From a virus (taxonomy: Duplodnaviria; Caudoviricetes): a stretch of 59,972 bases of DNA. Within the stretch, counting starts at the first letter, position 1; every line of letters begins with the position of its first letter. The position numbers were made by a program, and so were the translations under genes. Below the pieces are notes generated by a model, which searched no databases, was not told the DNA's origin, and saw nothing but the letters and a program-made list of their open reading frames with translations. Where the stretch lies: the IMG/VR virus record IMGVR_UViG_3300025137_000039, positions 1 through 59,972 of that record; one strand, given 5' to 3'. Below are positions 1 to 59,972 of this stretch, one piece after another.

Positions 1-2
1 AT

Positions 3-101
3 GATGTAGGAAACAATGATTACATCTATCAGGTGATTCAAGAGAGTGTGGATGAGATTACAGAAGAGAATCTAATGTCATATCAGCAGGAGTTAGTCTA
101 A
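3..101 (+). CDS. 3' part of hypothetical protein (truncated by window start)
   Basis: Frame open from the window edge (DVGNNDYIYQVIQESVDEITEENLMSYQQELV*) to TAA at 99-101, 1 nt before the next ATG. Confidence 0.6.
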   Translation, partial: DVGNNDYIYQVIQESVDEITEENLMSYQQELV

Positions 102-102
102 A

Positions 103-303
103 ATGTATCTCCCAAAAGCAGATTGGAACAGGGCAACTTACAGGGAGTTGAAAGAGATTCTAAATGAGTTGCCTGAGCGTTACTTAGATCAGACAGCAAC
201 TGTATGCACAGGGGATGATAATTACAAGGGGTTTAATATAGCATGGACTGGAGAAGCACATCCAATTCTTAATACTGATCACATGTTTTTTAATTGCTAT
301 TAA
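103..303 (+). CDS. hypothetical protein (early region)
   Basis: 66-aa ORF with AGGAG upstream, tightly packed against the previous ORF. Confidence 0.7.
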   Translation: MYLPKADWNRATYRELKEILNELPERYLDQTATVCTGDDNYKGFNIAWTGEAHPILNTDHMFFNCY

Positions 304-423
304 TGTTAGTTACCTCTAAAGTGGACCTATAGTATAAGGGTCCAGTCTTCTCACTCTCTCTTCTCTTCTTAGAATTGTTTCAGAGAGTTTGCTTCACTGA
401 CCCATCCTAATTTTCTTCTCATC

Positions 424-747
424 ATGCGTAAAATTGAATCACAAATGATTGCTGCTATTAACTCTTCAAAGAACTGGCAATCTGCTAATACAAGTGTTCA
501 CTTCAATGAAGAATCTAACATCTCTATTGTACGTCTCCATGGCAACAAGATTGCTGAAGTAACTGATGACTCCATGACAATCTTTGATGGTGGTTGGCAG
601 ACTACTACCACCAAATCTAGACTTAATGCACTTATCAATGAGTTCTGCAATGCTGTCACTGATGGTGTATTTCAAAAGAACTATCAGTGGTTTGTAACTG
701 ACAACAATGTCACCAAAGAATTCACTAATGGTTATATCTTTGCATGA
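424..747 (+). CDS. conserved cyanophage hypothetical protein
   Basis: 107-aa ORF (MRKIESQM...LHGNKIA...DGGWQTTTTKSRLNAL), a sequence type recalled from cyanomyophage early regions. Confidence 0.8.
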   Translation: MRKIESQMIAAINSSKNWQSANTSVHFNEESNISIVRLHGNKIAEVTDDSMTIFDGGWQTTTTKSRLNALINEFCNAVTDGVFQKNYQWFVTDNNVTKEFTNGYIFA

Positions 748-857
748 GTACATTATTACTCTTCCTGTTTATCATCTATGTTTGCTGGAATAGCACTAAG
801 GTGAGATCTTTCATTAGTAGAAAGTTACTTAAGTTATCCAATTTCTTTTCCCCATGA
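744..857 (+). CDS. 37-aa micro-protein with hydrophobic N-terminus
   Basis: Hand translation MSTLLLFLFIIYVCWNSTKVRSFISRKLLKLSNFFSP*; ATGA overlaps at both ends. Confidence 0.55.
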   Translation: MSTLLLFLFIIYVCWNSTKVRSFISRKLLKLSNFFSP

Positions 858-1000
858 GAATCATTCTAGTCTTCTTGTTTGTTATCCTTGGTGCTAATCT
901 CCTTATTGAACTGTTAGATAGTAATCTTACAGAAACAATCAATGAAAGAAATGAAGCATTAGAAAGATTACTCAAACCCCCTTCTTCTGTGATCCAATGA
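854..1000 (+). CDS. 48-aa micro-protein with N-terminal TM/signal segment
   Basis: MRIILVFLFVILGANLLIELLDSNLTETINERNEALERLLKPPSSVIQ*; ATGA overlaps at both ends. Confidence 0.6.
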   Translation: MRIILVFLFVILGANLLIELLDSNLTETINERNEALERLLKPPSSVIQ

Positions 1001-1137
1001 ATACCTCACTGAAAGAGGTTACGCAATTTTCTAACACAAATCCCATGATGAATGCACTCAAATTGTTGTTTCAAAGGTTGTTTGATTGTGATGATGAGGA
1101 TGTAACTGAACCAGATGAATCTACTGGGTGGAACTAA
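997..1137 (+). CDS. 46-aa acidic micro-protein
   Basis: MNTSLKEVTQFSNTNPMMNALKLLFQRLFDCDDEDVTEPDESTGWN*; ATGA overlap with the upstream ORF. Confidence 0.5.
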   Translation: MNTSLKEVTQFSNTNPMMNALKLLFQRLFDCDDEDVTEPDESTGWN

Positions 1138-1144
1138 CACCTAG

Positions 1145-1173
1145 TTGACTATGTGGGGCAAATGAGTTATACT
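1145..1173 (+). promoter_or_regulatory. sigma70-type (early) promoter
   Basis: TTGACT-17 nt-TATACT; the spacer carries one copy of the 13-bp repeat. Confidence 0.75.
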
Positions 1174-1199
1174 ATGTGGAGCACATGTATGGGTCACAT
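1151..1199. repeat. three ATGTG-N3-CACAT-like palindromic repeats over the promoter and leader
   Basis: ATGTGGGGCAAAT 1151-1163, ATGTGGAGCACAT 1174-1186, GTATGGGTCACAT 1187-1199. Confidence 0.8.
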
Positions 1200-1203
1200 A
1201 GTA

Positions 1204-1386
1204 ATGCCCTTCTCCTCTAAGTTTCCTAATCTAGGTAAGACTGTGAAGACTAGAATCCCTGAATCATGTTATCACCATGTCATCCTAATACTGGATGAAT
1301 ATGAGAGGATTGCAGAGGCAAAAGGAACCATCTTTCTAGAACAAATGCAAGGAAGATTAGAGGAAAGTCTGACTAACATAGTGTGA
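1204..1386 (+). CDS. 60-aa putative DNA-binding protein (ribbon-helix-helix-like)
   Basis: ATG 1204 lies downstream of the promoter, whereas the track's 1153 start lies inside it; GKTVKTRIPES beta-strand-like motif followed by amphipathic helices. Confidence 0.6.
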   Translation: MPFSSKFPNLGKTVKTRIPESCYHHVILILDEYERIAEAKGTIFLEQMQGRLEESLTNIV

Positions 1387-1388
1387 TC

Positions 1389-1454
1389 ATGTGGGGCACA
1401 TAGAATGCCAGTGTGGGGCACATATGTGGGGCATATAGTTTATATGGGGCACAT
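1389..1454. repeat. four 13-bp RTRTGGGGCAYAT repeats
   Basis: ATGTGGGGCACAT 1389-1401, GTGTGGGGCACAT 1411-1423, ATGTGGGGCATAT 1424-1436, ATATGGGGCACAT 1442-1454. Confidence 0.85.
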
Positions 1455-1503
1455 GAAATAAAGGTGTAAATAAATGTACCTGGGTTTTGTTATCTAAGCG
1501 TGC

Positions 1504-1532
1504 AGTCTATCACACACTCTGAGAAATGTCAA
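1504..1532 (-). promoter_or_regulatory. minus-strand sigma70-type promoter pointing into the repeat array
   Basis: Reverse complement reads TTGACA(1532-1527)-17 nt-TAGACT(1509-1504). Confidence 0.65.
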
Positions 1533-1568
1533 GACCACACAGACACTTCCCCAACTGCACATGATCCC

Positions 1569-1597
1569 TTGACAGACACACTAAAATGCCCTATATT
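1569..1597 (+). promoter_or_regulatory. sigma70-type promoter
   Basis: TTGACA-17 nt-TATATT. Confidence 0.75.
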
Positions 1598-1631
1598 GTA
1601 AGGGTAGAGAAGAGATAATCATTACACTTAC

Positions 1632-1660
1632 TAGTCCTGAGTATGACTGTAAACTGCTTA
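1632..1660 (+). ncRNA. abiF-like pseudoknot RNA motif
   Basis: TAGTCCTGAGTATGACTGTAAACTGCTTA: stem AGTC/GACT, loop GAGTA can pair with downstream TGCTT; resembles the GTCCTGAG-ATGAC-AAACTGCT pattern recalled for abiF RNA. Confidence 0.55.
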
Positions 1661-1688
1661 ACTACACACACTGAATCTCATTTTTATT

Positions 1689-1781
1689 ATGTCAAACACA
1701 CAGATCTTTGATGCACTGGAAGCAGCAGAGAATGGCAGTGATTTGTTGATGGTACTGGAGGCAATTGAGGCACTGTACTGA
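1689..1781 (+). CDS. 30-aa acidic micro-protein
   Basis: MSNTQIFDALEAAENGSDLLMVLEAIEALY*, downstream of the promoter at 1569. Confidence 0.55.
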   Translation: MSNTQIFDALEAAENGSDLLMVLEAIEALY

Positions 1782-1798
1782 TACTTAGTGAGAGTGCT

Positions 1799-1834
1799 AT
1801 GTGTTACACATGGGTTTTCTTATGTGTAACACAC
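1799..1834. repeat. two further ATGTG-N3-CACAY palindromes
   Basis: ATGTGTTACACAT 1799-1811 and ATGTGTAACACAC 1822-1834, just upstream of the 1848 promoter. Confidence 0.7.
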
Positions 1835-1847
1835 AGGTCCACAGTGG

Positions 1848-1876
1848 TTGACACATAGGGGGACATGTGGTAGACT
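1848..1876 (+). promoter_or_regulatory. sigma70-type promoter
   Basis: TTGACA-17 nt-TAGACT with TG immediately upstream (extended -10-like). Confidence 0.7.
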
Positions 1877-1882
1877 GACAGT

Positions 1883-2034
1883 GTTGTGAATATGACAGTG
1901 TTTTATGGGGGGTAAGCGTTGGGGTCTGGGGGGCGTAGCGATTAATCCCAAAAGACCCCCCCCCTGCGAAAAGACCGGTCTAGGGCAACCTACAAAAGTA
2001 TATTCCAGAGAGGTCTTTATCTGCCTCTTTTTTT
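1883..2034 (+). ncRNA. putative ~150-nt G-rich structured non-coding RNA
   Basis: Lies between the 1848 promoter and the 2009 terminator with no recognisable ORF; GGGGTCT/AGACCCC stem and AGACCGGTCT palindrome. Confidence 0.4.
2009..2034 (+). terminator. intrinsic terminator
   Basis: AGAGGT...GCCTCT stem followed by a T-run. Confidence 0.6.
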
Positions 2035-2072
2035 ATGCCCCCCATATATAATTTGTAAAAAGAAACCATTTT

Positions 2073-2276
2073 ATGAAAAAAATTTCTGCTGAAAATTTTT
2101 ACCACATATACTTGAAGGATAAATGTGTTTATAATTGTTTAAATGAAAAGAAGTTTACTGATATCTACAATACTATGCGTGAGATGGTGGAACTATTAGA
2201 TACACAGTATGATGTAGAAGACATCACTTTTGAGGTAGTAGAAACCCCATGTATAAGTGAAGAGAATAGTTATTGA
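2073..2276 (+). CDS. hypothetical protein
   Basis: 67-aa ORF on the coding strand. Confidence 0.7.
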   Translation: MKKISAENFYHIYLKDKCVYNCLNEKKFTDIYNTMREMVELLDTQYDVEDITFEVVETPCISEENSY

Positions 2277-2301
2277 CAAGTTATAGATATACTGTTAAAC
2301 T
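2273..2301 (+). promoter_or_regulatory. sigma70-type promoter
   Basis: TTGACA-17 nt-TAAACT with extended TG, 23 nt before the ATG at 2325. Confidence 0.65.
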
Positions 2302-2324
2302 GAAGTTGTAGTGAATTATCAATC

Positions 2325-3104
2325 ATGGCAAAAGGATTTACTGTAAAAGCAAAAACCCCAGTAAGGAATACAGAAGGACCTGAATGGGATATTGCTTCTA
2401 TTAAGGAGAGAATGAAAGGCAAGACAATTGTATTTTGCCTACCAGGACGTGGCGTATCATATACATTTTTAAAGAACTTTGTACAACTGTGCTTTGATAT
2501 GGTACAGAATGGGATGAGTATTCAAATCAGTCAAGATTACTCATCCATGGTAAACTTTGCACGTTGTAAGTGTTTAGGTGCTAATGTATTACGTGGACCA
2601 GATCAGATTCCATGGGATGGAAAGTTAGAGTATGATTATCAATTATGGATTGATAGTGATATTGTGTTTAGTACTGAGAAGTTCTGGCAACTATGTGATA
2701 TGGCACTAGATGCTGAAGGAAATGAGAAAAAGATTGTTTCTGGATGGTATAGTACAGAAGATGGAAAGACTACATCAGTAGCACATTGGTTAGATGAAGA
2801 TGACTTCAGAAACAATGGTGGTGTAATGAATCATGAGATGGTAGATGGTATTACAAAACGTAAGAAACCATTTACTGTAGATTACACAGGATTTGGATGG
2901 GTAATGATTCAGAAGGGTGTCTTTGAACATGAAGGACTGAAGTATCCATGGTTTGCACCTAAGATGCAAGTATTTGAATCTGGTGCAGTACAAGATATGT
3001 GTGGTGAAGATGTCTCATTCTGTTTAGATGCAATTGACGCAGGATTTGATATTTGGTGTGATCCACGTATTCGTGTTGGACATGAGAAGACTAGAGTAAT
3101 CTAA
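2325..3104 (+). CDS. GT-A fold (GT2-like) glycosyltransferase
   Basis: DxD motif in YQLWIDSDIVF, GFGWVMI, GEDVSFC, and RVGHEK near the C-terminus. Confidence 0.8.
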   Translation: MAKGFTVKAKTPVRNTEGPEWDIASIKERMKGKTIVFCLPGRGVSYTFLKNFVQLCFDMVQNGMSIQISQDYSSMVNFARCKCLGANVLRGPDQIPWDGKLEYDYQLWIDSDIVFSTEKFWQLCDMALDAEGNEKKIVSGWYSTEDGKTTSVAHWLDEDDFRNNGGVMNHEMVDGITKRKKPFTVDYTGFGWVMIQKGVFEHEGLKYPWFAPKMQVFESGAVQDMCGEDVSFCLDAIDAGFDIWCDPRIRVGHEKTRVI

Positions 3105-3205
3105 TGGGTTCAACAATCTTTGTACTTATCTTTATTATTATACTATCACTTGGTATGATAAGTATGGGTAACAAGATGTCTATTACTAGGAGAAAAGATG
3201 ATTAA
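3104..3205 (+). CDS. 33-aa membrane micro-protein
   Basis: MGSTIFVLIFIIILSLGMISMGNKMSITRRKDD*; TAATG overlap with the glycosyltransferase stop. Confidence 0.55.
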   Translation: MGSTIFVLIFIIILSLGMISMGNKMSITRRKDD

Positions 3206-3371
3206 ACAGTATCCTTATATGGTTACCTATAGACTTAGTACTACAGGTAATCAAAAACATCATAAGCGACTTACTGCAGGATGTGCTATAGATGCAGAGA
3301 AGTTATTTGAGGAATCAATGCCTTCTGCATCTATTGTATGTACATATGCATTACCACAAAATAGAGTATAG
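3198..3371 (+). CDS. 57-aa hypothetical protein
   Basis: MIKQYPYMVTYRLSTTGNQKHHKRLTAGCAIDAEKLFEESMPSASIVCTYALPQNRV*; AGGAG Shine-Dalgarno upstream. Confidence 0.6.
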   Translation: MIKQYPYMVTYRLSTTGNQKHHKRLTAGCAIDAEKLFEESMPSASIVCTYALPQNRV

Positions 3372-3379
3372 GATTTATT

Positions 3380-3526
3380 ATGGCAAAAGTTAAAAAGAGT
3401 TTGATGGGTGGCGACTTTATTGAAGCACAACCCAAGAAAACTAGTCAGGGTGCAGGGAAACACACAAAGTATTCTGCCAGTAGTGGTAACAATGCAAAGA
3501 AAAGATACAGAGGACAAGGAAGATAA
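3380..3526 (+). CDS. 48-aa small basic protein (conserved cyanophage type)
   Basis: MAKVKKSLMGGDFIEAQPKKTSQGAGKHTKYSASSGNNAKKRYRGQGR*; the KKRYRGQG ending is recalled as typical of T4-like phage small basic proteins. Confidence 0.75.
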   Translation: MAKVKKSLMGGDFIEAQPKKTSQGAGKHTKYSASSGNNAKKRYRGQGR

Positions 3527-3622
3527 GATTGAAGAATCAAAGATTCTTTGTCAACACTGTAAAAGAACTGCAACAAATAACATCAGATGCTTAGGTATGT
3601 GTGTTGCAGATTCTGATTATTA

Positions 3623-3650
3623 GGAGGGGTATTACACCTCTCCTTTTTTT
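3623..3650 (+). terminator. intrinsic terminator
   Basis: GGAGGGGT-ATTAC-ACCTCTCC followed by T7. Confidence 0.8.
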
Positions 3651-3688
3651 ATGCTAGATAAAACAGCGCGAAAAACCTCTTTTTCTCT

Positions 3689-4357
3689 ATGGCTTGTTTG
3701 ATTTGTAATTTACCTAACGTAGAAGTATATGTAAGGAAAGAATATCTCACTGATCACCAAAGTGGTCATGGTGAGTATGTAAAAGGATGGTGGGTATCAT
3801 GTAAGAGTATTCCTGGTAGAGCATTTTACTTTGAAACCTATCTTCCAGAATATGCTGCAATGTATGATAAGTTACCCATAAGTGCCTTTGTAAGTGAACC
3901 AAAAAAACCAACCCCTGATATGGATCTGTATAATCTACAGTTTTGGAACTGTATGGACTATGGGGTTGTAGCAACACAGAAACAGTTTATTGGATCTATG
4001 GACTATGAGGTCTTTACAAGGGACCATGGGACTGTTAAAGGCACTTACGTCTGTACTATAGACAACTACCACCAAGACATTGATACAGTTGATTACAGCA
4101 CCTCTGAGATACCATCTGAACATAAGTCACATAATCTAATAGAATTAAATAATGGACAGTATTGTTTGTATCCTAATAACAGGACTAGAATCTTTGATAA
4201 TAGTTTAACACCAGAGAATCCAAAGATGCCTGACTTTAAAGTTTCTACTGAGTTTTATCAGGTAGAAAATGGTCATGATAGGATGGGTCTTGGTGACCAG
4301 GATTCATATTTTTGGAAGACTGCACAGGACAAAAATAAATCAATAAAAGAAAATTAA
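3689..4357 (+). CDS. conserved phage hypothetical protein
   Basis: 222-aa ORF (YVRKEYL...KSIPGRA...YDKLPISAF...QFWNC...EHKSHN...YPNNR), a family recalled from marine phages upstream of gp25. Confidence 0.85.
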   Translation: MACLICNLPNVEVYVRKEYLTDHQSGHGEYVKGWWVSCKSIPGRAFYFETYLPEYAAMYDKLPISAFVSEPKKPTPDMDLYNLQFWNCMDYGVVATQKQFIGSMDYEVFTRDHGTVKGTYVCTIDNYHQDIDTVDYSTSEIPSEHKSHNLIELNNGQYCLYPNNRTRIFDNSLTPENPKMPDFKVSTEFYQVENGHDRMGLGDQDSYFWKTAQDKNKSIKEN

Positions 4358-4366
4358 GATTAGGAC

Positions 4367-4374
4367 TATAAATA
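4367..4374 (+). promoter_or_regulatory. T4-type late promoter
   Basis: Exact TATAAATA upstream of gp25. Confidence 0.8.
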
Positions 4375-4396
4375 AGGACATATCCTGCGTTTAATC

Positions 4397-4798
4397 ATGC
4401 CCACTCAGAGGATAAGTAAACCATTTAAAGATGTAAGTGCTACTTTTCAAATCAATCCTTTGAATAGTGATTTGATTGGATTAAAGAATGCTAATGCAAT
4501 CTCAAGATCCATTCGTAATTTAATATTAACAATAAGAGGGGAAAAACCATTTGATTTATCACTTGGTTCTAATGTGAATAATTTGTTATTTGAAAATCTA
4601 GATTTTATTACAGCATCTAGTATTAAATCTGAAATTGAAAATACCATCAAAAATTATGAACCAAGAGTCAAATTAAATGATGTATTTGTTAAAGCAAATA
4701 CAGACAGAAATGCATTTGATGTTCAGATTACATATGACATCATTGGTATTGAAGCAGACGCACAAGATCTATCATTCTCTTTAGAGCTCACTAGGTAA
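4397..4798 (+). CDS. gp25: baseplate wedge subunit gp25
   Basis: SIRNLILT-GEKPF...LGS...LFEN...I.NYEPRV motifs of the GPW/gp25 family; synteny with gp6. Confidence 0.92.
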   Translation: MPTQRISKPFKDVSATFQINPLNSDLIGLKNANAISRSIRNLILTIRGEKPFDLSLGSNVNNLLFENLDFITASSIKSEIENTIKNYEPRVKLNDVFVKANTDRNAFDVQITYDIIGIEADAQDLSFSLELTR

Positions 4799-6895
4799 AT
4801 GCCTTTAGTTAATTTTACAAATCTAGATTTTAATCAGATAAAAGATTCCTTAAGGGATTATCTTCGTGCGAATTCAAACTTTACTGATTATGATTATGAA
4901 GGTTCTAATTTATCAACAATCATTGATATCTTAGCATATAATACTTATTTGAATTCATATAATGCAAATATGGTTTCAAATGAAGTTTTTATTGATAGTG
5001 CTACATTAAGAGAAAATGTAGTTTCACTTGCTAGAAACATTGGTTATGTTCCAAGACCTAGAGGTGCAGCAAAAGCAAATGTTTCCTTTGCTGTTGACAT
5101 GACAGGTACTACTACAGTATCAGTTACACTTAAAGCAGGTATTGTAGCAGTAACATCAAATTCATTTTCTGGACAAGGTTTTACATTCTCTATACCAAAA
5201 GATATAACTGTTGCAGTTAATGCTAATAAACTAGCAATATTTGATTCAATTGTAATATATGAAGGAACATACATTACTCAAAGTTTTAATGTAAGTTCTA
5301 GAGTACCAAATCAAAAGTATATTTTAACTAATGCTGGTATTGATAGCAATCTAATTGAAGTAAATGTACGTGATTCATCACAATCAAATATTTCAAGAAA
5401 CTTTACGCAGTCAGATAGTTTATTTGACTTAGATGGATCATCACCAGTTTACTTTATACAGGAAGTAGATAATGAAAGATATGAATTATTATTTGGCGAT
5501 GGTATATTTGGATTACCAGTATCTGAACCAAATGTGATAGAAGCAAGTTATATTGTTTCAAACGGAAGTGATGCTAATAATATTTCTCAGATGAATTTTG
5601 CTGGTCAATTAGTAAGCAATAATAATGCTGCAATCACAGCAAATATAACATCATTGACTGTAGATCAATCATCTTATGGTGGTTCTGAAATTGAAAGTGT
5701 GGAATCAATTAAAAAATATGGAACTCAAATTTATGCATCACAAAATCGTGCAGTAACTGCAGTTGATTATGAAGCAATGATTCCTAAAATTTATCATGAA
5801 ACAGAATCAGTTTCTGCATTTGGTGGAGAAGATCTTACACCACCTCAATTTGGTAAAGTTTTCATAAGTGTTAAACCAATCAATGGTGTGTTCCTTTCAA
5901 CTGCAATAAAAACTGACATTGCAAGAGAATTAAAAAAATACTCTGTTGCAGGAATCATACCAGAAATTGTTGATTTAAAATATTTGTTTGTTGAAACTGA
6001 TTCATATGTTTACTATAATGAAAATAAAGCTCCTAATTCAGAAGTAATATTGGGTCTAACAAGAAATAATATTGTTAGATATTCTGATTCAACTGAACTT
6101 AATAAGTTTGGTGCCAGATTTAAATACAGTAAATATCAAAAAATAATTGATAATACACATATTGCTATTACATCTAACATAACAACTGTTCAGATGCGTA
6201 GAGATCTTGAACCACTGTTGAATACATTTGCTGAATATGAAATTTGTTTTGGTAATAGATTTCATGTAAAAAATCATGGTCATAGTCCTGTATCAAACGG
6301 AACTGTAATTGGATACAATATAAAATCATCTGGTTTTAAAGTATCTGGAATTACCAATACTTTATACCTTGGAGACAAACCAAATACTGGACTGAAGACA
6401 GGAACTATCTTTATGTTTAAATTAAATTCACCAACAAATCCTGTTATTGTAAAACAAAATATTGGAACTATTGATTACATTAAAGGAGAGATAATGCTTT
6501 CCCCAATAAAGATAATTTCTACTGAGGTAAATAGAGGTGAACCACTCATTGAAATATCTGCAAATCCCTTCTCTAATGATGTAATTGGTAAGCAAGATCT
6601 TTATCTTCAACTTGATACAAACAATGTGACACTTAGTACTGTTACTGATGAAATTGAATCTGGTGATGATATTTCTGGTAGTAATTATGTTGTAACATCA
6701 TCTTATGGATATGGCACTCTTGTAAGAGGCACACCAGTTCTTACTACAGAACAATCAGATAATGTATCTCTTACTGGTTTAATCACTGGTGCTGACAATG
6801 CTACTACTGAAGTAGCAGCAGGTACAAATATTACAACATATACAGTTACAACTGGTATGAATGGTTCCACTTCTTCTAATACAAATTCCTACTAA
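4799..6895 (+). CDS. gp6: baseplate wedge subunit gp6
   Basis: LDFNQIK...FTDYDYEGSNLS...DSATLRENVVSLARNIGYVP, FGDG, QNRAVTAVDY. Confidence 0.95.
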   Translation: MPLVNFTNLDFNQIKDSLRDYLRANSNFTDYDYEGSNLSTIIDILAYNTYLNSYNANMVSNEVFIDSATLRENVVSLARNIGYVPRPRGAAKANVSFAVDMTGTTTVSVTLKAGIVAVTSNSFSGQGFTFSIPKDITVAVNANKLAIFDSIVIYEGTYITQSFNVSSRVPNQKYILTNAGIDSNLIEVNVRDSSQSNISRNFTQSDSLFDLDGSSPVYFIQEVDNERYELLFGDGIFGLPVSEPNVIEASYIVSNGSDANNISQMNFAGQLVSNNNAAITANITSLTVDQSSYGGSEIESVESIKKYGTQIYASQNRAVTAVDYEAMIPKIYHETESVSAFGGEDLTPPQFGKVFISVKPINGVFLSTAIKTDIARELKKYSVAGIIPEIVDLKYLFVETDSYVYYNENKAPNSEVILGLTRNNIVRYSDSTELNKFGARFKYSKYQKIIDNTHIAITSNITTVQMRRDLEPLLNTFAEYEICFGNRFHVKNHGHSPVSNGTVIGYNIKSSGFKVSGITNTLYLGDKPNTGLKTGTIFMFKLNSPTNPVIVKQNIGTIDYIKGEIMLSPIKIISTEVNRGEPLIEISANPFSNDVIGKQDLYLQLDTNNVTLSTVTDEIESGDDISGSNYVVTSSYGYGTLVRGTPVLTTEQSDNVSLTGLITGADNATTEVAAGTNITTYTVTTGMNGSTSSNTNSY

Positions 6896-6901
6896 TAAGA
6901 A

Positions 6902-9900
6902 ATGGCGGTAGATAGAATTAAGTTCAAGGATATTTTATCCTCCCAACTCCCTAGTTACGTTAGGGATGATTTTCCGCTGCTTGTAGAATTTCTTACAGAA
7001 TATTATTCTTCACAAGAAGTAAAGGGCGCAACATTTGATTTAATTCAAAACTTAGATCAATATGTAAAAGTAGATGAACTATCTAATTTAAAGACTAGCA
7101 CTACTCTGCTTAATAATATTAATAGATCAACTTCATCTATTTTTACAAGTGATCAGACTAATTTTACAAATGGATTTCCAGAAAAGAACGGACTAATTCG
7201 TATTGATAATGAAATAATTAAATATGGATTTACTACTAGTAATAGTTTTGAAGATTGTGTTAGAGGATTTAGTGGTGTTACTGAATATATTGATACGTCA
7301 TTGCCAGATAAGCAAAAGTTTGAAAAAACAATAGCATCTTCACATGCTGCTAATGCTAAAATTGAAAATTTATCAATCTTATTTTTACAAGAATTTTTTA
7401 AAAAAGTAAAAGCACAAATTACTCCTGGATTTGAAGATAGAACTTTATCACCACAATTAAATCAAAAGAACTTTATTAAAAACTCTAATAGTTTTTACAA
7501 ATCAAAGGGCACAGATCAAGCATTTAAAATTTTATTTAAATCAATTTATGGATCAGATGTAGAAGTTATTAAACCAAATAACTTTTTAATAAGACCATCA
7601 GATGCTGATTATGTTGTATCTCAAGATTATGTTGTTGAACAGTATATTGGAGATCCATTAGATTTAAAAAATCGTACAATTTATCAATTCTCAACTAAAG
7701 CAAGAGGAACTGTAACTAAAGTTGAGAAAATTTTTGAGGATGGAAACTTTTATCAAGTTTCTATAGACTCTGGATATAATAGAGATATTGATGTAAGTGG
7801 AACTACTTTTGGTAAATTTGAACCTAACTCAAAAACAAAATTACTTGATAATGTTTCAATTGGATCCACTATTCTAAATGTAGACTCAACAATTAGTTTT
7901 CCATCATCTGGCGAACTATCTCTTTTTGATAATTTAAATGATGAACATATACTTTCATATAGTGATAAAAATCTTACTCAATTTTTGGGGGTTACTACAA
8001 CTACAGGTAATTTTAATAAAAAGATTGATGTAAGATCTAATGATTATAGTTATACAAATGTTGGTGTTGGAACTGGAACTGAGATAAGAATAAGAATTAC
8101 ATCTACACTTAAAAATATAAACTTTATTGACCAACCTTGTAATTATACAAAAGGAGATAGAATAAGTATTAAATCTATTGGTTTATCTGATGATAGTCTT
8201 TATTCTAACAATTGGTTTTACAATAATAAAAATAATTATGATGTTGAGTCAGTATCTGAAATAGACGCAAATAATAATCTTTACAAATTTATTACTAAGA
8301 ATAAAAACTTATTACAAATTGGTTATAATTTAGTTATAACTGATAAAAACATTAATGATGAAAATGTTGGGGAGGTAACATCAATTGAGAGTGATAAAAT
8401 ATTGAATGTAAGATTATCCAAACCTATACAGACACAAAATTTATCTAATAATTTTAATATTGAAAATCAAATACTCAAAGGAAATTCTATTGAGTATCCA
8501 AATATTAATAATATAAATTCCAATATATTAAATGTTTATAAAAACAATAAAAAATATCTTGTTGCATCTAATAGTATTCCAAATTATGAAGATAATTTAA
8601 ATCCATTTAAAAAAATATACAAATTTAGTGGATCTGCAAATGGAGATACTTTAACAATTTCAAAAACTAATGATCATGGTCTCTACAGTGGTGATGCAGT
8701 TTTTTATAATAAAAACACAATTGTAACTATTACTAACAATGAAGATGGTAACTCTTTTGAAGATACAACAGTTAATGGATTTAGTAATGTTGATGAATTA
8801 GTTTATTTTGTATTAAGAGTTGATTCATTCAATATAAAATTAGCAAAAAGCAAATCTGATCTTTTTAGCGGTAAATTTATTTTTCCAAATGGAAATGTTG
8901 TTGACAATACATTTACTTACTTTAAATTTTATAAAAAACAAATTGATGGGCAAAAAATCTTTAGAGAGATACGTGAACCATCTACAAATTCAGGAATTTT
9001 TAAAACAAAACCAGGAAAGACGGGAATTCTTATTAATGGTGTTGAAATTTTAAATTATAAATCAAATGATATTGTATATAATGGAGACATTATAGCATTT
9101 GATTTAACTAGTTCTGGTAATGATTATGATGTTATAAATCCACCTGTTTTAAAAATTTCTGATAGTTTTGGTAGTGGTGCTGAAGGTAAAACTCATATTG
9201 ACGGATCTCTATCAGAAATTAGAGTAATAAGTCCAGGGTTTGATTACACCAATCAACCAATAGTCACAATCAGTGGTGGAAGTGGTGAGGGTGCTGAAGC
9301 AGAAGTTAATCTAAAATTGATTCAACATAATGTTTCTTTTCTTGCTGGAATTGCATTAACTAATGGGACAGGGGGCGTTGATATAAACAATGATAAAATT
9401 GGATTTACAACATCACATAATTTCAGAGCAAATGAAGAAATTCAATATGAATCTGGAACTGCTACTGTTGTCACAGGTATAAGCACTAACTCAACTTATT
9501 TTGCTAGAATTGTAGACGCATCTACAATTACATTACATAATAGTTTTAATGACTCAAATACTGGGATTAATACAGTACAACTTACAAAAGTTGGATCTGG
9601 TAAGCAGTTCTTTAAAACAGTAAAAGATAAATCTATTATTTCAAGTATTGTTGTATCTAAATCAGGAAGTGGATATAAAAATTTTGAGTATAACATTCCT
9701 ACTTCTGGAATCAATACCTCACTGAATTTAATAACAATTAAAGATAACAGGTTTGCAAATGATGAAGTTGTAAATTACACACCAGGCACTTCAGATATCA
9801 GTGGTCTTTCTTCAACAACTGACTACTTTGTGAAAAAGAATGATGCAGATTCATTTGTTCTTTATGAAGTTGGTGTTGGATCTACAAATAAAAGATATTA

Positions 9901-12900
9901 TATTGATAATAATATTATCACAGATTTGCAATCAATTGGAAATGGATCATTAAATTACAAACCAATTAGTGTTTCAGTTCAAGGAACAAGTGGAGTAAGC
10001 ACTATTGGAACCAATGGTTCATTTAAAACTTTTGTTGAATGTGATGTTCAACCTATATTCAGAGGATCTATTATTGATGCGGGTGTAGTATCTGGAGGTA
10101 TTGAATATGGATCTCCTGAAATAATTAATTTTAACAGAAAACCAATTGTTACACTTGAAACTGGTTCAAGTGCTCAATTAACACCAATTGTGGATAATGG
10201 AACTATAACTGAAATTGTTGTTAATGATGGAGGAAGTGGATACAATAGTCCACCACATTTGACAGTATCAAAAGGACAATATTGTAAGATTACACCTATT
10301 ACTGTAAATGGTGTAATTACTGAAGTTAAAGTTCTTGACGGCGGAAAAAATTATAAATCAGATTCTTTAATTACCATTATTCCATCAGGAAATAGTGGAT
10401 CAGTTGAAGCCAGAATAAAAAATTGGACTATTAATAATTTTGAAAAAGATTTTCAAAATATATCTGATGATGATGGATTTTTAAGTGAAGGAAGTATTCT
10501 TGATACTTTAGAGTATTCTCATTTATATGCGCCAAGAAATTTGAGATCAGTTGTGTTTGGTAAAAAGTCAAACCAAGAAATTCAATATTCAAATACTGAT
10601 TTAACAAAAAATCAAAATCTTGAGGTAGATTCAAAATATCATTCTCCAATAATTGGTTTTGCTTATGACGGAAATCCAATTTATGGTCCTTTTGGATATG
10701 ATAAACCTTCTGGTGGACCAGTTAGGAGAATGTTATCTGGATATCAATTTAATCAGAATATAATTAATAGACCTCCAGTTTCTATTTTCCCTCTTGGATT
10801 TTTTGTAGAAGATTATTCTTATGATGCAATTGGTGATCTTGATGAGTCAAATGGAAGATTTTGTATTACACCAGATTTTCCTGCAGGAACATTTGCGTAT
10901 TTTACTACTGTAAAAGATCTTACTGATAGTTCAGGTCCATTTAAATATTTTAGAAGACCACAATTTCCATATTTAATTGGAAATACTTATCACAATAAAG
11001 AAAATGATTTTAATTTTAAAAATACATCAAATCATGTAGATTATGATATTGAATCTCAAAATTGGAAAAGAATCACTACACCAAACAATATTAACAATTT
11101 TACTGGTGTTAATTATGATTATATTTTCAATTCTAATAATATTAAAGAACAAGTAATTGATATTACTTCTGCATCAACAGGTAAGGTAGAAAGTATTGGT
11201 ATTATTACTGGTGGTTCTAATTATAGAAATAATGATAAAGTTTTATTCAATAAGCAAAACAATGGAAGAATAGCAAGAGGTAATGTTAGTAGTATTGAAG
11301 GTAAGAAAGTAGTTTTTGTTGATGCTTCCTCTACTACTTTTGATAATATAGAATTTACAAATGTTGGGTCATCTAACAAATTTGTAGGTTTTACCACTAC
11401 TCCTCATGGATTGGTAGATGGCAATAAAATTAATATTTTTGGTTTATCAAATTTCTATAAGGGTTTTGAGGGTTCTTATAAAATTGGTATTAATACAGGA
11501 TCTTATATATTGCTTAATAGTGTTGGTGATGTTTCTGTCACTGGAATGACAACTTTCTTTGAAATTGGAGGTGCTTTCCAGTTTCCATTCATGAGACCAA
11601 ATGATATTATTGGTATTGGTAGTGAGAAGGTGAAGGTATTAGCACCAGACCCTCTCAATGGTAGAGTAAGGGTTTTAAGAGCACAGGAAGGCACTGTAGG
11701 GTCTGCTCATACAGGTTTAACAAGACTGTTCCAAGATCCCAAATTGTTCACAGTTAATGTTGGAGCAATCAAGTCATCAATTATTTCAGTTCTTAACACA
11801 GAATATTATTTTGATCCAAGTGAAAGAGTTGGTGTTGGAAGTCTTACAACCATAGGAGCAGGTAAAACACTTTCCATAACAAATCCTGGAATTGGAATTA
11901 CGTCTGTCTTTGTTTTAGAGAAACAGATTTATACTCCTAATCATATATTTAAAATTAATGATAAGGTAAGTTACAATTTTGGTGATGGATCACCAATATA
12001 TTATTGGAATGGAAAATCTGGAATTGCAACTGCAGTTCTCTCTGGAATCTCTACTCTTTTTGTTGCTCCAATTGGTCCTAACTTTATTGGACTTTCAACA
12101 AATAAAGTGGGATTAGGTACAACAGGATCATATGTTGGAGTTGGAACTGATACTGAATTAATTTATTTTACTGGTATTGGAACAGGAAATTATCATAGTC
12201 TAAAAACAAATTTTGACAATGTTGTTACAGGAAGAGCAGAAAGAAATAAAGTTGTTGTATCTACTGCATCAACACATGGTTTATTTGTTAATGACTTTAT
12301 TAATTTTTCACTTAATCCACAAAACATTGAAACAATAGTTGTTAAGTATAATGATCACAATAGAAGAATAGTCTTTAATCCATATACATTTACAGCATCT
12401 GATGTAAATGTTACTAAAAATAATATTGGAGTAAGCACCAATTCATTTAAAACAGGTGATAAAATTATTTACACATCATCTTCACCTGTAAGTGGATTAA
12501 AAAATCAATCAATGTATTATGTTTATGCTGATACTTCTACATCAGTAAAATTTGTTGAAAATAAATTTGAACTTGAACTTGTTAGTCCAAATTTTATAAA
12601 TTTAAGTTCTACTGGATCAGGTTCTCTTGCAAGAATAAATCCTTTTATTGAAGGTTTTAAAAATTTAACATTGAGGTTTGATTTATCTGATATATCTTTG
12701 TCTTTTATTTCTAATTCAGTTAAATATTCTGCATTTAGATTAGAACTTTACAAAGATCCTGACTATGTACAACAATTCCTTGCTACAGGTAATGAATCTG
12801 ATTTTGAAGTACAACGAAATGGTATTGTTGGCACTGATGGATCTTTGACATTAAAAATGTCAGAATCACTACCAAATACTCTATATTATAATTTTATTCT

Positions 12901-15900
12901 TGACAATGAATTGTTTATTTCTGATGAGAAAAAAAGAATTATTGATCAAGATGTAAAATCATTTAATACTATTTCTGCAAGTTCTTCTCCTTATGATGGA
13001 CCTCAAATAGTTTCTGGTATTGGTACAACTAGTTTTGAATACGAATTAGATACACTTCCAGAAAGAGTATCTTATGGTGGAACAATTAATACAGCAAATC
13101 CAAATTATACTACAAGTTCTTTAAAAGTTTATGGTGCTATCTCAAAAATTGATGTAGTTGATAATGGATATGGATATAAATCAATACCAGGAATATCTTC
13201 TATAAAAACTAGTATTGGTACTGGAGCAATTGTTTATGGTGAATCTAAAAACATTGGTAAAATTTTAAAGACTGAATTTTCTTCAAGAAATATTGGATGG
13301 AATTATCCTACTGATAAGACCTTAAAATTAACAGCAAATCTACCAGAGATTGTTGAGATTAACCCACTTTCATCATTTAATACAATAGGTATTTCATCAG
13401 CAGGAAAAAATTACTTAGTTCCACCAAATTTAAAAGTAAGAGATGGTCTTACAAATGAATTAGTTAAAGATGCAGTTTTAAATTACAAACTAAATGATAC
13501 TCAAGTTAATATTGTAAGCAATACGAGAGGAATTTTTAACATTACTCCTAGAATTATTGCAACAAATAATTCTAATGGGTTTACAATTTTATCTGTTACC
13601 AACACTAATAATTTAATAAGACTTAATTTATCTAATCAATTTAGTAATAATTCTGATTATCCATTTAAAATTGGTGAAAAAATTATTGTTGAAGGTATTA
13701 GTATTGGTATTAATACAACTGGTTTAGGGTATAATTCTAATCAATATGAAGATTCTTTATTTGAAGTTGTAGGTGTCAACACTGCTCTTGGTGGTTTTGG
13801 TGCTTATGTTGAGTATTCCCTTGTAGATAAATTAGATGATGGTGAATTTCCTGGAAACGTAGTTTCACTGAATGGATCTTCTGTAGTTCCTGAGTCATTC
13901 CTTCCAATTTTTAATATAATTTTACAAAAAAACAATTATTTGACAGATGAAAATGTTACTTGGGGTGAATATAATGGTGTTGTTGATTTTTATGATGAAA
14001 ACACTGATATTTTAAAAATAAAAACTCAATATGAACTTCCAATAGGAACTTTAGTTGTAGGATCATCTTCTCAAACAAGAGGCATTGTAACTAAAAATTT
14101 AAATTTTGAAGCTGAAATTAATACAGGTGCTGGAACAACTATTAACTATAGTTGGAGTAGGAATACTGGATTCCTTAATGACACTCTACAAAGAATTCCA
14201 AACAATGAATATTATCAAAGATTCTCATATTCATTAAAATCTGAAATTCCTTTCAAAACATGGGATAATACTGTTGGTTCACTAAATCATACTGCAGGAT
14301 TTAAAAAATACTCAGATCTTCAAGTTTTAAGTCAATCTAATGACACAAATCTTGTAGTAAATAGTAAAGATTCTGAAGTAAGTTTTCTTGTTGATATTGT
14401 AGGAGAAGGTGATTTAAATTGTGTTTATGATTTTGATTCAGTTAAAGAAGATATTAATTATGTAAATGGAAATCTAGTATCTAATAATATATTATTTGAC
14501 AATGTTATACTATCTGATTATTTCCAATCAATTGGCAATAGAGTATTATCTGTTGATGATGTAAGTAATGAATTCAATAGTAATGAAAGAAGTGAGCAGT
14601 ATGCTAGAGTCTCTGAGTTTGATGTAAAAACTAAATTTAATAAAACATTACATTATATTAAAGATACACAATTTACTGATGAAAGACAATTCCAAATTTC
14701 TACAGTAATTCAAGATGATGATTTTATATACATGCAATCTTATGGAACTTTAAATACATTTCCATATTTGGGATACATGGATGCTAGTGTTGGTGGAGGC
14801 ACTGGGCAAGAAGGTTGGAATTTTAGATGGTATCCTGTTAAATTTCAATTTAATAATTATGATGTCTCTTCTTTCTCTTTTAATTTTAATCCTGGAGATG
14901 CTGGGGTAGCATCTACATCATTTGGTAATGTAATTGATTATAATAGTCAGGAAGTAAATATCCCAGCTGCCACCACAACAACTATTGTATCTGTTGGAAC
15001 TTCATATAGATCATTAAAAGTTCTTAATTTAATAGCAGAAGGAGATAGTCATCATGCAGCAGAATTGAACATTCTGCATGACGGAACAGATGTCACAATG
15101 CTTGAATATGGTAACTTGGATGAAACATCGTCTCCATTGTTTAGTGGTATTGGAACTTATGGCGCTAGAATTTCAGGTGTCAATTTAATTGTTGAATTTC
15201 ATCCAACCACAAGTGTTGCCTCTACTTCATATAGTCAAGTAGTTTCATTTGCAAGAGGAAATACTACCACTGGTGTTGTTACAATGAACAGTGCCCAAAT
15301 AGGTTCAGCATATACTTCAATACCTTCTTCTGGATCTCCTACTGCTCATGTTTTAAGTTCTTACGATGATCCATACAGTGCATCATATCAAATTATAACA
15401 GTTGAAGATACTGCAAATAATCAACATGAATTTTTTGAATTTAATGTTCTTAATTCAAAAACAATACCAACCCAACACTATGTTGAATGGGCAAATATCC
15501 AAACTCATTCTGGATTAGGAACTATTGGTGTTAATACAACTGGAAATACAGTGCAGGTTGTTTACACACCAAATTCTGGAATTGCTGTTGAAGTAAAATC
15601 CTTTAAAGTTGATGCTAGAGAAATTGATCCACTCAATTTAATTTCCTCAGTACCTTTTGATGATGGTGAGTTCAAGACTCAAACTGGTAATTATTTTGGT
15701 ACAAAAAGTTCTATTAATACAAAATTTAATTTAACACATAACGGTGATAATATATTCTCAAGATTATTTGATGGGAGTTCTACTGTAGGTGTTAACACAT
15801 CTACAAATCATATTTCAATCCCAAATCATTTCTTTAATTCTGGTGAGGCAGTAAAATATAGTACAACTGGAACAAGTCAAAAAATTAATATTGCCTTAAC

Positions 15901-18900
15901 AGATTTTGGAGGGAGTGTAGGATCTACCTCTATTTTACCTGAAAATCTATTTGTTGTAAAAATTGATAATGCAAAAATTGGATTTACAACAAGTGCTTCA
16001 GATGCATTGAAAATAAATCCAACATTGATTGGTATTACTACTGTAGGAGTTGGTAATTCTCATTTTGTAACCACAACAAAGCAAGATAGTAAGGTTTTGA
16101 TTAGTGTTGATAATATGATTCAAGCACCTCTTTCTATAACAGGTATTGGAGCAACTCTTTCTAATAACATTATATTTGACACAACATTTTTAACAAGTGG
16201 ACTATCTACAGTACGAGCAAATGATGTGATTAAAATTGATGATGAATATATGTTAGTAACTAGTGTAGTTGGTTCTGGACTAACAGTAACTGTTAGGAGA
16301 CCAATTCTTGGTTCAAATGTTGCACCTCATGGAATAGGAGCAACTATAACTAAGTTTACTGGTAATTTTACTATTAATGATAATATACTCAATTTTACAT
16401 CAGCTCCTTATGGAAACATACCATTAGGTACTACTACTAATCCACCTGATGAAAGAGATTGGTCTGGAATAGCAACAAATTCTACTTTTAGTGGAAGAGC
16501 ATTCTTAAAAAGAGGTGCGCAAAATACAACAAATGAAATTTATCACAAAAATCATGTATTTGATGATATGTCTAATGAATTTGTTGGAATAAAGAGCGAG
16601 TTTACATACAAATCAAATGGACAAGATGTAATTGGTATTACCTCTTCAACTGTAGTATTAATTAACAACATTTTTCAATCAACTCAAGGAATTCTTCCAA
16701 ATGAAGTTGGAGAATATCAAAACTTTGAAGAGGTTGGTGTTACATCAATTAGATTCTTGGGTATTGGTACTCCATTAGGTGATGATATTAATAGAGCAAA
16801 CATTCCTATTGGAGGTCTTATTGTTTCTGTGGGTTCTCAAGAAGGTTTTGGTTATCAACCATTAGTTGCTGCAGGTGGAACAGCAATTATATCTGGTCTT
16901 GGAACAGTGTCATCTGTCTCTATTGGAAATAGTGGTTCTGGTTATAGAACTGGATTAGGTACAGTATACAATGTGGGTGTTCAAACTTATTTTGGTGTAG
17001 TTCCTGTATTGACAAATATTGGAACAGCACTTGTGACTGATGGACACGTAACAAGCATTAATATCACAAATCCTGGAATTGGATTTACTAATACAAACGC
17101 TCCAGTTGTAATCATAGATGAACCATTGAGTTACACAAACATTCCTCTTGAATATTCCTCTACATCAGCAGTTGGATCAGGAAGAAGTGCCACAATTGAT
17201 ATAAAAGTTGGACAAGGATCAAGTATTATTGATTTTGAAATTAAACATCTTGGATATGGATATGGCAATAATGAAATTCTTACAATTCCTGCTGGAGGAC
17301 CAACAGGAATTCCTACAGATTCTTCTCTATCATTTAGTGAATTTAAAATATCTATTGAGGAAACTTATGATGATCAATTTAATGGATATAGTGTTGGTGA
17401 ATTCCAAATTCTTGATAGGTTTGATGACCAGTTTGATGGTTTTACAAGAGTATTTTCTCTTACATCAGGAGGAAATCCAATTTCTATCAAATCATCACCT
17501 GAATCAAATATTCAAGTAGATCAAACTTTACTAATTTTTGTTAATGATATACTTCAGGTCCCTGGATTATCATATTCTTTTGAGGGAGGAAGTCAAGTTA
17601 TATTTAATGAAGCACCTAAAGGTCCAGCTTCTGGAGTTCCAAAAGGAGACACATCAAGAGTTCTTTTCTATAAAGGTGCAGGTGATATTGATGTTCAATT
17701 TACTGAAGTTCTTAAAACTGTAAAACCAGGTGACACACTTGATATCAATCATAATGTAGAATTGGGACAACCTATTACTCTTGACGAAGATATTAGAGTT
17801 GTCACTGGAATTACTACACTTGATAGTGTAAAAACTAATCAATATCCTGGTCCTGGCATTTCAATTGATCAGACAGTTTCTAGACCAGTTACATGGTGTA
17901 GACAAAAGATTGATAAGGTTATAAATGGTCAATTTATTGGAAAAGACAGAGAAAAATATGAACCAAACATTTACCCTGCATCTTTCCTCACTAAAGCAGT
18001 CAGTATAAGCACAACGATTACATATGTTGATAACATAAGACCATTGTTTAATGCAAATAATGAGTCTACTTTGAGAGATTTCCAGAACAATGTTACTTTA
18101 ACATCACAAAATCCAACATCATCAGCAACAGGAACTGCAGTTGTTTCAACATCTGGTACAATTACATCAATTAATATCACATCTGGAGGATCTGGATATG
18201 ATTTCACACCTACTGTAACAATTGCTGCACCAGGTGGAATAACTACATCACAAGCAACAGGTATTGCAACTGTTACTAGTGGTATTGTGACTGGAATTTC
18301 TATCACTGGAGTTGGAACAGGTTATGATACACCTCCACTTGTAATTATTCAACCTCCAAAAATTTCTAGGGAAAAACTTTCTATTATAAATTATTCTGGT
18401 GACTATGGAATAATAGTTGGTCTAGGAAGCACCAATGTTGGTTTACAGAAACAATTATTCTTTGATACTTTTATTCCTGTTGATTCATATATGAGAAATA
18501 ATTCCCTTGTTGGAACTGGAATTACAATTTCAGGAATAAGCACAGGTGATCATATTGTAATTAAAGATACTTTTATATCAATTGGTGGAACATTTGCTTC
18601 AAATGTTGGTGTAGCAACTACAGCACTTGATTGTGTTTATGAAGTTGTATCAGGAATTACAACAGTTGTGGAATTTGTTGGTTATTCAACATCAGTTGTA
18701 AGAATTACATGCAATGTTGATAATTATGGTTCTGGTATTGCCCATACTAGTGGTTATTTCTTAGGTAACTATAGTTGGGGTAAAATTGAGTTTAGTGAAA
18801 GAGTCAATCCTATTAGTTTTGAATTTTTTGGAGAGAATGGTGTTACTGGCATCTCTTCTTCTGGTCTTGTTCAAAGAACAATCCCATTAAAATTTAAAAA

Positions 18901-18910
18901 CTATTCCTAA
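6902..18910 (+). CDS. gp7: giant baseplate wedge initiator gp7-like protein (4002 aa)
   Basis: Between gp6 and gp8; N-terminal QLPSYVRDDFP...FYKSKGT; YYQRFSYSLKS...HTAGFK core; many GxGY beta-repeats; YHYH-like segment. Confidence 0.85.
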   Translation: MAVDRIKFKDILSSQLPSYVRDDFPLLVEFLTEYYSSQEVKGATFDLIQNLDQYVKVDELSNLKTSTTLLNNINRSTSSIFTSDQTNFTNGFPEKNGLIRIDNEIIKYGFTTSNSFEDCVRGFSGVTEYIDTSLPDKQKFEKTIASSHAANAKIENLSILFLQEFFKKVKAQITPGFEDRTLSPQLNQKNFIKNSNSFYKSKGTDQAFKILFKSIYGSDVEVIKPNNFLIRPSDADYVVSQDYVVEQYIGDPLDLKNRTIYQFSTKARGTVTKVEKIFEDGNFYQVSIDSGYNRDIDVSGTTFGKFEPNSKTKLLDNVSIGSTILNVDSTISFPSSGELSLFDNLNDEHILSYSDKNLTQFLGVTTTTGNFNKKIDVRSNDYSYTNVGVGTGTEIRIRITSTLKNINFIDQPCNYTKGDRISIKSIGLSDDSLYSNNWFYNNKNNYDVESVSEIDANNNLYKFITKNKNLLQIGYNLVITDKNINDENVGEVTSIESDKILNVRLSKPIQTQNLSNNFNIENQILKGNSIEYPNINNINSNILNVYKNNKKYLVASNSIPNYEDNLNPFKKIYKFSGSANGDTLTISKTNDHGLYSGDAVFYNKNTIVTITNNEDGNSFEDTTVNGFSNVDELVYFVLRVDSFNIKLAKSKSDLFSGKFIFPNGNVVDNTFTYFKFYKKQIDGQKIFREIREPSTNSGIFKTKPGKTGILINGVEILNYKSNDIVYNGDIIAFDLTSSGNDYDVINPPVLKISDSFGSGAEGKTHIDGSLSEIRVISPGFDYTNQPIVTISGGSGEGAEAEVNLKLIQHNVSFLAGIALTNGTGGVDINNDKIGFTTSHNFRANEEIQYESGTATVVTGISTNSTYFARIVDASTITLHNSFNDSNTGINTVQLTKVGSGKQFFKTVKDKSIISSIVVSKSGSGYKNFEYNIPTSGINTSLNLITIKDNRFANDEVVNYTPGTSDISGLSSTTDYFVKKNDADSFVLYEVGVGSTNKRYYIDNNIITDLQSIGNGSLNYKPISVSVQGTSGVSTIGTNGSFKTFVECDVQPIFRGSIIDAGVVSGGIEYGSPEIINFNRKPIVTLETGSSAQLTPIVDNGTITEIVVNDGGSGYNSPPHLTVSKGQYCKITPITVNGVITEVKVLDGGKNYKSDSLITIIPSGNSGSVEARIKNWTINNFEKDFQNISDDDGFLSEGSILDTLEYSHLYAPRNLRSVVFGKKSNQEIQYSNTDLTKNQNLEVDSKYHSPIIGFAYDGNPIYGPFGYDKPSGGPVRRMLSGYQFNQNIINRPPVSIFPLGFFVEDYSYDAIGDLDESNGRFCITPDFPAGTFAYFTTVKDLTDSSGPFKYFRRPQFPYLIGNTYHNKENDFNFKNTSNHVDYDIESQNWKRITTPNNINNFTGVNYDYIFNSNNIKEQVIDITSASTGKVESIGIITGGSNYRNNDKVLFNKQNNGRIARGNVSSIEGKKVVFVDASSTTFDNIEFTNVGSSNKFVGFTTTPHGLVDGNKINIFGLSNFYKGFEGSYKIGINTGSYILLNSVGDVSVTGMTTFFEIGGAFQFPFMRPNDIIGIGSEKVKVLAPDPLNGRVRVLRAQEGTVGSAHTGLTRLFQDPKLFTVNVGAIKSSIISVLNTEYYFDPSERVGVGSLTTIGAGKTLSITNPGIGITSVFVLEKQIYTPNHIFKINDKVSYNFGDGSPIYYWNGKSGIATAVLSGISTLFVAPIGPNFIGLSTNKVGLGTTGSYVGVGTDTELIYFTGIGTGNYHSLKTNFDNVVTGRAERNKVVVSTASTHGLFVNDFINFSLNPQNIETIVVKYNDHNRRIVFNPYTFTASDVNVTKNNIGVSTNSFKTGDKIIYTSSSPVSGLKNQSMYYVYADTSTSVKFVENKFELELVSPNFINLSSTGSGSLARINPFIEGFKNLTLRFDLSDISLSFISNSVKYSAFRLELYKDPDYVQQFLATGNESDFEVQRNGIVGTDGSLTLKMSESLPNTLYYNFILDNELFISDEKKRIIDQDVKSFNTISASSSPYDGPQIVSGIGTTSFEYELDTLPERVSYGGTINTANPNYTTSSLKVYGAISKIDVVDNGYGYKSIPGISSIKTSIGTGAIVYGESKNIGKILKTEFSSRNIGWNYPTDKTLKLTANLPEIVEINPLSSFNTIGISSAGKNYLVPPNLKVRDGLTNELVKDAVLNYKLNDTQVNIVSNTRGIFNITPRIIATNNSNGFTILSVTNTNNLIRLNLSNQFSNNSDYPFKIGEKIIVEGISIGINTTGLGYNSNQYEDSLFEVVGVNTALGGFGAYVEYSLVDKLDDGEFPGNVVSLNGSSVVPESFLPIFNIILQKNNYLTDENVTWGEYNGVVDFYDENTDILKIKTQYELPIGTLVVGSSSQTRGIVTKNLNFEAEINTGAGTTINYSWSRNTGFLNDTLQRIPNNEYYQRFSYSLKSEIPFKTWDNTVGSLNHTAGFKKYSDLQVLSQSNDTNLVVNSKDSEVSFLVDIVGEGDLNCVYDFDSVKEDINYVNGNLVSNNILFDNVILSDYFQSIGNRVLSVDDVSNEFNSNERSEQYARVSEFDVKTKFNKTLHYIKDTQFTDERQFQISTVIQDDDFIYMQSYGTLNTFPYLGYMDASVGGGTGQEGWNFRWYPVKFQFNNYDVSSFSFNFNPGDAGVASTSFGNVIDYNSQEVNIPAATTTTIVSVGTSYRSLKVLNLIAEGDSHHAAELNILHDGTDVTMLEYGNLDETSSPLFSGIGTYGARISGVNLIVEFHPTTSVASTSYSQVVSFARGNTTTGVVTMNSAQIGSAYTSIPSSGSPTAHVLSSYDDPYSASYQIITVEDTANNQHEFFEFNVLNSKTIPTQHYVEWANIQTHSGLGTIGVNTTGNTVQVVYTPNSGIAVEVKSFKVDAREIDPLNLISSVPFDDGEFKTQTGNYFGTKSSINTKFNLTHNGDNIFSRLFDGSSTVGVNTSTNHISIPNHFFNSGEAVKYSTTGTSQKINIALTDFGGSVGSTSILPENLFVVKIDNAKIGFTTSASDALKINPTLIGITTVGVGNSHFVTTTKQDSKVLISVDNMIQAPLSITGIGATLSNNIIFDTTFLTSGLSTVRANDVIKIDDEYMLVTSVVGSGLTVTVRRPILGSNVAPHGIGATITKFTGNFTINDNILNFTSAPYGNIPLGTTTNPPDERDWSGIATNSTFSGRAFLKRGAQNTTNEIYHKNHVFDDMSNEFVGIKSEFTYKSNGQDVIGITSSTVVLINNIFQSTQGILPNEVGEYQNFEEVGVTSIRFLGIGTPLGDDINRANIPIGGLIVSVGSQEGFGYQPLVAAGGTAIISGLGTVSSVSIGNSGSGYRTGLGTVYNVGVQTYFGVVPVLTNIGTALVTDGHVTSINITNPGIGFTNTNAPVVIIDEPLSYTNIPLEYSSTSAVGSGRSATIDIKVGQGSSIIDFEIKHLGYGYGNNEILTIPAGGPTGIPTDSSLSFSEFKISIEETYDDQFNGYSVGEFQILDRFDDQFDGFTRVFSLTSGGNPISIKSSPESNIQVDQTLLIFVNDILQVPGLSYSFEGGSQVIFNEAPKGPASGVPKGDTSRVLFYKGAGDIDVQFTEVLKTVKPGDTLDINHNVELGQPITLDEDIRVVTGITTLDSVKTNQYPGPGISIDQTVSRPVTWCRQKIDKVINGQFIGKDREKYEPNIYPASFLTKAVSISTTITYVDNIRPLFNANNESTLRDFQNNVTLTSQNPTSSATGTAVVSTSGTITSINITSGGSGYDFTPTVTIAAPGGITTSQATGIATVTSGIVTGISITGVGTGYDTPPLVIIQPPKISREKLSIINYSGDYGIIVGLGSTNVGLQKQLFFDTFIPVDSYMRNNSLVGTGITISGISTGDHIVIKDTFISIGGTFASNVGVATTALDCVYEVVSGITTVVEFVGYSTSVVRITCNVDNYGSGIAHTSGYFLGNYSWGKIEFSERVNPISFEFFGENGVTGISSSGLVQRTIPLKFKNYS

Positions 18911-18914
18911 CCAC

Positions 18915-18922
18915 TATAAATA
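18915..18922 (+). promoter_or_regulatory. T4-type late promoter
   Basis: Exact TATAAATA before gp8. Confidence 0.8.
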
Positions 18923-18941
18923 AGAAAAAAGTCCTAGTAAA

Positions 18942-20498
18942 ATGGCTGCGATTATAACTGATCAACTTCGTATATTAAATGCCAAGAATTTTGTATCTGG
19001 TGTTCAGACAAGTACAAATTCATATTATACATTTATTGGACTTCCTAATCCGACTGACTATCTTTCAACCTGGAATAATGATCCACCTTCCCCAAAAGAT
19101 AGTTTAGATGAGTCAAATGATTATTATGATACTATGATTGCGTTGAAGAAAATATCTTCAACAGATGTAACACAGGTTGTTAAAAAGAACACTTGGAGAT
19201 CTGGTAATTTATATGATATGTGGAGGAATGATATTACTAGGTCAAATCCTTCACAACCATCTGGATCATTCAATATATATTCAGCAAATTATTATGTAAT
19301 TAATAGTGACTTCAGAGTGTATAGTTGTCTTAATAATAATGCATTACCTGAGAATGATTTTAAAGGAAGTCCCTCACTTGATGAACCATTATTCACTGAT
19401 TTAGAACCTAGAGCAGCAGGTTCAAGTGGCGATGGATATGTTTGGAAATATCTTTATACTATAAAACCAAGTGATGCAATAAAATTTGATTCTACAAATT
19501 ATATTCCTGTACCTAATGATTGGGGAAATACAAATGATACTAGTGTAATGAAGCAAAATGCTTCCTCTAGTGGTCAACTTAAAATCTGTACTATTAGAAA
19601 TAGAGGTGCTGGTTTAGGAAATGCTAATACTTACACCAATGTGCCTATCAAAGGTGATGGAAGGGGAGCAAAAGCAACCATAGTAGTTAATGCTGATTCA
19701 AAGATTGAATCTATTTCAATCACAAATGGTGGTTCAAACTATACTTATGGAACAGTTGATTATGTTGAAGGTGGAATTCCAACAGGATCAACTGCACCAG
19801 TTTTTGATGTTATTATACCACCTAGCAATGGTTATGGTTTTGATATCTACAGTGAATTAGGAGCATTTAATGTTCTTACTTATTCAAGATTTGAAAATGA
19901 CACTGAAAATCCAGATTTTATAACTGGAAATGAATTTGCAAGAGTTGGACTAGTTGAAAATCCACAACAGTATGGATCATCTAGTTTACTCACATCAGAT
20001 AAAGCATCTGCTACTTATGCATTAAAATTGACTGGAATTGGTTATAGTTCTGCAACTTTTACAGCAGATACAGAAATTACACAGAAAGTTGGTGTTGGAT
20101 CAACAGCAGTTGGAAGAGTAGTTTCATATGATCAAACCACAGGTGTTCTAAAATATTGGCAAGATAGAACAAATGTTGGATTTAATAGTGATGGAACAGT
20201 AAATTCATCTCCTAAATATGGATTTGAGTGCTTAAAATTTGATGGTAATGCTAAAGCATTTGATGGTAATGTTGATATTTTAGGAGGATCTGCTACTTTA
20301 CAGATAGGAACATCATTTTCAGGTATAACTACCATAATAAATAATAGGACATACAATCTTGGACAAGAATTTGTTCTAGGTGTTGCACAACCTGAATCAA
20401 AACAATATTCAGGCAACATTATCTATGTTGATAATAGACCTTCTATAACAAGGTCATCATCACAAAAAGAAGACGTCAAAATCATTTTGCAATTCTAA
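18942..20498 (+). CDS. gp8: baseplate wedge subunit gp8
   Basis: MAAIITDQLRILNA, YYVINSDFRVYSCL, DGYVWKYLYTI, C-terminal NR..ITRSSSQKEDVKIILQF. Confidence 0.93.
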   Translation: MAAIITDQLRILNAKNFVSGVQTSTNSYYTFIGLPNPTDYLSTWNNDPPSPKDSLDESNDYYDTMIALKKISSTDVTQVVKKNTWRSGNLYDMWRNDITRSNPSQPSGSFNIYSANYYVINSDFRVYSCLNNNALPENDFKGSPSLDEPLFTDLEPRAAGSSGDGYVWKYLYTIKPSDAIKFDSTNYIPVPNDWGNTNDTSVMKQNASSSGQLKICTIRNRGAGLGNANTYTNVPIKGDGRGAKATIVVNADSKIESISITNGGSNYTYGTVDYVEGGIPTGSTAPVFDVIIPPSNGYGFDIYSELGAFNVLTYSRFENDTENPDFITGNEFARVGLVENPQQYGSSSLLTSDKASATYALKLTGIGYSSATFTADTEITQKVGVGSTAVGRVVSYDQTTGVLKYWQDRTNVGFNSDGTVNSSPKYGFECLKFDGNAKAFDGNVDILGGSATLQIGTSFSGITTIINNRTYNLGQEFVLGVAQPESKQYSGNIIYVDNRPSITRSSSQKEDVKIILQF

Positions 20499-20504
20499 AG
20501 AATT

Positions 20505-23500
20505 ATGCCACAGGAAACTAATCTCAACGTTGCTCCCTATTTTGACGATTTTGATGCAACAAACAATTACAACAAAGTACTTTTCAAACCTGCATATCCT
20601 ATTCAGGCAAGGGAATTAAACACTCTTCAATCAATCCTGCAAGGACAGATTGAAAGTATGGCAGATAACCTTTTTCAGGAAGGTTCTGTTGTAATACCTG
20701 GAAATACTTTTTATGATGCTAATTTTTCTTGTATTCAGATTCAATCTGAATTCTTAGGCATTCCTGTATCATTATATCTTGACCAATTAGTTGGAAAGAG
20801 AATAACTGGAAGAACATCTGGAGTTACTGCAAAAGTAGTTACCACTATAACTAATGCTCAGTCTGACAGAGGAACATATACACTTTATGTAAATTATGAA
20901 AATTCAAGTTCTGATGGAACATCAAGAAAAGAATTTTTTGATGATGAAGTATTAACTGTAGATAAAGCAATTACATTTTCTACAACATTTATTGCAGCAA
21001 ATGAAGGTTTTGCCAATACAATAACCAATGAAGCAGCACAAACTGGTACGGCATTTACTTTAAGCACAGGAATATACTATCTTCGTGGAAATTTTGTAAC
21101 AGTATCAAATCAAATTTTAATTCTTGATCAATATTCTACAAATTCAAGTTACAGAATTGGTTTCCAAATCAATGAAGAATCTATTAATGCAGATGATGAT
21201 CCCCAACTATATGATAATGCAAGTGGATTTAATAATTATACAGCACCAGGTGCAGATAGATTAAAAATTACTGCGACTTTAGTTAAAAAATCGTCTGATG
21301 ATTATGACACTCAGGGATTTATTCAAATTGCTGAAACAAATAATGGATTTTTAACATCTAATAACACTTCTTCAACACAATATTCAACTATTGGTGCTGA
21401 AATGGCACAAAGGACCTTTGAAGAGTCTGGTCATTATTATATAAAAGAATTTACAACCAAGATAAAAGAAAGTCTTAATAATTTAGAAGGAAATAGAGGA
21501 GTTTATAAATCAAATCAGGCAACACAATCTGGAAATAACCCAAATGAAAATTTGATGATTTATCAAGTCTCTCCTGGAAAAGCATATGTGAGAGGTTATA
21601 TGGTAGATCTTCTTTCTACAAAATTAGTTGATGTTGTTAAACCTAGAACAACAAAAAACATTATAAATCAAGGTATAAATTTTAATTTTGTACCAACATT
21701 TGAAGTTAATAATGTATTTGGAAGTGCTCCAATTGGATTTAATACTACAAATACCATTTCTCTAAGAAATCAAAGAGTGGGAACTGCTGCAACAATTGCT
21801 GCTGGTAAAGAAATAGGTCAAGCAAGAATATATGATTTTGCTCTTGAATCTGGTGCTTATGATTCTGCTGCACCTAAAACAAATGTTTGGGATTTATCAC
21901 TTTTTGACCTAGAAGTTAATACAGATCTTACTGTTAACGTAGATACTTCTCTCTCAGTACCAACTCACATTGAAGGAGAAAATAGTGGAGCAAGTGGGTT
22001 CTTAAGATATTCTGCTGTAGGAACAGCTGTTACAATATACAATACAAAAGGTGAATTTGTACTTGGTGAAAGGATTAAATTTGATGGAATAATTGATAAT
22101 GCTAGATTTATTACAAATGTAAATAATAATTCTATTTCTGATGTAAAATCAGTTCATGCACAAGTTGGATCTGGGGCAACTTTTAGTGCTGATTTAATCC
22201 AATCATCATCATTATCATTTCAACAAGCAACTTTAACAGCAATAGATTCTAGCACTGGTATTTCAACTGTTACCAGCCCATCAATGGCAGGTAATACATT
22301 TGTTGGAGTAGTAACAACTGGAAATTTGATATCCTTCCAAAGACCAAATTTAATTGTTCCTTCTATAGCAAGAGTTAGTTCTGTTGGATCTACTAATTTT
22401 ACTGTTACTGGAGTAACTACTGTAACAAATGTTGCTGATGGCGCTCTTCCATCAGCAACATTTACAGCAACTGGACTTGAAGTTCTTACTTCTAGATTCC
22501 AACAAACGAATGGAACTGTAAATGAAAGATCATTATTCAGTGTACTTCCAAAGAAATTTGTTCAATCTGTTAATCTTGATAGATCCTCTGCTTTTCTCAG
22601 AGTAAGAAAAGAAATTACTATTGCTAATGGAGAAACTGGAGTTGTTTCAGTTGATGACACTAATAATCAAACATGGCAATCATTTGATGAGGAGAGATAT
22701 TCTCTTCAGAATGCTGATGGAACAACACAAGTTTTGACTGCTGATAAGATTACATTCAATGGTCAAAAAACAACTTTAACAATAAAAGGACTGGTTGGAA
22801 GTGGAAATGCTGTTCTAATTGGAACTGTAAATCAAAGATCAATAACATCAAAGATAAAGTTAAAAAAATCATCACAAAGTGTTATAATTAGTAAATCAAA
22901 TAATCCAGCATCTGGATTAGATGCTGTGGGAAAGGAAGGAACCACTTTAAATGATGGATTAGAATATGGAAATTATCCTTTTGGAACTAGAGTACAAGAT
23001 AATGTAATTTCATTAAATGTTCCAGATGTAATTAAAATTCATGGAATTTATGAATCATTAGATACCAATGACCCCCAACTCCCCTCTTTGACTTCCAATA
23101 ATATGACTGGACCCACTGGTTCAACATTGGATTTGATTGTAGGAGAAACATTTGTTGGGCAAACAAGTGGTGCAAAAGCAATCTATCTAAAACAAAATTC
23201 TACATCTTCAATTGGTTATTGCTATAAGAACAATAATACTTTTGAATCTGGTGAAGTTCTAATTTTTGATGAATCTGGTGTCAATGCAACTGCTGCTGAT
23301 ATTAATTCTGGATCTCCAGTTGTTACTGATAGATATAATTTAGATTCTGGACAAAGATTGGAAATTTATGATTATGCAAGAATTGTTAGAAGACAGAATT
23401 TTGATCCATCCAACAAAAAACTTTTAATTTACTTTACTGCAGCAGATTATGATCCAAATGATGAAGGAATTCTTACTACAGCAAATTCTTACGTAAATTT

Positions 23501-26500
23501 CAATTATGGTAATGAAATTTCTCAAATTAATAATATCAGAAATACTGATATTATTGATGTAAGACCTAGAGTTACAGAATATACTGTTGCTATTGATAAA
23601 GCATCTCCTTTTGAATTTGCTGGCAGATCTTTTTTAAATGAAAAGCACAGTGCTAAAAATATTTTAGCATCTGATGAATCAATGACCATAGATTATAACA
23701 TTTATCTTGGTAGAGCAGATAGAATTTTTGTAAAAGAAGATTCAAATATTGAGATAAAATTAGGCGCGCCTGCAGAGATACCAGAACTTCCAGATATTTT
23801 ACCTGGCGCACTTAATATTGCAAATGTATACAATCCACCATATCTTTTCAATATAAAAGATTCAAAAACAAAGTTTGTAAATCATAAGAGATATCAAATG
23901 AGTGATATCTCTAAACTTGAAAAGAGAATACAAAATCTTGAGTATTACACATCACTTAATTTACTTGAACAATCTACTCTCAATTCATTTGTTTCTGATG
24001 CTAATGGATTGAATAGATTTAAATCTGGTATTTTTATTGACAACTTCTCGTCATTTTTGCCACAAGATACAACAATTGGTATAAGAAATAGTATTGATCC
24101 TGTAAAAAAAGTTTTAAGACCTGCCCATTATTCAACAGCAATAAATTTACAAGTTGGTAATTCTACTATTCCTGGTCTTACTGGTGTAACAGCATCTAAT
24201 GCTGATTCAAGATTTGCAGATGTTTCTGGTCAAAATATTAGAAGAACTGGAAATGTAATTAGTCTTAATTATACAGACCAAACATTTATTACTCAACCAT
24301 ATGCAACAAGAATTGAAAATGTAACTCCTTTTCTTGTAACATATTATAATGGTAGTATTGCTTTAGAACCAACTGCTGATATTTGGGTTTCAACTCAAAA
24401 AGCACCTGAACCTAGAGATGTTACAATGGAAGGTTCATTCCAAGCAGTTTCTGATGCAATTCAATCAGAAGTAACTACTAATGAAGATGGATTAAGAATT
24501 GGTGTAGCACCAACTATGTGGAATTCTTGGGAAACCACTGGTGTAAATCTAGATCTTACTGGAAGACAGCAAACTGAAACATTTGCAGCTGCTTCAAGAA
24601 GAAATGGAGGTGAATTTAATAATTTGCTTCAAGGGCAAGATGCTAATAATAGTACAGTTACATCAACTACTATTGATGGATCAATAAACCTCTCTCAAAA
24701 TAGAACAGGAATTCAACAAACTGTTACTGAAGTAATTAACACAGAATCACTTGGAGATAGAATTGTAAGTAGAGATATTCTGCACTTTATGAGGCAGAGA
24801 AATATTCAATTTACTGGTAGAAGATTAAAACCATTTACATCAGTTTTTGCTTTCTTTGATAGTGTAGATATAAGTAATTTTATTACACCAAAATTATTAG
24901 AAATTAGTATGGTTTCAGGAACCTTTCAAGTAGGTGAAACTGTAACTGGTAGAATGAGATCAACTAGTTTAGGACCAATTAGTGATACTTCTCCTACAAT
25001 TACCTTTAGAGTTGCATCTTCTAATCACAAATATGGACCTTATAATAATTCAAATGATTTTTATACTGCCAATCCATATCAAAGAGGAGTAAATGTAGCA
25101 TCAAGTTATAGTCAATCTTCAACTACTTTGAATGTTGATACATTTAGTTTGCAGTCTGAAGAATTTCCACAATTTGCAGGTTTTGTAAGATCAGGAATGA
25201 TACTTACAGGTGCTAATGGTGCTGAAGCTATAATTACTGATGTAAATATTATTACTGATAATGTTGGAACTGTAATTGGTTGTTTTAATGTTCCATCTTC
25301 TAATGATGACACAACACCTGAATTTGTTACAGGTAGAAATGTATTCAGATTATCAAGTAGTTCTTTAAATAGTCTCATAAAAGGTTCCACAACAACTGCT
25401 GCTCAAGAAATTTTCTATTCTCAAGGTGATATTGACAATACTGAAGAGGTTACACTCTCACTTAGAAATGCAAGAGTAGAAACTATTGAGGATTCTGACG
25501 TCAGAACACTAGATAATCAAATAGATTTTGATATTGTTAATAATGTATCACTTAGACCACCTCCACCACCTCCACTACCACCAGATCCCCCAAGAAGAAG
25601 TGATCCAGATCCACCCAGACAAGGTGATCCATTAGCACAGACATTTGCTGTTGATGATTCTACTGGTGTATTTGTAAATAAAATTGATGTATTTTTCCAA
25701 TCTAAAGATGATATCTATCCTGTAACTTGTCAGATTAGAGAAACTACTTTAGGTACTCCTAATTCTAAAATTTTAGCATATTCTGAGGTAGAATTAACAC
25801 CAGATTTTGTTAATATTTCTGAAGATGGGTCTGTATCTACAACATTTACATTTGAATCTCCAGTATACTTAAAAGGTAAAGCAGAATACGCATTTATTCT
25901 TCTTTCAAGTGTTACATCTTATAATGTTTGGATTTCAAGATTGGGTGAAGCTGATGTAACAACATTAGCATCTGAATCTAGTCAAGTTTTAGTTACATCA
26001 CAACCAATTCTTGGTTCATTATTTAAATCACAAAATTCAAATGTTTGGACACCAAGTCAATATGAAGATTTGAAGTTTGTATTACACAGATGTGACTTTG
26101 TGGGAAGTGGAAATGTTCAATTCTATAATCCAGAACTTCCAACAGATCTTGAATCAATTTCAAGAGATGGAATCACTGCAATATCAAGATCTGTTGGAGT
26201 TGGTATTGGAACAACTGTAAATGATAATGATTTAACTTACCCATTGTCAGTTGGCAATAAGGTAACTCAAATTAATACAAATGCATCAGGTACATTAGAA
26301 AGATTTTCAGGAATTGGAACTGGTAATCTTATCTTAACTAATGTTGGAAGCGGTTACACCCCATCATCTGGTCAATTTACATTTTCTGGTATTGGTCTTA
26401 CTTCTCTTACTGGTTCAGGTCAAAATGCAACTGCTAATATCACTGTTAACAATGGAGTAGCAATTGCTGCAACTGTTCTTAATGGTGGTAGAGGATATCA

Positions 26501-28106
26501 AGTTGGTGATGTACTGCAACCACTTACATTTGGAGTTGATCAACTAGGTGCAAATATGCAACTATCAGTTGGAATAGTATCAGTATTCAATGAAATAATT
26601 CTTTCAAATGTTCAAGGTGATTTTTCAACTGATGTGGCTAATTACTTAGTGTATACAAATAATAATGGAAATAGAGACAGTATTAATGCTGGCGTTGGTG
26701 GCAGTGTAACTCCTAGTGAAATTGATGTTCTTTCAGATGGTCTTCACTTAAAGGTCTTCCAAAGAAATCATGGAATGTATTCTGAAATAAACAGAGTAAA
26801 AATTAATTCTGTAGAATCAAGTATTACTCCAACAGCACTTCTTGTTGATTATAGTAAAGATTCTACTGCATCAATTTCCATTGCTAATACATCAAACTTT
26901 GGTACATTTGAAAATGTTGGTGTTTCAAACACAAATCCAGGATTCGTTAAAATTAATAATGAAATTATTAAATATGAGGGTGTGACATCTGGTACAGGTG
27001 TTTCTGGCACTCTTACTGGTATTGGCAGAGCATTTGAATCAACTGTTCAATCAAGACACACACAAAATGATTTAGTATTTAAATATGAATTTAACAATGT
27101 TTCTTTGAGAAGAATTAACACCATTCACAACTTGAATGATTCAACAGTTGTTGACTCTATTGGTATTGATGAATATCATGTTAAGATTGACATGACTAAA
27201 AATGGTACTATTAGAACAGGAGTTGGTGGAACATTTATTCCTAAAACAAATTATCTTTCCTCTGGTATTGGTGGTGGATCTTTGTCTAAAGGAACTTATA
27301 ATCTTCCTTACTCAGTAATTGTTCCTAGTGTAACTTCAGCAGTTCCAGAAGGAACTTCAATCAATGGAAGTGTAAGAACTATATCAGAAACATCTGTTTC
27401 TGGAACAGAATCTTCATTTATTGATCAAGGTTATCAAGATGTAACATTCATGAAGAAAAATTATTTTGAATCACAAAGAATGGTTGCATCTCAAACAAAT
27501 GAAAACGATCTTTTGACAAATCTTCCTGGATCAAAATCATTTACAATGAACATGGATTTGTTATCTTATGATAAAAGATTATCTCCATTTGTAGATTTAG
27601 ATAAATCTTCAGTTATCTTTGTTTCTAACAGAGTAAATGGTCCTATAGTTAATTTTGCTACTGATTCAAGAGTAAGTAGCATTCCTAATGATCCAAATAG
27701 TATGATTTACGTTAGTAAGTTAGTTGAACTTGAAAATCCTGCAACATCATTGAAGGTATTCATTGATGGTTATATTGCCAATACAAGTGATTTAAGAATG
27801 TTCTTTGCTCTTAATCAAGAACTTAATGCTAATGAAACTATTTTCATACCATTCCCTGGTTTTCAAAATATTGATACATTTGGTAATGTAATTAATCCTG
27901 CAAATAGTGATGCAACTGCAGATAAAAAGATGTTTAAATCTGACAATCTGACCCCTGAACCTGCAATAAATGATTTTAAAGAATATATCTTTACAATGGA
28001 GAATCTTGCTCCATTCAGATCATTTAGATTGAAAATGATTGGTACTTCTACTAATCAAACAGTTGTCCCACAATTTAGAAATCTTAGGGCAATTGCATTA
28101 GCATGA
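20505..28106 (+). CDS. large virion structural protein, VrlC/DUF4815-like (2533 aa)
   Basis: NLNVAPYFDDFD, QARELNTLQSILQ, APGADRLKI, RTFEESGHY, KRYQMSDI..LEKRI.NLEYYTSL, DPLAQTF. Confidence 0.88.
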   Translation: MPQETNLNVAPYFDDFDATNNYNKVLFKPAYPIQARELNTLQSILQGQIESMADNLFQEGSVVIPGNTFYDANFSCIQIQSEFLGIPVSLYLDQLVGKRITGRTSGVTAKVVTTITNAQSDRGTYTLYVNYENSSSDGTSRKEFFDDEVLTVDKAITFSTTFIAANEGFANTITNEAAQTGTAFTLSTGIYYLRGNFVTVSNQILILDQYSTNSSYRIGFQINEESINADDDPQLYDNASGFNNYTAPGADRLKITATLVKKSSDDYDTQGFIQIAETNNGFLTSNNTSSTQYSTIGAEMAQRTFEESGHYYIKEFTTKIKESLNNLEGNRGVYKSNQATQSGNNPNENLMIYQVSPGKAYVRGYMVDLLSTKLVDVVKPRTTKNIINQGINFNFVPTFEVNNVFGSAPIGFNTTNTISLRNQRVGTAATIAAGKEIGQARIYDFALESGAYDSAAPKTNVWDLSLFDLEVNTDLTVNVDTSLSVPTHIEGENSGASGFLRYSAVGTAVTIYNTKGEFVLGERIKFDGIIDNARFITNVNNNSISDVKSVHAQVGSGATFSADLIQSSSLSFQQATLTAIDSSTGISTVTSPSMAGNTFVGVVTTGNLISFQRPNLIVPSIARVSSVGSTNFTVTGVTTVTNVADGALPSATFTATGLEVLTSRFQQTNGTVNERSLFSVLPKKFVQSVNLDRSSAFLRVRKEITIANGETGVVSVDDTNNQTWQSFDEERYSLQNADGTTQVLTADKITFNGQKTTLTIKGLVGSGNAVLIGTVNQRSITSKIKLKKSSQSVIISKSNNPASGLDAVGKEGTTLNDGLEYGNYPFGTRVQDNVISLNVPDVIKIHGIYESLDTNDPQLPSLTSNNMTGPTGSTLDLIVGETFVGQTSGAKAIYLKQNSTSSIGYCYKNNNTFESGEVLIFDESGVNATAADINSGSPVVTDRYNLDSGQRLEIYDYARIVRRQNFDPSNKKLLIYFTAADYDPNDEGILTTANSYVNFNYGNEISQINNIRNTDIIDVRPRVTEYTVAIDKASPFEFAGRSFLNEKHSAKNILASDESMTIDYNIYLGRADRIFVKEDSNIEIKLGAPAEIPELPDILPGALNIANVYNPPYLFNIKDSKTKFVNHKRYQMSDISKLEKRIQNLEYYTSLNLLEQSTLNSFVSDANGLNRFKSGIFIDNFSSFLPQDTTIGIRNSIDPVKKVLRPAHYSTAINLQVGNSTIPGLTGVTASNADSRFADVSGQNIRRTGNVISLNYTDQTFITQPYATRIENVTPFLVTYYNGSIALEPTADIWVSTQKAPEPRDVTMEGSFQAVSDAIQSEVTTNEDGLRIGVAPTMWNSWETTGVNLDLTGRQQTETFAAASRRNGGEFNNLLQGQDANNSTVTSTTIDGSINLSQNRTGIQQTVTEVINTESLGDRIVSRDILHFMRQRNIQFTGRRLKPFTSVFAFFDSVDISNFITPKLLEISMVSGTFQVGETVTGRMRSTSLGPISDTSPTITFRVASSNHKYGPYNNSNDFYTANPYQRGVNVASSYSQSSTTLNVDTFSLQSEEFPQFAGFVRSGMILTGANGAEAIITDVNIITDNVGTVIGCFNVPSSNDDTTPEFVTGRNVFRLSSSSLNSLIKGSTTTAAQEIFYSQGDIDNTEEVTLSLRNARVETIEDSDVRTLDNQIDFDIVNNVSLRPPPPPPLPPDPPRRSDPDPPRQGDPLAQTFAVDDSTGVFVNKIDVFFQSKDDIYPVTCQIRETTLGTPNSKILAYSEVELTPDFVNISEDGSVSTTFTFESPVYLKGKAEYAFILLSSVTSYNVWISRLGEADVTTLASESSQVLVTSQPILGSLFKSQNSNVWTPSQYEDLKFVLHRCDFVGSGNVQFYNPELPTDLESISRDGITAISRSVGVGIGTTVNDNDLTYPLSVGNKVTQINTNASGTLERFSGIGTGNLILTNVGSGYTPSSGQFTFSGIGLTSLTGSGQNATANITVNNGVAIAATVLNGGRGYQVGDVLQPLTFGVDQLGANMQLSVGIVSVFNEIILSNVQGDFSTDVANYLVYTNNNGNRDSINAGVGGSVTPSEIDVLSDGLHLKVFQRNHGMYSEINRVKINSVESSITPTALLVDYSKDSTASISIANTSNFGTFENVGVSNTNPGFVKINNEIIKYEGVTSGTGVSGTLTGIGRAFESTVQSRHTQNDLVFKYEFNNVSLRRINTIHNLNDSTVVDSIGIDEYHVKIDMTKNGTIRTGVGGTFIPKTNYLSSGIGGGSLSKGTYNLPYSVIVPSVTSAVPEGTSINGSVRTISETSVSGTESSFIDQGYQDVTFMKKNYFESQRMVASQTNENDLLTNLPGSKSFTMNMDLLSYDKRLSPFVDLDKSSVIFVSNRVNGPIVNFATDSRVSSIPNDPNSMIYVSKLVELENPATSLKVFIDGYIANTSDLRMFFALNQELNANETIFIPFPGFQNIDTFGNVINPANSDATADKKMFKSDNLTPEPAINDFKEYIFTMENLAPFRSFRLKMIGTSTNQTVVPQFRNLRAIALA

Positions 28107-28324
28107 ATTTGATACCAGTTGAAAACCAGGATGGTCTTTTTAGAGATTCAACTACTGGTGCCATTGTTAATACTAACAAAAATGAATTTGAAACCTATAT
28201 AACAAATAGAAAAAGACTCTCTTCTGAGAAGGAGAGAGTTAATTCTCTTGAAGAAAAAGTAGATGATTTAAAAAGTGATCTAGATCAAATCAAATCAATG
28301 TTAAGGTCAATAGTTAATGGCTAA
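28103..28324 (+). CDS. hypothetical protein with C-terminal coiled coil
   Basis: 73 aa, LFRDSTTGAIVN motif; ATGA overlap with the upstream gene. Confidence 0.8.
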   Translation: MNLIPVENQDGLFRDSTTGAIVNTNKNEFETYITNRKRLSSEKERVNSLEEKVDDLKSDLDQIKSMLRSIVNG

Positions 28325-28703
28325 CAACACAATTACTTTCAATCCAGATTCAAATGCTGCATATGGTGTAAACCTTACCATTTTTGAGGGTGCTGATTTT
28401 ATTTCAACTTTTGCAGTAAAACAAGAAAATAAATCTGCATTTAATTTATCTGGATATTCATTACACGCTAAGATGAAAAAAAGTGTTTCTATTGGAGCAT
28501 CTACTGGAGGAATTCAATCAATTTCTGCTAATATAACTAGTGCTTCTACTGGTGAGTTCAATATTTCACTTTCAGATACTATTACAAAAGATTTAAAACC
28601 AGGTAGATATTATTATGATATTAATGTTGTTAGTTCAGCATCAACTGTGTATAAAATGGTTTCTGGAAATGTAGTGGTGGAGGGAGGTCTATCCATTTCC
28701 TAA
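28317..28703 (+). CDS. putative virion structural protein (beta-sandwich)
   Basis: 128 aa, NLTIFEGADF...LKPGRYYYDI; located in the structural module. Confidence 0.75.
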   Translation: MANNTITFNPDSNAAYGVNLTIFEGADFISTFAVKQENKSAFNLSGYSLHAKMKKSVSIGASTGGIQSISANITSASTGEFNISLSDTITKDLKPGRYYYDINVVSSASTVYKMVSGNVVVEGGLSIS

Positions 28704-28727
28704 ATATAGGAAAGGATATAGTGTATA

Positions 28728-29591
28728 ATGGCACAACCATCTTCAAGACAAGAATTAATAGATTATTGCTTAAGACAGTTAGGTGCTCCTGTCCTTGAAA
28801 TTAATGTCGCAGAAGAACAAATACAAGATTTGATGGATGATGCTATTCAATATTTTAATGAAAGGCATTATGATGGTGTAGAAAAAGCATTTCTTAAATA
28901 TCAAATAACTGCAGAGGATGTAGATAGAGGAAAAGCAAGGCCACCAGGTGCTAAAAGTCCTACCACTGAAAAAGGAATAGTAAATACAGATGTTGCAACT
29001 ACTGTTGGAGGAGATGCTACAACATTTAAATTTTATGAGAACAGTAATTATATACAGGTTCCTCCTCAAGTTATAGGCATTGAAAAAATATTCAAATATG
29101 ATGATGCTCAAGTAGCAAGTAGTAGTAATATGTTTAGTTTCAAGTACCAAATGTTCTTGAATGACATTAACTATTTTGGGAGTATGGATTTACTATCTTA
29201 TTCAATGTCTATGAGTTATTTGGAAACTATGGATTTCCTTCTTAATACACATAAAAGAATTAGATTTAATATAAGACAAGATAGAATGTATCTTGATGTT
29301 GATTGGGACCAATTGAAAGAGGGAGAGTTTATTATTTTGGATTGTTATAGAGCACTTGACCCAAATGATTATTCAAGAGTATTTAATGATCCATTTATTA
29401 AAAAATATCTTACAGCATTAATTAAAAAACAGTGGGGACAGAACCTAATTAAATTTACAGGTGTAAAACTTCCTGGTGGTATTGAATTTAATGGAAGACA
29501 AATATTTGATGATGGACAAAGAGAATTGGATGAAATAAAAACCCAAATGATGAGTACTTACGAAGTTCCACCTTTTGATCTAATAGGATGA
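28728..29591 (+). CDS. gp13: neck protein gp13
   Basis: LIDYCLRQLGAPVLEINV, KKQWGQNLIKFTGVKLPGG. Confidence 0.95.
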   Translation: MAQPSSRQELIDYCLRQLGAPVLEINVAEEQIQDLMDDAIQYFNERHYDGVEKAFLKYQITAEDVDRGKARPPGAKSPTTEKGIVNTDVATTVGGDATTFKFYENSNYIQVPPQVIGIEKIFKYDDAQVASSSNMFSFKYQMFLNDINYFGSMDLLSYSMSMSYLETMDFLLNTHKRIRFNIRQDRMYLDVDWDQLKEGEFIILDCYRALDPNDYSRVFNDPFIKKYLTALIKKQWGQNLIKFTGVKLPGGIEFNGRQIFDDGQRELDEIKTQMMSTYEVPPFDLIG

Positions 29592-29595
29592 TTTC

Positions 29596-32118
29596 ATGCT
29601 CAATCCATTCTTTCTAAACAACTCAAAACAAGAGCAGGGTCTCATACAAAGTCTTGTCAACGAACAGTTGAAGATGTATGGGATTGAAATTTATTATATC
29701 CCTAGAAGATATGTAAAAAAAGCATCTGTTATAAGGGAAGTAATTCAATCTGAATTTGATAATGCCTATCCTATTGAAGCATATCTTGATAGTTATGAAG
29801 GGTATGGTGGTCAAGGAACCTTATTATCAAAATTTGGTATTCAAGAATCTGATGATATGACACTTATTGTGTCAAGAGAAAGATACGAGAATTATATTAC
29901 ACCCCTTATAAAAAATATTCCAAATATTGAATTATCAACTAGACCAAAAGAAGGTGATTTAATTTATTTTCCACTTGGAGATAGATTATTTGAAATAAAC
30001 TATGTTGAACATGAACAACCTTTTTATCAATTACAAAAAAATTATATCTACACTCTTAAATGTCAACTTTACAGATATGAAGATGAAGTTCTTGATACTG
30101 GTGTAGAAACTATTGATGATGAAATAGAACAAATTGGTTACATTCAGACACTTACTCTGATTGGTGTTGCAGTACCAGCAACAGCATCTGTTTCTGGAAT
30201 TTGCTCAGGTTCTGTAAGAACTGTAGATATAACAGATATGGGTGATGGTTATACATCAGCACCAATAGTTGCTATTTCAGCTGCTCCTATAGGAGGAGTG
30301 AATGCAGTTGGAATTGCTTCAATGGATTATGGATATATTGGTTGTAATGGTATAAAGGGAACAGGAAAGGTAGTAGGTGTTAAACTCACAAATGCTGGTT
30401 GTGGTTATGTTGATACTCCAATAGTAACTTTCACTGGTGGAGGTGGTGTAGGAGCATCTGCAACAATTATTCTTGAAAAGGTTGGAGGAATAAAGACTTT
30501 AGATTTAACAAATCCTGGGTCAGGATATATAAATCCACCTACTGTTGGAATTTCCACTCCTGTTCATGTAGGAGCTGCTGCAACTGCTACAATTGGTGTT
30601 CCAATAAATCCAGGTGCAGGGTCAAGTGTAATTAATACAACTATAAGTGTTGGTATTGCTACTTACCTATTCCCTGGAGGAACTACAGGTGGTGTGTTCT
30701 ATAAATCTGCACCAGATGTAACATTTTCAACACCAACAGGAAGTGGAGATAATGCAATTGCCACTGCTACTTTAGATAATTATAATAATACTGGTGGCAC
30801 AGTATTATCATTAACCATTACTGATGAGGGTAGATTTTATACATCAGCTCCTTCAGTTACTATAACCTCACCTGGATCTGTATCTGCTGCTGCTACCATA
30901 GACAATGGAGGTGGTCTTGATGGATCATCTGTTGACCCTAGTTCATTAGGATTTACAACAACAGGTAGAGCATATACAACAGCACCTACAGTAACAATAG
31001 GAGTAGGAACTGGCACAAATACTCCTTCAATAGTTGCTGTTGGTATTGCAACTATAAATCCAATTACAGGAGTTGTTACTGCTGTAGGATTTAGTTCTAT
31101 AACCAATTTGTGGGCAGTTGGAACTGGTGCAACTATAGGTTTTGGTTACACTGTAAGACCAACCATATCCTTTAGTGCTCCATCTCCAGTTGTAGCAACT
31201 GCAACTGCAGTAATTTCTGCTGGTGGATCAGTAACATCACTTTCAATTGGAAACAGTGGATTTGGATATATTTCAACTCCTACAGTTTCAATATCTGGAC
31301 CATCTGGAATAGGAACACAGTTTACAGCAACTGGTATTGCAACTATTAGATTCAATTCAATTTCTACAACTGGCACATTGGGAGCAGGATCAACTATAAT
31401 TACTGGAATTAATACTAATGGAATTATAGTTGGTGACAGAGTTAGACTTGGTATTGGATATAGTGGTCTGTATAATTTTATTGTAGGTGATTCATTTGTT
31501 AATTCTGTTGGAGTATCAAGTTTAACTATAAACAATACATCTACAAACGTAGGAATTGCAACATCAGTATTTGAATTTGGTATTGATAGGTGTGGGGTAG
31601 TAACAGCAATTAATATTATAAATGGTGGAGGTGGATACTTGACACCCCCAACAATTACAATTTCAAATGATTCAAGTTTCAAAAACTATATTGATGAAGT
31701 TGTTGGTGTTGCAACAGCTGTTGGAATTTCTACTGTAAGTATAGCAGGCACTGCAACAGTTCATATTATTGATTCTGGTTCTCAATATGTTCTTACTCCA
31801 ACCATTATATTATCATCTCCTATATCAACAAGTACTGGATCATTTATTTTTAATGAAATTGTAACTGGTTCAAGTTCTGGAACAACTGCAAGAGTAAAAA
31901 AATATGATTCTGTAAATAATACTCTTGAGGTTTCACTGGTAGATGGATCATTTACTCCAGGAGAAACAATTGTGGGTTCAGAATCAGGTGCATCACATAC
32001 TATGAGAATACAAGATAAAAATGATCAAGTTGATCCTTTTGCAGATAATGATAATATTGAAACTAGAGCAGATGATATCATAGATTTCAGTAAGGGCAAT
32101 CCTTTTGGAATGCCCTAG
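29596..32118 (+). CDS. gp14: neck protein gp14 with large central insertion
   Basis: N-terminal EQLKMYG..YYIPR, RPKEGDLIYFP, EHEQPFYQL; C-terminal DFSKGNPFG; about 600 aa of G/T-rich repeats in between. Confidence 0.88.
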   Translation: MLNPFFLNNSKQEQGLIQSLVNEQLKMYGIEIYYIPRRYVKKASVIREVIQSEFDNAYPIEAYLDSYEGYGGQGTLLSKFGIQESDDMTLIVSRERYENYITPLIKNIPNIELSTRPKEGDLIYFPLGDRLFEINYVEHEQPFYQLQKNYIYTLKCQLYRYEDEVLDTGVETIDDEIEQIGYIQTLTLIGVAVPATASVSGICSGSVRTVDITDMGDGYTSAPIVAISAAPIGGVNAVGIASMDYGYIGCNGIKGTGKVVGVKLTNAGCGYVDTPIVTFTGGGGVGASATIILEKVGGIKTLDLTNPGSGYINPPTVGISTPVHVGAAATATIGVPINPGAGSSVINTTISVGIATYLFPGGTTGGVFYKSAPDVTFSTPTGSGDNAIATATLDNYNNTGGTVLSLTITDEGRFYTSAPSVTITSPGSVSAAATIDNGGGLDGSSVDPSSLGFTTTGRAYTTAPTVTIGVGTGTNTPSIVAVGIATINPITGVVTAVGFSSITNLWAVGTGATIGFGYTVRPTISFSAPSPVVATATAVISAGGSVTSLSIGNSGFGYISTPTVSISGPSGIGTQFTATGIATIRFNSISTTGTLGAGSTIITGINTNGIIVGDRVRLGIGYSGLYNFIVGDSFVNSVGVSSLTINNTSTNVGIATSVFEFGIDRCGVVTAINIINGGGGYLTPPTITISNDSSFKNYIDEVVGVATAVGISTVSIAGTATVHIIDSGSQYVLTPTIILSSPISTSTGSFIFNEIVTGSSSGTTARVKKYDSVNNTLEVSLVDGSFTPGETIVGSESGASHTMRIQDKNDQVDPFADNDNIETRADDIIDFSKGNPFGMP

Positions 32119-32160
32119 TTTAAAAACTGTTAAATAGAAGTATAGTTAAATTATAAAAAA

Positions 32161-33168
32161 ATGTTTGAACATTTCTACAATGAAATATTCAGATCAGTTA
32201 TTATTGCCTTTGGTTCCCTTTTTAATGGAATAGAAGTTCATAAAAAAGATGCTGATAATGATACTTTTAGTATCATTAAAGTGCCACTTTCTTATGGTCC
32301 TACGCAAAAATTCCTTGCCAGAATGGAACAGCAGGCTGATCTTAATAAACCAGTTCAAATGACATTGCCAAGAATGTCATTTGAGTTTACAGATTTGTCT
32401 TATGATCCTAGTAGAAAGGCATCACAGTCCCAAACATTTTTTAAGACTGAAACTGATGGAACAAAGGCTAAAAAAGTTTATCTTCCAGTTCCATACAATA
32501 TGGGTTTTGAATTGTCTATAATGACAAAGTTAAATGATGACATGCTCCAAATAACTGAACAAATTTTACCATATTTTCAACCATCATACACTCTTCCAAT
32601 TAAAATGCTTGGTGATTTGAAAGAAACATTGAATGTTCCAGTGCAATTGGAAAATGTTTCTATGGAAGATGATTATGAAGGAAACTTTGATACAAGAAGG
32701 GCGTTAGTGTATACTTTTAGATTTGTAGCTAAAACTTACTTATATGGTCCTATAGCAGATGTTACTGATGATATCATTAAGAAGGTTCAAGTTGGTTACG
32801 TTGCTGGTCAGAGAGGTCTTAGAGGGACCTCTTATGAAAGAGATGTCACCTATAAGGTTGTGCCAAGAGCAACAAAAGATTATGATGGTTCAGAAATTAC
32901 AACACTTGCAGAAGATGTAGACGAAACAGAAACTGTAATTACTGTTGCAAATGGTGGATCAGTAACAGCAAAAACATATGTTTATATGGGAGAAGAAGAA
33001 ATATTTGTTGAATCTATTTCTGGCAATAAACTTACAGTGAAGAGAGCACAAGATAAAACAACAGCAGCTGCTCATGTTCTTGGTGCATCAGTGTATAGTA
33101 TTACATCAAATGATGCAAACTTTATTGATATAGGTGACAACTTTGGATTTGATGGCAGTATCTCATGA
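32161..33168 (+). CDS. gp15: tail sheath stabiliser / completion protein gp15
   Basis: FGSLFNGI, VPLSYGPTQKFLAR, LPRMSFE, EQILPYFQP. Confidence 0.93.
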   Translation: MFEHFYNEIFRSVIIAFGSLFNGIEVHKKDADNDTFSIIKVPLSYGPTQKFLARMEQQADLNKPVQMTLPRMSFEFTDLSYDPSRKASQSQTFFKTETDGTKAKKVYLPVPYNMGFELSIMTKLNDDMLQITEQILPYFQPSYTLPIKMLGDLKETLNVPVQLENVSMEDDYEGNFDTRRALVYTFRFVAKTYLYGPIADVTDDIIKKVQVGYVAGQRGLRGTSYERDVTYKVVPRATKDYDGSEITTLAEDVDETETVITVANGGSVTAKTYVYMGEEEIFVESISGNKLTVKRAQDKTTAAAHVLGASVYSITSNDANFIDIGDNFGFDGSIS

Positions 33169-33548
33169 CAAACTCAGATAGCAACATTGTTGATGTAACA
33201 CCTATTGGTAAAGAGAAACCTGCACGTCTTACTAAAGATGATGTAGAAAAAGATTATGAATACACAAGAGGTAATCTTTACTCTATAATTGAAAAAGGAC
33301 AGGAAGCAATCAATGGCATTCTTGAACTTGCACAAGAAAGTGAAATGCCTAGAGCATATGAGGTTGCTGGTCAATTGATTAAAAATGTTGCTGATGCAAC
33401 TGATAAGTTAATGACTCTTCAACAAAAACTAAAAGATGTCAATGAAGAACAGATAAGTAAGGGACCAACAACAGTAAACAATGCATTGTTTGTTGGATCT
33501 ACTGCTGATTTGCAAAAACTATTGAAGAATAACTCATCTGATAAATAA
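33165..33548 (+). CDS. gp16: terminase small subunit gp16
   Basis: DYEYTRGNL, PRAYEVAGQLIK, FVGSTADLQKLL. Confidence 0.93.
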   Translation: MTNSDSNIVDVTPIGKEKPARLTKDDVEKDYEYTRGNLYSIIEKGQEAINGILELAQESEMPRAYEVAGQLIKNVADATDKLMTLQQKLKDVNEEQISKGPTTVNNALFVGSTADLQKLLKNNSSDK

Positions 33549-33588
33549 TACATCAGGGAGAGAAATCCCAAAGTATTATACTTATAAA

Positions 33589-35526
33589 ATGTCTAAAAAA
33601 GAGGATTTGCCTTCAATAAATGATATAGTAGAGGATACTAATCTCCCCTCTTATAAAGATTTTATTGAAAATAACGAAGAACTTCCTTCAGTAGAAGAAT
33701 ATAAGACAGAACCATTAGAAGAAGATAACCAAACAATTGAAAATGCCAATGGTGAAACATTTGCAGAAATAATTGATGTTGTAAAAGCGCCAGAATGGCA
33801 AGAATTGTTAACTTTAGTTAACAAAGTAAGAGAAGATATTCCAAAAATACCAGAAATTAAATATTACGATGATGAATTAGGTGACTTAAGTGAAAAAATT
33901 ACTGAAATTCAAGAAAATTTGTCACGCTTTGATTTAAAAAGCGACAAAATTTATCATTTAGATGCAAAAAATGAAGAATTTGAGGTTAAATTAAATGAAA
34001 TAGAGTTAAAAATACCTGAAATACCTGAAGTAAGGTACTATGAAGGTGATATTGACTATATTTACAAAAAAATTGACTTAATTAAAGAAGAAATTACCAA
34101 TCTTCCAGAAGTAAAATATTATGAAAGTGACCTTAAGAATCTTAAAACAAGAATTGAACAAGTTAATGAGAGTATTCCTACCTTTCCTGATTGGGTTAAT
34201 AAGGTTGAAGAGGTTCCTGACTTTTCATGGATAGGTAAAACCTTTGGAGTCATTGATGATGACTTTAAAAAGGTTCAAGGGCACATTGATCTTATCACAG
34301 AAAAAATTAATTTAAGAGTTTCTGAGATTAATGAAACAATTGAAGTAAAAGATTTTGAACAAAGAGTAGATTTAAAAGATCTAAAAGAAAATTATAAGAC
34401 TACAAAAGATAAAATCGTCAAAGAGTTCAAAGAAGTTGCTTTAAAAATTTATGATCACCATAAAGAATTTAAAGATGATGATAGAAAATTAAAAAAAGCA
34501 GTATTAAGTGAGCAAAATAAGTTAAAACAGATTCTCACTAAAGAGATAACTAAAATTAATGAGGAAAGCATAAAAACTGATGAAAAAATCATTGGTTTCT
34601 TCAACTCATTAAAAGAAAATGTTGAGCAAAAATTTTCATCATTACCTGAAGTAAAGTATTATGATGATGATATAAAAACACTTAAACAAGATGTAAGATT
34701 TGTCAAGGTAAGTGTTAAAAATTGTCTTGAGGATATAAAGAAAATATCTCTCGAGATTAAAAAAACTCAGGTAGAGTTAAGTGAAGGTCTTCTTAATGAA
34801 CCTCCAAATGAAAAAGAAACTGCTGGAAATCAAACTGATCCATTAACACCTCTTGATCAAAAATTTGCCACTCTTGATGATCTGTCCAAACACTACAGAT
34901 TGTTTATTAATAGAATCCAAACTCAACTCTCCACTATGGGTGGTGGTGGAGCAGGATTTATAAAAGATCTTGATGATGTTACTTTTGATGGGACTGATGG
35001 TCAACTTCTTATATACAATTCATCTACATCAAAATGGGTTGGTATTGCCAGCACTTCATTAGCAGGTTCTACCACATTAAATGAAGTTCTAACTAAAGGA
35101 AATATTTCAGGCATTGGAATGTCTGTTGGTTTCATAACTGCAACTTCTGCAGCATTTAGTGGTAATGTTACTATTGGTGGAACACTCAGAACTGAAAATA
35201 AAATTAATGTTGATTCTATTGGTATTGTAACTGCTAGAACTGAAATAAATGTTGGATATGACTATGATGGTGGTCCTGGAGTTGGAGTAACAATACTAGC
35301 ATCTGGCAATGCAAACTATGCTGGAATTGTTACTGCATCTACAATTAAAGCATCAACTGCTTTCTATCCACCAATCTACACAACAACACAAAGAGATGCA
35401 GGAACCTTTTCAGAAGGTGCAATTATTTTTAATACCACAAGTAAAAAAATGGAGTTTTATGATGGAACTAATTGGCAATCACTACCTGGTATGACTCTTG
35501 GTCTTACTGTGGCACTTGATGGTTGA
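33589..35526 (+). CDS. coiled-coil protein with PEVKYY repeats and a fibre-like C-terminus
   Basis: 645 aa; four (I/L)PE(V/I)(K/R)YY repeats, GGGGAG hinge, C-terminal TTTQRDA...GAIIFNTT...FYDGTNW. Confidence 0.8.
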   Translation: MSKKEDLPSINDIVEDTNLPSYKDFIENNEELPSVEEYKTEPLEEDNQTIENANGETFAEIIDVVKAPEWQELLTLVNKVREDIPKIPEIKYYDDELGDLSEKITEIQENLSRFDLKSDKIYHLDAKNEEFEVKLNEIELKIPEIPEVRYYEGDIDYIYKKIDLIKEEITNLPEVKYYESDLKNLKTRIEQVNESIPTFPDWVNKVEEVPDFSWIGKTFGVIDDDFKKVQGHIDLITEKINLRVSEINETIEVKDFEQRVDLKDLKENYKTTKDKIVKEFKEVALKIYDHHKEFKDDDRKLKKAVLSEQNKLKQILTKEITKINEESIKTDEKIIGFFNSLKENVEQKFSSLPEVKYYDDDIKTLKQDVRFVKVSVKNCLEDIKKISLEIKKTQVELSEGLLNEPPNEKETAGNQTDPLTPLDQKFATLDDLSKHYRLFINRIQTQLSTMGGGGAGFIKDLDDVTFDGTDGQLLIYNSSTSKWVGIASTSLAGSTTLNEVLTKGNISGIGMSVGFITATSAAFSGNVTIGGTLRTENKINVDSIGIVTARTEINVGYDYDGGPGVGVTILASGNANYAGIVTASTIKASTAFYPPIYTTTQRDAGTFSEGAIIFNTTSKKMEFYDGTNWQSLPGMTLGLTVALDG

Positions 35527-35554
35527 TAAATAAGAAGAGACCTTTTTATATAAA

Positions 35555-36853
35555 ATGAAAAAGAAGTGTCCAGATGGAAAATACTATTGCTATACTGATA
35601 AAGTATGCAAAGACATTCCAAAAGGGTTCAAGATGGTTGGACCCATGGGAATGCTTCGAAAAGAGAATGGTCATTCTGTAGATGATGATGATTCTAAAAC
35701 CAAAAAGAATGGTAAGAAGAATGGTAGTGTTTCTAATAGCAATGGTCATTCTAATGGAAATGGTAATGGCAACGGAAATGGTGCTGTCAGTGAAGATTTA
35801 AGAAAGTGGTTTGGTTCTGGACCTAAAGGTGGAAAAGGTGGTGGTGGATGGGATAGATACAACACCAAAGGTGAAAGAATTGGAAAATGTGCAAGGGAAC
35901 CTGGAGAAGGTAAACCCAAATGTCTTTCCAATGAAAAAGCAGCAAAAATGTCTAAGGCAGAAAGAGCTTCAGCTGTGCAAAGAAAAAGAAGACAAGATCC
36001 AGTTGCAGATCGTTCAGGTAAAGGAGGAAAACCAATCATGACTTCTAATAAGATAAAAGAAAGTTCTTCACCAATGGTAAGACAAATTCTTGAAAGAATT
36101 GAATGTGAGCAGGAGTGGATTCTTGTAGAAAAAAATGTACCTACTAATCCTTCACTCTGGTCTAAGTTTAAGTCACAAGCAAGAGCAAAGTTTGATGTAT
36201 ATCCATCTGCTTATGCTAATGGTTGGGCTGCTAAGAAATATAAAGCAGCAGGTGGTAGTTGGAAGACAGCAACTAGTGAAAGTGTAGAATTAGAAGAAAA
36301 GAAAGGATGTATGCATAACCATAAAGGGGAGGAGTGTCCTGTTCATGGTGTGAAAGAGTGTCCTAATGAAGATACAATTAAAGAGGCAGTAAGAGTACCT
36401 GCTAGAAATGGAAATCTATACCTTGTAGCATTTTCTTGGAAAGGAAAGTATATGATGATGAAGATTTTCTTCCCTGAAATTACTAGACCATCAAGATCTC
36501 AAGTTCAAGATGCATTAAATAAAATTTATCCTGGATGTTTTGTTCAAAGATTTGATATTACTCCTTATCAACCTGGTGAACCCATGATTGATGCAGGAAT
36601 GCAGGAGGCAGCATCATGGACAAAAAAGTCTGGAAAGAATAAAGAAGGAGGATTAAATGAAAAAGGCAGGAAGTCGTATGAGCGTGAAAACCCAGGAAGC
36701 GATCTTAAGGCACCTTCAAAAAAAGTTGGGAACCCTCGTAGAAAGAGTTTTTGTGCGAGAATGAGTGGTATGAAGAAAAAACTTACTTCTTCAAAAACTG
36801 CAAATGATCCAAACAGCAGAATAAATAAATCATTAAGAGCTTGGAATTGTTAA
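35555..36853 (+). CDS. basic modular protein, probable internal head (poly)protein
   Basis: 432 aa; modules DLRKWF...KPKCL, NPSLWS...KFDVYPSAYANGW and GGLNEKGR...RRKSFCARM...RAWNC; GATAAATA late-type promoter upstream. Confidence 0.75.
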   Translation: MKKKCPDGKYYCYTDKVCKDIPKGFKMVGPMGMLRKENGHSVDDDDSKTKKNGKKNGSVSNSNGHSNGNGNGNGNGAVSEDLRKWFGSGPKGGKGGGGWDRYNTKGERIGKCAREPGEGKPKCLSNEKAAKMSKAERASAVQRKRRQDPVADRSGKGGKPIMTSNKIKESSSPMVRQILERIECEQEWILVEKNVPTNPSLWSKFKSQARAKFDVYPSAYANGWAAKKYKAAGGSWKTATSESVELEEKKGCMHNHKGEECPVHGVKECPNEDTIKEAVRVPARNGNLYLVAFSWKGKYMMMKIFFPEITRPSRSQVQDALNKIYPGCFVQRFDITPYQPGEPMIDAGMQEAASWTKKSGKNKEGGLNEKGRKSYERENPGSDLKAPSKKVGNPRRKSFCARMSGMKKKLTSSKTANDPNSRINKSLRAWNC

Positions 36854-36861
36854 TATAATTT

Positions 36862-38508
36862 ATGACTGATAATGTATATCTTGGCAATCCTAATTTAAAA
36901 AAAGTAAATACAAGAATTGAATTTTCTCAAGAAAATATTGAGGAATATTTAAGGTGTCAGGATGATCCTGTATATTTTGCTCAAAATTATGTAAAAATTG
37001 TGACTCTTGACCATGGTCTACAACCATTTAAGACCTATGACTTCCAAGAAAAACTTATTAACAACTTTTACAAGAATAGATTTAACATCTGCAAAATGCC
37101 AAGACAGACTGGCAAAAGCACAACAGTTATTTCTTTTCTGCTTCACCATGTCGTCTTTAATGACAGTGTTAATATTGGCATCCTCGCTAACAAAGCGTCA
37201 ACTGCTAGGGAACTTTTAAGTAGATTGCAAATTGCTTATGAAAATCTTCCTAAATGGATGCAACAGGGTATATTATCATGGAACAAAGGATCTTTAGAGT
37301 TAGAAAATGGCAGTAAGATATTGGCAGCTTCTACGTCTGCAAGTGCTGTCAGAGGTATGTCGTTCAATATCCTCTTCTTGGACGAATTCGCGTTTGTCCC
37401 CAATCACATCGCTGATGCCTTCTTTGCATCTGTTTATCCTACTATTACTTCTGGTAAAAGCACAAAAGTCATCATAGTTTCTACCCCTCATGGTATGAAC
37501 CACTTCTACAGAATGTGGCATGATGCTGAAAAAGGAATAAGTGATTACATACCAACAGATGTTCATTGGTCTGAAGTCCCTGGAAGAGATGAGAAATGGA
37601 AAAAACAAACTATAAAAAACACTTCTGAACAGCAATTTAAGATTGAGTTTGAGTGTGAATTCCTAGGATCTGTTGATACTTTAATTGCACCTAGTAAATT
37701 AAAAACTTTCATTTATGATAATCCAATTCAAAGAAGTGCAGGATTAGATGTACATGAACCTCCACAAAAAAAACATGATTATGTAATGACAGTGGATGTA
37801 GCTAGAGGAGTTGGTAATGATTACTCTGCTTTTGTTGTTGTAGATATTACAGAATTTCCTCATAAAGTTGTAGCAAAATATAGAAATAATGAAATTAAAC
37901 CCATGCTATTTCCTAATATAATTTGGGAGATAGCAAGAAAATATAACGATTCATTTATTCTTTGTGAAGTAAATGATATTGGAGATCAAGTTGCAAGTAT
38001 TCTTCAATATGACCTAGAATATCAAAATTTATTGATGTGTTCTATGAGAGGTAGAGCAGGACAAATTGTTGGTCAAGGATTTTCTGGTTCAAAGACACAA
38101 CTTGGAATTAAGATGTCCAAAACAGTAAAGAAAGTAGGTTCCTTGAATCTTAAAACACTTGTTGAAGAGGATAAACTTTTATTTAATGATTATGAAATTA
38201 TATCTGAACTTACAACTTTTATATCCAAACACAATTCATTTGAGGCAGAAGAAGGTTGTAATGATGATCTTGCAATGTGTCTTGTAATATATGCTTGGTT
38301 AGTTGCTCAAGATTATTTTAAAGAACTGACTGATCAAGATGTCAGGAAAAGATTATATGAAGAACAAAAGAATCAGATTGAACAAGATATGGCACCATTT
38401 GGATTTATAAATGATGGTTCAGATGAAGCAACATTTGTTGATAATGATGGAGACAGATGGTATACTGATGAATATGGCGACATGTCACATATGTGGGATT
38501 ATAGATAA
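36862..38508 (+). CDS. gp17: terminase large subunit gp17
   Basis: Walker A PRQTGKST, Walker B LFLDEFAF, STPHG, nuclease DVARG...DYS...DDLAM. Confidence 0.97.
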   Translation: MTDNVYLGNPNLKKVNTRIEFSQENIEEYLRCQDDPVYFAQNYVKIVTLDHGLQPFKTYDFQEKLINNFYKNRFNICKMPRQTGKSTTVISFLLHHVVFNDSVNIGILANKASTARELLSRLQIAYENLPKWMQQGILSWNKGSLELENGSKILAASTSASAVRGMSFNILFLDEFAFVPNHIADAFFASVYPTITSGKSTKVIIVSTPHGMNHFYRMWHDAEKGISDYIPTDVHWSEVPGRDEKWKKQTIKNTSEQQFKIEFECEFLGSVDTLIAPSKLKTFIYDNPIQRSAGLDVHEPPQKKHDYVMTVDVARGVGNDYSAFVVVDITEFPHKVVAKYRNNEIKPMLFPNIIWEIARKYNDSFILCEVNDIGDQVASILQYDLEYQNLLMCSMRGRAGQIVGQGFSGSKTQLGIKMSKTVKKVGSLNLKTLVEEDKLLFNDYEIISELTTFISKHNSFEAEEGCNDDLAMCLVIYAWLVAQDYFKELTDQDVRKRLYEEQKNQIEQDMAPFGFINDGSDEATFVDNDGDRWYTDEYGDMSHMWDYR

Positions 38509-38742
38509 ATGAAAATAACACCTGAAACATATGAAAAGATGAACGAGGAATTTATTAAAGACAATACTCCTTTTATAATTGTTGTACCTACACAGGAGGC
38601 AATTGATAAATGGCAAGCAAAACCAGCACCTCCATATTCAGTACCACCTCAAGTAGATATGGTTAGTAAGCAATGGGAAAAACTTGGTGTATTTTCTATT
38701 GAAGAAAGAGAGCAATATAGGAAAAATAACAGTGGACTTTGA
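38509..38742 (+). CDS. hypothetical protein
   Basis: 77-aa ORF abutting the gp17 stop. Confidence 0.7.
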   Translation: MKITPETYEKMNEEFIKDNTPFIIVVPTQEAIDKWQAKPAPPYSVPPQVDMVSKQWEKLGVFSIEEREQYRKNNSGL

Positions 38743-38959
38743 TGAACAGATAAAACTTGGTCATCTTTTATTAGATTTAAGAAAATGTAGATCTTGTGGA
38801 GAAGAAAAAAATTTAATAGAATCATTTTACAGAACAAGAAGAGACAGAGGTCCATCACTTTCATCATATTCTTATGAGTGTAAAGAATGCACCATAAAAA
38901 GAATTATTGACAGTAGAAAAAATAAACCACATACAGATTGGCAATACCCAGATTGGTAA
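38732..38959 (+). CDS. small Zn-finger-like protein
   Basis: CRSC...FYR...YECKEC; probable GTG start at 38732 (the track gives 38684). Confidence 0.75.
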   Translation: MDFDEQIKLGHLLLDLRKCRSCGEEKNLIESFYRTRRDRGPSLSSYSYECKECTIKRIIDSRKNKPHTDWQYPDW

Positions 38960-39037
38960 TGTTCATGCATAGTTTCCCCACTGAAAACACTAGAAACAAT
39001 AAATATTTTTAGTTAATCTGAGGATTAGGAGAAAAAC

Positions 39038-41239
39038 ATGGCAACTCCGCAATTATCTCCAGGGGTTCTGGTCAGAGAAGTTGACCTTACTGTTGGAAGA
39101 GCTGATAATGTAACAGATAATATTGGTGCGATTGCAGCTCCATTTAAAACTGGACCTGTTGAAGAAGCAACTTTAGTTTCAAGTCAAGGACAACTTATTG
39201 ATGTGTTTGGTAAACCCCAAGCATCAGATAATCATTATGAATCCTGGATGACAGCATCAGAGTTTTTAACATATGGTGGGGCATTAAGTGTTGTAAGAAT
39301 TGATGGATCAAACCTCAATAATGCTAATGCTGGAGTTTCTATTGCTTCAACCACAGTAAAAATTAAAAATTATGATGATTATGAAAATAATTATTCAACA
39401 GCAACTGATTGGTTCTATGCATCCAGAACACCTGGAGAACTTGCAACTAATCTAAAAGTTTGTTTTATTGATAATGCTGCTGACCAAACTGTTGGAATTG
39501 CAACAATTGCCTTATCTGGTGGGGCACAAGACATTAAAGTTGGATATGGTGTTACAGTTCAAATAACCAATGCAACTGTTCCAGGTGTTGGAACTACATC
39601 AACATTTACTGGAATGTTGAAAGGAATTGTGACAGGTGTCAGTACACAGTCTAGTGCTGCTGCTGGTAACAGTACAGTTGATATTAGAATTGTATCAAGA
39701 GTATCATCTGCTGCAACAGACACTGGAACAGTATATAATATTAATTATGAAAGAGGAAATGAAGGAGCATCAATTCCTGCATCTAGTGTTGTAAGATTTG
39801 TAAACAATACTGGTATTAACACTGGAACTAATTTAACTGCTGCAACATCTGTTGATTGGTATGACCAACAGACCCTAGGTCTTACAAACTCAACTGTTTT
39901 TTGGAAGAATCTGGCACCTAAACCAGTTACTAACCAATATGCAAATAATAGAAGTTCAAGAAATGATGCACTGCACGTAGCAGTTGTTGATGATACAGGA
40001 ACTGTAACAGGTATTCAAGGTAATATTCTTGAAACAAATCTTTTCTTATCTAAAGCACTTGATTCTTTAGCTGATGGTGATTCACCAGTTAAAAATTATT
40101 ATAAGAGTTATCTTGCAAATAATTCTCAATACATTTTTGTAGGTGCTAATGGTGGAACAACTTTTGATGCAGTAAACAACAAAGAACCACAAGCAAGTGG
40201 ATTCTCATCTGGATATGTAAAAGTAACTTTAGGTGCTGGTGCTTGGGGTCTCAATGCTCAGGGAGTTCAATTTAATGCATTAGGTAATGTAAGTTACACA
40301 TTAAAAGGTGGTGCTGATTATGGTGCAAATGGTGGAATGAGTGGATCTCTTGGTGACATTCTTACTGGATATAATCTTTTTGAAAATAGTGACGAAGTAA
40401 GAGTTGACTACTTACTCATGGGAGCATCACAATCATCTGAACTAGAAACTCAAGCAAAGGCAAATCTTTTGATTGCTCTTGCTGAAGGAAGAAAGGACTG
40501 TATGGCTGTTATTTCTCCACATAGAGCTAATGTTGTTAATGTAAACAACACTACAACTCAAACTGCTAATTTATTGAATTATTATTCAAAAATTAATTCT
40601 TCTTCTTATGCAGTTCTTGATAGTGGTTACAAATATGTTTATGATAGATTTAATAATGAATTTAGGTATATTCCTTTGAATGGTGATATTGCTGGTATTA
40701 TGGCAAGAAATGGACTTGAAAACTTCCCTTGGTTCTCACCTGCAGGTGCTCAAAGAGGTGTAGTTAACAATTCAATTAAACTTGCATATAATCCAACTAA
40801 ATCACAAAGAGATCAACTCTACAGTGCAAGAATTAATCCTGTTATCAATCAGCAAGCCTCTGGCGCAATGCTTTTTGGTGATAAGACAGCACTTTCTTAT
40901 AAGTCTGCCTTTGATAGGATTAATGTAAGAAAACTCTTCTTAACTGTTGAAAGAGCACTTGAATCTGCTTCTAATAGTCAACTTTTTGAACTTAATGATG
41001 ATGAAACAAGAGCAAACTTCTTTAATATTGTTGAACCATACTTGAGAGATATTCAATCCCAAAGAGGTATTGAAGATTTTAAAGTTATCTGTGATGAAAC
41101 AAATAACACCCCAGCAGTCATTGACAACAATGAGTTTAGGGCTGATATCTTTATCCAACCAGCTAGATCTATCAATTATGTCACATTGACATTTGTTGCC
41201 ACAAGAAGTGGTATAGAGTTCAATGAAGTGATTGGGTAA
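39038..41239 (+). CDS. gp18: tail sheath protein gp18
   Basis: LSPGVLVREVDLT, PWFSPAG, FGDKT, FDRINVRKLF, PARSINY. Confidence 0.97.
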   Translation: MATPQLSPGVLVREVDLTVGRADNVTDNIGAIAAPFKTGPVEEATLVSSQGQLIDVFGKPQASDNHYESWMTASEFLTYGGALSVVRIDGSNLNNANAGVSIASTTVKIKNYDDYENNYSTATDWFYASRTPGELATNLKVCFIDNAADQTVGIATIALSGGAQDIKVGYGVTVQITNATVPGVGTTSTFTGMLKGIVTGVSTQSSAAAGNSTVDIRIVSRVSSAATDTGTVYNINYERGNEGASIPASSVVRFVNNTGINTGTNLTAATSVDWYDQQTLGLTNSTVFWKNLAPKPVTNQYANNRSSRNDALHVAVVDDTGTVTGIQGNILETNLFLSKALDSLADGDSPVKNYYKSYLANNSQYIFVGANGGTTFDAVNNKEPQASGFSSGYVKVTLGAGAWGLNAQGVQFNALGNVSYTLKGGADYGANGGMSGSLGDILTGYNLFENSDEVRVDYLLMGASQSSELETQAKANLLIALAEGRKDCMAVISPHRANVVNVNNTTTQTANLLNYYSKINSSSYAVLDSGYKYVYDRFNNEFRYIPLNGDIAGIMARNGLENFPWFSPAGAQRGVVNNSIKLAYNPTKSQRDQLYSARINPVINQQASGAMLFGDKTALSYKSAFDRINVRKLFLTVERALESASNSQLFELNDDETRANFFNIVEPYLRDIQSQRGIEDFKVICDETNNTPAVIDNNEFRADIFIQPARSINYVTLTFVATRSGIEFNEVIG

Positions 41240-41275
41240 TTTAAATAATATAAAATAATCAAGAGGTAATCAACA

Positions 41276-41932
41276 ATGGCAAACAGTTTAACCACCAAAA
41301 ACCTTCAAGGTTTTAAAACTAGATTAAAGGGCGGTGGTGCTCGCCCTAATCTATTTGAGGTATCAATCCCCACATTTCCAACTGCAGTTACTGAATCAAG
41401 TCAAGCTAATTGGAATGTCAGCAGAAATAATGAACTTAGGTTCTTTTGTAAAGCTGCACAACTTCCTGCTTCAACAGTTGCTGAAGTTCCTGTTCCTTTT
41501 AGGGGTAGAATTTTAAAAGTTGCTGGAGACAGAACTTTTGAACCTTGGACTATTACTATCATTAATGATGAAAACTTTAGAATGAGGTCTTCTTTTGAAG
41601 CTTGGATGAATACAATTAGTGATTTGAGTCATGCTACTGGAGTTACAAATCCTACTTCGTATATGACTGATGCTTATGTTTATCAGTTAGGAAGAGGAGC
41701 TGCTAAAAATGCAGCAACTCATCCTGAAGGTAATTTAAATCAATCAATTCTAAGATCTTACAAGTTCCTAGATGTCTTCCCAACTGAAGTATCTTCTATT
41801 GATTTAAGTTATGATTCATCTGATACTATTGAAGAATTCTCTGTAACTTTACAGGTACAAGAATTTAGCATTGGTATAGGTGAAGATGGAAGATCTGATT
41901 CTAAGACTGGTAAGGATAAGGAGATAGTATAA
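41276..41932 (+). CDS. gp19: tail tube protein gp19
   Basis: GGGARPNLFEV, FRGRILKVAGDRTFEPWTIT, IEEFSVT. Confidence 0.96.
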   Translation: MANSLTTKNLQGFKTRLKGGGARPNLFEVSIPTFPTAVTESSQANWNVSRNNELRFFCKAAQLPASTVAEVPVPFRGRILKVAGDRTFEPWTITIINDENFRMRSSFEAWMNTISDLSHATGVTNPTSYMTDAYVYQLGRGAAKNAATHPEGNLNQSILRSYKFLDVFPTEVSSIDLSYDSSDTIEEFSVTLQVQEFSIGIGEDGRSDSKTGKDKEIV

Positions 41933-41972
41933 AATGAATAAATAACTAGACATAAGTCTAGTTTTTAATATA

Positions 41973-43625
41973 ATGGCCAAATTATTTGGTTTCTCAATTG
42001 ATGATAATGAGAAGCAACCACCAGGACTAATATCTCCAGTTCCTCCTAACAATCAGGATGGATCTGAGAATTATGTTAGTTCTGGTTTTTTTGGTTCTTA
42101 TGTAGATATTGAAGGTATTTACAAGAATGAAAATGATCTTATTAGAAGATATAGATCAATGTCACTATATCCTGAATGTGATAGTGCAATTGAAGACATA
42201 GTTAATGAAGCAATTGTAGCAGATACTAATGATTCACCTGTAGAAATTGAACTTTCAAACCTTAATGCAAGTGATGGTATAAAGAAAAAAATTAGAGAAG
42301 AGTTTAGATTTATTTTAGATCTTCTAGATTTTGATACTAAAGCACATGAAATTTTTAGAAATTGGTATATTGATGGTAGATTATATTATAATAAAGTAAT
42401 TGATCAAAAAAATCCTACAGAAGGAATTAAAGAACTAAGATATATTGATGCATCTAAGATGCGTTTTATTCGTCAAATTGTAAAAAAGAAAGGTGATGGT
42501 GCTTTTATAAAACAAGAACAACCAAATCAATATGATTTTCCAGAAATTGAAGAGTATTTTGTTTATACTGAGGGACAGAAAAAAACTGGATATGGAACAC
42601 AAGTATCAAGCAATGGTGTTAAATTAACAAAAGATTCTGTTTGTTATTGTACCTCTGGATTAGTTGATAGAAACAAGGGATTAACTCTTTCTTGGTTACA
42701 TAAATCAATCAAACCACTCAATCAACTCATGATGATTGAAGATTCTCTTGTCATCTACAGACTTTCAAGAGCACCAGAACGTAGAATTTTTTACATTGAT
42801 GTTGGCAATCTTCCTAAGGTAAAAGCAGAGCAATATCTGCGTGATGTAATGACTCGTTACAGAAATAAACTTGTCTATGATGCAAACACAGGTGAAATTC
42901 GTGATGATAAAAAACATATGTCCATGATGGAAGACTTCTGGCTTCCTAGACGTGAAGGTGGTAGAGGGACTGAGATCACTACACTTCCAGGTGGACAAAA
43001 TCTTGGTGAGATTACTGATATCAATTACTTTCAAAAGAAGTTATATAGAGCACTCAATGTACCTGAAACTAGAATTCAAGGAGAGGGTGGTTTCTCACTA
43101 GGAAGATCATCTGAAATTCTAAGAGATGAAATCAAATTCTCCAAGTTTGTTGGAAGAATGAGAAAAAGATTCTCCCACATGTTCCAGGATCTTTTAAAGA
43201 CACAACTTATTCTAAAAAATGTTGTAACTCCTGAAGATTGGGAGTTAATGTCTGATCATATTCAGTATGATTTTCTCTATGACAATCACTTTGCTGAACT
43301 CAAAGAGGCAGAACTTACTACTGAAAGAATTAATCTAGCAACTTTGGCAGAACCTTATGTTGGTAAGTTTTACTCTAATGATTATGTAAGACGTAAAATT
43401 TTACGCCAAACTGATCAAGAAATTATTGAACAGGATGCATTGATTGAAAAAGAAATTAAGGATGGTATTATTCCTGATCCAAGTCAAATGGCAATTGATC
43501 CGATGACTGGTCAACCAATTCCACCTCAACCTGGTGATACATCTGGTGGTTTAATGGGTGCTACACCCCAAGCTCCAGAGGTAGAAGAAAAGAAATTTGA
43601 AACACCCACAGGTGGGGAAATATAA
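41973..43625 (+). CDS. gp20: portal vertex protein gp20
   Basis: RAPERRIFYIDVGNLPK, EDFWLPRREGGRGTEITTLPGG. Confidence 0.98.
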   Translation: MAKLFGFSIDDNEKQPPGLISPVPPNNQDGSENYVSSGFFGSYVDIEGIYKNENDLIRRYRSMSLYPECDSAIEDIVNEAIVADTNDSPVEIELSNLNASDGIKKKIREEFRFILDLLDFDTKAHEIFRNWYIDGRLYYNKVIDQKNPTEGIKELRYIDASKMRFIRQIVKKKGDGAFIKQEQPNQYDFPEIEEYFVYTEGQKKTGYGTQVSSNGVKLTKDSVCYCTSGLVDRNKGLTLSWLHKSIKPLNQLMMIEDSLVIYRLSRAPERRIFYIDVGNLPKVKAEQYLRDVMTRYRNKLVYDANTGEIRDDKKHMSMMEDFWLPRREGGRGTEITTLPGGQNLGEITDINYFQKKLYRALNVPETRIQGEGGFSLGRSSEILRDEIKFSKFVGRMRKRFSHMFQDLLKTQLILKNVVTPEDWELMSDHIQYDFLYDNHFAELKEAELTTERINLATLAEPYVGKFYSNDYVRRKILRQTDQEIIEQDALIEKEIKDGIIPDPSQMAIDPMTGQPIPPQPGDTSGGLMGATPQAPEVEEKKFETPTGGEI

Positions 43626-43628
43626 ATA
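43621..43628 (+). promoter_or_regulatory. T4-type late promoter
   Basis: Exact TATAAATA overlapping the gp20 stop. Confidence 0.7.
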
Positions 43629-43650
43629 AACATATTATATCTTATACAAA

Positions 43651-43860
43651 ATGGATGAATTAATGGATTTGTTGGTGAAAGATGAATCACCAAATCAAAT
43701 CAGCGATAAAATTAAAGATATTTTGTTTGCAAAGACTGCTGATAAAGTAACTGATGCAAGACCAAATATTATGAATTCAATCTTTGATGGTGATCAACCT
43801 GAAGAACAACAATCAGTTGAACCAGAGGTTAAAATTTCTTCTGATGAAGAAGAAAACTAA
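43651..43860 (+). CDS. small acidic protein, possible prohead core (gp67 position)
   Basis: 69 aa, acidic; syntenic between gp20 and gp21. Confidence 0.7.
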   Translation: MDELMDLLVKDESPNQISDKIKDILFAKTADKVTDARPNIMNSIFDGDQPEEQQSVEPEVKISSDEEEN

Positions 43861-43893
43861 ATACATAATACAGGTCTATTGTAATTCAAAGAA

Positions 43894-44451
43894 ATGGCGA
43901 GCGCATTAAAACCAGTTGGTTCTGGACAAGTCATATCAACAAGTGGTACAGCAGCTGCTTCTGCTGCATTTAAACAACAAACTGATACTCTCAGGATTGT
44001 TGCAGAGGGAGCAGGTGTTCATGTTGCAATAGGAACTCTTCCAGTTGCAGTTGCAACTGACATATATGTTCCTTCAGGGGGTGGTGGTGATGAAAAAATT
44101 AGTCTTGGTCCAGTTGCTTCACAAGCAGTTATTGGTATTACAACAGGCACAACAACTATTCTTGATTTTCCTGAAGGAACAGGTTGTCCTTTTGGAGAAG
44201 GAAACTCTGTTTCCCTTACTGTGGATGGACAATCATATTATGATTTTGAACATAAAATTTTAAGCAGTATTAATCAAACTGCAGGCATTGGTGGATTTTT
44301 TGCAACAAGGGTAGTAGTTGATCATGATTCAAGTGGCATTGTCACTGCAGTAAATGCACCATATGCTGAATTGAGAAGATCAATTAAAATATCTTTAAAA
44401 ACTAACGCTGGCACTGGAACAGCATTCATTCAACAAGTACAAGTTTCCTGA
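43894..44451 (+). CDS. putative virion protein
   Basis: 185 aa, beta-rich; CTAAATA late-type promoter upstream; lies in the head module. Confidence 0.75.
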   Translation: MASALKPVGSGQVISTSGTAAASAAFKQQTDTLRIVAEGAGVHVAIGTLPVAVATDIYVPSGGGGDEKISLGPVASQAVIGITTGTTTILDFPEGTGCPFGEGNSVSLTVDGQSYYDFEHKILSSINQTAGIGGFFATRVVVDHDSSGIVTAVNAPYAELRRSIKISLKTNAGTGTAFIQQVQVS

Positions 44452-44457
44452 GGAAAA

Positions 44458-45108
44458 ATGAAACTAATCAGAGAAGAAATCGAATCAGTTGACTTTCTTG
44501 TAGAAAGTGTAGGTGGCAAAAAGTCAATGTTTATTGAAGGCATCTTTTTACAAGGTGATCTTCAAAACAGAAATGGTAGAATGTATCCTATGAATGTCCT
44601 TAGAAAGGAAGTTCAAAGATACAATGAGAATCATGTAAAGGCTGGTAGAGCATTAGGTGAACTGGGACACCCAGAAGGACCTACTGTTAATCTTGATAGA
44701 GTATCACACAAAATTGTTTCATTGAGAGAAAGTGGAACAAATTTTATTGGTAAAGCAAAAATTTTAAATACACCAATGGGGAAAATTGCCCAAAATTTGA
44801 TTGATGAAGGTGTAAAACTGGGTGTTTCCTCTAGAGGTATTGGTTCACTTAAAGCAACTAGAGAAGGTGTAAGTATTGTTGGTGATGATTTCATGCTAGC
44901 AACTGCTGCTGATATTGTTGCTGACCCCTCTGCTCCAGATGCCTTTGTTGAAGGCATTATGGAAGGCAAAGAATGGGTGTGGGATGGTGGAATTTTAAGA
45001 GAAAAACTTGCTGCCAAAACATACGCTGAGATCAATACTTTAGTTGATCAAAAGCAACTTGATGAGAAGAAATTGAGTGTATTCAATAATTTTCTCAATA
45101 ACCTTTGA
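44458..45108 (+). CDS. gp21: prohead core scaffold and protease gp21
   Basis: NRNGRMYP, ALGELGHP, GVSSRGIGS, DIVADPSAPDAFV. Confidence 0.96.
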   Translation: MKLIREEIESVDFLVESVGGKKSMFIEGIFLQGDLQNRNGRMYPMNVLRKEVQRYNENHVKAGRALGELGHPEGPTVNLDRVSHKIVSLRESGTNFIGKAKILNTPMGKIAQNLIDEGVKLGVSSRGIGSLKATREGVSIVGDDFMLATAADIVADPSAPDAFVEGIMEGKEWVWDGGILREKLAAKTYAEINTLVDQKQLDEKKLSVFNNFLNNL

Positions 45109-45125
45109 CATCAAAGGTTTTAATT

Positions 45126-45133
45126 TATAAATA
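45126..45133 (+). promoter_or_regulatory. T4-type late promoter
   Basis: Exact TATAAATA before gp22. Confidence 0.8.
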
Positions 45134-45167
45134 AATATAGTTTAAGACAGGTAATCGGAGAGTTCAA

Positions 45168-46238
45168 ATGTCTCGTGGAGATTTACAAGAAATGGAAGTA
45201 GGCACTAAGCAATCCAAGACTGCGGTCAATTCTGGTGCTAAGGCTGGTGATTCAATGGATACTTCATTAGCAGGATCTTATGAAGATCTTGGCGGTCCAA
45301 CACCAGAAAATTACAAAACAGATGATGACTCTGCTAAGCTCAGAGAACCTAAGATTAAGACCGTAAAAGACGTTGTTAATAAAGGTGCTAAACCTGCTGA
45401 TTCAATGCAAAAAATGTCTAAGGAAGAAACTGAATCTACGGATGAAGTTGTTTCTGAGGAAGAAGTTGCTGAAGATCAGGAAGTTGTATCTGAAACAACT
45501 GAGGAAGCATATGACATGGATGAAGATGTCAATGCACTCTTGGGTGGTGAAGAACTCTCCGAAGAGTTTAGAGAAAAAGCAAAGGTTGTCTTTGAAGCTG
45601 CTCTAAATTCTAAAGTAAAAGATATCCAGGAAACCCTGGAAACACAATATCAGTCACAACTTGATGAAACTAAAGAAGAACTTAAAACTACTTTAGTTGA
45701 AAGAGTTGATTCATATCTTGAGTATGTCTGCGAAGAGTGGATGTCTGAGAATGAACTGGCTGTAGAACATGGTATTAAATCTGAAATGACTGAGAGTTTC
45801 CTCTCAGGCATGAAGGATCTTTTTGAAGAACATTATGTAACAATCCCTGAAGACAAATATGATGTGCTGGAAAGCATGGTAGAAAAACTTGATGACATGG
45901 AAACCAAGCTCAATGAGCAAATTGATAAGAATATTGGTCTGAACAGAAGACTTGCTGAGTCATCTGCACAAGGTATTCTTGATCAAGTTTCCTCTGGTCT
46001 TGCTGAGACACAGAAGGAGAAGCTCGCCTCACTTGCAGAAAGTGTGGAGTTTGAAAGTGAAGAAGAATATCGTGAAAAGCTGGAAACTCTGAAGGAGTCA
46101 TACTTCTCCAGAACAGCTCCTGCTGCAAAGACCCAATCATCACAAACTCTCTCTGAGGGTGTAGATAGCACCAACAATCCTGTTTCAGGATCTATGGATG
46201 TATATCTCAGATCACTGGGTGCTTTCAAGCAAAACTGA
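45168..46238 (+). CDS. gp22: prohead core scaffold protein gp22
   Basis: Acidic coiled coil, LSEEFREKA..VFEAA, VDSYLEYV.EEW, LKESYF; between gp21 and gp23. Confidence 0.93.
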   Translation: MSRGDLQEMEVGTKQSKTAVNSGAKAGDSMDTSLAGSYEDLGGPTPENYKTDDDSAKLREPKIKTVKDVVNKGAKPADSMQKMSKEETESTDEVVSEEEVAEDQEVVSETTEEAYDMDEDVNALLGGEELSEEFREKAKVVFEAALNSKVKDIQETLETQYQSQLDETKEELKTTLVERVDSYLEYVCEEWMSENELAVEHGIKSEMTESFLSGMKDLFEEHYVTIPEDKYDVLESMVEKLDDMETKLNEQIDKNIGLNRRLAESSAQGILDQVSSGLAETQKEKLASLAESVEFESEEEYREKLETLKESYFSRTAPAAKTQSSQTLSEGVDSTNNPVSGSMDVYLRSLGAFKQN

Positions 46239-46281
46239 ATTTAATATTAATTCAAACAAACAATCACTAAGGTAAACGCAA

Positions 46282-47712
46282 ATGTTCCAATCTGAACATC
46301 TGCAGGAAAAGTGGGCTCCCCTTCTCGACTATGAAGGTCTAGATGGAATCAAGGATGGTCACAGAAGAGCAGTTACTGCTGTCCTGCTGGAAAATCAAGA
46401 AAAGTTTTTAAAAGAAGAAGCTGCTTTCTCTCAGGGTATTAACCTGATGGAAACACCTACAATGGCTGGCAATGCTGCTGGTGCTTCAGGTGCTTTTGGT
46501 GCTAGTGCAGACCCATCTGGTCCTGTTGCTGGTTTCGACCCAGTTCTGATCTCATTGATCAGACGCGCAATGCCCAACTTGGTCGCATATGACCTTGCTG
46601 GTGTACAACCAATGTCTGGTCCTACTGGACTGATCTTTGCAATGCGCTCCAGATATGAAAATCAGTCTGGTGATGAAGCATTCTATGATGAAGCTAACAC
46701 AGCATTCTCTGGTCAGGATGATGGATTCAATCTGACTGGTGGATTTGCTGATGCTAATGCTGGTCTAGGTACTACTGTACAAGCAGGATCAAACCCCTCT
46801 GCACTTAACCCTGTTGGCACTGCTGTATCTACTGGATACAATGTTGGCGAAGGTATGGTCACAGGTGATTCTGAGAACCTGGGCAATGGTACAGGTAATC
46901 AGTTCAATGAGATGGCTTTCTCAATTGAGAAAGTTACTGTTACTGCTAAGAGCAGAGCTCTGAAGGCAGAATACTCGCTGGAACTGGCTCAAGACCTCAA
47001 GGCCATTCATGGTCTGAATGCTGAAGCAGAACTTGCTAACATCCTCTCTACTGAGATCCTTGCTGAAATCAACAGAGAAGTCATCAGAACTATCTACAAG
47101 TCTGCTGAACAAGGTGCTGTTTCTAACACTGCAATTCGTGGTCAATTTGACCTTGATGTTGACTCAAATGGCAGATGGTCTGTTGAGAAGTTCAAAGGAC
47201 TTCTGTTCCAAATTGAGAGAGATGCTAATGCAATCGCTCAAAGAACAAGACGTGGAAAGGGTAACATTGTCATGTGCTCTGCTGACGTAGCATCTGCACT
47301 GACTATGGCAGGAATCCTGGATTATACTCCAGCCCTGAATGCAAACCTGAATGTTGATGACACTGGCAATACATTTGCTGGAACAATCAATGGTAAGTTC
47401 AGAGTTTACATTGACCCCTATTCAGCAAACCTTGCTTCTAACAACCAGTCTGCTAACTCTGGAAATCAGTACTATGTTGTTGGTTATAAGGGTTCTTCCC
47501 CTTATGATGCAGGTCTATTCTACTGCCCATACGTTCCTCTTCAGATGGTTCGTGCAGTTGGAGAGAACACCTTCCAGCCCAAGATTGGCTTCAAGACCAG
47601 ATATGGTCTGGTTGCTAACCCATTCGCTGAAGGAACAACTTCTGGTCTTGGAAGACTTAGAGTTAACTCTAACCGCTATTACAGAAGAGTTCTTGTTAAG
47701 AACCTCATGTGA
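46282..47712 (+). CDS. gp23: major capsid protein gp23
   Basis: GVQPMSGPTGLIFAMR, SRALKAEYSLELAQDLKAIHGL, YCPYVPL, FQPKIGFKTRYG. Confidence 0.99.
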   Translation: MFQSEHLQEKWAPLLDYEGLDGIKDGHRRAVTAVLLENQEKFLKEEAAFSQGINLMETPTMAGNAAGASGAFGASADPSGPVAGFDPVLISLIRRAMPNLVAYDLAGVQPMSGPTGLIFAMRSRYENQSGDEAFYDEANTAFSGQDDGFNLTGGFADANAGLGTTVQAGSNPSALNPVGTAVSTGYNVGEGMVTGDSENLGNGTGNQFNEMAFSIEKVTVTAKSRALKAEYSLELAQDLKAIHGLNAEAELANILSTEILAEINREVIRTIYKSAEQGAVSNTAIRGQFDLDVDSNGRWSVEKFKGLLFQIERDANAIAQRTRRGKGNIVMCSADVASALTMAGILDYTPALNANLNVDDTGNTFAGTINGKFRVYIDPYSANLASNNQSANSGNQYYVVGYKGSSPYDAGLFYCPYVPLQMVRAVGENTFQPKIGFKTRYGLVANPFAEGTTSGLGRLRVNSNRYYRRVLVKNLM

Positions 47713-47752
47713 TCAAGGTTGTTGTGGGGCAGGATGTCCCACATGCTCATTC

Positions 47753-47779
47753 AGACCCCCATCAAGGGGGTCTTTTTTT
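47753..47779 (+). terminator. intrinsic terminator after gp23
   Basis: AGACCCCC-ATCAA-GGGGGTCT followed by a T-run. Confidence 0.88.
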
Positions 47780-47808
47780 ATGCTTTTCATAAATAATCAT
47801 AAAACATT

Positions 47809-48417
47809 ATGACTTACTCTACATCAAAAGATGTAAGAACAAGACAGGCAGCAAGAAGCACTATTGCTACTGTTGGAAAAAATCAATTACAAAATAGAAA
47901 TTTTCTTCAACCACAAGGTTTTAGATTTCAGGTTGCAAGAGCACCTAAAGTATCATTTTTTGGAAATGCAGTTAACATTCCAGGAATGCAACTTAGAACT
48001 ATAGTTCAAACAACAGCAGGTTTAAAAGATATTGATCTTCCAGGAGAAGTTATAGATTTTGAAGATCTTACACTTAGATTTTTAGTTGATGAAGATCTTC
48101 AAAATTATATTGAAATACAGAATTGGATAAGAGGTCTTGGTTTTCCTGAAAGTTTAGAGGAGATTTATGATTTACAAAAAGATGATCTTGGAACTGTAAA
48201 AGATTCTGTTGGGATGAACATATACTCTGATGGCACACTTACAGTTTTTGATTCTTTATCAAATCCCAATTTTAGAATTATATTTCAAGAATTATTCCCT
48301 TATTCCTTGAGTACAATTCAATTTGATGCTACAATAGCAGATATGGAATACTTCACTGCAGAGGTATCTTTTAAATATTTAAACTATACTATAAAAAAAG
48401 GAACTGGATTTAAATGA
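47809..48417 (+). CDS. gp3: tail tube terminator / completion protein gp3
   Basis: NRNFLQPQGFRF, FEDLTLRFLVDEDLQNY, FPYSLS..FDA; CATAAATA upstream; cyanophage synteny gp23-gp3-uvsY-uvsW. Confidence 0.88.
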   Translation: MTYSTSKDVRTRQAARSTIATVGKNQLQNRNFLQPQGFRFQVARAPKVSFFGNAVNIPGMQLRTIVQTTAGLKDIDLPGEVIDFEDLTLRFLVDEDLQNYIEIQNWIRGLGFPESLEEIYDLQKDDLGTVKDSVGMNIYSDGTLTVFDSLSNPNFRIIFQELFPYSLSTIQFDATIADMEYFTAEVSFKYLNYTIKKGTGFK

Positions 48418-48848
48418 TTGATTTGGATACTATCCAAAAAATGTGGGAAAGAGATGCAAAAATAGATCCTGATAATTTACATACAGAATCTCTCAACATT
48501 CCAATCTTACATTCAAAATACTATGAAATATATAATAACATATATCTACTAAGAAAAAAAGCAGAGCAACAAAGAAAGAATATCAGACATGAAAGATATG
48601 AATATTTTAGTGGAAAATCAGATCCAAATGTTTACATAGAAAATCCATTTCCTAAAAAAATTAGGGATAAAGAAACTATGCAAAAATATTTGGATGCAGA
48701 TGAAAAACTCTCAGGTGTTTCATTAAAAATTGATTATTATGAAACTATGTTGAGTTATCTTGAAGAGATTTTAAAACAGATAACTAATAGAACTTATCAA
48801 ATAAAGAATTCAATTGAGTTCATGCGTTTCACCTCAGGATTAGGTTAA
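48414..48848 (+). CDS. uvsY: recombination mediator UvsY
   Basis: IPILHSKY, YLDAD, R.YQIKNSIEF.RF.SG; synteny. Confidence 0.9.
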   Translation: MIDLDTIQKMWERDAKIDPDNLHTESLNIPILHSKYYEIYNNIYLLRKKAEQQRKNIRHERYEYFSGKSDPNVYIENPFPKKIRDKETMQKYLDADEKLSGVSLKIDYYETMLSYLEEILKQITNRTYQIKNSIEFMRFTSGLG

Positions 48849-49048
48849 TGAACCAGGAAGAAGATTTACCTTTTTATAATGTAACTCTTGGAATAGATGA
48901 TGTTAGAGTTCTGCACTACGCAGTGACTGAGGCAATTCAAAAATGGCCAGGTTCTCCTGCCAGACCACAAGAAGAACAAGAATTGCTTTGGAATTCTAGA
49001 GATTGGTTAACAAAAATAATACTTGAAAATACATTTCAAAGCAAATAA
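48848..49048 (+). CDS. hypothetical protein
   Basis: 66 aa, KWPGSPARP.EEQE; TAATG overlap with uvsY. Confidence 0.75.
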   Translation: MNQEEDLPFYNVTLGIDDVRVLHYAVTEAIQKWPGSPARPQEEQELLWNSRDWLTKIILENTFQSK

Positions 49049-49074
49049 TAAATACTGTTAGGTGAAACTTCATC

Positions 49075-50538
49075 ATGGCAGATTTGATTGTACAAAAAAT
49101 AAATGAAGTATATCTACATATAAAAACTGAACCTCATATTGAATATGAGTTAAGAGATAGATTTACTTTTGAAGTGCCTAACAAAAAATTCATGCCTCAG
49201 TATAGAAGCAAATACTGGGATGGATATGTTCACTTGTTTAATATGAAAACTAAGAGGATCTATGTTGGTCTTCTTGATAAAATTGTAGCGTTTTGTGAGC
49301 AGGCAGGATACACATATAAATTTGAAGATAACAAGTTCTATGGTCCTCCTTTTGAAGTCAATAATATGATTTCAGAGGAGGGTGTAAAGGACTTTATGAA
49401 AGCAATCACACCACTAAAACCAAGAGACTATCAGATTGATGCTGTTCATGATGCTTTGAAATATAACAGAAAGTTATTGATCTCACCAACAGCATCTGGT
49501 AAATCATTTATGATTTATACTATTGTAAGATTTCATGTAAATGCTGGTAAAAAAATTCTACTTGTAGTCCCTACTACATCCCTTGTAGAGCAGATGTTTA
49601 AGGACTTCCAAGACTATGGATGGGATGCTGAAAATCACTGCCATAGAATCTATGCTGGACGTGAAAGGGTTAATACTAACGAAGTTACTATTACAACATG
49701 GCAATCTGTATATCAATTAGATAGAAAGTTTTTTGAAGCATATGATGTGGTCATTGGTGATGAGGCTCACCTTTTTAAAAGTAAGTCTCTTGTTGGCATT
49801 ATGGACAAGTTGCATCATGCAAAGTATAGATATGGTTTCACAGGAACTTTAGATGGCACACAGACCCATAAATGGGTGTTAGAGGGACTGTTTGGACCTT
49901 CATACAAAGTTACTCAAACTAAAAAACTTATAGATCAAGGTCACCTTGCCACATTAGATATTCAGTGTCTTGTATTAAAGTATAAACCAAAAAAATTTGA
50001 TACCTACGAAGATGAGATACAATATCTTATTGGACATGAAAAAAGAAATAAATTTATCACAAATTTATCTACAGATTTAAAAGGTAATACATTGATTTTA
50101 TACAGTAGAGTAGAAGCACACGGTGCCATACTTTATGAGATGATAAATAAAAAAGTCATAGAAGGAAGAAAGGTATTCTTCGTTCATGGTGGTGTAAGTG
50201 CTGAAGAAAGAGAAAAAGTAAGAGAAATTACAGAGCAGCAGGATAATGCGATCATTGTTGCCTCTTATGGTACTTTTAGTACAGGAATTAATATAAAAAA
50301 TCTACACAATGTTATTTTTGCCTCTCCATCAAAATCACGCATTCGTAACTTACAAAGCATTGGTAGAGTCCTAAGAAAAGGCAAAAACAAAGTTAAAGCA
50401 AAACTTTATGATATTGCTGATGATCTGACTTTAGGGTCAAGAAAAAATTATACACTAAATCATTTTATTGAAAGAGTGAAAATTTATGTTCAAGAGCAAT
50501 TCAATTATGACATTATATCAATAAACATTAAAGATTAG
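49075..50538 (+). CDS. uvsW: UvsW SF2 helicase
   Basis: SPTASGKS, DEAH, GFTGT, STGINI, QSIGRVLR. Confidence 0.97.
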   Translation: MADLIVQKINEVYLHIKTEPHIEYELRDRFTFEVPNKKFMPQYRSKYWDGYVHLFNMKTKRIYVGLLDKIVAFCEQAGYTYKFEDNKFYGPPFEVNNMISEEGVKDFMKAITPLKPRDYQIDAVHDALKYNRKLLISPTASGKSFMIYTIVRFHVNAGKKILLVVPTTSLVEQMFKDFQDYGWDAENHCHRIYAGRERVNTNEVTITTWQSVYQLDRKFFEAYDVVIGDEAHLFKSKSLVGIMDKLHHAKYRYGFTGTLDGTQTHKWVLEGLFGPSYKVTQTKKLIDQGHLATLDIQCLVLKYKPKKFDTYEDEIQYLIGHEKRNKFITNLSTDLKGNTLILYSRVEAHGAILYEMINKKVIEGRKVFFVHGGVSAEEREKVREITEQQDNAIIVASYGTFSTGINIKNLHNVIFASPSKSRIRNLQSIGRVLRKGKNKVKAKLYDIADDLTLGSRKNYTLNHFIERVKIYVQEQFNYDIISINIKD

Positions 50539-50546
50539 GAGGACGT

Positions 50547-50933
50547 ATGATAGAAGATGATTTTTATTGCACTATCAAATTTAAAAGTGGTGATGAAATA
50601 TTTGCCAAAATAGCAGCAGAAGAAGATGATGATAGGACTATGTTATTAGTATCCAACCCTATCATGGTTGAAGAAATAAAAGTTAGAGGAACAGTAATAG
50701 GGCATAAGTTTGAACCTTGGTTAAAATCAACCAAAGAAGATATGTTTATCGTAAACATAGATGATGTTTTAACTATGTCTGAATCAGAGGACATAGAAAT
50801 GATTCTCTACTATCAAGATTATATTAGAAAAATGAATAAAGGTAATCATGCGCAACTAGATAGAAAGATGGGATATCTATCTACAGTCCAAGATGCAAAA
50901 GAGGTTTTAGAGAAACTATATAAGTCTAGCTAG
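50547..50933 (+). CDS. conserved hypothetical protein (possible Sm-like fold)
   Basis: 128 aa, TIKFKSGDEIFAK...PW; AGGAGG Shine-Dalgarno; conserved position between uvsW and gp55. Confidence 0.8.
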   Translation: MIEDDFYCTIKFKSGDEIFAKIAAEEDDDRTMLLVSNPIMVEEIKVRGTVIGHKFEPWLKSTKEDMFIVNIDDVLTMSESEDIEMILYYQDYIRKMNKGNHAQLDRKMGYLSTVQDAKEVLEKLYKSS

Positions 50934-50959
50934 AACTAATCTTCAAAAGCAACAAACCC

Positions 50960-50988
50960 AGTCTACTGTTAATTCATAATGTTGTCAA
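50960..50988 (-). promoter_or_regulatory. minus-strand sigma70-type promoter (antisense to upstream genes)
   Basis: Reverse complement TTGACA(50988-50983)-17 nt-TAGACT(50965-50960). Confidence 0.55.
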
Positions 50989-51010
50989 CGTTATGATTTA
51001 CTGTTATAAT
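50982..51010 (+). promoter_or_regulatory. sigma70-type promoter for gp55
   Basis: TTGTCA-17 nt-TATAAT with extended TG. Confidence 0.75.
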
Positions 51011-51025
51011 ATTCTCAGTAGATAA

Positions 51026-51532
51026 ATGTTTATTATGCCCTTCTCATATACAACTATGCCAAGACCTAAAAAATCAGAACACTATGTAAACAATAAAGAT
51101 TTTTTAGCTGCTTTGGAACAGTATGCAATTGATGTTGCAAGGGCAAAAGAAAGAGAACAACCAAAACCAAGAATTCCAAGATATATTGGAGAGTGTTTTT
51201 TAAAGATTGCTAATCATTTGTCATATAAACCAAACTTCGTGAACTACATGTTCAAGGATGATATGATTTGTGATGGTATTGAAAACTGTGTAAGGTATAT
51301 CCACAATTTTAATCCAGAGAAATCTAAAAATCCATTTGCATACTTCACTCAAATTATCTACTATGCATTCTTAAGAAGAATTCAACAAGAGAAGAAGCAA
51401 CTGGAAATAAAAAATAAGATTTTAGAGAAGACCAATTTTGATGAAGTCTTTGACTCCAACGACCTTGACGCAAGCAATTATTCAGAATACAATAGTATCA
51501 AGGATAATGTACATTCCAAACTTAGAAACTAA
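51026..51532 (+). CDS. gp55: late-transcription sigma factor gp55
   Basis: HYVNNKDF, IGECFLKIA.HLS.KPNF.NY, NPFAYFTQI.YYAFLRRI.EK; true start may be a downstream ATG. Confidence 0.96.
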   Translation: MFIMPFSYTTMPRPKKSEHYVNNKDFLAALEQYAIDVARAKEREQPKPRIPRYIGECFLKIANHLSYKPNFVNYMFKDDMICDGIENCVRYIHNFNPEKSKNPFAYFTQIIYYAFLRRIQQEKKQLEIKNKILEKTNFDEVFDSNDLDASNYSEYNSIKDNVHSKLRN

Positions 51533-52578
51533 TGCGTGTAGCAGTTATTACTGATACTCACTATGGTGCAAGAAAAGGATCTAAACTTTTTCATGACTAT
51601 TTTGAGAAATTTTATGATAATGTTTTCTTTCCAACTTTAGACAGAGAGAAGATCACCACTGTAATCCACATGGGTGATGCTTTTGATAGTAGGAAGGGTA
51701 TAGAATTTAAAGCATTAGAATGGGCAAAGAGAGTTGTTTTTGAACCACTCAAAGAAAGAAATATAACCATGCATCTGATGGTAGGAAACCATGATGCTTA
51801 TTATAAAAATACCAATCATATCAATTCAGTAGATCTTCTTTTGAATGAGTATGATAATGTCATTACTTACTCAGAACCAGCAGAAGTAGTAATTGATAAT
51901 CAACCTATATTATTCATCCCTTGGATCAATGAAGAAAATAAAGAAAGCACTTTCAAATGCATTGAAAATTCAACTTGCAAGTGTGCGATGGGGCACCTTG
52001 AACTCAATGGATTTAGAGCTCATAAAGGACTCGTCATGGATCATGGTATGGAAAGCAAACTATATCAGAAGTTCCAGAGGGTATTTTCGGGTCATTACCA
52101 TACAAGATCAGATGATGGAAAAATCTTCTACATAGGAAATCCATATGAGATGTTTTGGAATGATGTGAATGATGATAGAGGATTTGTTATTTTAGATACT
52201 GATGATTTTGGTTTTGATTATGTAAATAACCCATACAAACTCTTTCATAATATCTACTACGAAGACACACCATATCAAACTTTTGATGCTACTCAATATT
52301 ATAATAAAATTGTAAAAGTTATTGTAAAATCTAAGACTAATATCTCATCATTTGAAAAATTTATTGATAAACTTTATGATGCTAAAGTATCAGACTTAAA
52401 GATTGTAGAAAATTATGATTTCAATAATGGATACTTGACTAGAGATGCTGATGTAGAAACAGAAGACACCTTCTCTATCTTGAATAGATATATTGAGGAG
52501 GTAGAGTTTTCTCTTGATAAATCAATAGTTCAATCTTTGATTAAAGAAGTTTATGAGGAAGCATGTGAGATAACATAA
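51532..52578 (+). CDS. gp47: recombination endonuclease subunit gp47 (Mre11/SbcD-like)
   Basis: Metallophosphoesterase motifs DTH, GDAFD, GNHD, GHLE, SGHYH. Confidence 0.95.
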   Translation: MRVAVITDTHYGARKGSKLFHDYFEKFYDNVFFPTLDREKITTVIHMGDAFDSRKGIEFKALEWAKRVVFEPLKERNITMHLMVGNHDAYYKNTNHINSVDLLLNEYDNVITYSEPAEVVIDNQPILFIPWINEENKESTFKCIENSTCKCAMGHLELNGFRAHKGLVMDHGMESKLYQKFQRVFSGHYHTRSDDGKIFYIGNPYEMFWNDVNDDRGFVILDTDDFGFDYVNNPYKLFHNIYYEDTPYQTFDATQYYNKIVKVIVKSKTNISSFEKFIDKLYDAKVSDLKIVENYDFNNGYLTRDADVETEDTFSILNRYIEEVEFSLDKSIVQSLIKEVYEEACEIT

Positions 52579-52850
52579 TGTTTATTATTACAGTTGCAGG
52601 AAAAGAAAAAGATGGTGCATATTCTGTAGTAGATGATGAAGGAGAACAAGTCCTTTATATCTTTGAAGAAGAAGATGATGCAATGAGATATTCCATGCAG
52701 CTAGAAGAACTTGACTATCCTCTTATGCATGTGATAGAAATAGACGATGAACTAATGGTCCATACATGTGAGACACATGGACACAGATATACTATTATAT
52801 CTAAAAATGATATTGTGATTCCCCCAGATAAACCTGATGATACTGTTTAA
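52578..52850 (+). CDS. conserved hypothetical protein
   Basis: 90 aa, acidic, overlapping gp47 and gp46. Confidence 0.8.
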   Translation: MFIITVAGKEKDGAYSVVDDEGEQVLYIFEEEDDAMRYSMQLEELDYPLMHVIEIDDELMVHTCETHGHRYTIISKNDIVIPPDKPDDTV

Positions 52851-54549
52851 ATCAATTTCATGGAAGAACTTCCTTTCAACTGGGAATCATCCAACTAGCG
52901 TTTGTTTTGATAATTATAATACATCTTTAATTATTGGATCAAATGGAGCAGGTAAATCAACTATTCTTGATGCGCTTACTTTTTCTTTATATGGAAAGTC
53001 ATTTAGGAAGATTAATAAAGCGCAACTTATTAATACTACAAATGAAAAAAATTGTTTTGTAGATATTGAATTTAGTGTTAACAATGTAGATTGGAAAGTA
53101 GAAAGGGGAATCAAACCAAATATTTTTAAAATCTATAGGGATGGTGAAGAATTAGATCAAAGTTCTTCTGCTATAGATCAACAAAAATGGTTAGAACAAA
53201 ATGTTCTTAAAATGAACTATAAGTCATTTACTCAGATTGTAATTTTGGGTAGTAGTTCTTTTGTCCCATTCATGCAACTACCAACTAATAGTAGGAGAGA
53301 GGTTGTAGAAGATTTATTGGATATCAAAATCTTTTCTTCTATGAATGAGATTGTTAAAACAAGAATGCGTCTGGTCAAAGACGAACTAAGAACACTTGAG
53401 TTGAAGAAAGAAAGTTTAAAAGATAAAGTTGACATGCAAAAAAACTTTATCCAACAGATTGAAAATCAAAGTAAAGATGATGTAAATAAAAAAAATGATG
53501 TAATTAATAATCTGATAGATGAGATGTCAGGTTATATGAAGAAGACTGAGTATCTTGATGAAGAAGTTAAAGCAACTCAATTATCTCTTCAGAATTTTGA
53601 AGGAGCAACTTCTAAACTTAAGGATTATGGTAATATAAAAGGTAAACTATCTCAAAAAATTTCTGGTATTGTAAAGGAACATAAATTTTTTACAGAAAAT
53701 AAAGTTTGTCCTACATGTGATCAAAACATAGAAGAAACATTTAGAGTAAATAGAATTAGTGATTCTCAATCTAAAGCAGAAAAATTGCAGGAAGGGTATC
53801 AAGAACTTCTTCAAGCAATTAAAAATGAAGAAGAGAGAGAATCTCAATTCAAACAATTATCAGGAGATTTAAGTAAATTACTTAATGGCATTACTCAGAA
53901 CAATTCTCAAGTCAATGGTTGTCAAAAACAAATCAAAAGACTTAAACATGAAATTCAAACTGTTACCAATCAAGTTGAAAACAGAAATATTGAACATGAA
54001 AAGTTAGAGAATTTTAGGAGTAGTCTTCAAGATACGTTTGAAAGTATTTCAGATAAAAAAGAAAATGTAACCTATCTTGATTTTACTTATAATTTATTGA
54101 GAGATGGTGGAGTAAAAACCCAAATCATTAAAAGGTATCTTCCTGTTATTAATCAACAGGTTAACAAGTACTTGCAGATGATGGATTTTTATATCAACTT
54201 AAAACTTGATGAAGAATTTACAGAGACAATTGAAACTCCCATCCATGAAGATTTTACTTACTCTTCTTTTTCTGAGGGAGAGAAGATGAGAATTGATTTG
54301 GCACTCCTGTTTACCTGGAGAGAGGTGGCAAGAATGAAGAACTCTGTTAATACTAATCTATTGATTATGGACGAAGTATTTGATAGTTCTCTAGATGGAT
54401 TTGGAACAGAAGAGTTTCTTAAGATTATAAAATTTGTTATTAAAGATGCTAATGTTTTTGTAATCTCTCATAAGGATGGACTTGAAGATAAGTTTGATAA
54501 TGTAATAAAATTTGAAAAACAAGGTAATTTCTCTAGGATAGAACCATGA
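52837..54549 (+). CDS. gp46: recombination endonuclease ATPase subunit gp46 (Rad50/SbcC-like)
   Basis: GSNGAGKST, CPTC zinc hook, FSEGE signature, LIMDEVFD, ISH. Confidence 0.96.
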   Translation: MILFKSISWKNFLSTGNHPTSVCFDNYNTSLIIGSNGAGKSTILDALTFSLYGKSFRKINKAQLINTTNEKNCFVDIEFSVNNVDWKVERGIKPNIFKIYRDGEELDQSSSAIDQQKWLEQNVLKMNYKSFTQIVILGSSSFVPFMQLPTNSRREVVEDLLDIKIFSSMNEIVKTRMRLVKDELRTLELKKESLKDKVDMQKNFIQQIENQSKDDVNKKNDVINNLIDEMSGYMKKTEYLDEEVKATQLSLQNFEGATSKLKDYGNIKGKLSQKISGIVKEHKFFTENKVCPTCDQNIEETFRVNRISDSQSKAEKLQEGYQELLQAIKNEEERESQFKQLSGDLSKLLNGITQNNSQVNGCQKQIKRLKHEIQTVTNQVENRNIEHEKLENFRSSLQDTFESISDKKENVTYLDFTYNLLRDGGVKTQIIKRYLPVINQQVNKYLQMMDFYINLKLDEEFTETIETPIHEDFTYSSFSEGEKMRIDLALLFTWREVARMKNSVNTNLLIMDEVFDSSLDGFGTEEFLKIIKFVIKDANVFVISHKDGLEDKFDNVIKFEKQGNFSRIEP

Positions 54550-54683
54550 AGGTTCCAAATTGGCAGCATCATTCCAAAAAACAACAGAAAGTTCATCTAA
54601 AACCTCAAGCAATTAGACAACGTAAAGAAGCATTACAATTTTTGAAGAAAAAGTTAAATGTGACAACAACTTCATTAAGTTAG
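54546..54683 (+). CDS. 45-aa basic micro-protein
   Basis: MKVPNWQHHSKKQQKVHLKPQAIRQRKEALQFLKKKLNVTTTSLS*; ATGA overlap with gp46. Confidence 0.7.
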   Translation: MKVPNWQHHSKKQQKVHLKPQAIRQRKEALQFLKKKLNVTTTSLS

Positions 54684-54722
54684 CATACGCTGACTAAATA
54701 GTAGAGTGAGAGAGGTAAAATT

Positions 54723-54893
54723 ATGCACAACCTGGTATCTAGAAATGAATTAGCATCTTGGAGATGGGATGAAAAAAACTCATCAAATGAAAAATATGAT
54801 CAAGTGTCTGATTATTTTCAATGCATTTCAGAATGCGGTATCATAGATCAAACAGCAAGGAGGTTTTGCAGACACATCCTAACTGAAGAATAA
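54723..54893 (+). CDS. 56-aa Cys-containing small protein
   Basis: MHNLVSRNELASWRWDEKNSSNEKYDQVSDYFQCISECGIIDQTARRFCRHILTEE*; GAGAGGT Shine-Dalgarno and CTAAATA upstream. Confidence 0.75.
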   Translation: MHNLVSRNELASWRWDEKNSSNEKYDQVSDYFQCISECGIIDQTARRFCRHILTEE

Positions 54894-54969
54894 CTTCAAA
54901 TCACAAAACATAAGGAGAACAAAACCAAAGCCCCCTGCACCTTAAATAGTGTGGGGGGTTGGTGCGTGT

Positions 54970-55024
54970 GACAGTTTAGTAAGTGGTTGCAATGGGTTTT
55001 AAAACCTGTTGACCTGTGTATAAT
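54970..55024 (+). promoter_or_regulatory. phage-specific promoter (GACAGTT-N4-AAGTG box, palindrome, TATAAT)
   Basis: Same architecture recurs at 57239-57294. Confidence 0.6.
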
Positions 55025-55045
55025 AAAGATATCAGCAAGAGACTT

Positions 55046-57115
55046 ATGGCAATCAACTATGAAATCAAGTCCCAGTTGGCAAAATTGCTTGCTACTGAGG
55101 ACCTGGTGGTTGAGCATAAGAATGTTGCCACAGCACAGTTTAATGTAGAACATAGGGTATTGACCCTTCCTATGTGGAAACGTGCTTCTAACAGTGTTTA
55201 TGACATGCTGGTGGGTCATGAAGTGGGACATGCTCTCTTCACACCTAATGATTGGTCTTTTGAGCGTAAGGTTCCTCAGCAGTTTGTAAATGTGACTGAG
55301 GATGCACGTATTGAGAAACTTATGAAACGTAAGTATGCAGGAATTAAAAAATCTTTTTACTGTGGGTATGAAGAATTAGCAGGACAAGATTTCTTTTGTA
55401 TTGATGGTGAAGATGTTGATAATATGAACCTGGCAGATCGTGCAAACCTTTATTTCAAAATTGGTCAGTTTATTGATGTATCATTTCATAATTTTGAAGA
55501 GAGTAGGATTATAAAACTAATTGGAGATGCTGAAACATTTGAGGATGCTGTTGAAGCAGCAAAGCAATTGTATGCATATTGTAAGAAACCAAAGACTGAA
55601 TCACAACCTATAGTGACTCCACCTTCTCAAGATGGACAACCTGGTGGTGAAATAATGACTCATGAAGAAATGCTTGAGGAAGCAGGAAAGCGTGAGTCTG
55701 AAAATGAAGCATCTGATGATATTGATGAACAATCTTCTAATGATTCTGAAACTGCAGAAAATACTAAACAAGATGATAAAGAACCAGAGGTTGAAACTGA
55801 TAGTGCCTTTGAGGAAGGTATTGAAGATCTCAATGGTAATGTGAGTGATGATGACACTGGATATTATGAGATTCCTGAAATTGATATTAATAAAATTGTT
55901 ATCCCTTTTGATGAGATTCAAAAAAAGTTTGAATGGTCAGAAGATCTTTATGCAAATTCTATTGAAGAATGTTTTAAATATGCTGACAGTGAATATAATA
56001 AATTCAGAAAATCTGCTTCACGTGAAATCAATTATCTTGTAAAAGAGTTTGAATGTAAGAAATCTGCTGATGCTTATGCACGTTCTGCTACTTCAAGGAC
56101 TGGTGTTCTTGATTGCTCCAAACTTCATACTTACAAATACAATGAAGATTTATTTAAGAAAGTAACTACTCTTGCTGATGGTAAGAATCATGGACTTATT
56201 TTTGTTCTTGATTGGTCGGGTTCAATGGCAAATTCAATCATTGATACAATTAAACAACTCTACAATCTAATCTGGTTCTGCAATAAATGTAATATCCCCT
56301 TTGATGTCTATGCTTTCACAAATTCATATATGAGGGGAGAGGGGGAAGAGATTGAACATATCTGGGAAGAGGGTAAGTTTATTATTGATGGATCATTCAA
56401 AATGATGAATCTTCTTTCTAGTAATATGAAAAGGAAGGATTTGGAAAAGCAGATGCAATCCATATTCAGAATGGTGTTTGGTTTTAGAAATTATGTACCA
56501 TATAATTATCCAGCAGAGTTTAGTCTTTCTGGCACTCCTCTTAATGAAGCAATTCTGTCACTTCATAAAATTATCCCTGCCTTCAACAAAATGCATGGAG
56601 TACAGAAAACTCATTGTTTTGTCCTGACTGATGGTGAAACTAATTGTCTGATGATTGCTAGAGAAAGTTTTTATGGTGGTCAAGGAGCTAAGCACATTAC
56701 TGCTATGAATTCTTATCTTAGGAACAGAAAGACTGGATATACCTATCAGATCCAATATGAATATTATAAGTTCACTCAAGTTCTTCTTGAGAATCTGAAA
56801 CAAGAAAATAAGGATGTAAACTTTATTGGTATTCGTCTTTGTCCATCAAGAGAGATGAATCAATTTGTCAGAAGGTATGAAATAATTGATGATGTAATGA
56901 GTAAAAAAATGAAGAAAGACAAATTCTATGATATTAAAAATACTGGATATACATCCTACTTTGCTATGCAAACATCTGCTTTGAATAATGATGCTGACTT
57001 TGATGTTGAAGAGGGAGCTTCTAAGGCAAAGATTAAATCTGCTTTTGTTAAAAATTTGAAAACCAAGGCACTAAATAAAAAAGTCCTTGGTAAATTTATC
57101 TCTCTAGTAGCATGA
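55046..57115 (+). CDS. metallopeptidase-like plus vWA domain protein (CobT-like partner)
   Basis: HEVGH (HExxH), EDARIE, MIDAS DWSGS...GTP...LTDGE; ATG 55046 preferred over 55016, which lies inside the promoter. Confidence 0.88.
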   Translation: MAINYEIKSQLAKLLATEDLVVEHKNVATAQFNVEHRVLTLPMWKRASNSVYDMLVGHEVGHALFTPNDWSFERKVPQQFVNVTEDARIEKLMKRKYAGIKKSFYCGYEELAGQDFFCIDGEDVDNMNLADRANLYFKIGQFIDVSFHNFEESRIIKLIGDAETFEDAVEAAKQLYAYCKKPKTESQPIVTPPSQDGQPGGEIMTHEEMLEEAGKRESENEASDDIDEQSSNDSETAENTKQDDKEPEVETDSAFEEGIEDLNGNVSDDDTGYYEIPEIDINKIVIPFDEIQKKFEWSEDLYANSIEECFKYADSEYNKFRKSASREINYLVKEFECKKSADAYARSATSRTGVLDCSKLHTYKYNEDLFKKVTTLADGKNHGLIFVLDWSGSMANSIIDTIKQLYNLIWFCNKCNIPFDVYAFTNSYMRGEGEEIEHIWEEGKFIIDGSFKMMNLLSSNMKRKDLEKQMQSIFRMVFGFRNYVPYNYPAEFSLSGTPLNEAILSLHKIIPAFNKMHGVQKTHCFVLTDGETNCLMIARESFYGGQGAKHITAMNSYLRNRKTGYTYQIQYEYYKFTQVLLENLKQENKDVNFIGIRLCPSREMNQFVRRYEIIDDVMSKKMKKDKFYDIKNTGYTSYFAMQTSALNNDADFDVEEGASKAKIKSAFVKNLKTKALNKKVLGKFISLVA

Positions 57116-57255
57116 AAGAAAACTGGAAAGAAATTGCAAAGGAATCAGAAAAAGATCCAAAGGTAATTAAAATACTTGAGGATGGTCCTAGATCTCTTGG
57201 TCAGGCATATCTACTTCAAGCCATGCGATATAAGTATGGACAGTTAGCAAAGTGA
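57112..57255 (+). CDS. 47-aa hypothetical protein
   Basis: MKENWKEIAKESEKDPKVIKILEDGPRSLGQAYLLQAMRYKYGQLAK*; ATGA overlap. Confidence 0.65.
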   Translation: MKENWKEIAKESEKDPKVIKILEDGPRSLGQAYLLQAMRYKYGQLAK

Positions 57256-57294
57256 CACTAAGGGTCTTAAGACCCTTTCTTTTTGCCCTATAAT
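57239..57294 (+). promoter_or_regulatory. phage-specific promoter (GACAGTT-N4-AAGTG box, palindrome, TATAAT)
   Basis: GACAGTTAGCAAAGTG, perfect palindrome AAGGGTCTTAAGACCCTT (could also act as a terminator), TATAAT 57289-57294. Confidence 0.6.
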
Positions 57295-57315
57295 GACTTC
57301 AGTTAAACAAAATAC

Positions 57316-58392
57316 ATGGCACTCTCCACAGAATACATTCTGTCTTCTCTAAACAATCTTTATGGATCTGAAATTGTAGCTGCTGATGTTCGTGCTTGGT
57401 GTACTATGAATGACACCACATATCAAACTGTAACTAAGAAACTGGATATTTATAAAGTTGGTCGTGGTAAGTGGAATTTGACTGTTAAAGAAAAACTAGA
57501 AAAAACATATGTGTCTCCTGCTGCTCTTCCTGCTGTAGAACAAAATCTTATTCCTGAAAAAGATGATACTTTCGTCAACTTTGGTAATTTTCTCGATATC
57601 AAAAAAATTATTAAGTCCAACTTATTCTACCCTACATTCATTACAGGTCTTTCTGGTAATGGTAAAACATTCTTTATTGAACAAGCTTGTTCTCAACTCA
57701 AAAGGGAATTAATTCGTGTCAATATTACAATTGAAACTGATGAAGATGACCTTATTGGTGGGTTTCGTCTTGTCAATGGTGAAACCATCTGGCATAATGG
57801 CCCAGTCATTGAAGCCCTTGAACGTGGAGCAATCTTGCTCCTTGATGAAATTGACCTTGCCTCAAACAAAATCCTTTGCCTCCAATCTATTCTTGAAGGA
57901 AAAGGGATTTTCCTCAAGAAGATTGGCAAGTTCATTGCGCCCACAACAGGTTTCCAAGTATTCGCAACCGCAAATACTAAAGGAAAGGGGAGTGATGATG
58001 GACGATTCATTGGTACTAATGTGCTCAATGAAGCCTTCCTTGAAAGGTTCCCAGTAACCTTTGAACAGGCATATCCATCACCTTCTGTTGAACAGAAGAT
58101 CCTAGAGGGTGTATCTGACACTGTAGGAGTCTCTGATAGTGAGTTCTGTAAGTATCTGTGTGATTGGGCAGACATCATTCGTAAGACTTTTTATGATGGA
58201 GGTATTGAGGATGTTATCAGTACAAGGCGTTTAGTGCATATCATTCGTGCTTATAGTATCTTTGGTGATAAAGAAAAAGCAATGAAAGTTTGTATTAATC
58301 GTTTTGATGATGAAACCAAACAAGCATTCATGGAATTGTATGATAAGGTAGATGCTGATTTTGAAATGGTTGACATGGAACCTTCTGCTTGA
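57316..58392 (+). CDS. cobS: MoxR/CobS-like AAA+ ATPase
   Basis: GLSGNGKT, LLLDEID, ATANTKGKG, LNEAFLERF, STRRL; cyanophage 'cobS' family. Confidence 0.9.
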   Translation: MALSTEYILSSLNNLYGSEIVAADVRAWCTMNDTTYQTVTKKLDIYKVGRGKWNLTVKEKLEKTYVSPAALPAVEQNLIPEKDDTFVNFGNFLDIKKIIKSNLFYPTFITGLSGNGKTFFIEQACSQLKRELIRVNITIETDEDDLIGGFRLVNGETIWHNGPVIEALERGAILLLDEIDLASNKILCLQSILEGKGIFLKKIGKFIAPTTGFQVFATANTKGKGSDDGRFIGTNVLNEAFLERFPVTFEQAYPSPSVEQKILEGVSDTVGVSDSEFCKYLCDWADIIRKTFYDGGIEDVISTRRLVHIIRAYSIFGDKEKAMKVCINRFDDETKQAFMELYDKVDADFEMVDMEPSA

Positions 58393-58398
58393 TATAAT
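58370..58398 (+). promoter_or_regulatory. consensus sigma70 promoter
   Basis: TTGACA-17 nt-TATAAT with extended TG. Confidence 0.85.
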
Positions 58399-58400
58399 TA

Positions 58401-59039
58401 ATGATAAACGCTTGGTCACTACTTTATGAGGAATTGAAAATGAGTGAAAACTTTGAAACACGTTATGAGGATAGTATTCCTAAAGATACTGTCACTCATT
58501 CCAAATATTATTATGATAAAGACAGGAACAAAGAATATAAAAATTGGGATTTAACAAATGGTTCTCAAGACTTTTGGAATTATGATGGAGGAAGTATGGT
58601 AGGTAATCCTATGGGAGCAGAATCATCATCAGATACTATTAATTTTAGTAGTGATATTGTTGCTGCTGCACCAGTTCCAATGATTTTTGGTGCAGAGGGT
58701 GAAGATCATATCTCTTTTGATCTAACAGAACCTTCTAATCCTCCAACCACTAGTAGGAGGAAGTATAGTGAAGATGTAATCATTAAAGAGTTGCAAGATT
58801 ACATTACTAGAACATATGATCAGCATTATTCTGCTGGTGATGATAAGATTCAAACTCTTGATCTGATTGAAGCTTGTGGTGATGGTGAAGCATTCTGTAG
58901 ATCCAACATCCTTAAGTATGCATCAAGATACGATAAGAAGGGTACTGCCCGTCGTGACATTATGAAGATTCTGCACTATGCTGTTCTTCTAATGCATTTT
59001 AATGATAAAAATGCAAAACGTGAAACCTACCCACAGTGA
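58401..59039 (+). CDS. DUF3310-like protein with N-terminal extension
   Basis: C-terminal YDQHY...FCRSNILKYASRYDKKG...DIMKILHYA; start may be ATG 58440, as 58401 is only 2 nt after the -10 box. Confidence 0.75.
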   Translation: MINAWSLLYEELKMSENFETRYEDSIPKDTVTHSKYYYDKDRNKEYKNWDLTNGSQDFWNYDGGSMVGNPMGAESSSDTINFSSDIVAAAPVPMIFGAEGEDHISFDLTEPSNPPTTSRRKYSEDVIIKELQDYITRTYDQHYSAGDDKIQTLDLIEACGDGEAFCRSNILKYASRYDKKGTARRDIMKILHYAVLLMHFNDKNAKRETYPQ

Positions 59040-59040
59040 G

Positions 59041-59727
59041 ATGAAACTGAAACCTACAACTATGAAACTGTCTGAAACCACTGTCAATCTTCTGAAGAAC
59101 TTCTCTTCAATCAATCAGTCAATTCTTTTTAAAGAAGGTAGTAAACTTCGCACTATTAGTGTTATGAAGAATATCCTTGCTGAAGCTAATATTGAAGAAG
59201 ACTTCTCAAAGGATTTTGCAATCTATGACCTTAATCAATTCCTTAATGGTCTATCACTTCATTCTGATGCAGAACTTGATTTTAAAAATGATGGTTATGT
59301 GATGATCAGAGAAGGAAAGATGCGTAGCAAGTATTTCTTTGCTGATCCATCTGTAATTGTTGCACCACCAGATAAAGATATCACTCTCCCAACAGAGGAT
59401 GTATGTTTTATTCTTACAAGTCAACAACTAGAAAAACTTAAGAAAGCATCATCAATTTATCAACTACCTGATATTTCTGCTGTTGGTGAAGCAGGAGTTA
59501 TCAAACTGGTTGCAAGAGATAAGAAGAATGACACCTCTAATGATTTCTCTATCATTGTTGGTGAAACAGATAAAGAGTTTGTCTTCAACTTTAAAGAAGA
59601 GAACCTTAAGATTGTTCCTGGAACTTATGATGTAATTGTTTCTGAAAAACTTCTTGCCAAGTTTACCAACCAAAACATTAATGTAACTTATTATATTGCT
59701 TTAGAACCAGACTCTACTTTTGGATAA
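59041..59727 (+). CDS. gp45: sliding clamp gp45
   Basis: MKLSETT..LLKNFSSINQSI, FAIYDLNQFL, YYIALEPDS; start at 59041 or 59062. Confidence 0.95.
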   Translation: MKLKPTTMKLSETTVNLLKNFSSINQSILFKEGSKLRTISVMKNILAEANIEEDFSKDFAIYDLNQFLNGLSLHSDAELDFKNDGYVMIREGKMRSKYFFADPSVIVAPPDKDITLPTEDVCFILTSQQLEKLKKASSIYQLPDISAVGEAGVIKLVARDKKNDTSNDFSIIVGETDKEFVFNFKEENLKIVPGTYDVIVSEKLLAKFTNQNINVTYYIALEPDSTFG

Positions 59728-59732
59728 GATGA

Positions 59733-59972
59733 GTGAAAACTCTTTACATAGTTGACATAGGCAATGGTGAATGTGTAACTCATGATGGTTATATACAGAT
59801 TGGTATATTTGATCATTCTGTTGAAAAACATATTGAGTTGAGTAATTCTATCTGTGGTGATAATCCTATTGATTGGCAAGTAACATATTGGATGCCTGAT
59901 ATCTTTATGAATAGATACAAAAGAGTTTCTTTTCAAAAAACTGAAAAGAAAAATGAAGGCAGTCCTAAAACA
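59733..59972 (+). CDS. hypothetical protein, 5' part (runs off the window)
   Basis: GTG-started frame open to the edge: MKTLYIVDIGNGECVTHDGYIQIGIFDHSVEKHIEL... Confidence 0.6.
   Translation, partial: MKTLYIVDIGNGECVTHDGYIQIGIFDHSVEKHIELSNSICGDNPIDWQVTYWMPDIFMNRYKRVSFQKTEKKNEGSPKT

Follow-up and report, generated by a model that had tools for sequence, protein, structure and literature searches.

A 60-amino-acid protein and candidate 13-bp operators in a conserved cassette of uncultured T4-like cyanophages

Small phage and plasmid regulators of the ribbon-helix-helix (RHH) type and the promoter/stem-loop elements (PeSLs) of T4-type phages are the closest described systems to the locus analysed here. 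In the annotated record of phage P22, the immI gene arc (14861–15022) is preceded by the promoter Pant (14793–14821) and the operator Oarc (14798–14818), and is followed on the minus strand by sar (15021–15090) with its promoter (15097–15125). Omega of plasmid pSM19035, CopG and the ParR/ParG-type RHH proteins are small dimeric ribbon proteins that act on short direct or inverted repeats at promoters and read bases with a threonine and an arginine of the strand. PeSLs are known from other T4-type phages, according to the accessible text of two papers (PMC2839356; PMC4122927).

The window, i.e., the whole stretch of 59,972 bp that was analysed, derives from a T4-like cyanomyophage that we take to be lytic. 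The cassette locus is situated 1–2 kb from the contig end. It consists of a gene for a 60-aa protein, nine 13-mers of the form ATGTG-N3-CACAT and several predicted promoters, and comprises the following features (window coordinates, a strand being given where one applies):

1145..1173, plus strand: P1, predicted promoter of sigma-70 type driving the small gene, TTGACT-17-TATACT, 10/12 consensus positions
1151..1163: O1, candidate operator of the GGG class that fills the −35/−10 spacer of P1, ATGTGGGGCAAAT; at −53/−52 from the ATG in relatives
1174..1186: O2, candidate operator with exact arms that abuts the −10 hexamer and lies over the likely start site, ATGTGGAGCACAT; at −30/−29 from the ATG in relatives
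1187..1199: O3, degenerate site (2 mismatches) in the leader, abutting O2, GTATGGGTCACAT
1204..1386, plus strand: gene for the 60-aa protein of the MPFxxKYPxLGxTxxxRIP... family, from profile family search and alignment A3
1389..1454: O4–O7, downstream array (starts 1389, 1411, 1424 and 1442), all of the GGG class and in one orientation
1504..1532, minus strand: Pas, predicted convergent promoter, TTGACA-17-TAGACT, its second hexamer being preceded by TG
1569..1597, plus strand: P2, predicted promoter ahead of the 30-aa ORF, TTGACA-17-TATATT, 11/12 consensus positions, conserved in alignment A1
1689..1781, plus strand: 30-aa ORF between both site clusters, conserved in close relatives
1799..1834: O8/O9, two TAA-class sites in inverted orientation, ATGTGTTACACAT and ATGTGTAACACAC, which can form a long hairpin
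1848..1876, plus strand: P3, predicted promoter directly after O9, TTGACA-17-TAGACT

We consider it probable (roughly 70%) that ORF 1204–1386 encodes a small sequence-specific DNA-binding protein with the 13-mers as its operators, likely a dimer that reads DNA by an N-terminal two-stranded β-ribbon in the manner of RHH proteins. Like P22 immI, the cassette holds a tiny phage gene with a candidate operator overlapping its own promoter and, as in arc/sar, a convergent promoter right after the gene (here the predicted Pas). Unlike P22, it has arrays of 13-bp operators, up to 15 per locus, rather than a single 21-bp operator, has no ant-like gene downstream, and occurs in several specificity classes. 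Unlike Omega, CopG and the ParR/ParG-type systems, it uses as its unit a near-palindrome of 13 bp whose centre varies, not 7-bp heptads, has site spacings of 13, 20 and 23 bp, and lacks a partner ATPase and a plasmid context. Likeness to PeSLs, as these are presented in the accessible text of PMC2839356 and PMC4122927, extends to the dense, strong sigma-70 promoters with palindromes, the small ORFs, the hyperplastic region beside conserved modules and the mosaic exchange at the elements. Unlike PeSLs, however, the cyanophage palindromes are conserved in sequence, lie inside a promoter spacer and are matched to the protein of the same cassette, and single 13-mers make poor hairpins.

The nine 13-mers begin at 1151, 1174, 1187, 1389, 1411, 1424, 1442, 1799 and 1822, as an earlier note made from the sequence had listed them. 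Their arms are exact in three copies (1174, 1389 and 1799) and carry one mismatch at 1151, 1411, 1424, 1442 and 1822 and two at 1187, and the central triplets GGG, GAG, GGT, TTA and TAA also read as that note gave them. Its placement of the sites was likewise accurate: three lie within or just past P1 (1145–1173), four lie 3′ of the stop at 1386, and two precede P3 (1848–1876). Exact matches number four in the window against 0.19 expected, a count reached by none of 100 shuffles, and three of the four fall inside the 690-bp region. The fourth, at 52766, lies inside a coding sequence and was taken as chance. The motif is not evenly spread: of 11 sites that deviate from it at no more than one position, eight are found in 1151–1834, i.e., in 690 of 59,972 bp, and full-arm cores of the GGG class are confined to window positions 1151–1454. 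When two mismatches were allowed, the whole window showed no excess (38 found, 46.9 expected), which, together with the counts above, indicates a local cluster rather than a genome-wide motif. The 13-mers are better conserved than the spacers separating them; when aligned with six relatives, columns of promoter hexamers have a mean identity of 0.976, those of centres 0.959 and those of site arms 0.935, compared with 0.81 and 0.70 for the remaining non-coding columns. The counterpart of O3 in relatives (GTGTGGGTCACAT) has one mismatch.

The gene at 1204–1386 shows more synonymous than non-synonymous changes relative to its relatives and is the only family member encoded on the contig. Its family (profile-search matches at E ≤ 0.001) is restricted to phages, unannotated, and comprises 35 representatives at 50% identity, and its carriers are uncultured T4-like cyanophages. 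Searches of isolated phages by tblastn with the window protein and the homologue P0015 gave no meaningful match, and the family pattern had no match among cellular genome representatives. Pfam and NCBIfam searches of the protein and its family recovered no known family, and the best PHROGs match was phrog_2108 (E 0.053). No description of this family or of its 13-bp sites was found in the literature searched; one of the 13-mers occurs in a published paper solely as an unrelated control oligonucleotide. A scan of viral contigs for exact 14-mers returned 87 stretches, and those beyond the known cassette contigs and one extra array (L072) were single or unrelated and were taken as chance.

Homologous ORFs retain the flanking arrays. 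The N-terminal motif is encoded at 77 loci, and at 71 of them three or more sites lie within −200 to +700 of the gene; a single locus carries up to 15. The local clustering seen in the window recurs in a 115-kb relative, in which 10 of 10 sites lie inside 900 bp around the gene and a control pattern is absent (0 matches). The common arrangement, seen in the GGG, TAA, GGA and GAC classes, is TTGACT-[site]-4 nt-TATACT-[site], and therefore places the candidate operators within and directly past the sigma-70 promoter of the gene itself. The promoter pattern TTGNNN-16..18-TANNNT is matched no more than 90 nt from the ATG at 35 of the 48 loci with distinct proteins, the other 13 having no promoter by this pattern. 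The candidate sites thus overlap the predicted −35/−10 spacer and start site of the gene's own promoter, as is found in autorepressors, and the autoregulated switch that the earlier note had proposed fits this conserved layout. P1 would act as a strong early promoter that fires upon infection, and the accumulating 60-aa protein would fill O1 in the −35/−10 spacer, O2 at the start site and O3, and so shut down its own transcription. The cassette is self-contained, with sites around its gene only.

Downstream of the gene, relatives invariably show the order stop codon, array, convergent promoter. The convergent-promoter consensus was present in 25 of 42 distinct loci and in one of 42 after shuffling; in alignment A1, the hexamers of Pas are invariant and its spacer is variable. 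Pas, a predicted promoter, would read leftward through O7–O4, antisense to gene 1204–1386. O4–O7 would then sit in the early transcribed part of the Pas unit and, when occupied, would form a roadblock or a boundary that separates sense from antisense transcription. Spacings between sites peak at 13 (abutting), 20 and 23 bp, and both orientations occur; sites abutting at 13 bp face different sides of the helix, which is unusual in cooperative RHH arrays.

The arrays might instead belong to a replication origin as its iterons, or form some other identity element acting in cis, with the protein as specificity factor and autorepression of P1 as a by-product. Plasmid Rep proteins, the model for such an arrangement, occupy direct repeats in the origin and, at the promoter of their own gene, inverted repeats, and T4 origins depend on transcripts. 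Tandem sites of the same orientation 3′ of the gene, whose spacings peak near two turns of the helix (20 and 23 bp), would suit an origin, as would strong promoters close by, the strictly local pairing of cis sites with a trans factor encoded together, and the evolution of several specificities, as with incompatibility determinants. Sites also abut at 13 bp and run in both orientations, however, and repression fully accounts for the operator positions inside P1. The iteron initiators known to us are, moreover, far larger than 60 aa, and we regard an origin as an improbable explanation of the arrays.

The pair at 1799 and 1822 belongs to the TAA class, a difference from the other sites that the earlier note had overlooked. 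The O8/O9 block is also present in a TAA-class locus (L096), and four relatives (L001–L004) carry a CCC/GGG pair where the window has O8/O9. Judged from their centres, these sites are non-cognate to the resident GGG-class protein, and the window is a mosaic. At least four specificity classes of the cassette (GGG, TAA, GGA and GAC) recombine among phages, and here a GGG-class gene stands beside TAA-class sites.

Mosaic junctions adjoin sites and promoters, which would suit a role of the 13-mers as RNA hairpins or terminators, or as recombination motifs of the PeSL type, unrelated to the protein. Consistent with such a role, RNA folding gives −21.7 kcal/mol (z −4.5) for the O8/O9 pair, which lies ahead of P3, and z −3.3 for the array on the minus strand, and a terminator-like match is found at 1797–1813. 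Single sites fold only weakly, by contrast (−2.6 and −3.4 kcal/mol; z −0.9 and −1.1), O1 sits in a promoter spacer that is not transcribed, and one locus can hold both orientations. The arms are conserved in sequence and show no compensatory change, and the supposed loop is uniform per locus and tracks the protein. Cyanophages are not treated in the accessible text of the PeSL papers, which also speaks against this reading, and we judge a purely structural role to be even less probable than an origin.

The co-variation of the motif with β-strand residues that the earlier note had envisaged was found at residue 15, in the predicted strand, where the residue agreed with the motif centre in all 47 distinct proteins having a class. 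Arginine at this position goes with a GGA centre (16/16 distinct proteins), lysine with GGG/CCC (12 proteins) or GAC (two, both with N12), and leucine, isoleucine, proline or asparagine with TAA (17/17 distinct proteins). The residue–centre chemistry is plausible, with basic residues matched to G-rich centres and aliphatic residues to T/A centres. Readout of the central base pairs would fall to residue 15 of each subunit, and that of the conserved arms (TG...CA) to the invariant T13 and R17. In a tree built without the strand columns, every class occurs in at least two clades; independent pairs all point in the expected direction (2/2, 1/1 and 2/2 on starred branches) in a sign test that is underpowered (p 0.5–1). 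Position 15, with six residue types, explains 0.90 of the class entropy and ranks second of 59 columns, and column 23 scores equally high (0.909). The cognate centre is present in 286 of 341 sites and a non-cognate one in 55, O8 and O9 of the window among the latter. Since gene and sites are physically linked, co-inheritance may inflate the association.

Binding of the sites by another factor (a host regulator or other phage protein), with the small ORF as a cassette passenger, would accord with the 60-aa protein having no DNA-binding domain recognisable by sequence, and linkage alone could give part of the association. Residues 12 and 15 fully predict the centre class across clades, however, sites are found only beside this gene, the family pattern has no match in cellular genome representatives, and a host factor would not account for phages with similar hosts having four classes of site, so that we consider this the least probable explanation. 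The earlier note's proposal that the 60-aa protein itself binds the 13-mers is supported indirectly, by arrays, clustering and residue-15 co-variation, and the checks made against that note's own refuting conditions gave nothing that contradicts its reading.

The AlphaFold2 model of the monomer (pLDDT 92) has residues 1–19 extended, with a predicted strand at 13–19, and helices at 20–40 and 42–58. A natural tandem fusion (P0029) was modelled with strand 13–19 and helices 20–39 and 44–55, followed by strand 77–83 and helices 84–103 and 106–123 (mean pLDDT 69). An N-terminal strand followed by two helices, the RHH-type topology, is present in these predicted models. Both strands of the tandem model, and no other residues, were scored as E by DSSP and would therefore pair with each other, in a model of middling confidence. 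The strand-helix-helix order, as predicted, is that of P22 Arc, and hhalign placed the two proteins in register, with R17-I18-P19 on R13-W14-P15 and AEAKG on AEENG, at a probability of 1.2% that is not significant. Unlike Arc, the cyanophage protein has a helix A longer by about seven residues and a conserved N-terminal MPFxxKYPxLG arm.

The RHH-like nature that the earlier note had assigned to the protein is consistent with the predicted topology and has no significant match in sequence or structure behind it. None of 30 family members matched Pfam RHH families at E ≤ 1, the family did not reach the profile thresholds of RHH_1 (PF01402) or Arc (PF03869), and a six-frame search of the window with RHH_1 gave no match at E ≤ 10. 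Sequence searches of the PDB gave no significant match to a DNA-binding protein; hhalign probabilities were 0.55% with P22 Arc and 1.17% with the Arc alignment, and Mnt likewise gave no significant match. Fold searches with the monomer reached E 9.3 in Foldseek and Z 5.4 in VIA-align (rmsd 3.3, 45 aligned; a helical hairpin domain), and those with the tandem protein E 3.1 and Z 6.0 (rmsd 2.8, 63 aligned). All four returned generic helical matches, with no solved RHH protein among the matches listed. Such chain-wise searches are ill-suited to the RHH fold because solved RHH dimers are two chains. A search of the ESM Atlas with P0015 yielded only unnamed viral clusters, all below 0.9. As neither sequence nor fold search reaches a solved RHH protein, the family stays a candidate member of the RHH group.

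We know of no regulator encoded by T4-like cyanophages that acts sequence-specifically on early promoters; these phages are, to our knowledge, without the MotA/AsiA system of T4. The cassette offers a concrete candidate in which a protein of 60 aa would be paired with a 13-bp operator through a simple natural code of recognition: lysine at residue 15 would specify GGG or GAC, arginine GGA and aliphatic residues TAA. It may supply small orthogonal repressor/operator pairs and could serve as a marker for tracking modular exchange in variable regions of marine phage genomes. More tentatively, and in our view unlikely on present indications, the cassettes might be identity modules of T4-like cyanophages, immunity- or incompatibility-like, with the specificities, at least four in number and distinguished chiefly by a single residue of the strand, driven by competition between co-infecting relatives. 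Such modules would control something that is barred from cross-talk, e.g., an origin, an exclusion function or a small RNA, and, in phages without lysogeny, would correspond to the immunity regions of temperate phages.

Scans of the window for Rfam families and tRNAs found none, and a candidate small RNA at 1883–2040 was discarded, as it folds no better than shuffled sequences (z −1.35). The 30-aa ORF at 1689–1781 had no family match. RNA-library contigs from four studies, which do not give strand or transcript ends, span gene 1204–1386, and stretches of the region without such contigs were not read as silent. RNA-library contigs of two studies break exactly at 1847, just before P3.

All nine 13-bp palindromes (ATGTG-N3-CACAT) listed in the earlier note were found in the window with 0–2 mismatches each: O1–O3 (1151, 1174, 1187) upstream of ORF 1204–1386, O4–O7 (1389, 1411, 1424, 1442) downstream of it, and O8 and O9 (1799, 1822) farther on. 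Exact matches numbered four against 0.19 expected, a count reached in 0/100 shuffles, and when no more than one mismatch is allowed, eight of the window's eleven sites fall inside 1151–1834, yet at two mismatches there is no window-wide excess (38 sites vs 46.9 expected), so the site signal is a local cluster. A consensus scan of the window for sigma-70-type promoters returned:

1145–1173, plus strand, sigma-70-type promoter
1569–1597, plus strand, sigma-70-type promoter (P2)
1848–1876, plus strand, sigma-70-type promoter (P3)
2273–2301, plus strand, sigma-70-type promoter
1532–1504, minus strand, sigma-70-type promoter, the only minus-strand match

O1 occupies the spacer of promoter 1145–1173, O2 directly adjoins its -10 hexamer and O3 directly adjoins O2. 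Behind P2 lies a 30-aa acidic ORF (1689–1781) that is kept in close relatives, always between two site clusters, and for which no family match was found.

Metagenomes contain close relatives of the 60-aa product of ORF 1204–1386 (73–97% identity), and a profile run against 1.84 billion representatives recovered 35 family proteins at E ≤ 0.001, 15 of these at E ≤ 1e-10. Their common pattern, MPFxxKYPxLGxTxxxRIPxxxxxH...EYxRI...G, had no match among cellular genome representatives, and the family was found in no isolate of the phage collection. Codon differences to six relatives are mostly synonymous (20 synonymous and 8 non-synonymous to related locus L006). RNA-library contigs from four studies span the ORF and give neither strand nor transcript ends. 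Openly accessible article texts yielded no description of the family or its 13-mers.

The whole site array is kept at the six closest viral loci. With further loci retrieved by a degenerate N-terminal-motif pattern (3 viral, 66 metagenome), at least three sites were present within -200 to +700 of the gene at 71/77 loci, a count that takes in the window itself and some contigs present in two collections. At the six exceptions the contig ends at the gene (L097, L113), the sites have looser arms (L120, L127, L139) or a different repeat, TTTTCCACAG, is found (L126). Four direct and one inverted copy of the latter precede the L126 gene, with no 13-bp palindromes; this repeat shares only the TGTGG half-site with the 13-mers, and residue 15 of the L126 protein is T. 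A promoter (TTGNNN-16..18-TANNNT) was located at most 90 nt from the ATG in 35/48 distinct-protein loci. Site starts peak at -53/-52, -30/-29 and -19 to -16 relative to the ATG and at 0–100 and 425–525 nt downstream of the stop. The 115-kb record of L095 has 10 sites at up to one mismatch, every one of them inside a 900-bp stretch around the gene, and 0 matches to a control pattern. At L154, the first ~30 nt of the gene plus the preceding site stand twice in tandem in the upstream 90 nt, a partial 5'-end duplication. Five GGG/GGA/GGC-centred sites at the start of the short contig L072 (378–476) resemble the distal array of L006; the family gene is absent from the 377 nt of available upstream sequence.

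Across loci the arms are constant and the central triplet varies, being uniform within a locus. Loci were collapsed to 48 distinct full-length proteins, with two truncated proteins dropped, and the centre class was taken as the dominant triplet among TG-N3-CA cores counted in the gene flanks. Residue 15 predicted the dominant centre in 47/47 proteins having a class (four of these class assignments were made by eye; L126 has no class).

Residue 15 of the family protein and dominant site centre
R: centre GGA/TCC, 16 distinct proteins
K: centre GGG/CCC, 12 distinct proteins
K, with N at residue 12: centre GAC/GTC, 2 distinct proteins
L, I, P or N: centre TAA/TTA, 17 distinct proteins

The cognate centre is present on 286/341 sites, and the arrangement TTGACT-[site]-4 nt-TATACT-[site] is found again in every one of the four classes. 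When the strand columns are left out of the tree, no class is confined to a single clade; all occur in two or more. Phylogenetically independent pairs were all in the expected direction, both for starred branches (2/2, 1/1, 2/2) and for all branches (4, 3 and 3), with sign test p of 0.5–1 at pair numbers too few for such a test. The share of class entropy explained is 0.90 for column 15, which has six residue types, and 0.909 for column 23, which has eleven; linkage is therefore a possible source of the association. The pairing is chemically sensible: G-rich centres accompany basic side chains, and T/A centres accompany aliphatic ones. Like the site arms, T13 and R17 hardly vary, and judged by strand alternation and ribbon-helix-helix (RHH) structures both residues would face the DNA.

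The AlphaFold2 model from the family alignment (pLDDT 92) has an extended N-terminus and helices at 20–40 and 42–58. Two metagenome proteins of 124 aa, P0029 and P0043, are natural tandem fusions with two family domains per chain, which fits a protein working as a dimer. P0029, which has one relative (81% identical), was folded as a stand-in for the dimer, giving E13-19/H20-39/H44-55 and E77-83/H84-103/H106-123 at a mean pLDDT of 69 (residues 45–69 below 50). Because this model contains only two strands, we infer that they pair with one another, ribbon-like. Sequence and fold searches reached no solved RHH protein among the matches listed. Comparison with an Arc alignment by hhalign gave a non-significant probability of 1.17%, yet the strand, helix A, the Gly turn and helix B all fall in register, helix A being 7 residues longer in the family protein. 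The protein probably works like an RHH protein and is a candidate member of that superfamily.

The interpretation of gene and sites in the earlier note is supported in its core: we give a probability of about 70% to a small DNA-binding protein that regulates its own gene and has arrays of cognate operators. On this reading the cassette would be Arc- or omega-like in working, its protein belonging to an unannotated family that has several natural specificities and is found in T4-like cyanophages. Alternatively, the sites could act as RNA structures or as stem-loops like the promoter-early stem-loops (PeSL) of T4-type phages, and the O8/O9 pair does fold at -21.7 kcal/mol (z -4.5), whereas single sites reach only -2.6 and -3.4 kcal/mol (z about -1). 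The position of O1 within an untranscribed promoter spacer, the presence of both site orientations in a single locus and the conservation of arm and 'loop' sequence argue instead for double-stranded DNA recognition. PMC2839356, PMC4122927 and PMC4503421 treat promoter/stem-loop cassettes of other T4-type phages, with no more than sparse ones in S-PM2; no description of the 13-bp sites was found in them.

For the DNA-binding cassette, a transcript from promoter 1532–1504 would cross O7–O4 and then run antisense to the gene, and O4–O7 may act as a roadblock. In the alignment of relatives the hexamers of this promoter are invariant and its spacer variable. An equivalent, TTGACA-17-(TG)TAGACT within 300 nt after the stop, was detected at 25/42 distinct loci vs 1/42 shuffled and in all four classes, the site array always lying between stop and convergent promoter. 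In the annotated P22 immI region the parts follow one another in this order too: the operator Oarc overlaps a promoter, the repressor gene arc comes next, and a convergent promoter for the antisense RNA sar follows.

Window 1470–1900, including the TAA-class pair 1799/1822 and P3, is nearly identical to a block downstream of the gene of L096, whose protein is TAA-class (GKTELMRFP). Given this match, the CCC/GGG pair carried by relatives L001–L004 at the O8/O9 position and the single family member in the window contig, O8/O9 are probably not cognate to the resident GGG-class protein; they are either exchange relics or served by a protein encoded outside the contig. A GGG-class gene beside TAA-class sites points to cassette exchange at or near sites and promoters. 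RNA-library contigs from two studies break exactly at 1847, which is another junction.

In 1848–2040, P3 is followed by ~150 nt without a convincing ORF, rich in G runs and then C runs, ending in a terminator-like hairpin (2007–2030) with a T run. RNA-library contigs span 1847–1978, and the stretch may be a small RNA or leader; it folds no more stably than shuffled sequence (z -1.35), and no Rfam match was found. Directly after the T run, at 2034–2047, TATGCCCCCCATAT is an inverted GGG-class core one base longer.

The window is the entire 59,972-bp virus record (CheckV completeness 30%) and its source is a T4-like cyanomyophage (Kyanoviridae). ORF 424–747 encodes a Kyano_Gp96 protein (E 7e-50), many Synechococcus myophages have proteins with 81–86% identity to the product of ORF 2325–3104, and gp25- and gp6-like baseplate wedge genes lie at 4397–6895. 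This placement sets the cassette amid small ORFs, ~3 kb ahead of a structural module, in line with the early/late boundary supposed in the earlier note. Immediately after the baseplate wedge genes, a single ORF of 4002 aa extends over 6902–18910.

Follow-up and report, generated by a model that had tools for sequence, protein, structure and literature searches.

Comparison with other phages showed that the predicted pseudoknot at positions 1633 to 1660 of a 59,972-nt viral DNA (the whole stretch analysed, hereafter the window) is one copy of a widespread family of 28- to 30-nt H-type pseudoknots in phage genomes. The family is conserved as an RNA-level structure, lies on the sense strand in untranslated gaps of phage transcripts and, as our searches suggest, was previously uncatalogued, belonging to none of the 4227 families of Rfam 15. 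Our best guess at its function, to which we assign a probability of roughly 40%, is that it would act in cis on the mRNA as a barrier or insulator, a role in message stability or ribosome access that we infer from its sequence and position.

The window is an IMG/VR record with an estimated completeness of ~30%, and its relatives are T4-like cyanomyoviruses infecting Synechococcus and Prochlorococcus; a Kyanoviridae family match, Gp96/phrog_554, is located near the pseudoknot at 424-747. The neighbourhood of the pseudoknot consists of small ORFs and promoter-like sites, 5' of a glycosyltransferase-like gene (2325-3104) and baseplate genes. It includes a cassette in which a promoter, the pseudoknot, a G-poor leader, 30 codons and a terminator-like hairpin follow one another in this order:

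1569-1597, plus strand: sigma-70-type promoter, composed of TTGACA (1569-1574), a 17-nt spacer and TATATT (1592-1597), with a predicted transcript start at ~1604
1633-1660, plus strand: predicted H-type pseudoknot of 28 nt, identified by covariation, invariant loop nucleotides and covariance-model score
1661-1688, plus strand: weakly structured, G-poor leader (1 G in 28 nt) that links the pseudoknot to the start codon
1689-1781, plus strand: 30-codon ORF, one of the short members of a small-protein family conserved among cyanophages
1797-1823, plus strand: terminator-like hairpin (1797-1813) with a 7-bp stem, followed by a T-rich run, GTTTTCTTAT; repeats D7 and I5

The two features from which the original prediction started, a 29-mer at 1632-1660 and a TTGACA-17-TATATT promoter, are both present where it had placed them, and the 29-mer begins 35 nt past the -10 box. 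In the transcript predicted from this promoter, the pseudoknot would lie ~29 nt from the 5' end and 28 nt 5' of the 30-codon ORF. The promoter matches at 11/12 positions and is the top-scoring of 24 promoter-like sites in 1-5000, a total that does not exceed that of shuffled sequences (22.1 +/- 4.6); it is identical in one related locus (L012) and reads TTTACA-17-TATAAT in another (L008). Contigs from RNA libraries of two different studies correspond to 1602-1755 (X7) and 1614-1797 (X3) with zero differences from the window, and the location of their ends near the predicted transcript start and terminator is a weak hint that the cassette is transcribed. Proof of transcription is beyond these contigs, which could derive from carried-over DNA and, being contigs, do not reveal where RNAs begin or end. 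Two additional metatranscriptome contigs (X2 and X4) derive from relatives and end inside or beside the pseudoknot. A candidate RNA at 1883-2038 had an insignificant fold (z = -1.38).

In the window copy, stem 1 is composed of 4 bp (1633-1636 with 1645-1648), and stem 2 pairs 1638-1643 with 1655-1660, including two G-U pairs and a sixth pair, U1638-A1660. Loop 1 is a single nucleotide, C1637; the junction nucleotide is U1644; and loop 3 is GUAAAC (1649-1654). The original prediction had described an H-type pseudoknot with an AGTC/GACT stem and a loop pairing containing two G-U pairs; these pairings exist, and both stems covary among homologues. Judged from the window sequence alone, the fold is at chance level: pseudoknots of the same geometry occur 111 times in the window (both strands) versus 96.7 +/- 9.5 times in 20 shuffles, and the nested minimum-free-energy fold of 1598-1700 is no better than that of shuffles (z = +1.18). 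When the conserved loop signature is added to the geometry, 1633 is the sole site in the window, and a covariance model constructed from other phages assigns the window copy 40.8 bits (E = 5e-10) and the runner-up site 13.2 bits. The predicted pseudoknot is thereby confirmed as real, and it exceeds chance only by comparison with other sequences. Neither a repeat search nor the covariance model detected a second copy elsewhere in the 59,972-nt record.

Homologues were obtained from 80 IMG/VR loci taken around relatives of a neighbouring 259-aa protein. A search of these loci with 1560-1800 (nhmmer) yielded 17 related stretches at E < 0.05, in which the conserved block begins exactly at the 29-mer of the original prediction and continues through the small ORF. 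In an alignment of 13 homologues chosen by sequence alone, 93.1% of cells were paired and 7/10 pairs were changed on both sides; 0/500 shuffles were as good, and slid controls were 22-47% paired. A sequence-only model produced 27 matches in 81 sources, and 27/27 were on the gene strand of these gene-oriented loci.

We extended the comparison with three pattern scans of IMG/VR, each of which fixed some parts of the motif and tested the others; their figures describe sub-samples, namely the matches listed, from which neither total abundance nor the range of variants is measurable. With stem 1 and the loops fixed, stem 2 formed 6/6 pairs in 63 and 5/6 pairs in 30 of the 121 matches listed, compared with calculated chance rates of ~0.3% and ~3%, respectively. 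With stem 2 fixed, stem 1 formed 4/4 pairs in 112 and 3/4 pairs in 27 of the 140 matches listed, which use more than 50 different stem 1 sequences. In the scan that fixed both stems and freed the loops, loop 1 was C in 126/126 matches listed, and loop 3, which was 5-8 nt long, ended in AAAC in 124/126 of them. The junction nucleotide varied among the same 126 matches (T 96, A 21, C 9); the two base pairs that flank it were invariant. Members of the family share a 4-bp stem 1, a 1-nt loop 1 that is always C, a stem 2 with 5-6 bp, a single junction nucleotide that varies, and a 5-8-nt loop 3 with AAAC at its end. In an alignment of 149 sequences, whose rows were selected for pairing and which is descriptive only, 95% of cells were paired, and the sixth pair of stem 2 was standard in 99/149 sequences (86 U-A, 13 U-G). 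The two interleaved helices, each with covariation support, constitute an H-type pseudoknot with a one-nucleotide loop 1, in which a single nucleotide crosses stem 2 and a longer, A-rich loop crosses stem 1, as in the structural class of the phage gene 32 pseudoknot. Outside the 28 nt, nothing is conserved among 252 copies from the matches listed except a depletion of G downstream, where G accounts for just 6-13% at 8 positions 3' of the pseudoknot.

Stem 2 of 132 copies among the matches listed contains ~76 G-U cells versus 8 A-C cells. Because G-U is tolerated and A-C is avoided, the sense strand is the folding strand. The same observation bears on the idea that the conserved unit is DNA, either a site at which mobile small-gene cassettes recombine or have their boundary, or a fold of single-stranded DNA. 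Gene shuffling in T4-type phages has been attributed to repeated regulatory cassettes, copies of the element lie between small genes in variable regions, and the pseudoknot and the small ORF travel as a unit behind unrelated upstream genes. A DNA element would nevertheless have to account for interleaved stems that covary with an RNA-pairing signature (G-T tolerated, A-C avoided), for an orientation that is strictly that of the gene strand and for 4-bp stems that would be unstable as DNA, and we regard it as very improbable. Interpretation of the TAAACT box as a sigma-70 promoter was rejected, as there is no conserved -35 box or other upstream conservation and the stems covary.

The exact 29-mer had 0 matches in IMG/VR, and a blastn search of 1100-2400 against named phages returned short matches only, none at the pseudoknot. 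The element occurs in viral contigs and in named phages, eight in all, whose hosts are cyanobacteria, proteobacteria, actinobacteria and firmicutes. The named-phage copies were confirmed, at 21.9-39.9 bits, by a model (R2) built from 149 copies; the carriers are Synechococcus phage S-H35, Roseobacter phage SIO1, Escherichia phage phiEcoM-GJ1, Moraxella phage Mcat1, Arthrobacter phage Molivia, Streptococcus phage Javan407, Latilactobacillus phage TMW 1.2272 P1 and Geobacillus phage GR1. Copy number ranges from 0 to 9 per genome: S-H35, SIO1, Molivia and phiEcoM-GJ1 each carry a single strong copy, Syn9 has zero, and five IMG/VR contigs have 1-9 copies (E <= 0.1) that are clustered and co-oriented with small genes. 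In contigs of bacterial and archaeal genomes, the first pattern had 122 matches, 57 of them with 5-6 stem 2 pairs and the rest chance-like; the labels of these contigs include Saccharibacteria, Bacillota, Bacteroidota, Helicobacter and Acinetobacter, among others.

Placement of the element relative to genes was counted in de-duplicated sets of 132 and 252 copies drawn from the matches listed. An upstream ORF end on the same strand was present in 121/132 copies among the matches listed. The distance between the stop codon of that ORF and stem 1 was 2-16 nt in 75 of these 121 listed copies; it was 2-4 nt in 4 copies, exactly 5 nt, the commonest gap, in 21, and 6, 7 and 8 nt in 9, 10 and 4 copies, respectively. 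The stop codons of the 75 copies among the matches listed were TAA (55), TAG (10) and TGA (10). In the larger set from the matches listed, a same-strand ORF ended at most 40 nt upstream in 181/252 copies and no same-strand ORF ended upstream in 70/252; downstream, an ORF started within 80 nt in 133/252, and 24/252 faced a convergent ORF. The next start codon was 14-50 nt downstream in 58/97 copies among the matches listed. The downstream 60 nt fold more weakly than the upstream 60 nt (mean -7.9 versus -11.1 kcal/mol), and no flank is less structured. Copies tend to be grouped between small genes, and they are absent where stop and start codons overlap. The genes on either side are diverse: DUF932 (phrog_1221) is upstream in 12/150 cases and Hsp20 in 6, with single-strand-binding protein (SSB), ribonucleotide reductase, capsid and terminase genes also represented, and the downstream genes encode nucleases, kinases, portal, scaffold, primase and PhoH. 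Among annotated phages, it is on the gene strand within unannotated gaps that the element is located, except in phiEcoM-GJ1, where it is inside an annotated hypothetical CDS. The SIO1 copy follows the ribonucleotide reductase gene, the GR1 copy follows the holin gene, the Molivia copy follows the SSB gene and abuts tRNA-Gly, and the copies of Javan407 and the Latilactobacillus phage are immediately 5' of scaffold and major-capsid genes.

A pseudoknot positioned so close to a stop codon might be a recoding signal that, where the upstream gene ends, stimulates stop-codon read-through or frameshifting. Frameshift and read-through pseudoknots use 5-8-nt spacing, and the gap is 5-8 nt in 44/121 copies among the matches listed (5-9 nt in 47/121, a set of positions that does not include the window copy). 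The architecture is also akin to that of the compact luteovirus frameshift pseudoknots and retroviral read-through pseudoknots, which are ~28 nt in length, have a loop 1 containing C, a single nucleotide at the junction and a loop 3 rich in A, and lie 5-8 nt behind the A-site codon. Unlike these signals, the element is accompanied by no slippery site or extended frame and occurs in leaders and before tRNAs as well. In 75 loci, the three frames closed a median of 9, 5 and 6 codons after the stop codon; since no frame stays open, the element is not a recoding signal. In addition, no ORF ends just upstream of the pseudoknot in the 59,972-nt window, and among the 252 copies from the matches listed, 70 lack an upstream same-strand ORF end and 18 precede a tRNA. 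Recoding is thus largely refuted by the rapid closure of the frames, and we consider it extremely unlikely.

The position behind stop codons also bears on the interpretation offered by the original prediction, which saw in the element an orphan abiF-like RNA and a candidate antitoxin mimic. Phages can carry look-alikes of type III antitoxin RNAs. The element would in that case be a decoy RNA mimicking the antitoxin of a host abortive-infection nuclease (AbiF/HEPN or type III) and neutralising the nuclease early, a proposal consistent with a pseudoknot RNA behind an early-type promoter, with copies that cluster among small early or accessory genes and with the fact that type III antitoxin RNAs are pseudoknots. 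As described in 10.1101/2025.04.15.648962, abiF motifs are hairpins (33 and 35 nt) that occur twice in RCd22, upstream of abiF, and bind AbiF, and this abiF-motif RNA is reported to neutralise AbiF. Scans with all 4227 Rfam 15 families gave no indication of such an RNA in the window: there were 0 matches at gathering score in the whole window, and the abiF model (RF03085; 37 positions, gathering score 37 bits) was without a match at E <= 10 in the whole record. At E <= 10, 1350-2100 had four weak matches, of which the sole one over 1600-1690 is an antisense SCARNA7 match of 11.1 bits, attributable to chance, and no Rfam family is assigned to the pseudoknot. Among 20 element-carrying loci scanned at E <= 5, nothing matched on the element and no abiF was found. 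The original prediction had named the abiF scan and covariation of the two stems among homologues as checks; the former returned no match, and the latter was strong.

The genetic context of an antitoxin is likewise missing. The element is present as a single copy with no tandem repeat at 1600-1700, and the record, an estimated ~30% of the genome, contains 0 matches to Abi_2 (PF07751) at E <= 1 and 0 to ToxN (PF13958, the ToxN/AbiQ type). No toxin family was among the neighbours of the bacterial-genome matches scanned with PHROG. Like the element, abiF RNA (for example, RCd22 of Clostridioides difficile) is a short structured RNA, ~33-37 nt and linked to phages or prophages, but it is a doubled hairpin motif upstream of an Abi_2/AbiF gene, whereas the element is a single true pseudoknot behind any kind of gene. 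Type III antitoxins (ToxI, AntiQ, CptI and TenpI) are pseudoknot RNAs of ~34-45 nt, but they form tandem arrays that are cut by the adjacent toxin, whereas copies of the phage element are hundreds of nt apart between genes. Moreover, the same loop nucleotides recur from cyanobacterial to actinobacterial phages, so that one universally conserved toxin would be needed, and a decoy leaves unexplained the stereotyped position behind stop codons, with its fixed 5-nt spacing, across phages of many phyla. The pseudoknot at 1633-1660 is not an abiF or type III antitoxin RNA. A putative decoy role, which we judge to be highly unlikely, is unsupported rather than disproved, and the antitoxin-mimic reading can be dropped.

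A length of 5 nt is that of the mRNA held in the ribosome entry channel behind the A site, and because the onset of the spacing at 5 nt equals this length, the element is seemingly packed as tightly as possible while folded beside the terminating ribosome. The unstructured, G-poor tail, the ORF-knot-tRNA order of some copies, and the positions ahead of capsid operons and in 5' leaders fit a barrier or insulator that acts in cis, and the autonomy of the element, which has no conservation beyond its 28 nt and diverse flanking genes, argues for the same reading. We propose that a compact, probably triplex-stabilised knot would mark the cistron boundary in cis. Placed as close behind the upstream stop codon as the terminating ribosome permits, it could stay folded during translation of the upstream gene, block exonucleases or ribonuclease scanning between neighbouring message segments, and keep the G-poor leader on its 3' side from pairing with upstream RNA. 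This would determine how stable the flanking cistron is and how readily ribosomes reach it; in the 59,972-nt window, that cistron is a small early gene. Where a tRNA follows, cleavage by RNase P would leave an upstream message that ends at the knot, an order that mirrors the triple helix and tRNA-like cleavage site of MALAT1.

Intercistronic stabiliser and processing structures give adjacent message segments different stability. T7 RNase III sites, REP hairpins and 5' stabilisers resemble the element in being self-contained and located at cistron boundaries, but these systems are hairpins or much larger and are lineage-specific, whereas the element is a tiny pseudoknot with invariant loops that occurs across phyla, and its processing or stabilising effect is putative. 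The element also resembles the gene 32 leader pseudoknot of phages T2, T4 and T6, a compact H-type pseudoknot in a phage mRNA leader in which a 1-nt loop 1 crosses a 6-7-bp stem 2 and which, tens of nt 5' of the start codon, gives way to leader sequence without structure. The gene 32 pseudoknot differs in sequence and serves one gene, that for the single-strand-binding protein, with one protein partner in an autoregulatory circuit; the element family has many kinds of genes on either side and is found far beyond T4-like phages.

Several observations weigh against the barrier reading. Its main weakness is that the loops are conserved more strictly than simple blocking would appear to demand; to stop nucleases, a GC-rich hairpin would do equally well. 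The shortness and AU-richness of the stems also count against it. Many genomes have 0 or 1 copy, and the element is therefore no general punctuation mark. Finally, since no ORF ends upstream of the pseudoknot in the window, protection of a 3' end is inapplicable there, and only the 5'-leader or insulator version fits.

A different cis-acting role, in which the element would act on RNA polymerase to promote read-through of terminators or of untranslated stretches such as tRNA arrays and long gaps, has the HK022 put RNAs as its model. Put sites lie near the transcript start or behind a stop codon, and the element sits out of the reach of ribosomes, either ~30 nt past the predicted start (in the window) or right behind a stop codon. 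Among the 252 copies from the matches listed, a tRNA follows 18, at a distance of 2-13 nt, and precedes only 1, and 77/252 are followed by at least 80 nt without a same-strand ORF; in the window, the terminator-like hairpin at 1797 follows. RNA polymerase is conserved across phyla and would suit invariant loops. At 28 nt, however, the element is far smaller than put RNAs, and terminator-like sites are infrequent downstream: of the 252 copies among the matches listed, 5 have one within 60 nt and 24 have one at 121-220 nt, and most have no terminator within 220 nt. The carrier phiEcoM-GJ1, furthermore, has annotated 'putative phage promoters' near its copy, and we take it that this phage encodes its own RNA polymerase. 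A put-like function therefore appears improbable to us. Of the 18 tRNAs that follow copies among the matches listed, 10 are Asp or Asn, and several loci share a DUF932-knot-tRNA order; a link to queuosine through these tRNAs was set aside, with synteny suspected as the cause of the excess.

The strict conservation of the loops indicates a specific partner or a demanding tertiary fold, and a partner-binding RNA is accordingly the serious rival to the barrier reading. The element could be a recognition module for a specific partner, either as a minimal small-molecule aptamer or as an operator bound by a conserved protein, or it could be a small ribozyme's core, in which the invariant junction and loop nucleotides would supply the contacts. 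Loop 1 and the AAAC end of loop 3, invariant or nearly so among the matches listed, and the invariant base pairs flanking the junction speak for such contacts, as does the sporadic distribution of 0-9 copies per genome, which is like that of ribozymes and riboswitches; one copy is in a tRNA cluster beside a twister-like match. The element also combines a pseudoknot, several nucleotides that are at least 97% conserved and hosts in several phyla, and PMC5737381 gives these three features as marks of a 'biochemically sophisticated' RNA. The module would lack an expression platform, given that 5/252 copies among the matches listed have a terminator-like site within 60 nt, and for the same reason an attenuator or terminator-type riboswitch was rejected. 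The fold includes neither a ribosome-binding site nor a start codon, no consistent gene association hints at a ligand, the junction nucleotide varies among the matches listed, and in scans with all families no Rfam riboswitch or ribozyme model touches the element. To our knowledge, no natural aptamer or self-cleaving ribozyme is as small as 28 nt. We therefore regard the recognition module as possible, if doubtful.

In a more specific form of this proposal, the element would be a new class of tiny, 28- to 30-nt 'biochemically sophisticated' RNA, present in phages of many bacterial phyla, whose invariant C and AAAC nucleotides create either a binding pocket or surface recognised by a universal partner, or a catalytic core; the partner could be a metabolite, a signalling nucleotide, the ribosome, RNA polymerase or RNase P. 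We consider this version rather unlikely. The preQ1-I riboswitch (RF00522) resembles the element as an H-type pseudoknot of ~30 nt whose third loop is A-rich and whose helix junction is surrounded by conserved nucleotides. Its model had no match at E <= 10 in 1350-2100 or at E <= 5 in the 20 loci, and the preQ1-I loop that contains the ligand-reading C corresponds to one variable nucleotide in the element, which also differs in having no ribosome-binding site in stem 2 and no queuosine genes among its neighbours.

The gene downstream of the window copy belongs to a genuine gene family. Alignment of 15 homologues of the 30-codon ORF at 1689 revealed invariant L10, G16 and L20, and members of the family have an N-terminal helix and a second helix with a G-N-x-G turn between them, longer members carrying an acidic tail that ends in EF; no family in Pfam or PHROG was matched by the ORF. 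A member of this family follows the pseudoknot in 14/18 cyanophage loci examined, 18-35 nt later. The suggestion in the original prediction that the RNA might regulate this ORF in cis is compatible with these data and is the part of its functional interpretation that we retain.

In summary of its relationships, the tests set the element apart from abiF, type III antitoxins and preQ1-I and, by its closed reading frames, from recoding signals. A search of the literature, to the extent that its text was accessible, for cyanophages and pseudoknots, for broader terms and for six 16-mers of the motif did not find the element. The catalogue of PMC10690425, which comprises more than 10,000 candidate viral RNAs, may contain it unnamed; the motif strings are absent from the 6 supplementary files searched. 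The same paper indicates that the gene 32 pseudoknot is without an Rfam model.

If the family is indeed uncatalogued, one of the smallest strongly conserved RNA folds known had escaped notice; it is common to phages of cyanobacteria, proteobacteria, actinobacteria and firmicutes and to contigs binned with many other phyla. Its small size (28 nt) suits it to structure probing, compensatory mutants and reporters and, if a role as insulator or stabiliser is true, the element would potentially be useful as a portable part. Its position, together with its invariant loops, could reveal how phages partition polycistronic messages, or a new interaction between an RNA and its partner.

The window carries a 13-nt near-palindrome, ATGTGGGGCACAT, in six copies within 300 nt, and the copies lie on both sides of the 77-codon ORF at 1153-1386.

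1151, 1174, 1389, 1411, 1424 and 1442, + strand: copies of ATGTGGGGCACAT, with at most one mismatch
1151-1454, and also 1797-1836 and 2033-2047: near-palindrome region
1797-1811 and 1822-1836: palindromes related to ATGTGGGGCACAT

The array overlaps a promoter-like site (1145-1173), and the repeats look like a candidate operator array for a DNA-binding protein.

Two further blocks lie close to the 28-nt pseudoknot in the window. One, 1471-1536, is the region's most widely conserved non-coding block, matched in 15 of 80 related loci. The other begins with a promoter-like site at 1848-1876 (TTGACA-17-TAGACT, with TG upstream), downstream of which is a stretch rich in G-runs and C-runs that holds no convincing gene.

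within 1471-1536, + strand: hairpin with a T-run
1532-1504, - strand: promoter-like site inside the conserved block
2007-2030: terminator-like hairpin that follows the G-run/C-run-rich stretch, within 1848-2036

The 1848-2036 block could specify a small RNA of ~150 nt. It is kept in two of the IMG/VR loci compared (L012 and L008) and in part in six further loci; the fold of the candidate RNA was not significant (z = -1.38), and comparison of the stretch with Rfam gave weak, sub-threshold matches only. Farther downstream, the 222-aa product of the ORF at 3689-4357 matches phrog_3704 ("ferredoxin"; E = 1e-113). For the homologous stretch of P-SSM2 and S-SM2, some public records say purM and others ferredoxin; the public annotation is inconsistent.

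Among the copies of the pseudoknot elsewhere, loop 3, which crosses stem 1, varies in length. An 8-nt variant, ACTAAAAC, is frequent, occurring in 47 of the 126 copies among the matches listed (IMG/VR loci L478-L602, found with the stems fixed), and the copy in the Arthrobacter phage Molivia has a loop 3 of 9 nt. The pseudoknot also recurs within a single locus, L471 (contig G002:54000-62224), where, at all six copies listed by the script, a similar G-poor leader separates the pseudoknot from a start codon downstream; the leader reads CTACTCAACTCAAC...TTGTT after four of the six. Junctions in L471 with overlapping stop and start codons have no pseudoknot copy, and the G-poor leader is found without a pseudoknot too.

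Other copies lie beside a DUF932 gene or matches to known RNA elements. L473 (G001:81500-89000) and L472 (G003:2500-9000) share a conserved order in which a DUF932 gene (PF06067, E = 7e-48) is followed, 6-8 nt past its stop codon, by the pseudoknot and, a few nt later, by what appears, judged by eye, to be the start of a tRNA gene. DUF932 accounts for 12 of the 150 genes examined upstream of pseudoknot copies. A twister-P1-like match in another locus (L116:5-56, - strand; 50 bits, E = 7e-9, below the gathering score of 67.2) shares its strand with two tRNA genes and a copy of the pseudoknot, all within ~430 nt. A GP20-b RNA match (L139:332-389; 32.9 bits versus a gathering score of 36.2) starts 4 nt past a pseudoknot copy, upstream of a head scaffolding gene.

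In some relatives, the homologues of the 30-codon ORF at 1689-1781 are preceded by another conserved leader that replaces the pseudoknot.

L018:65-109, L040:186-224, L033:23-60 and L042:2280-2314: alternative conserved leader

One of these loci, L042, has both this leader and the pseudoknot. The second leader of this cyanophage small-ORF family may be an alternative structured leader.
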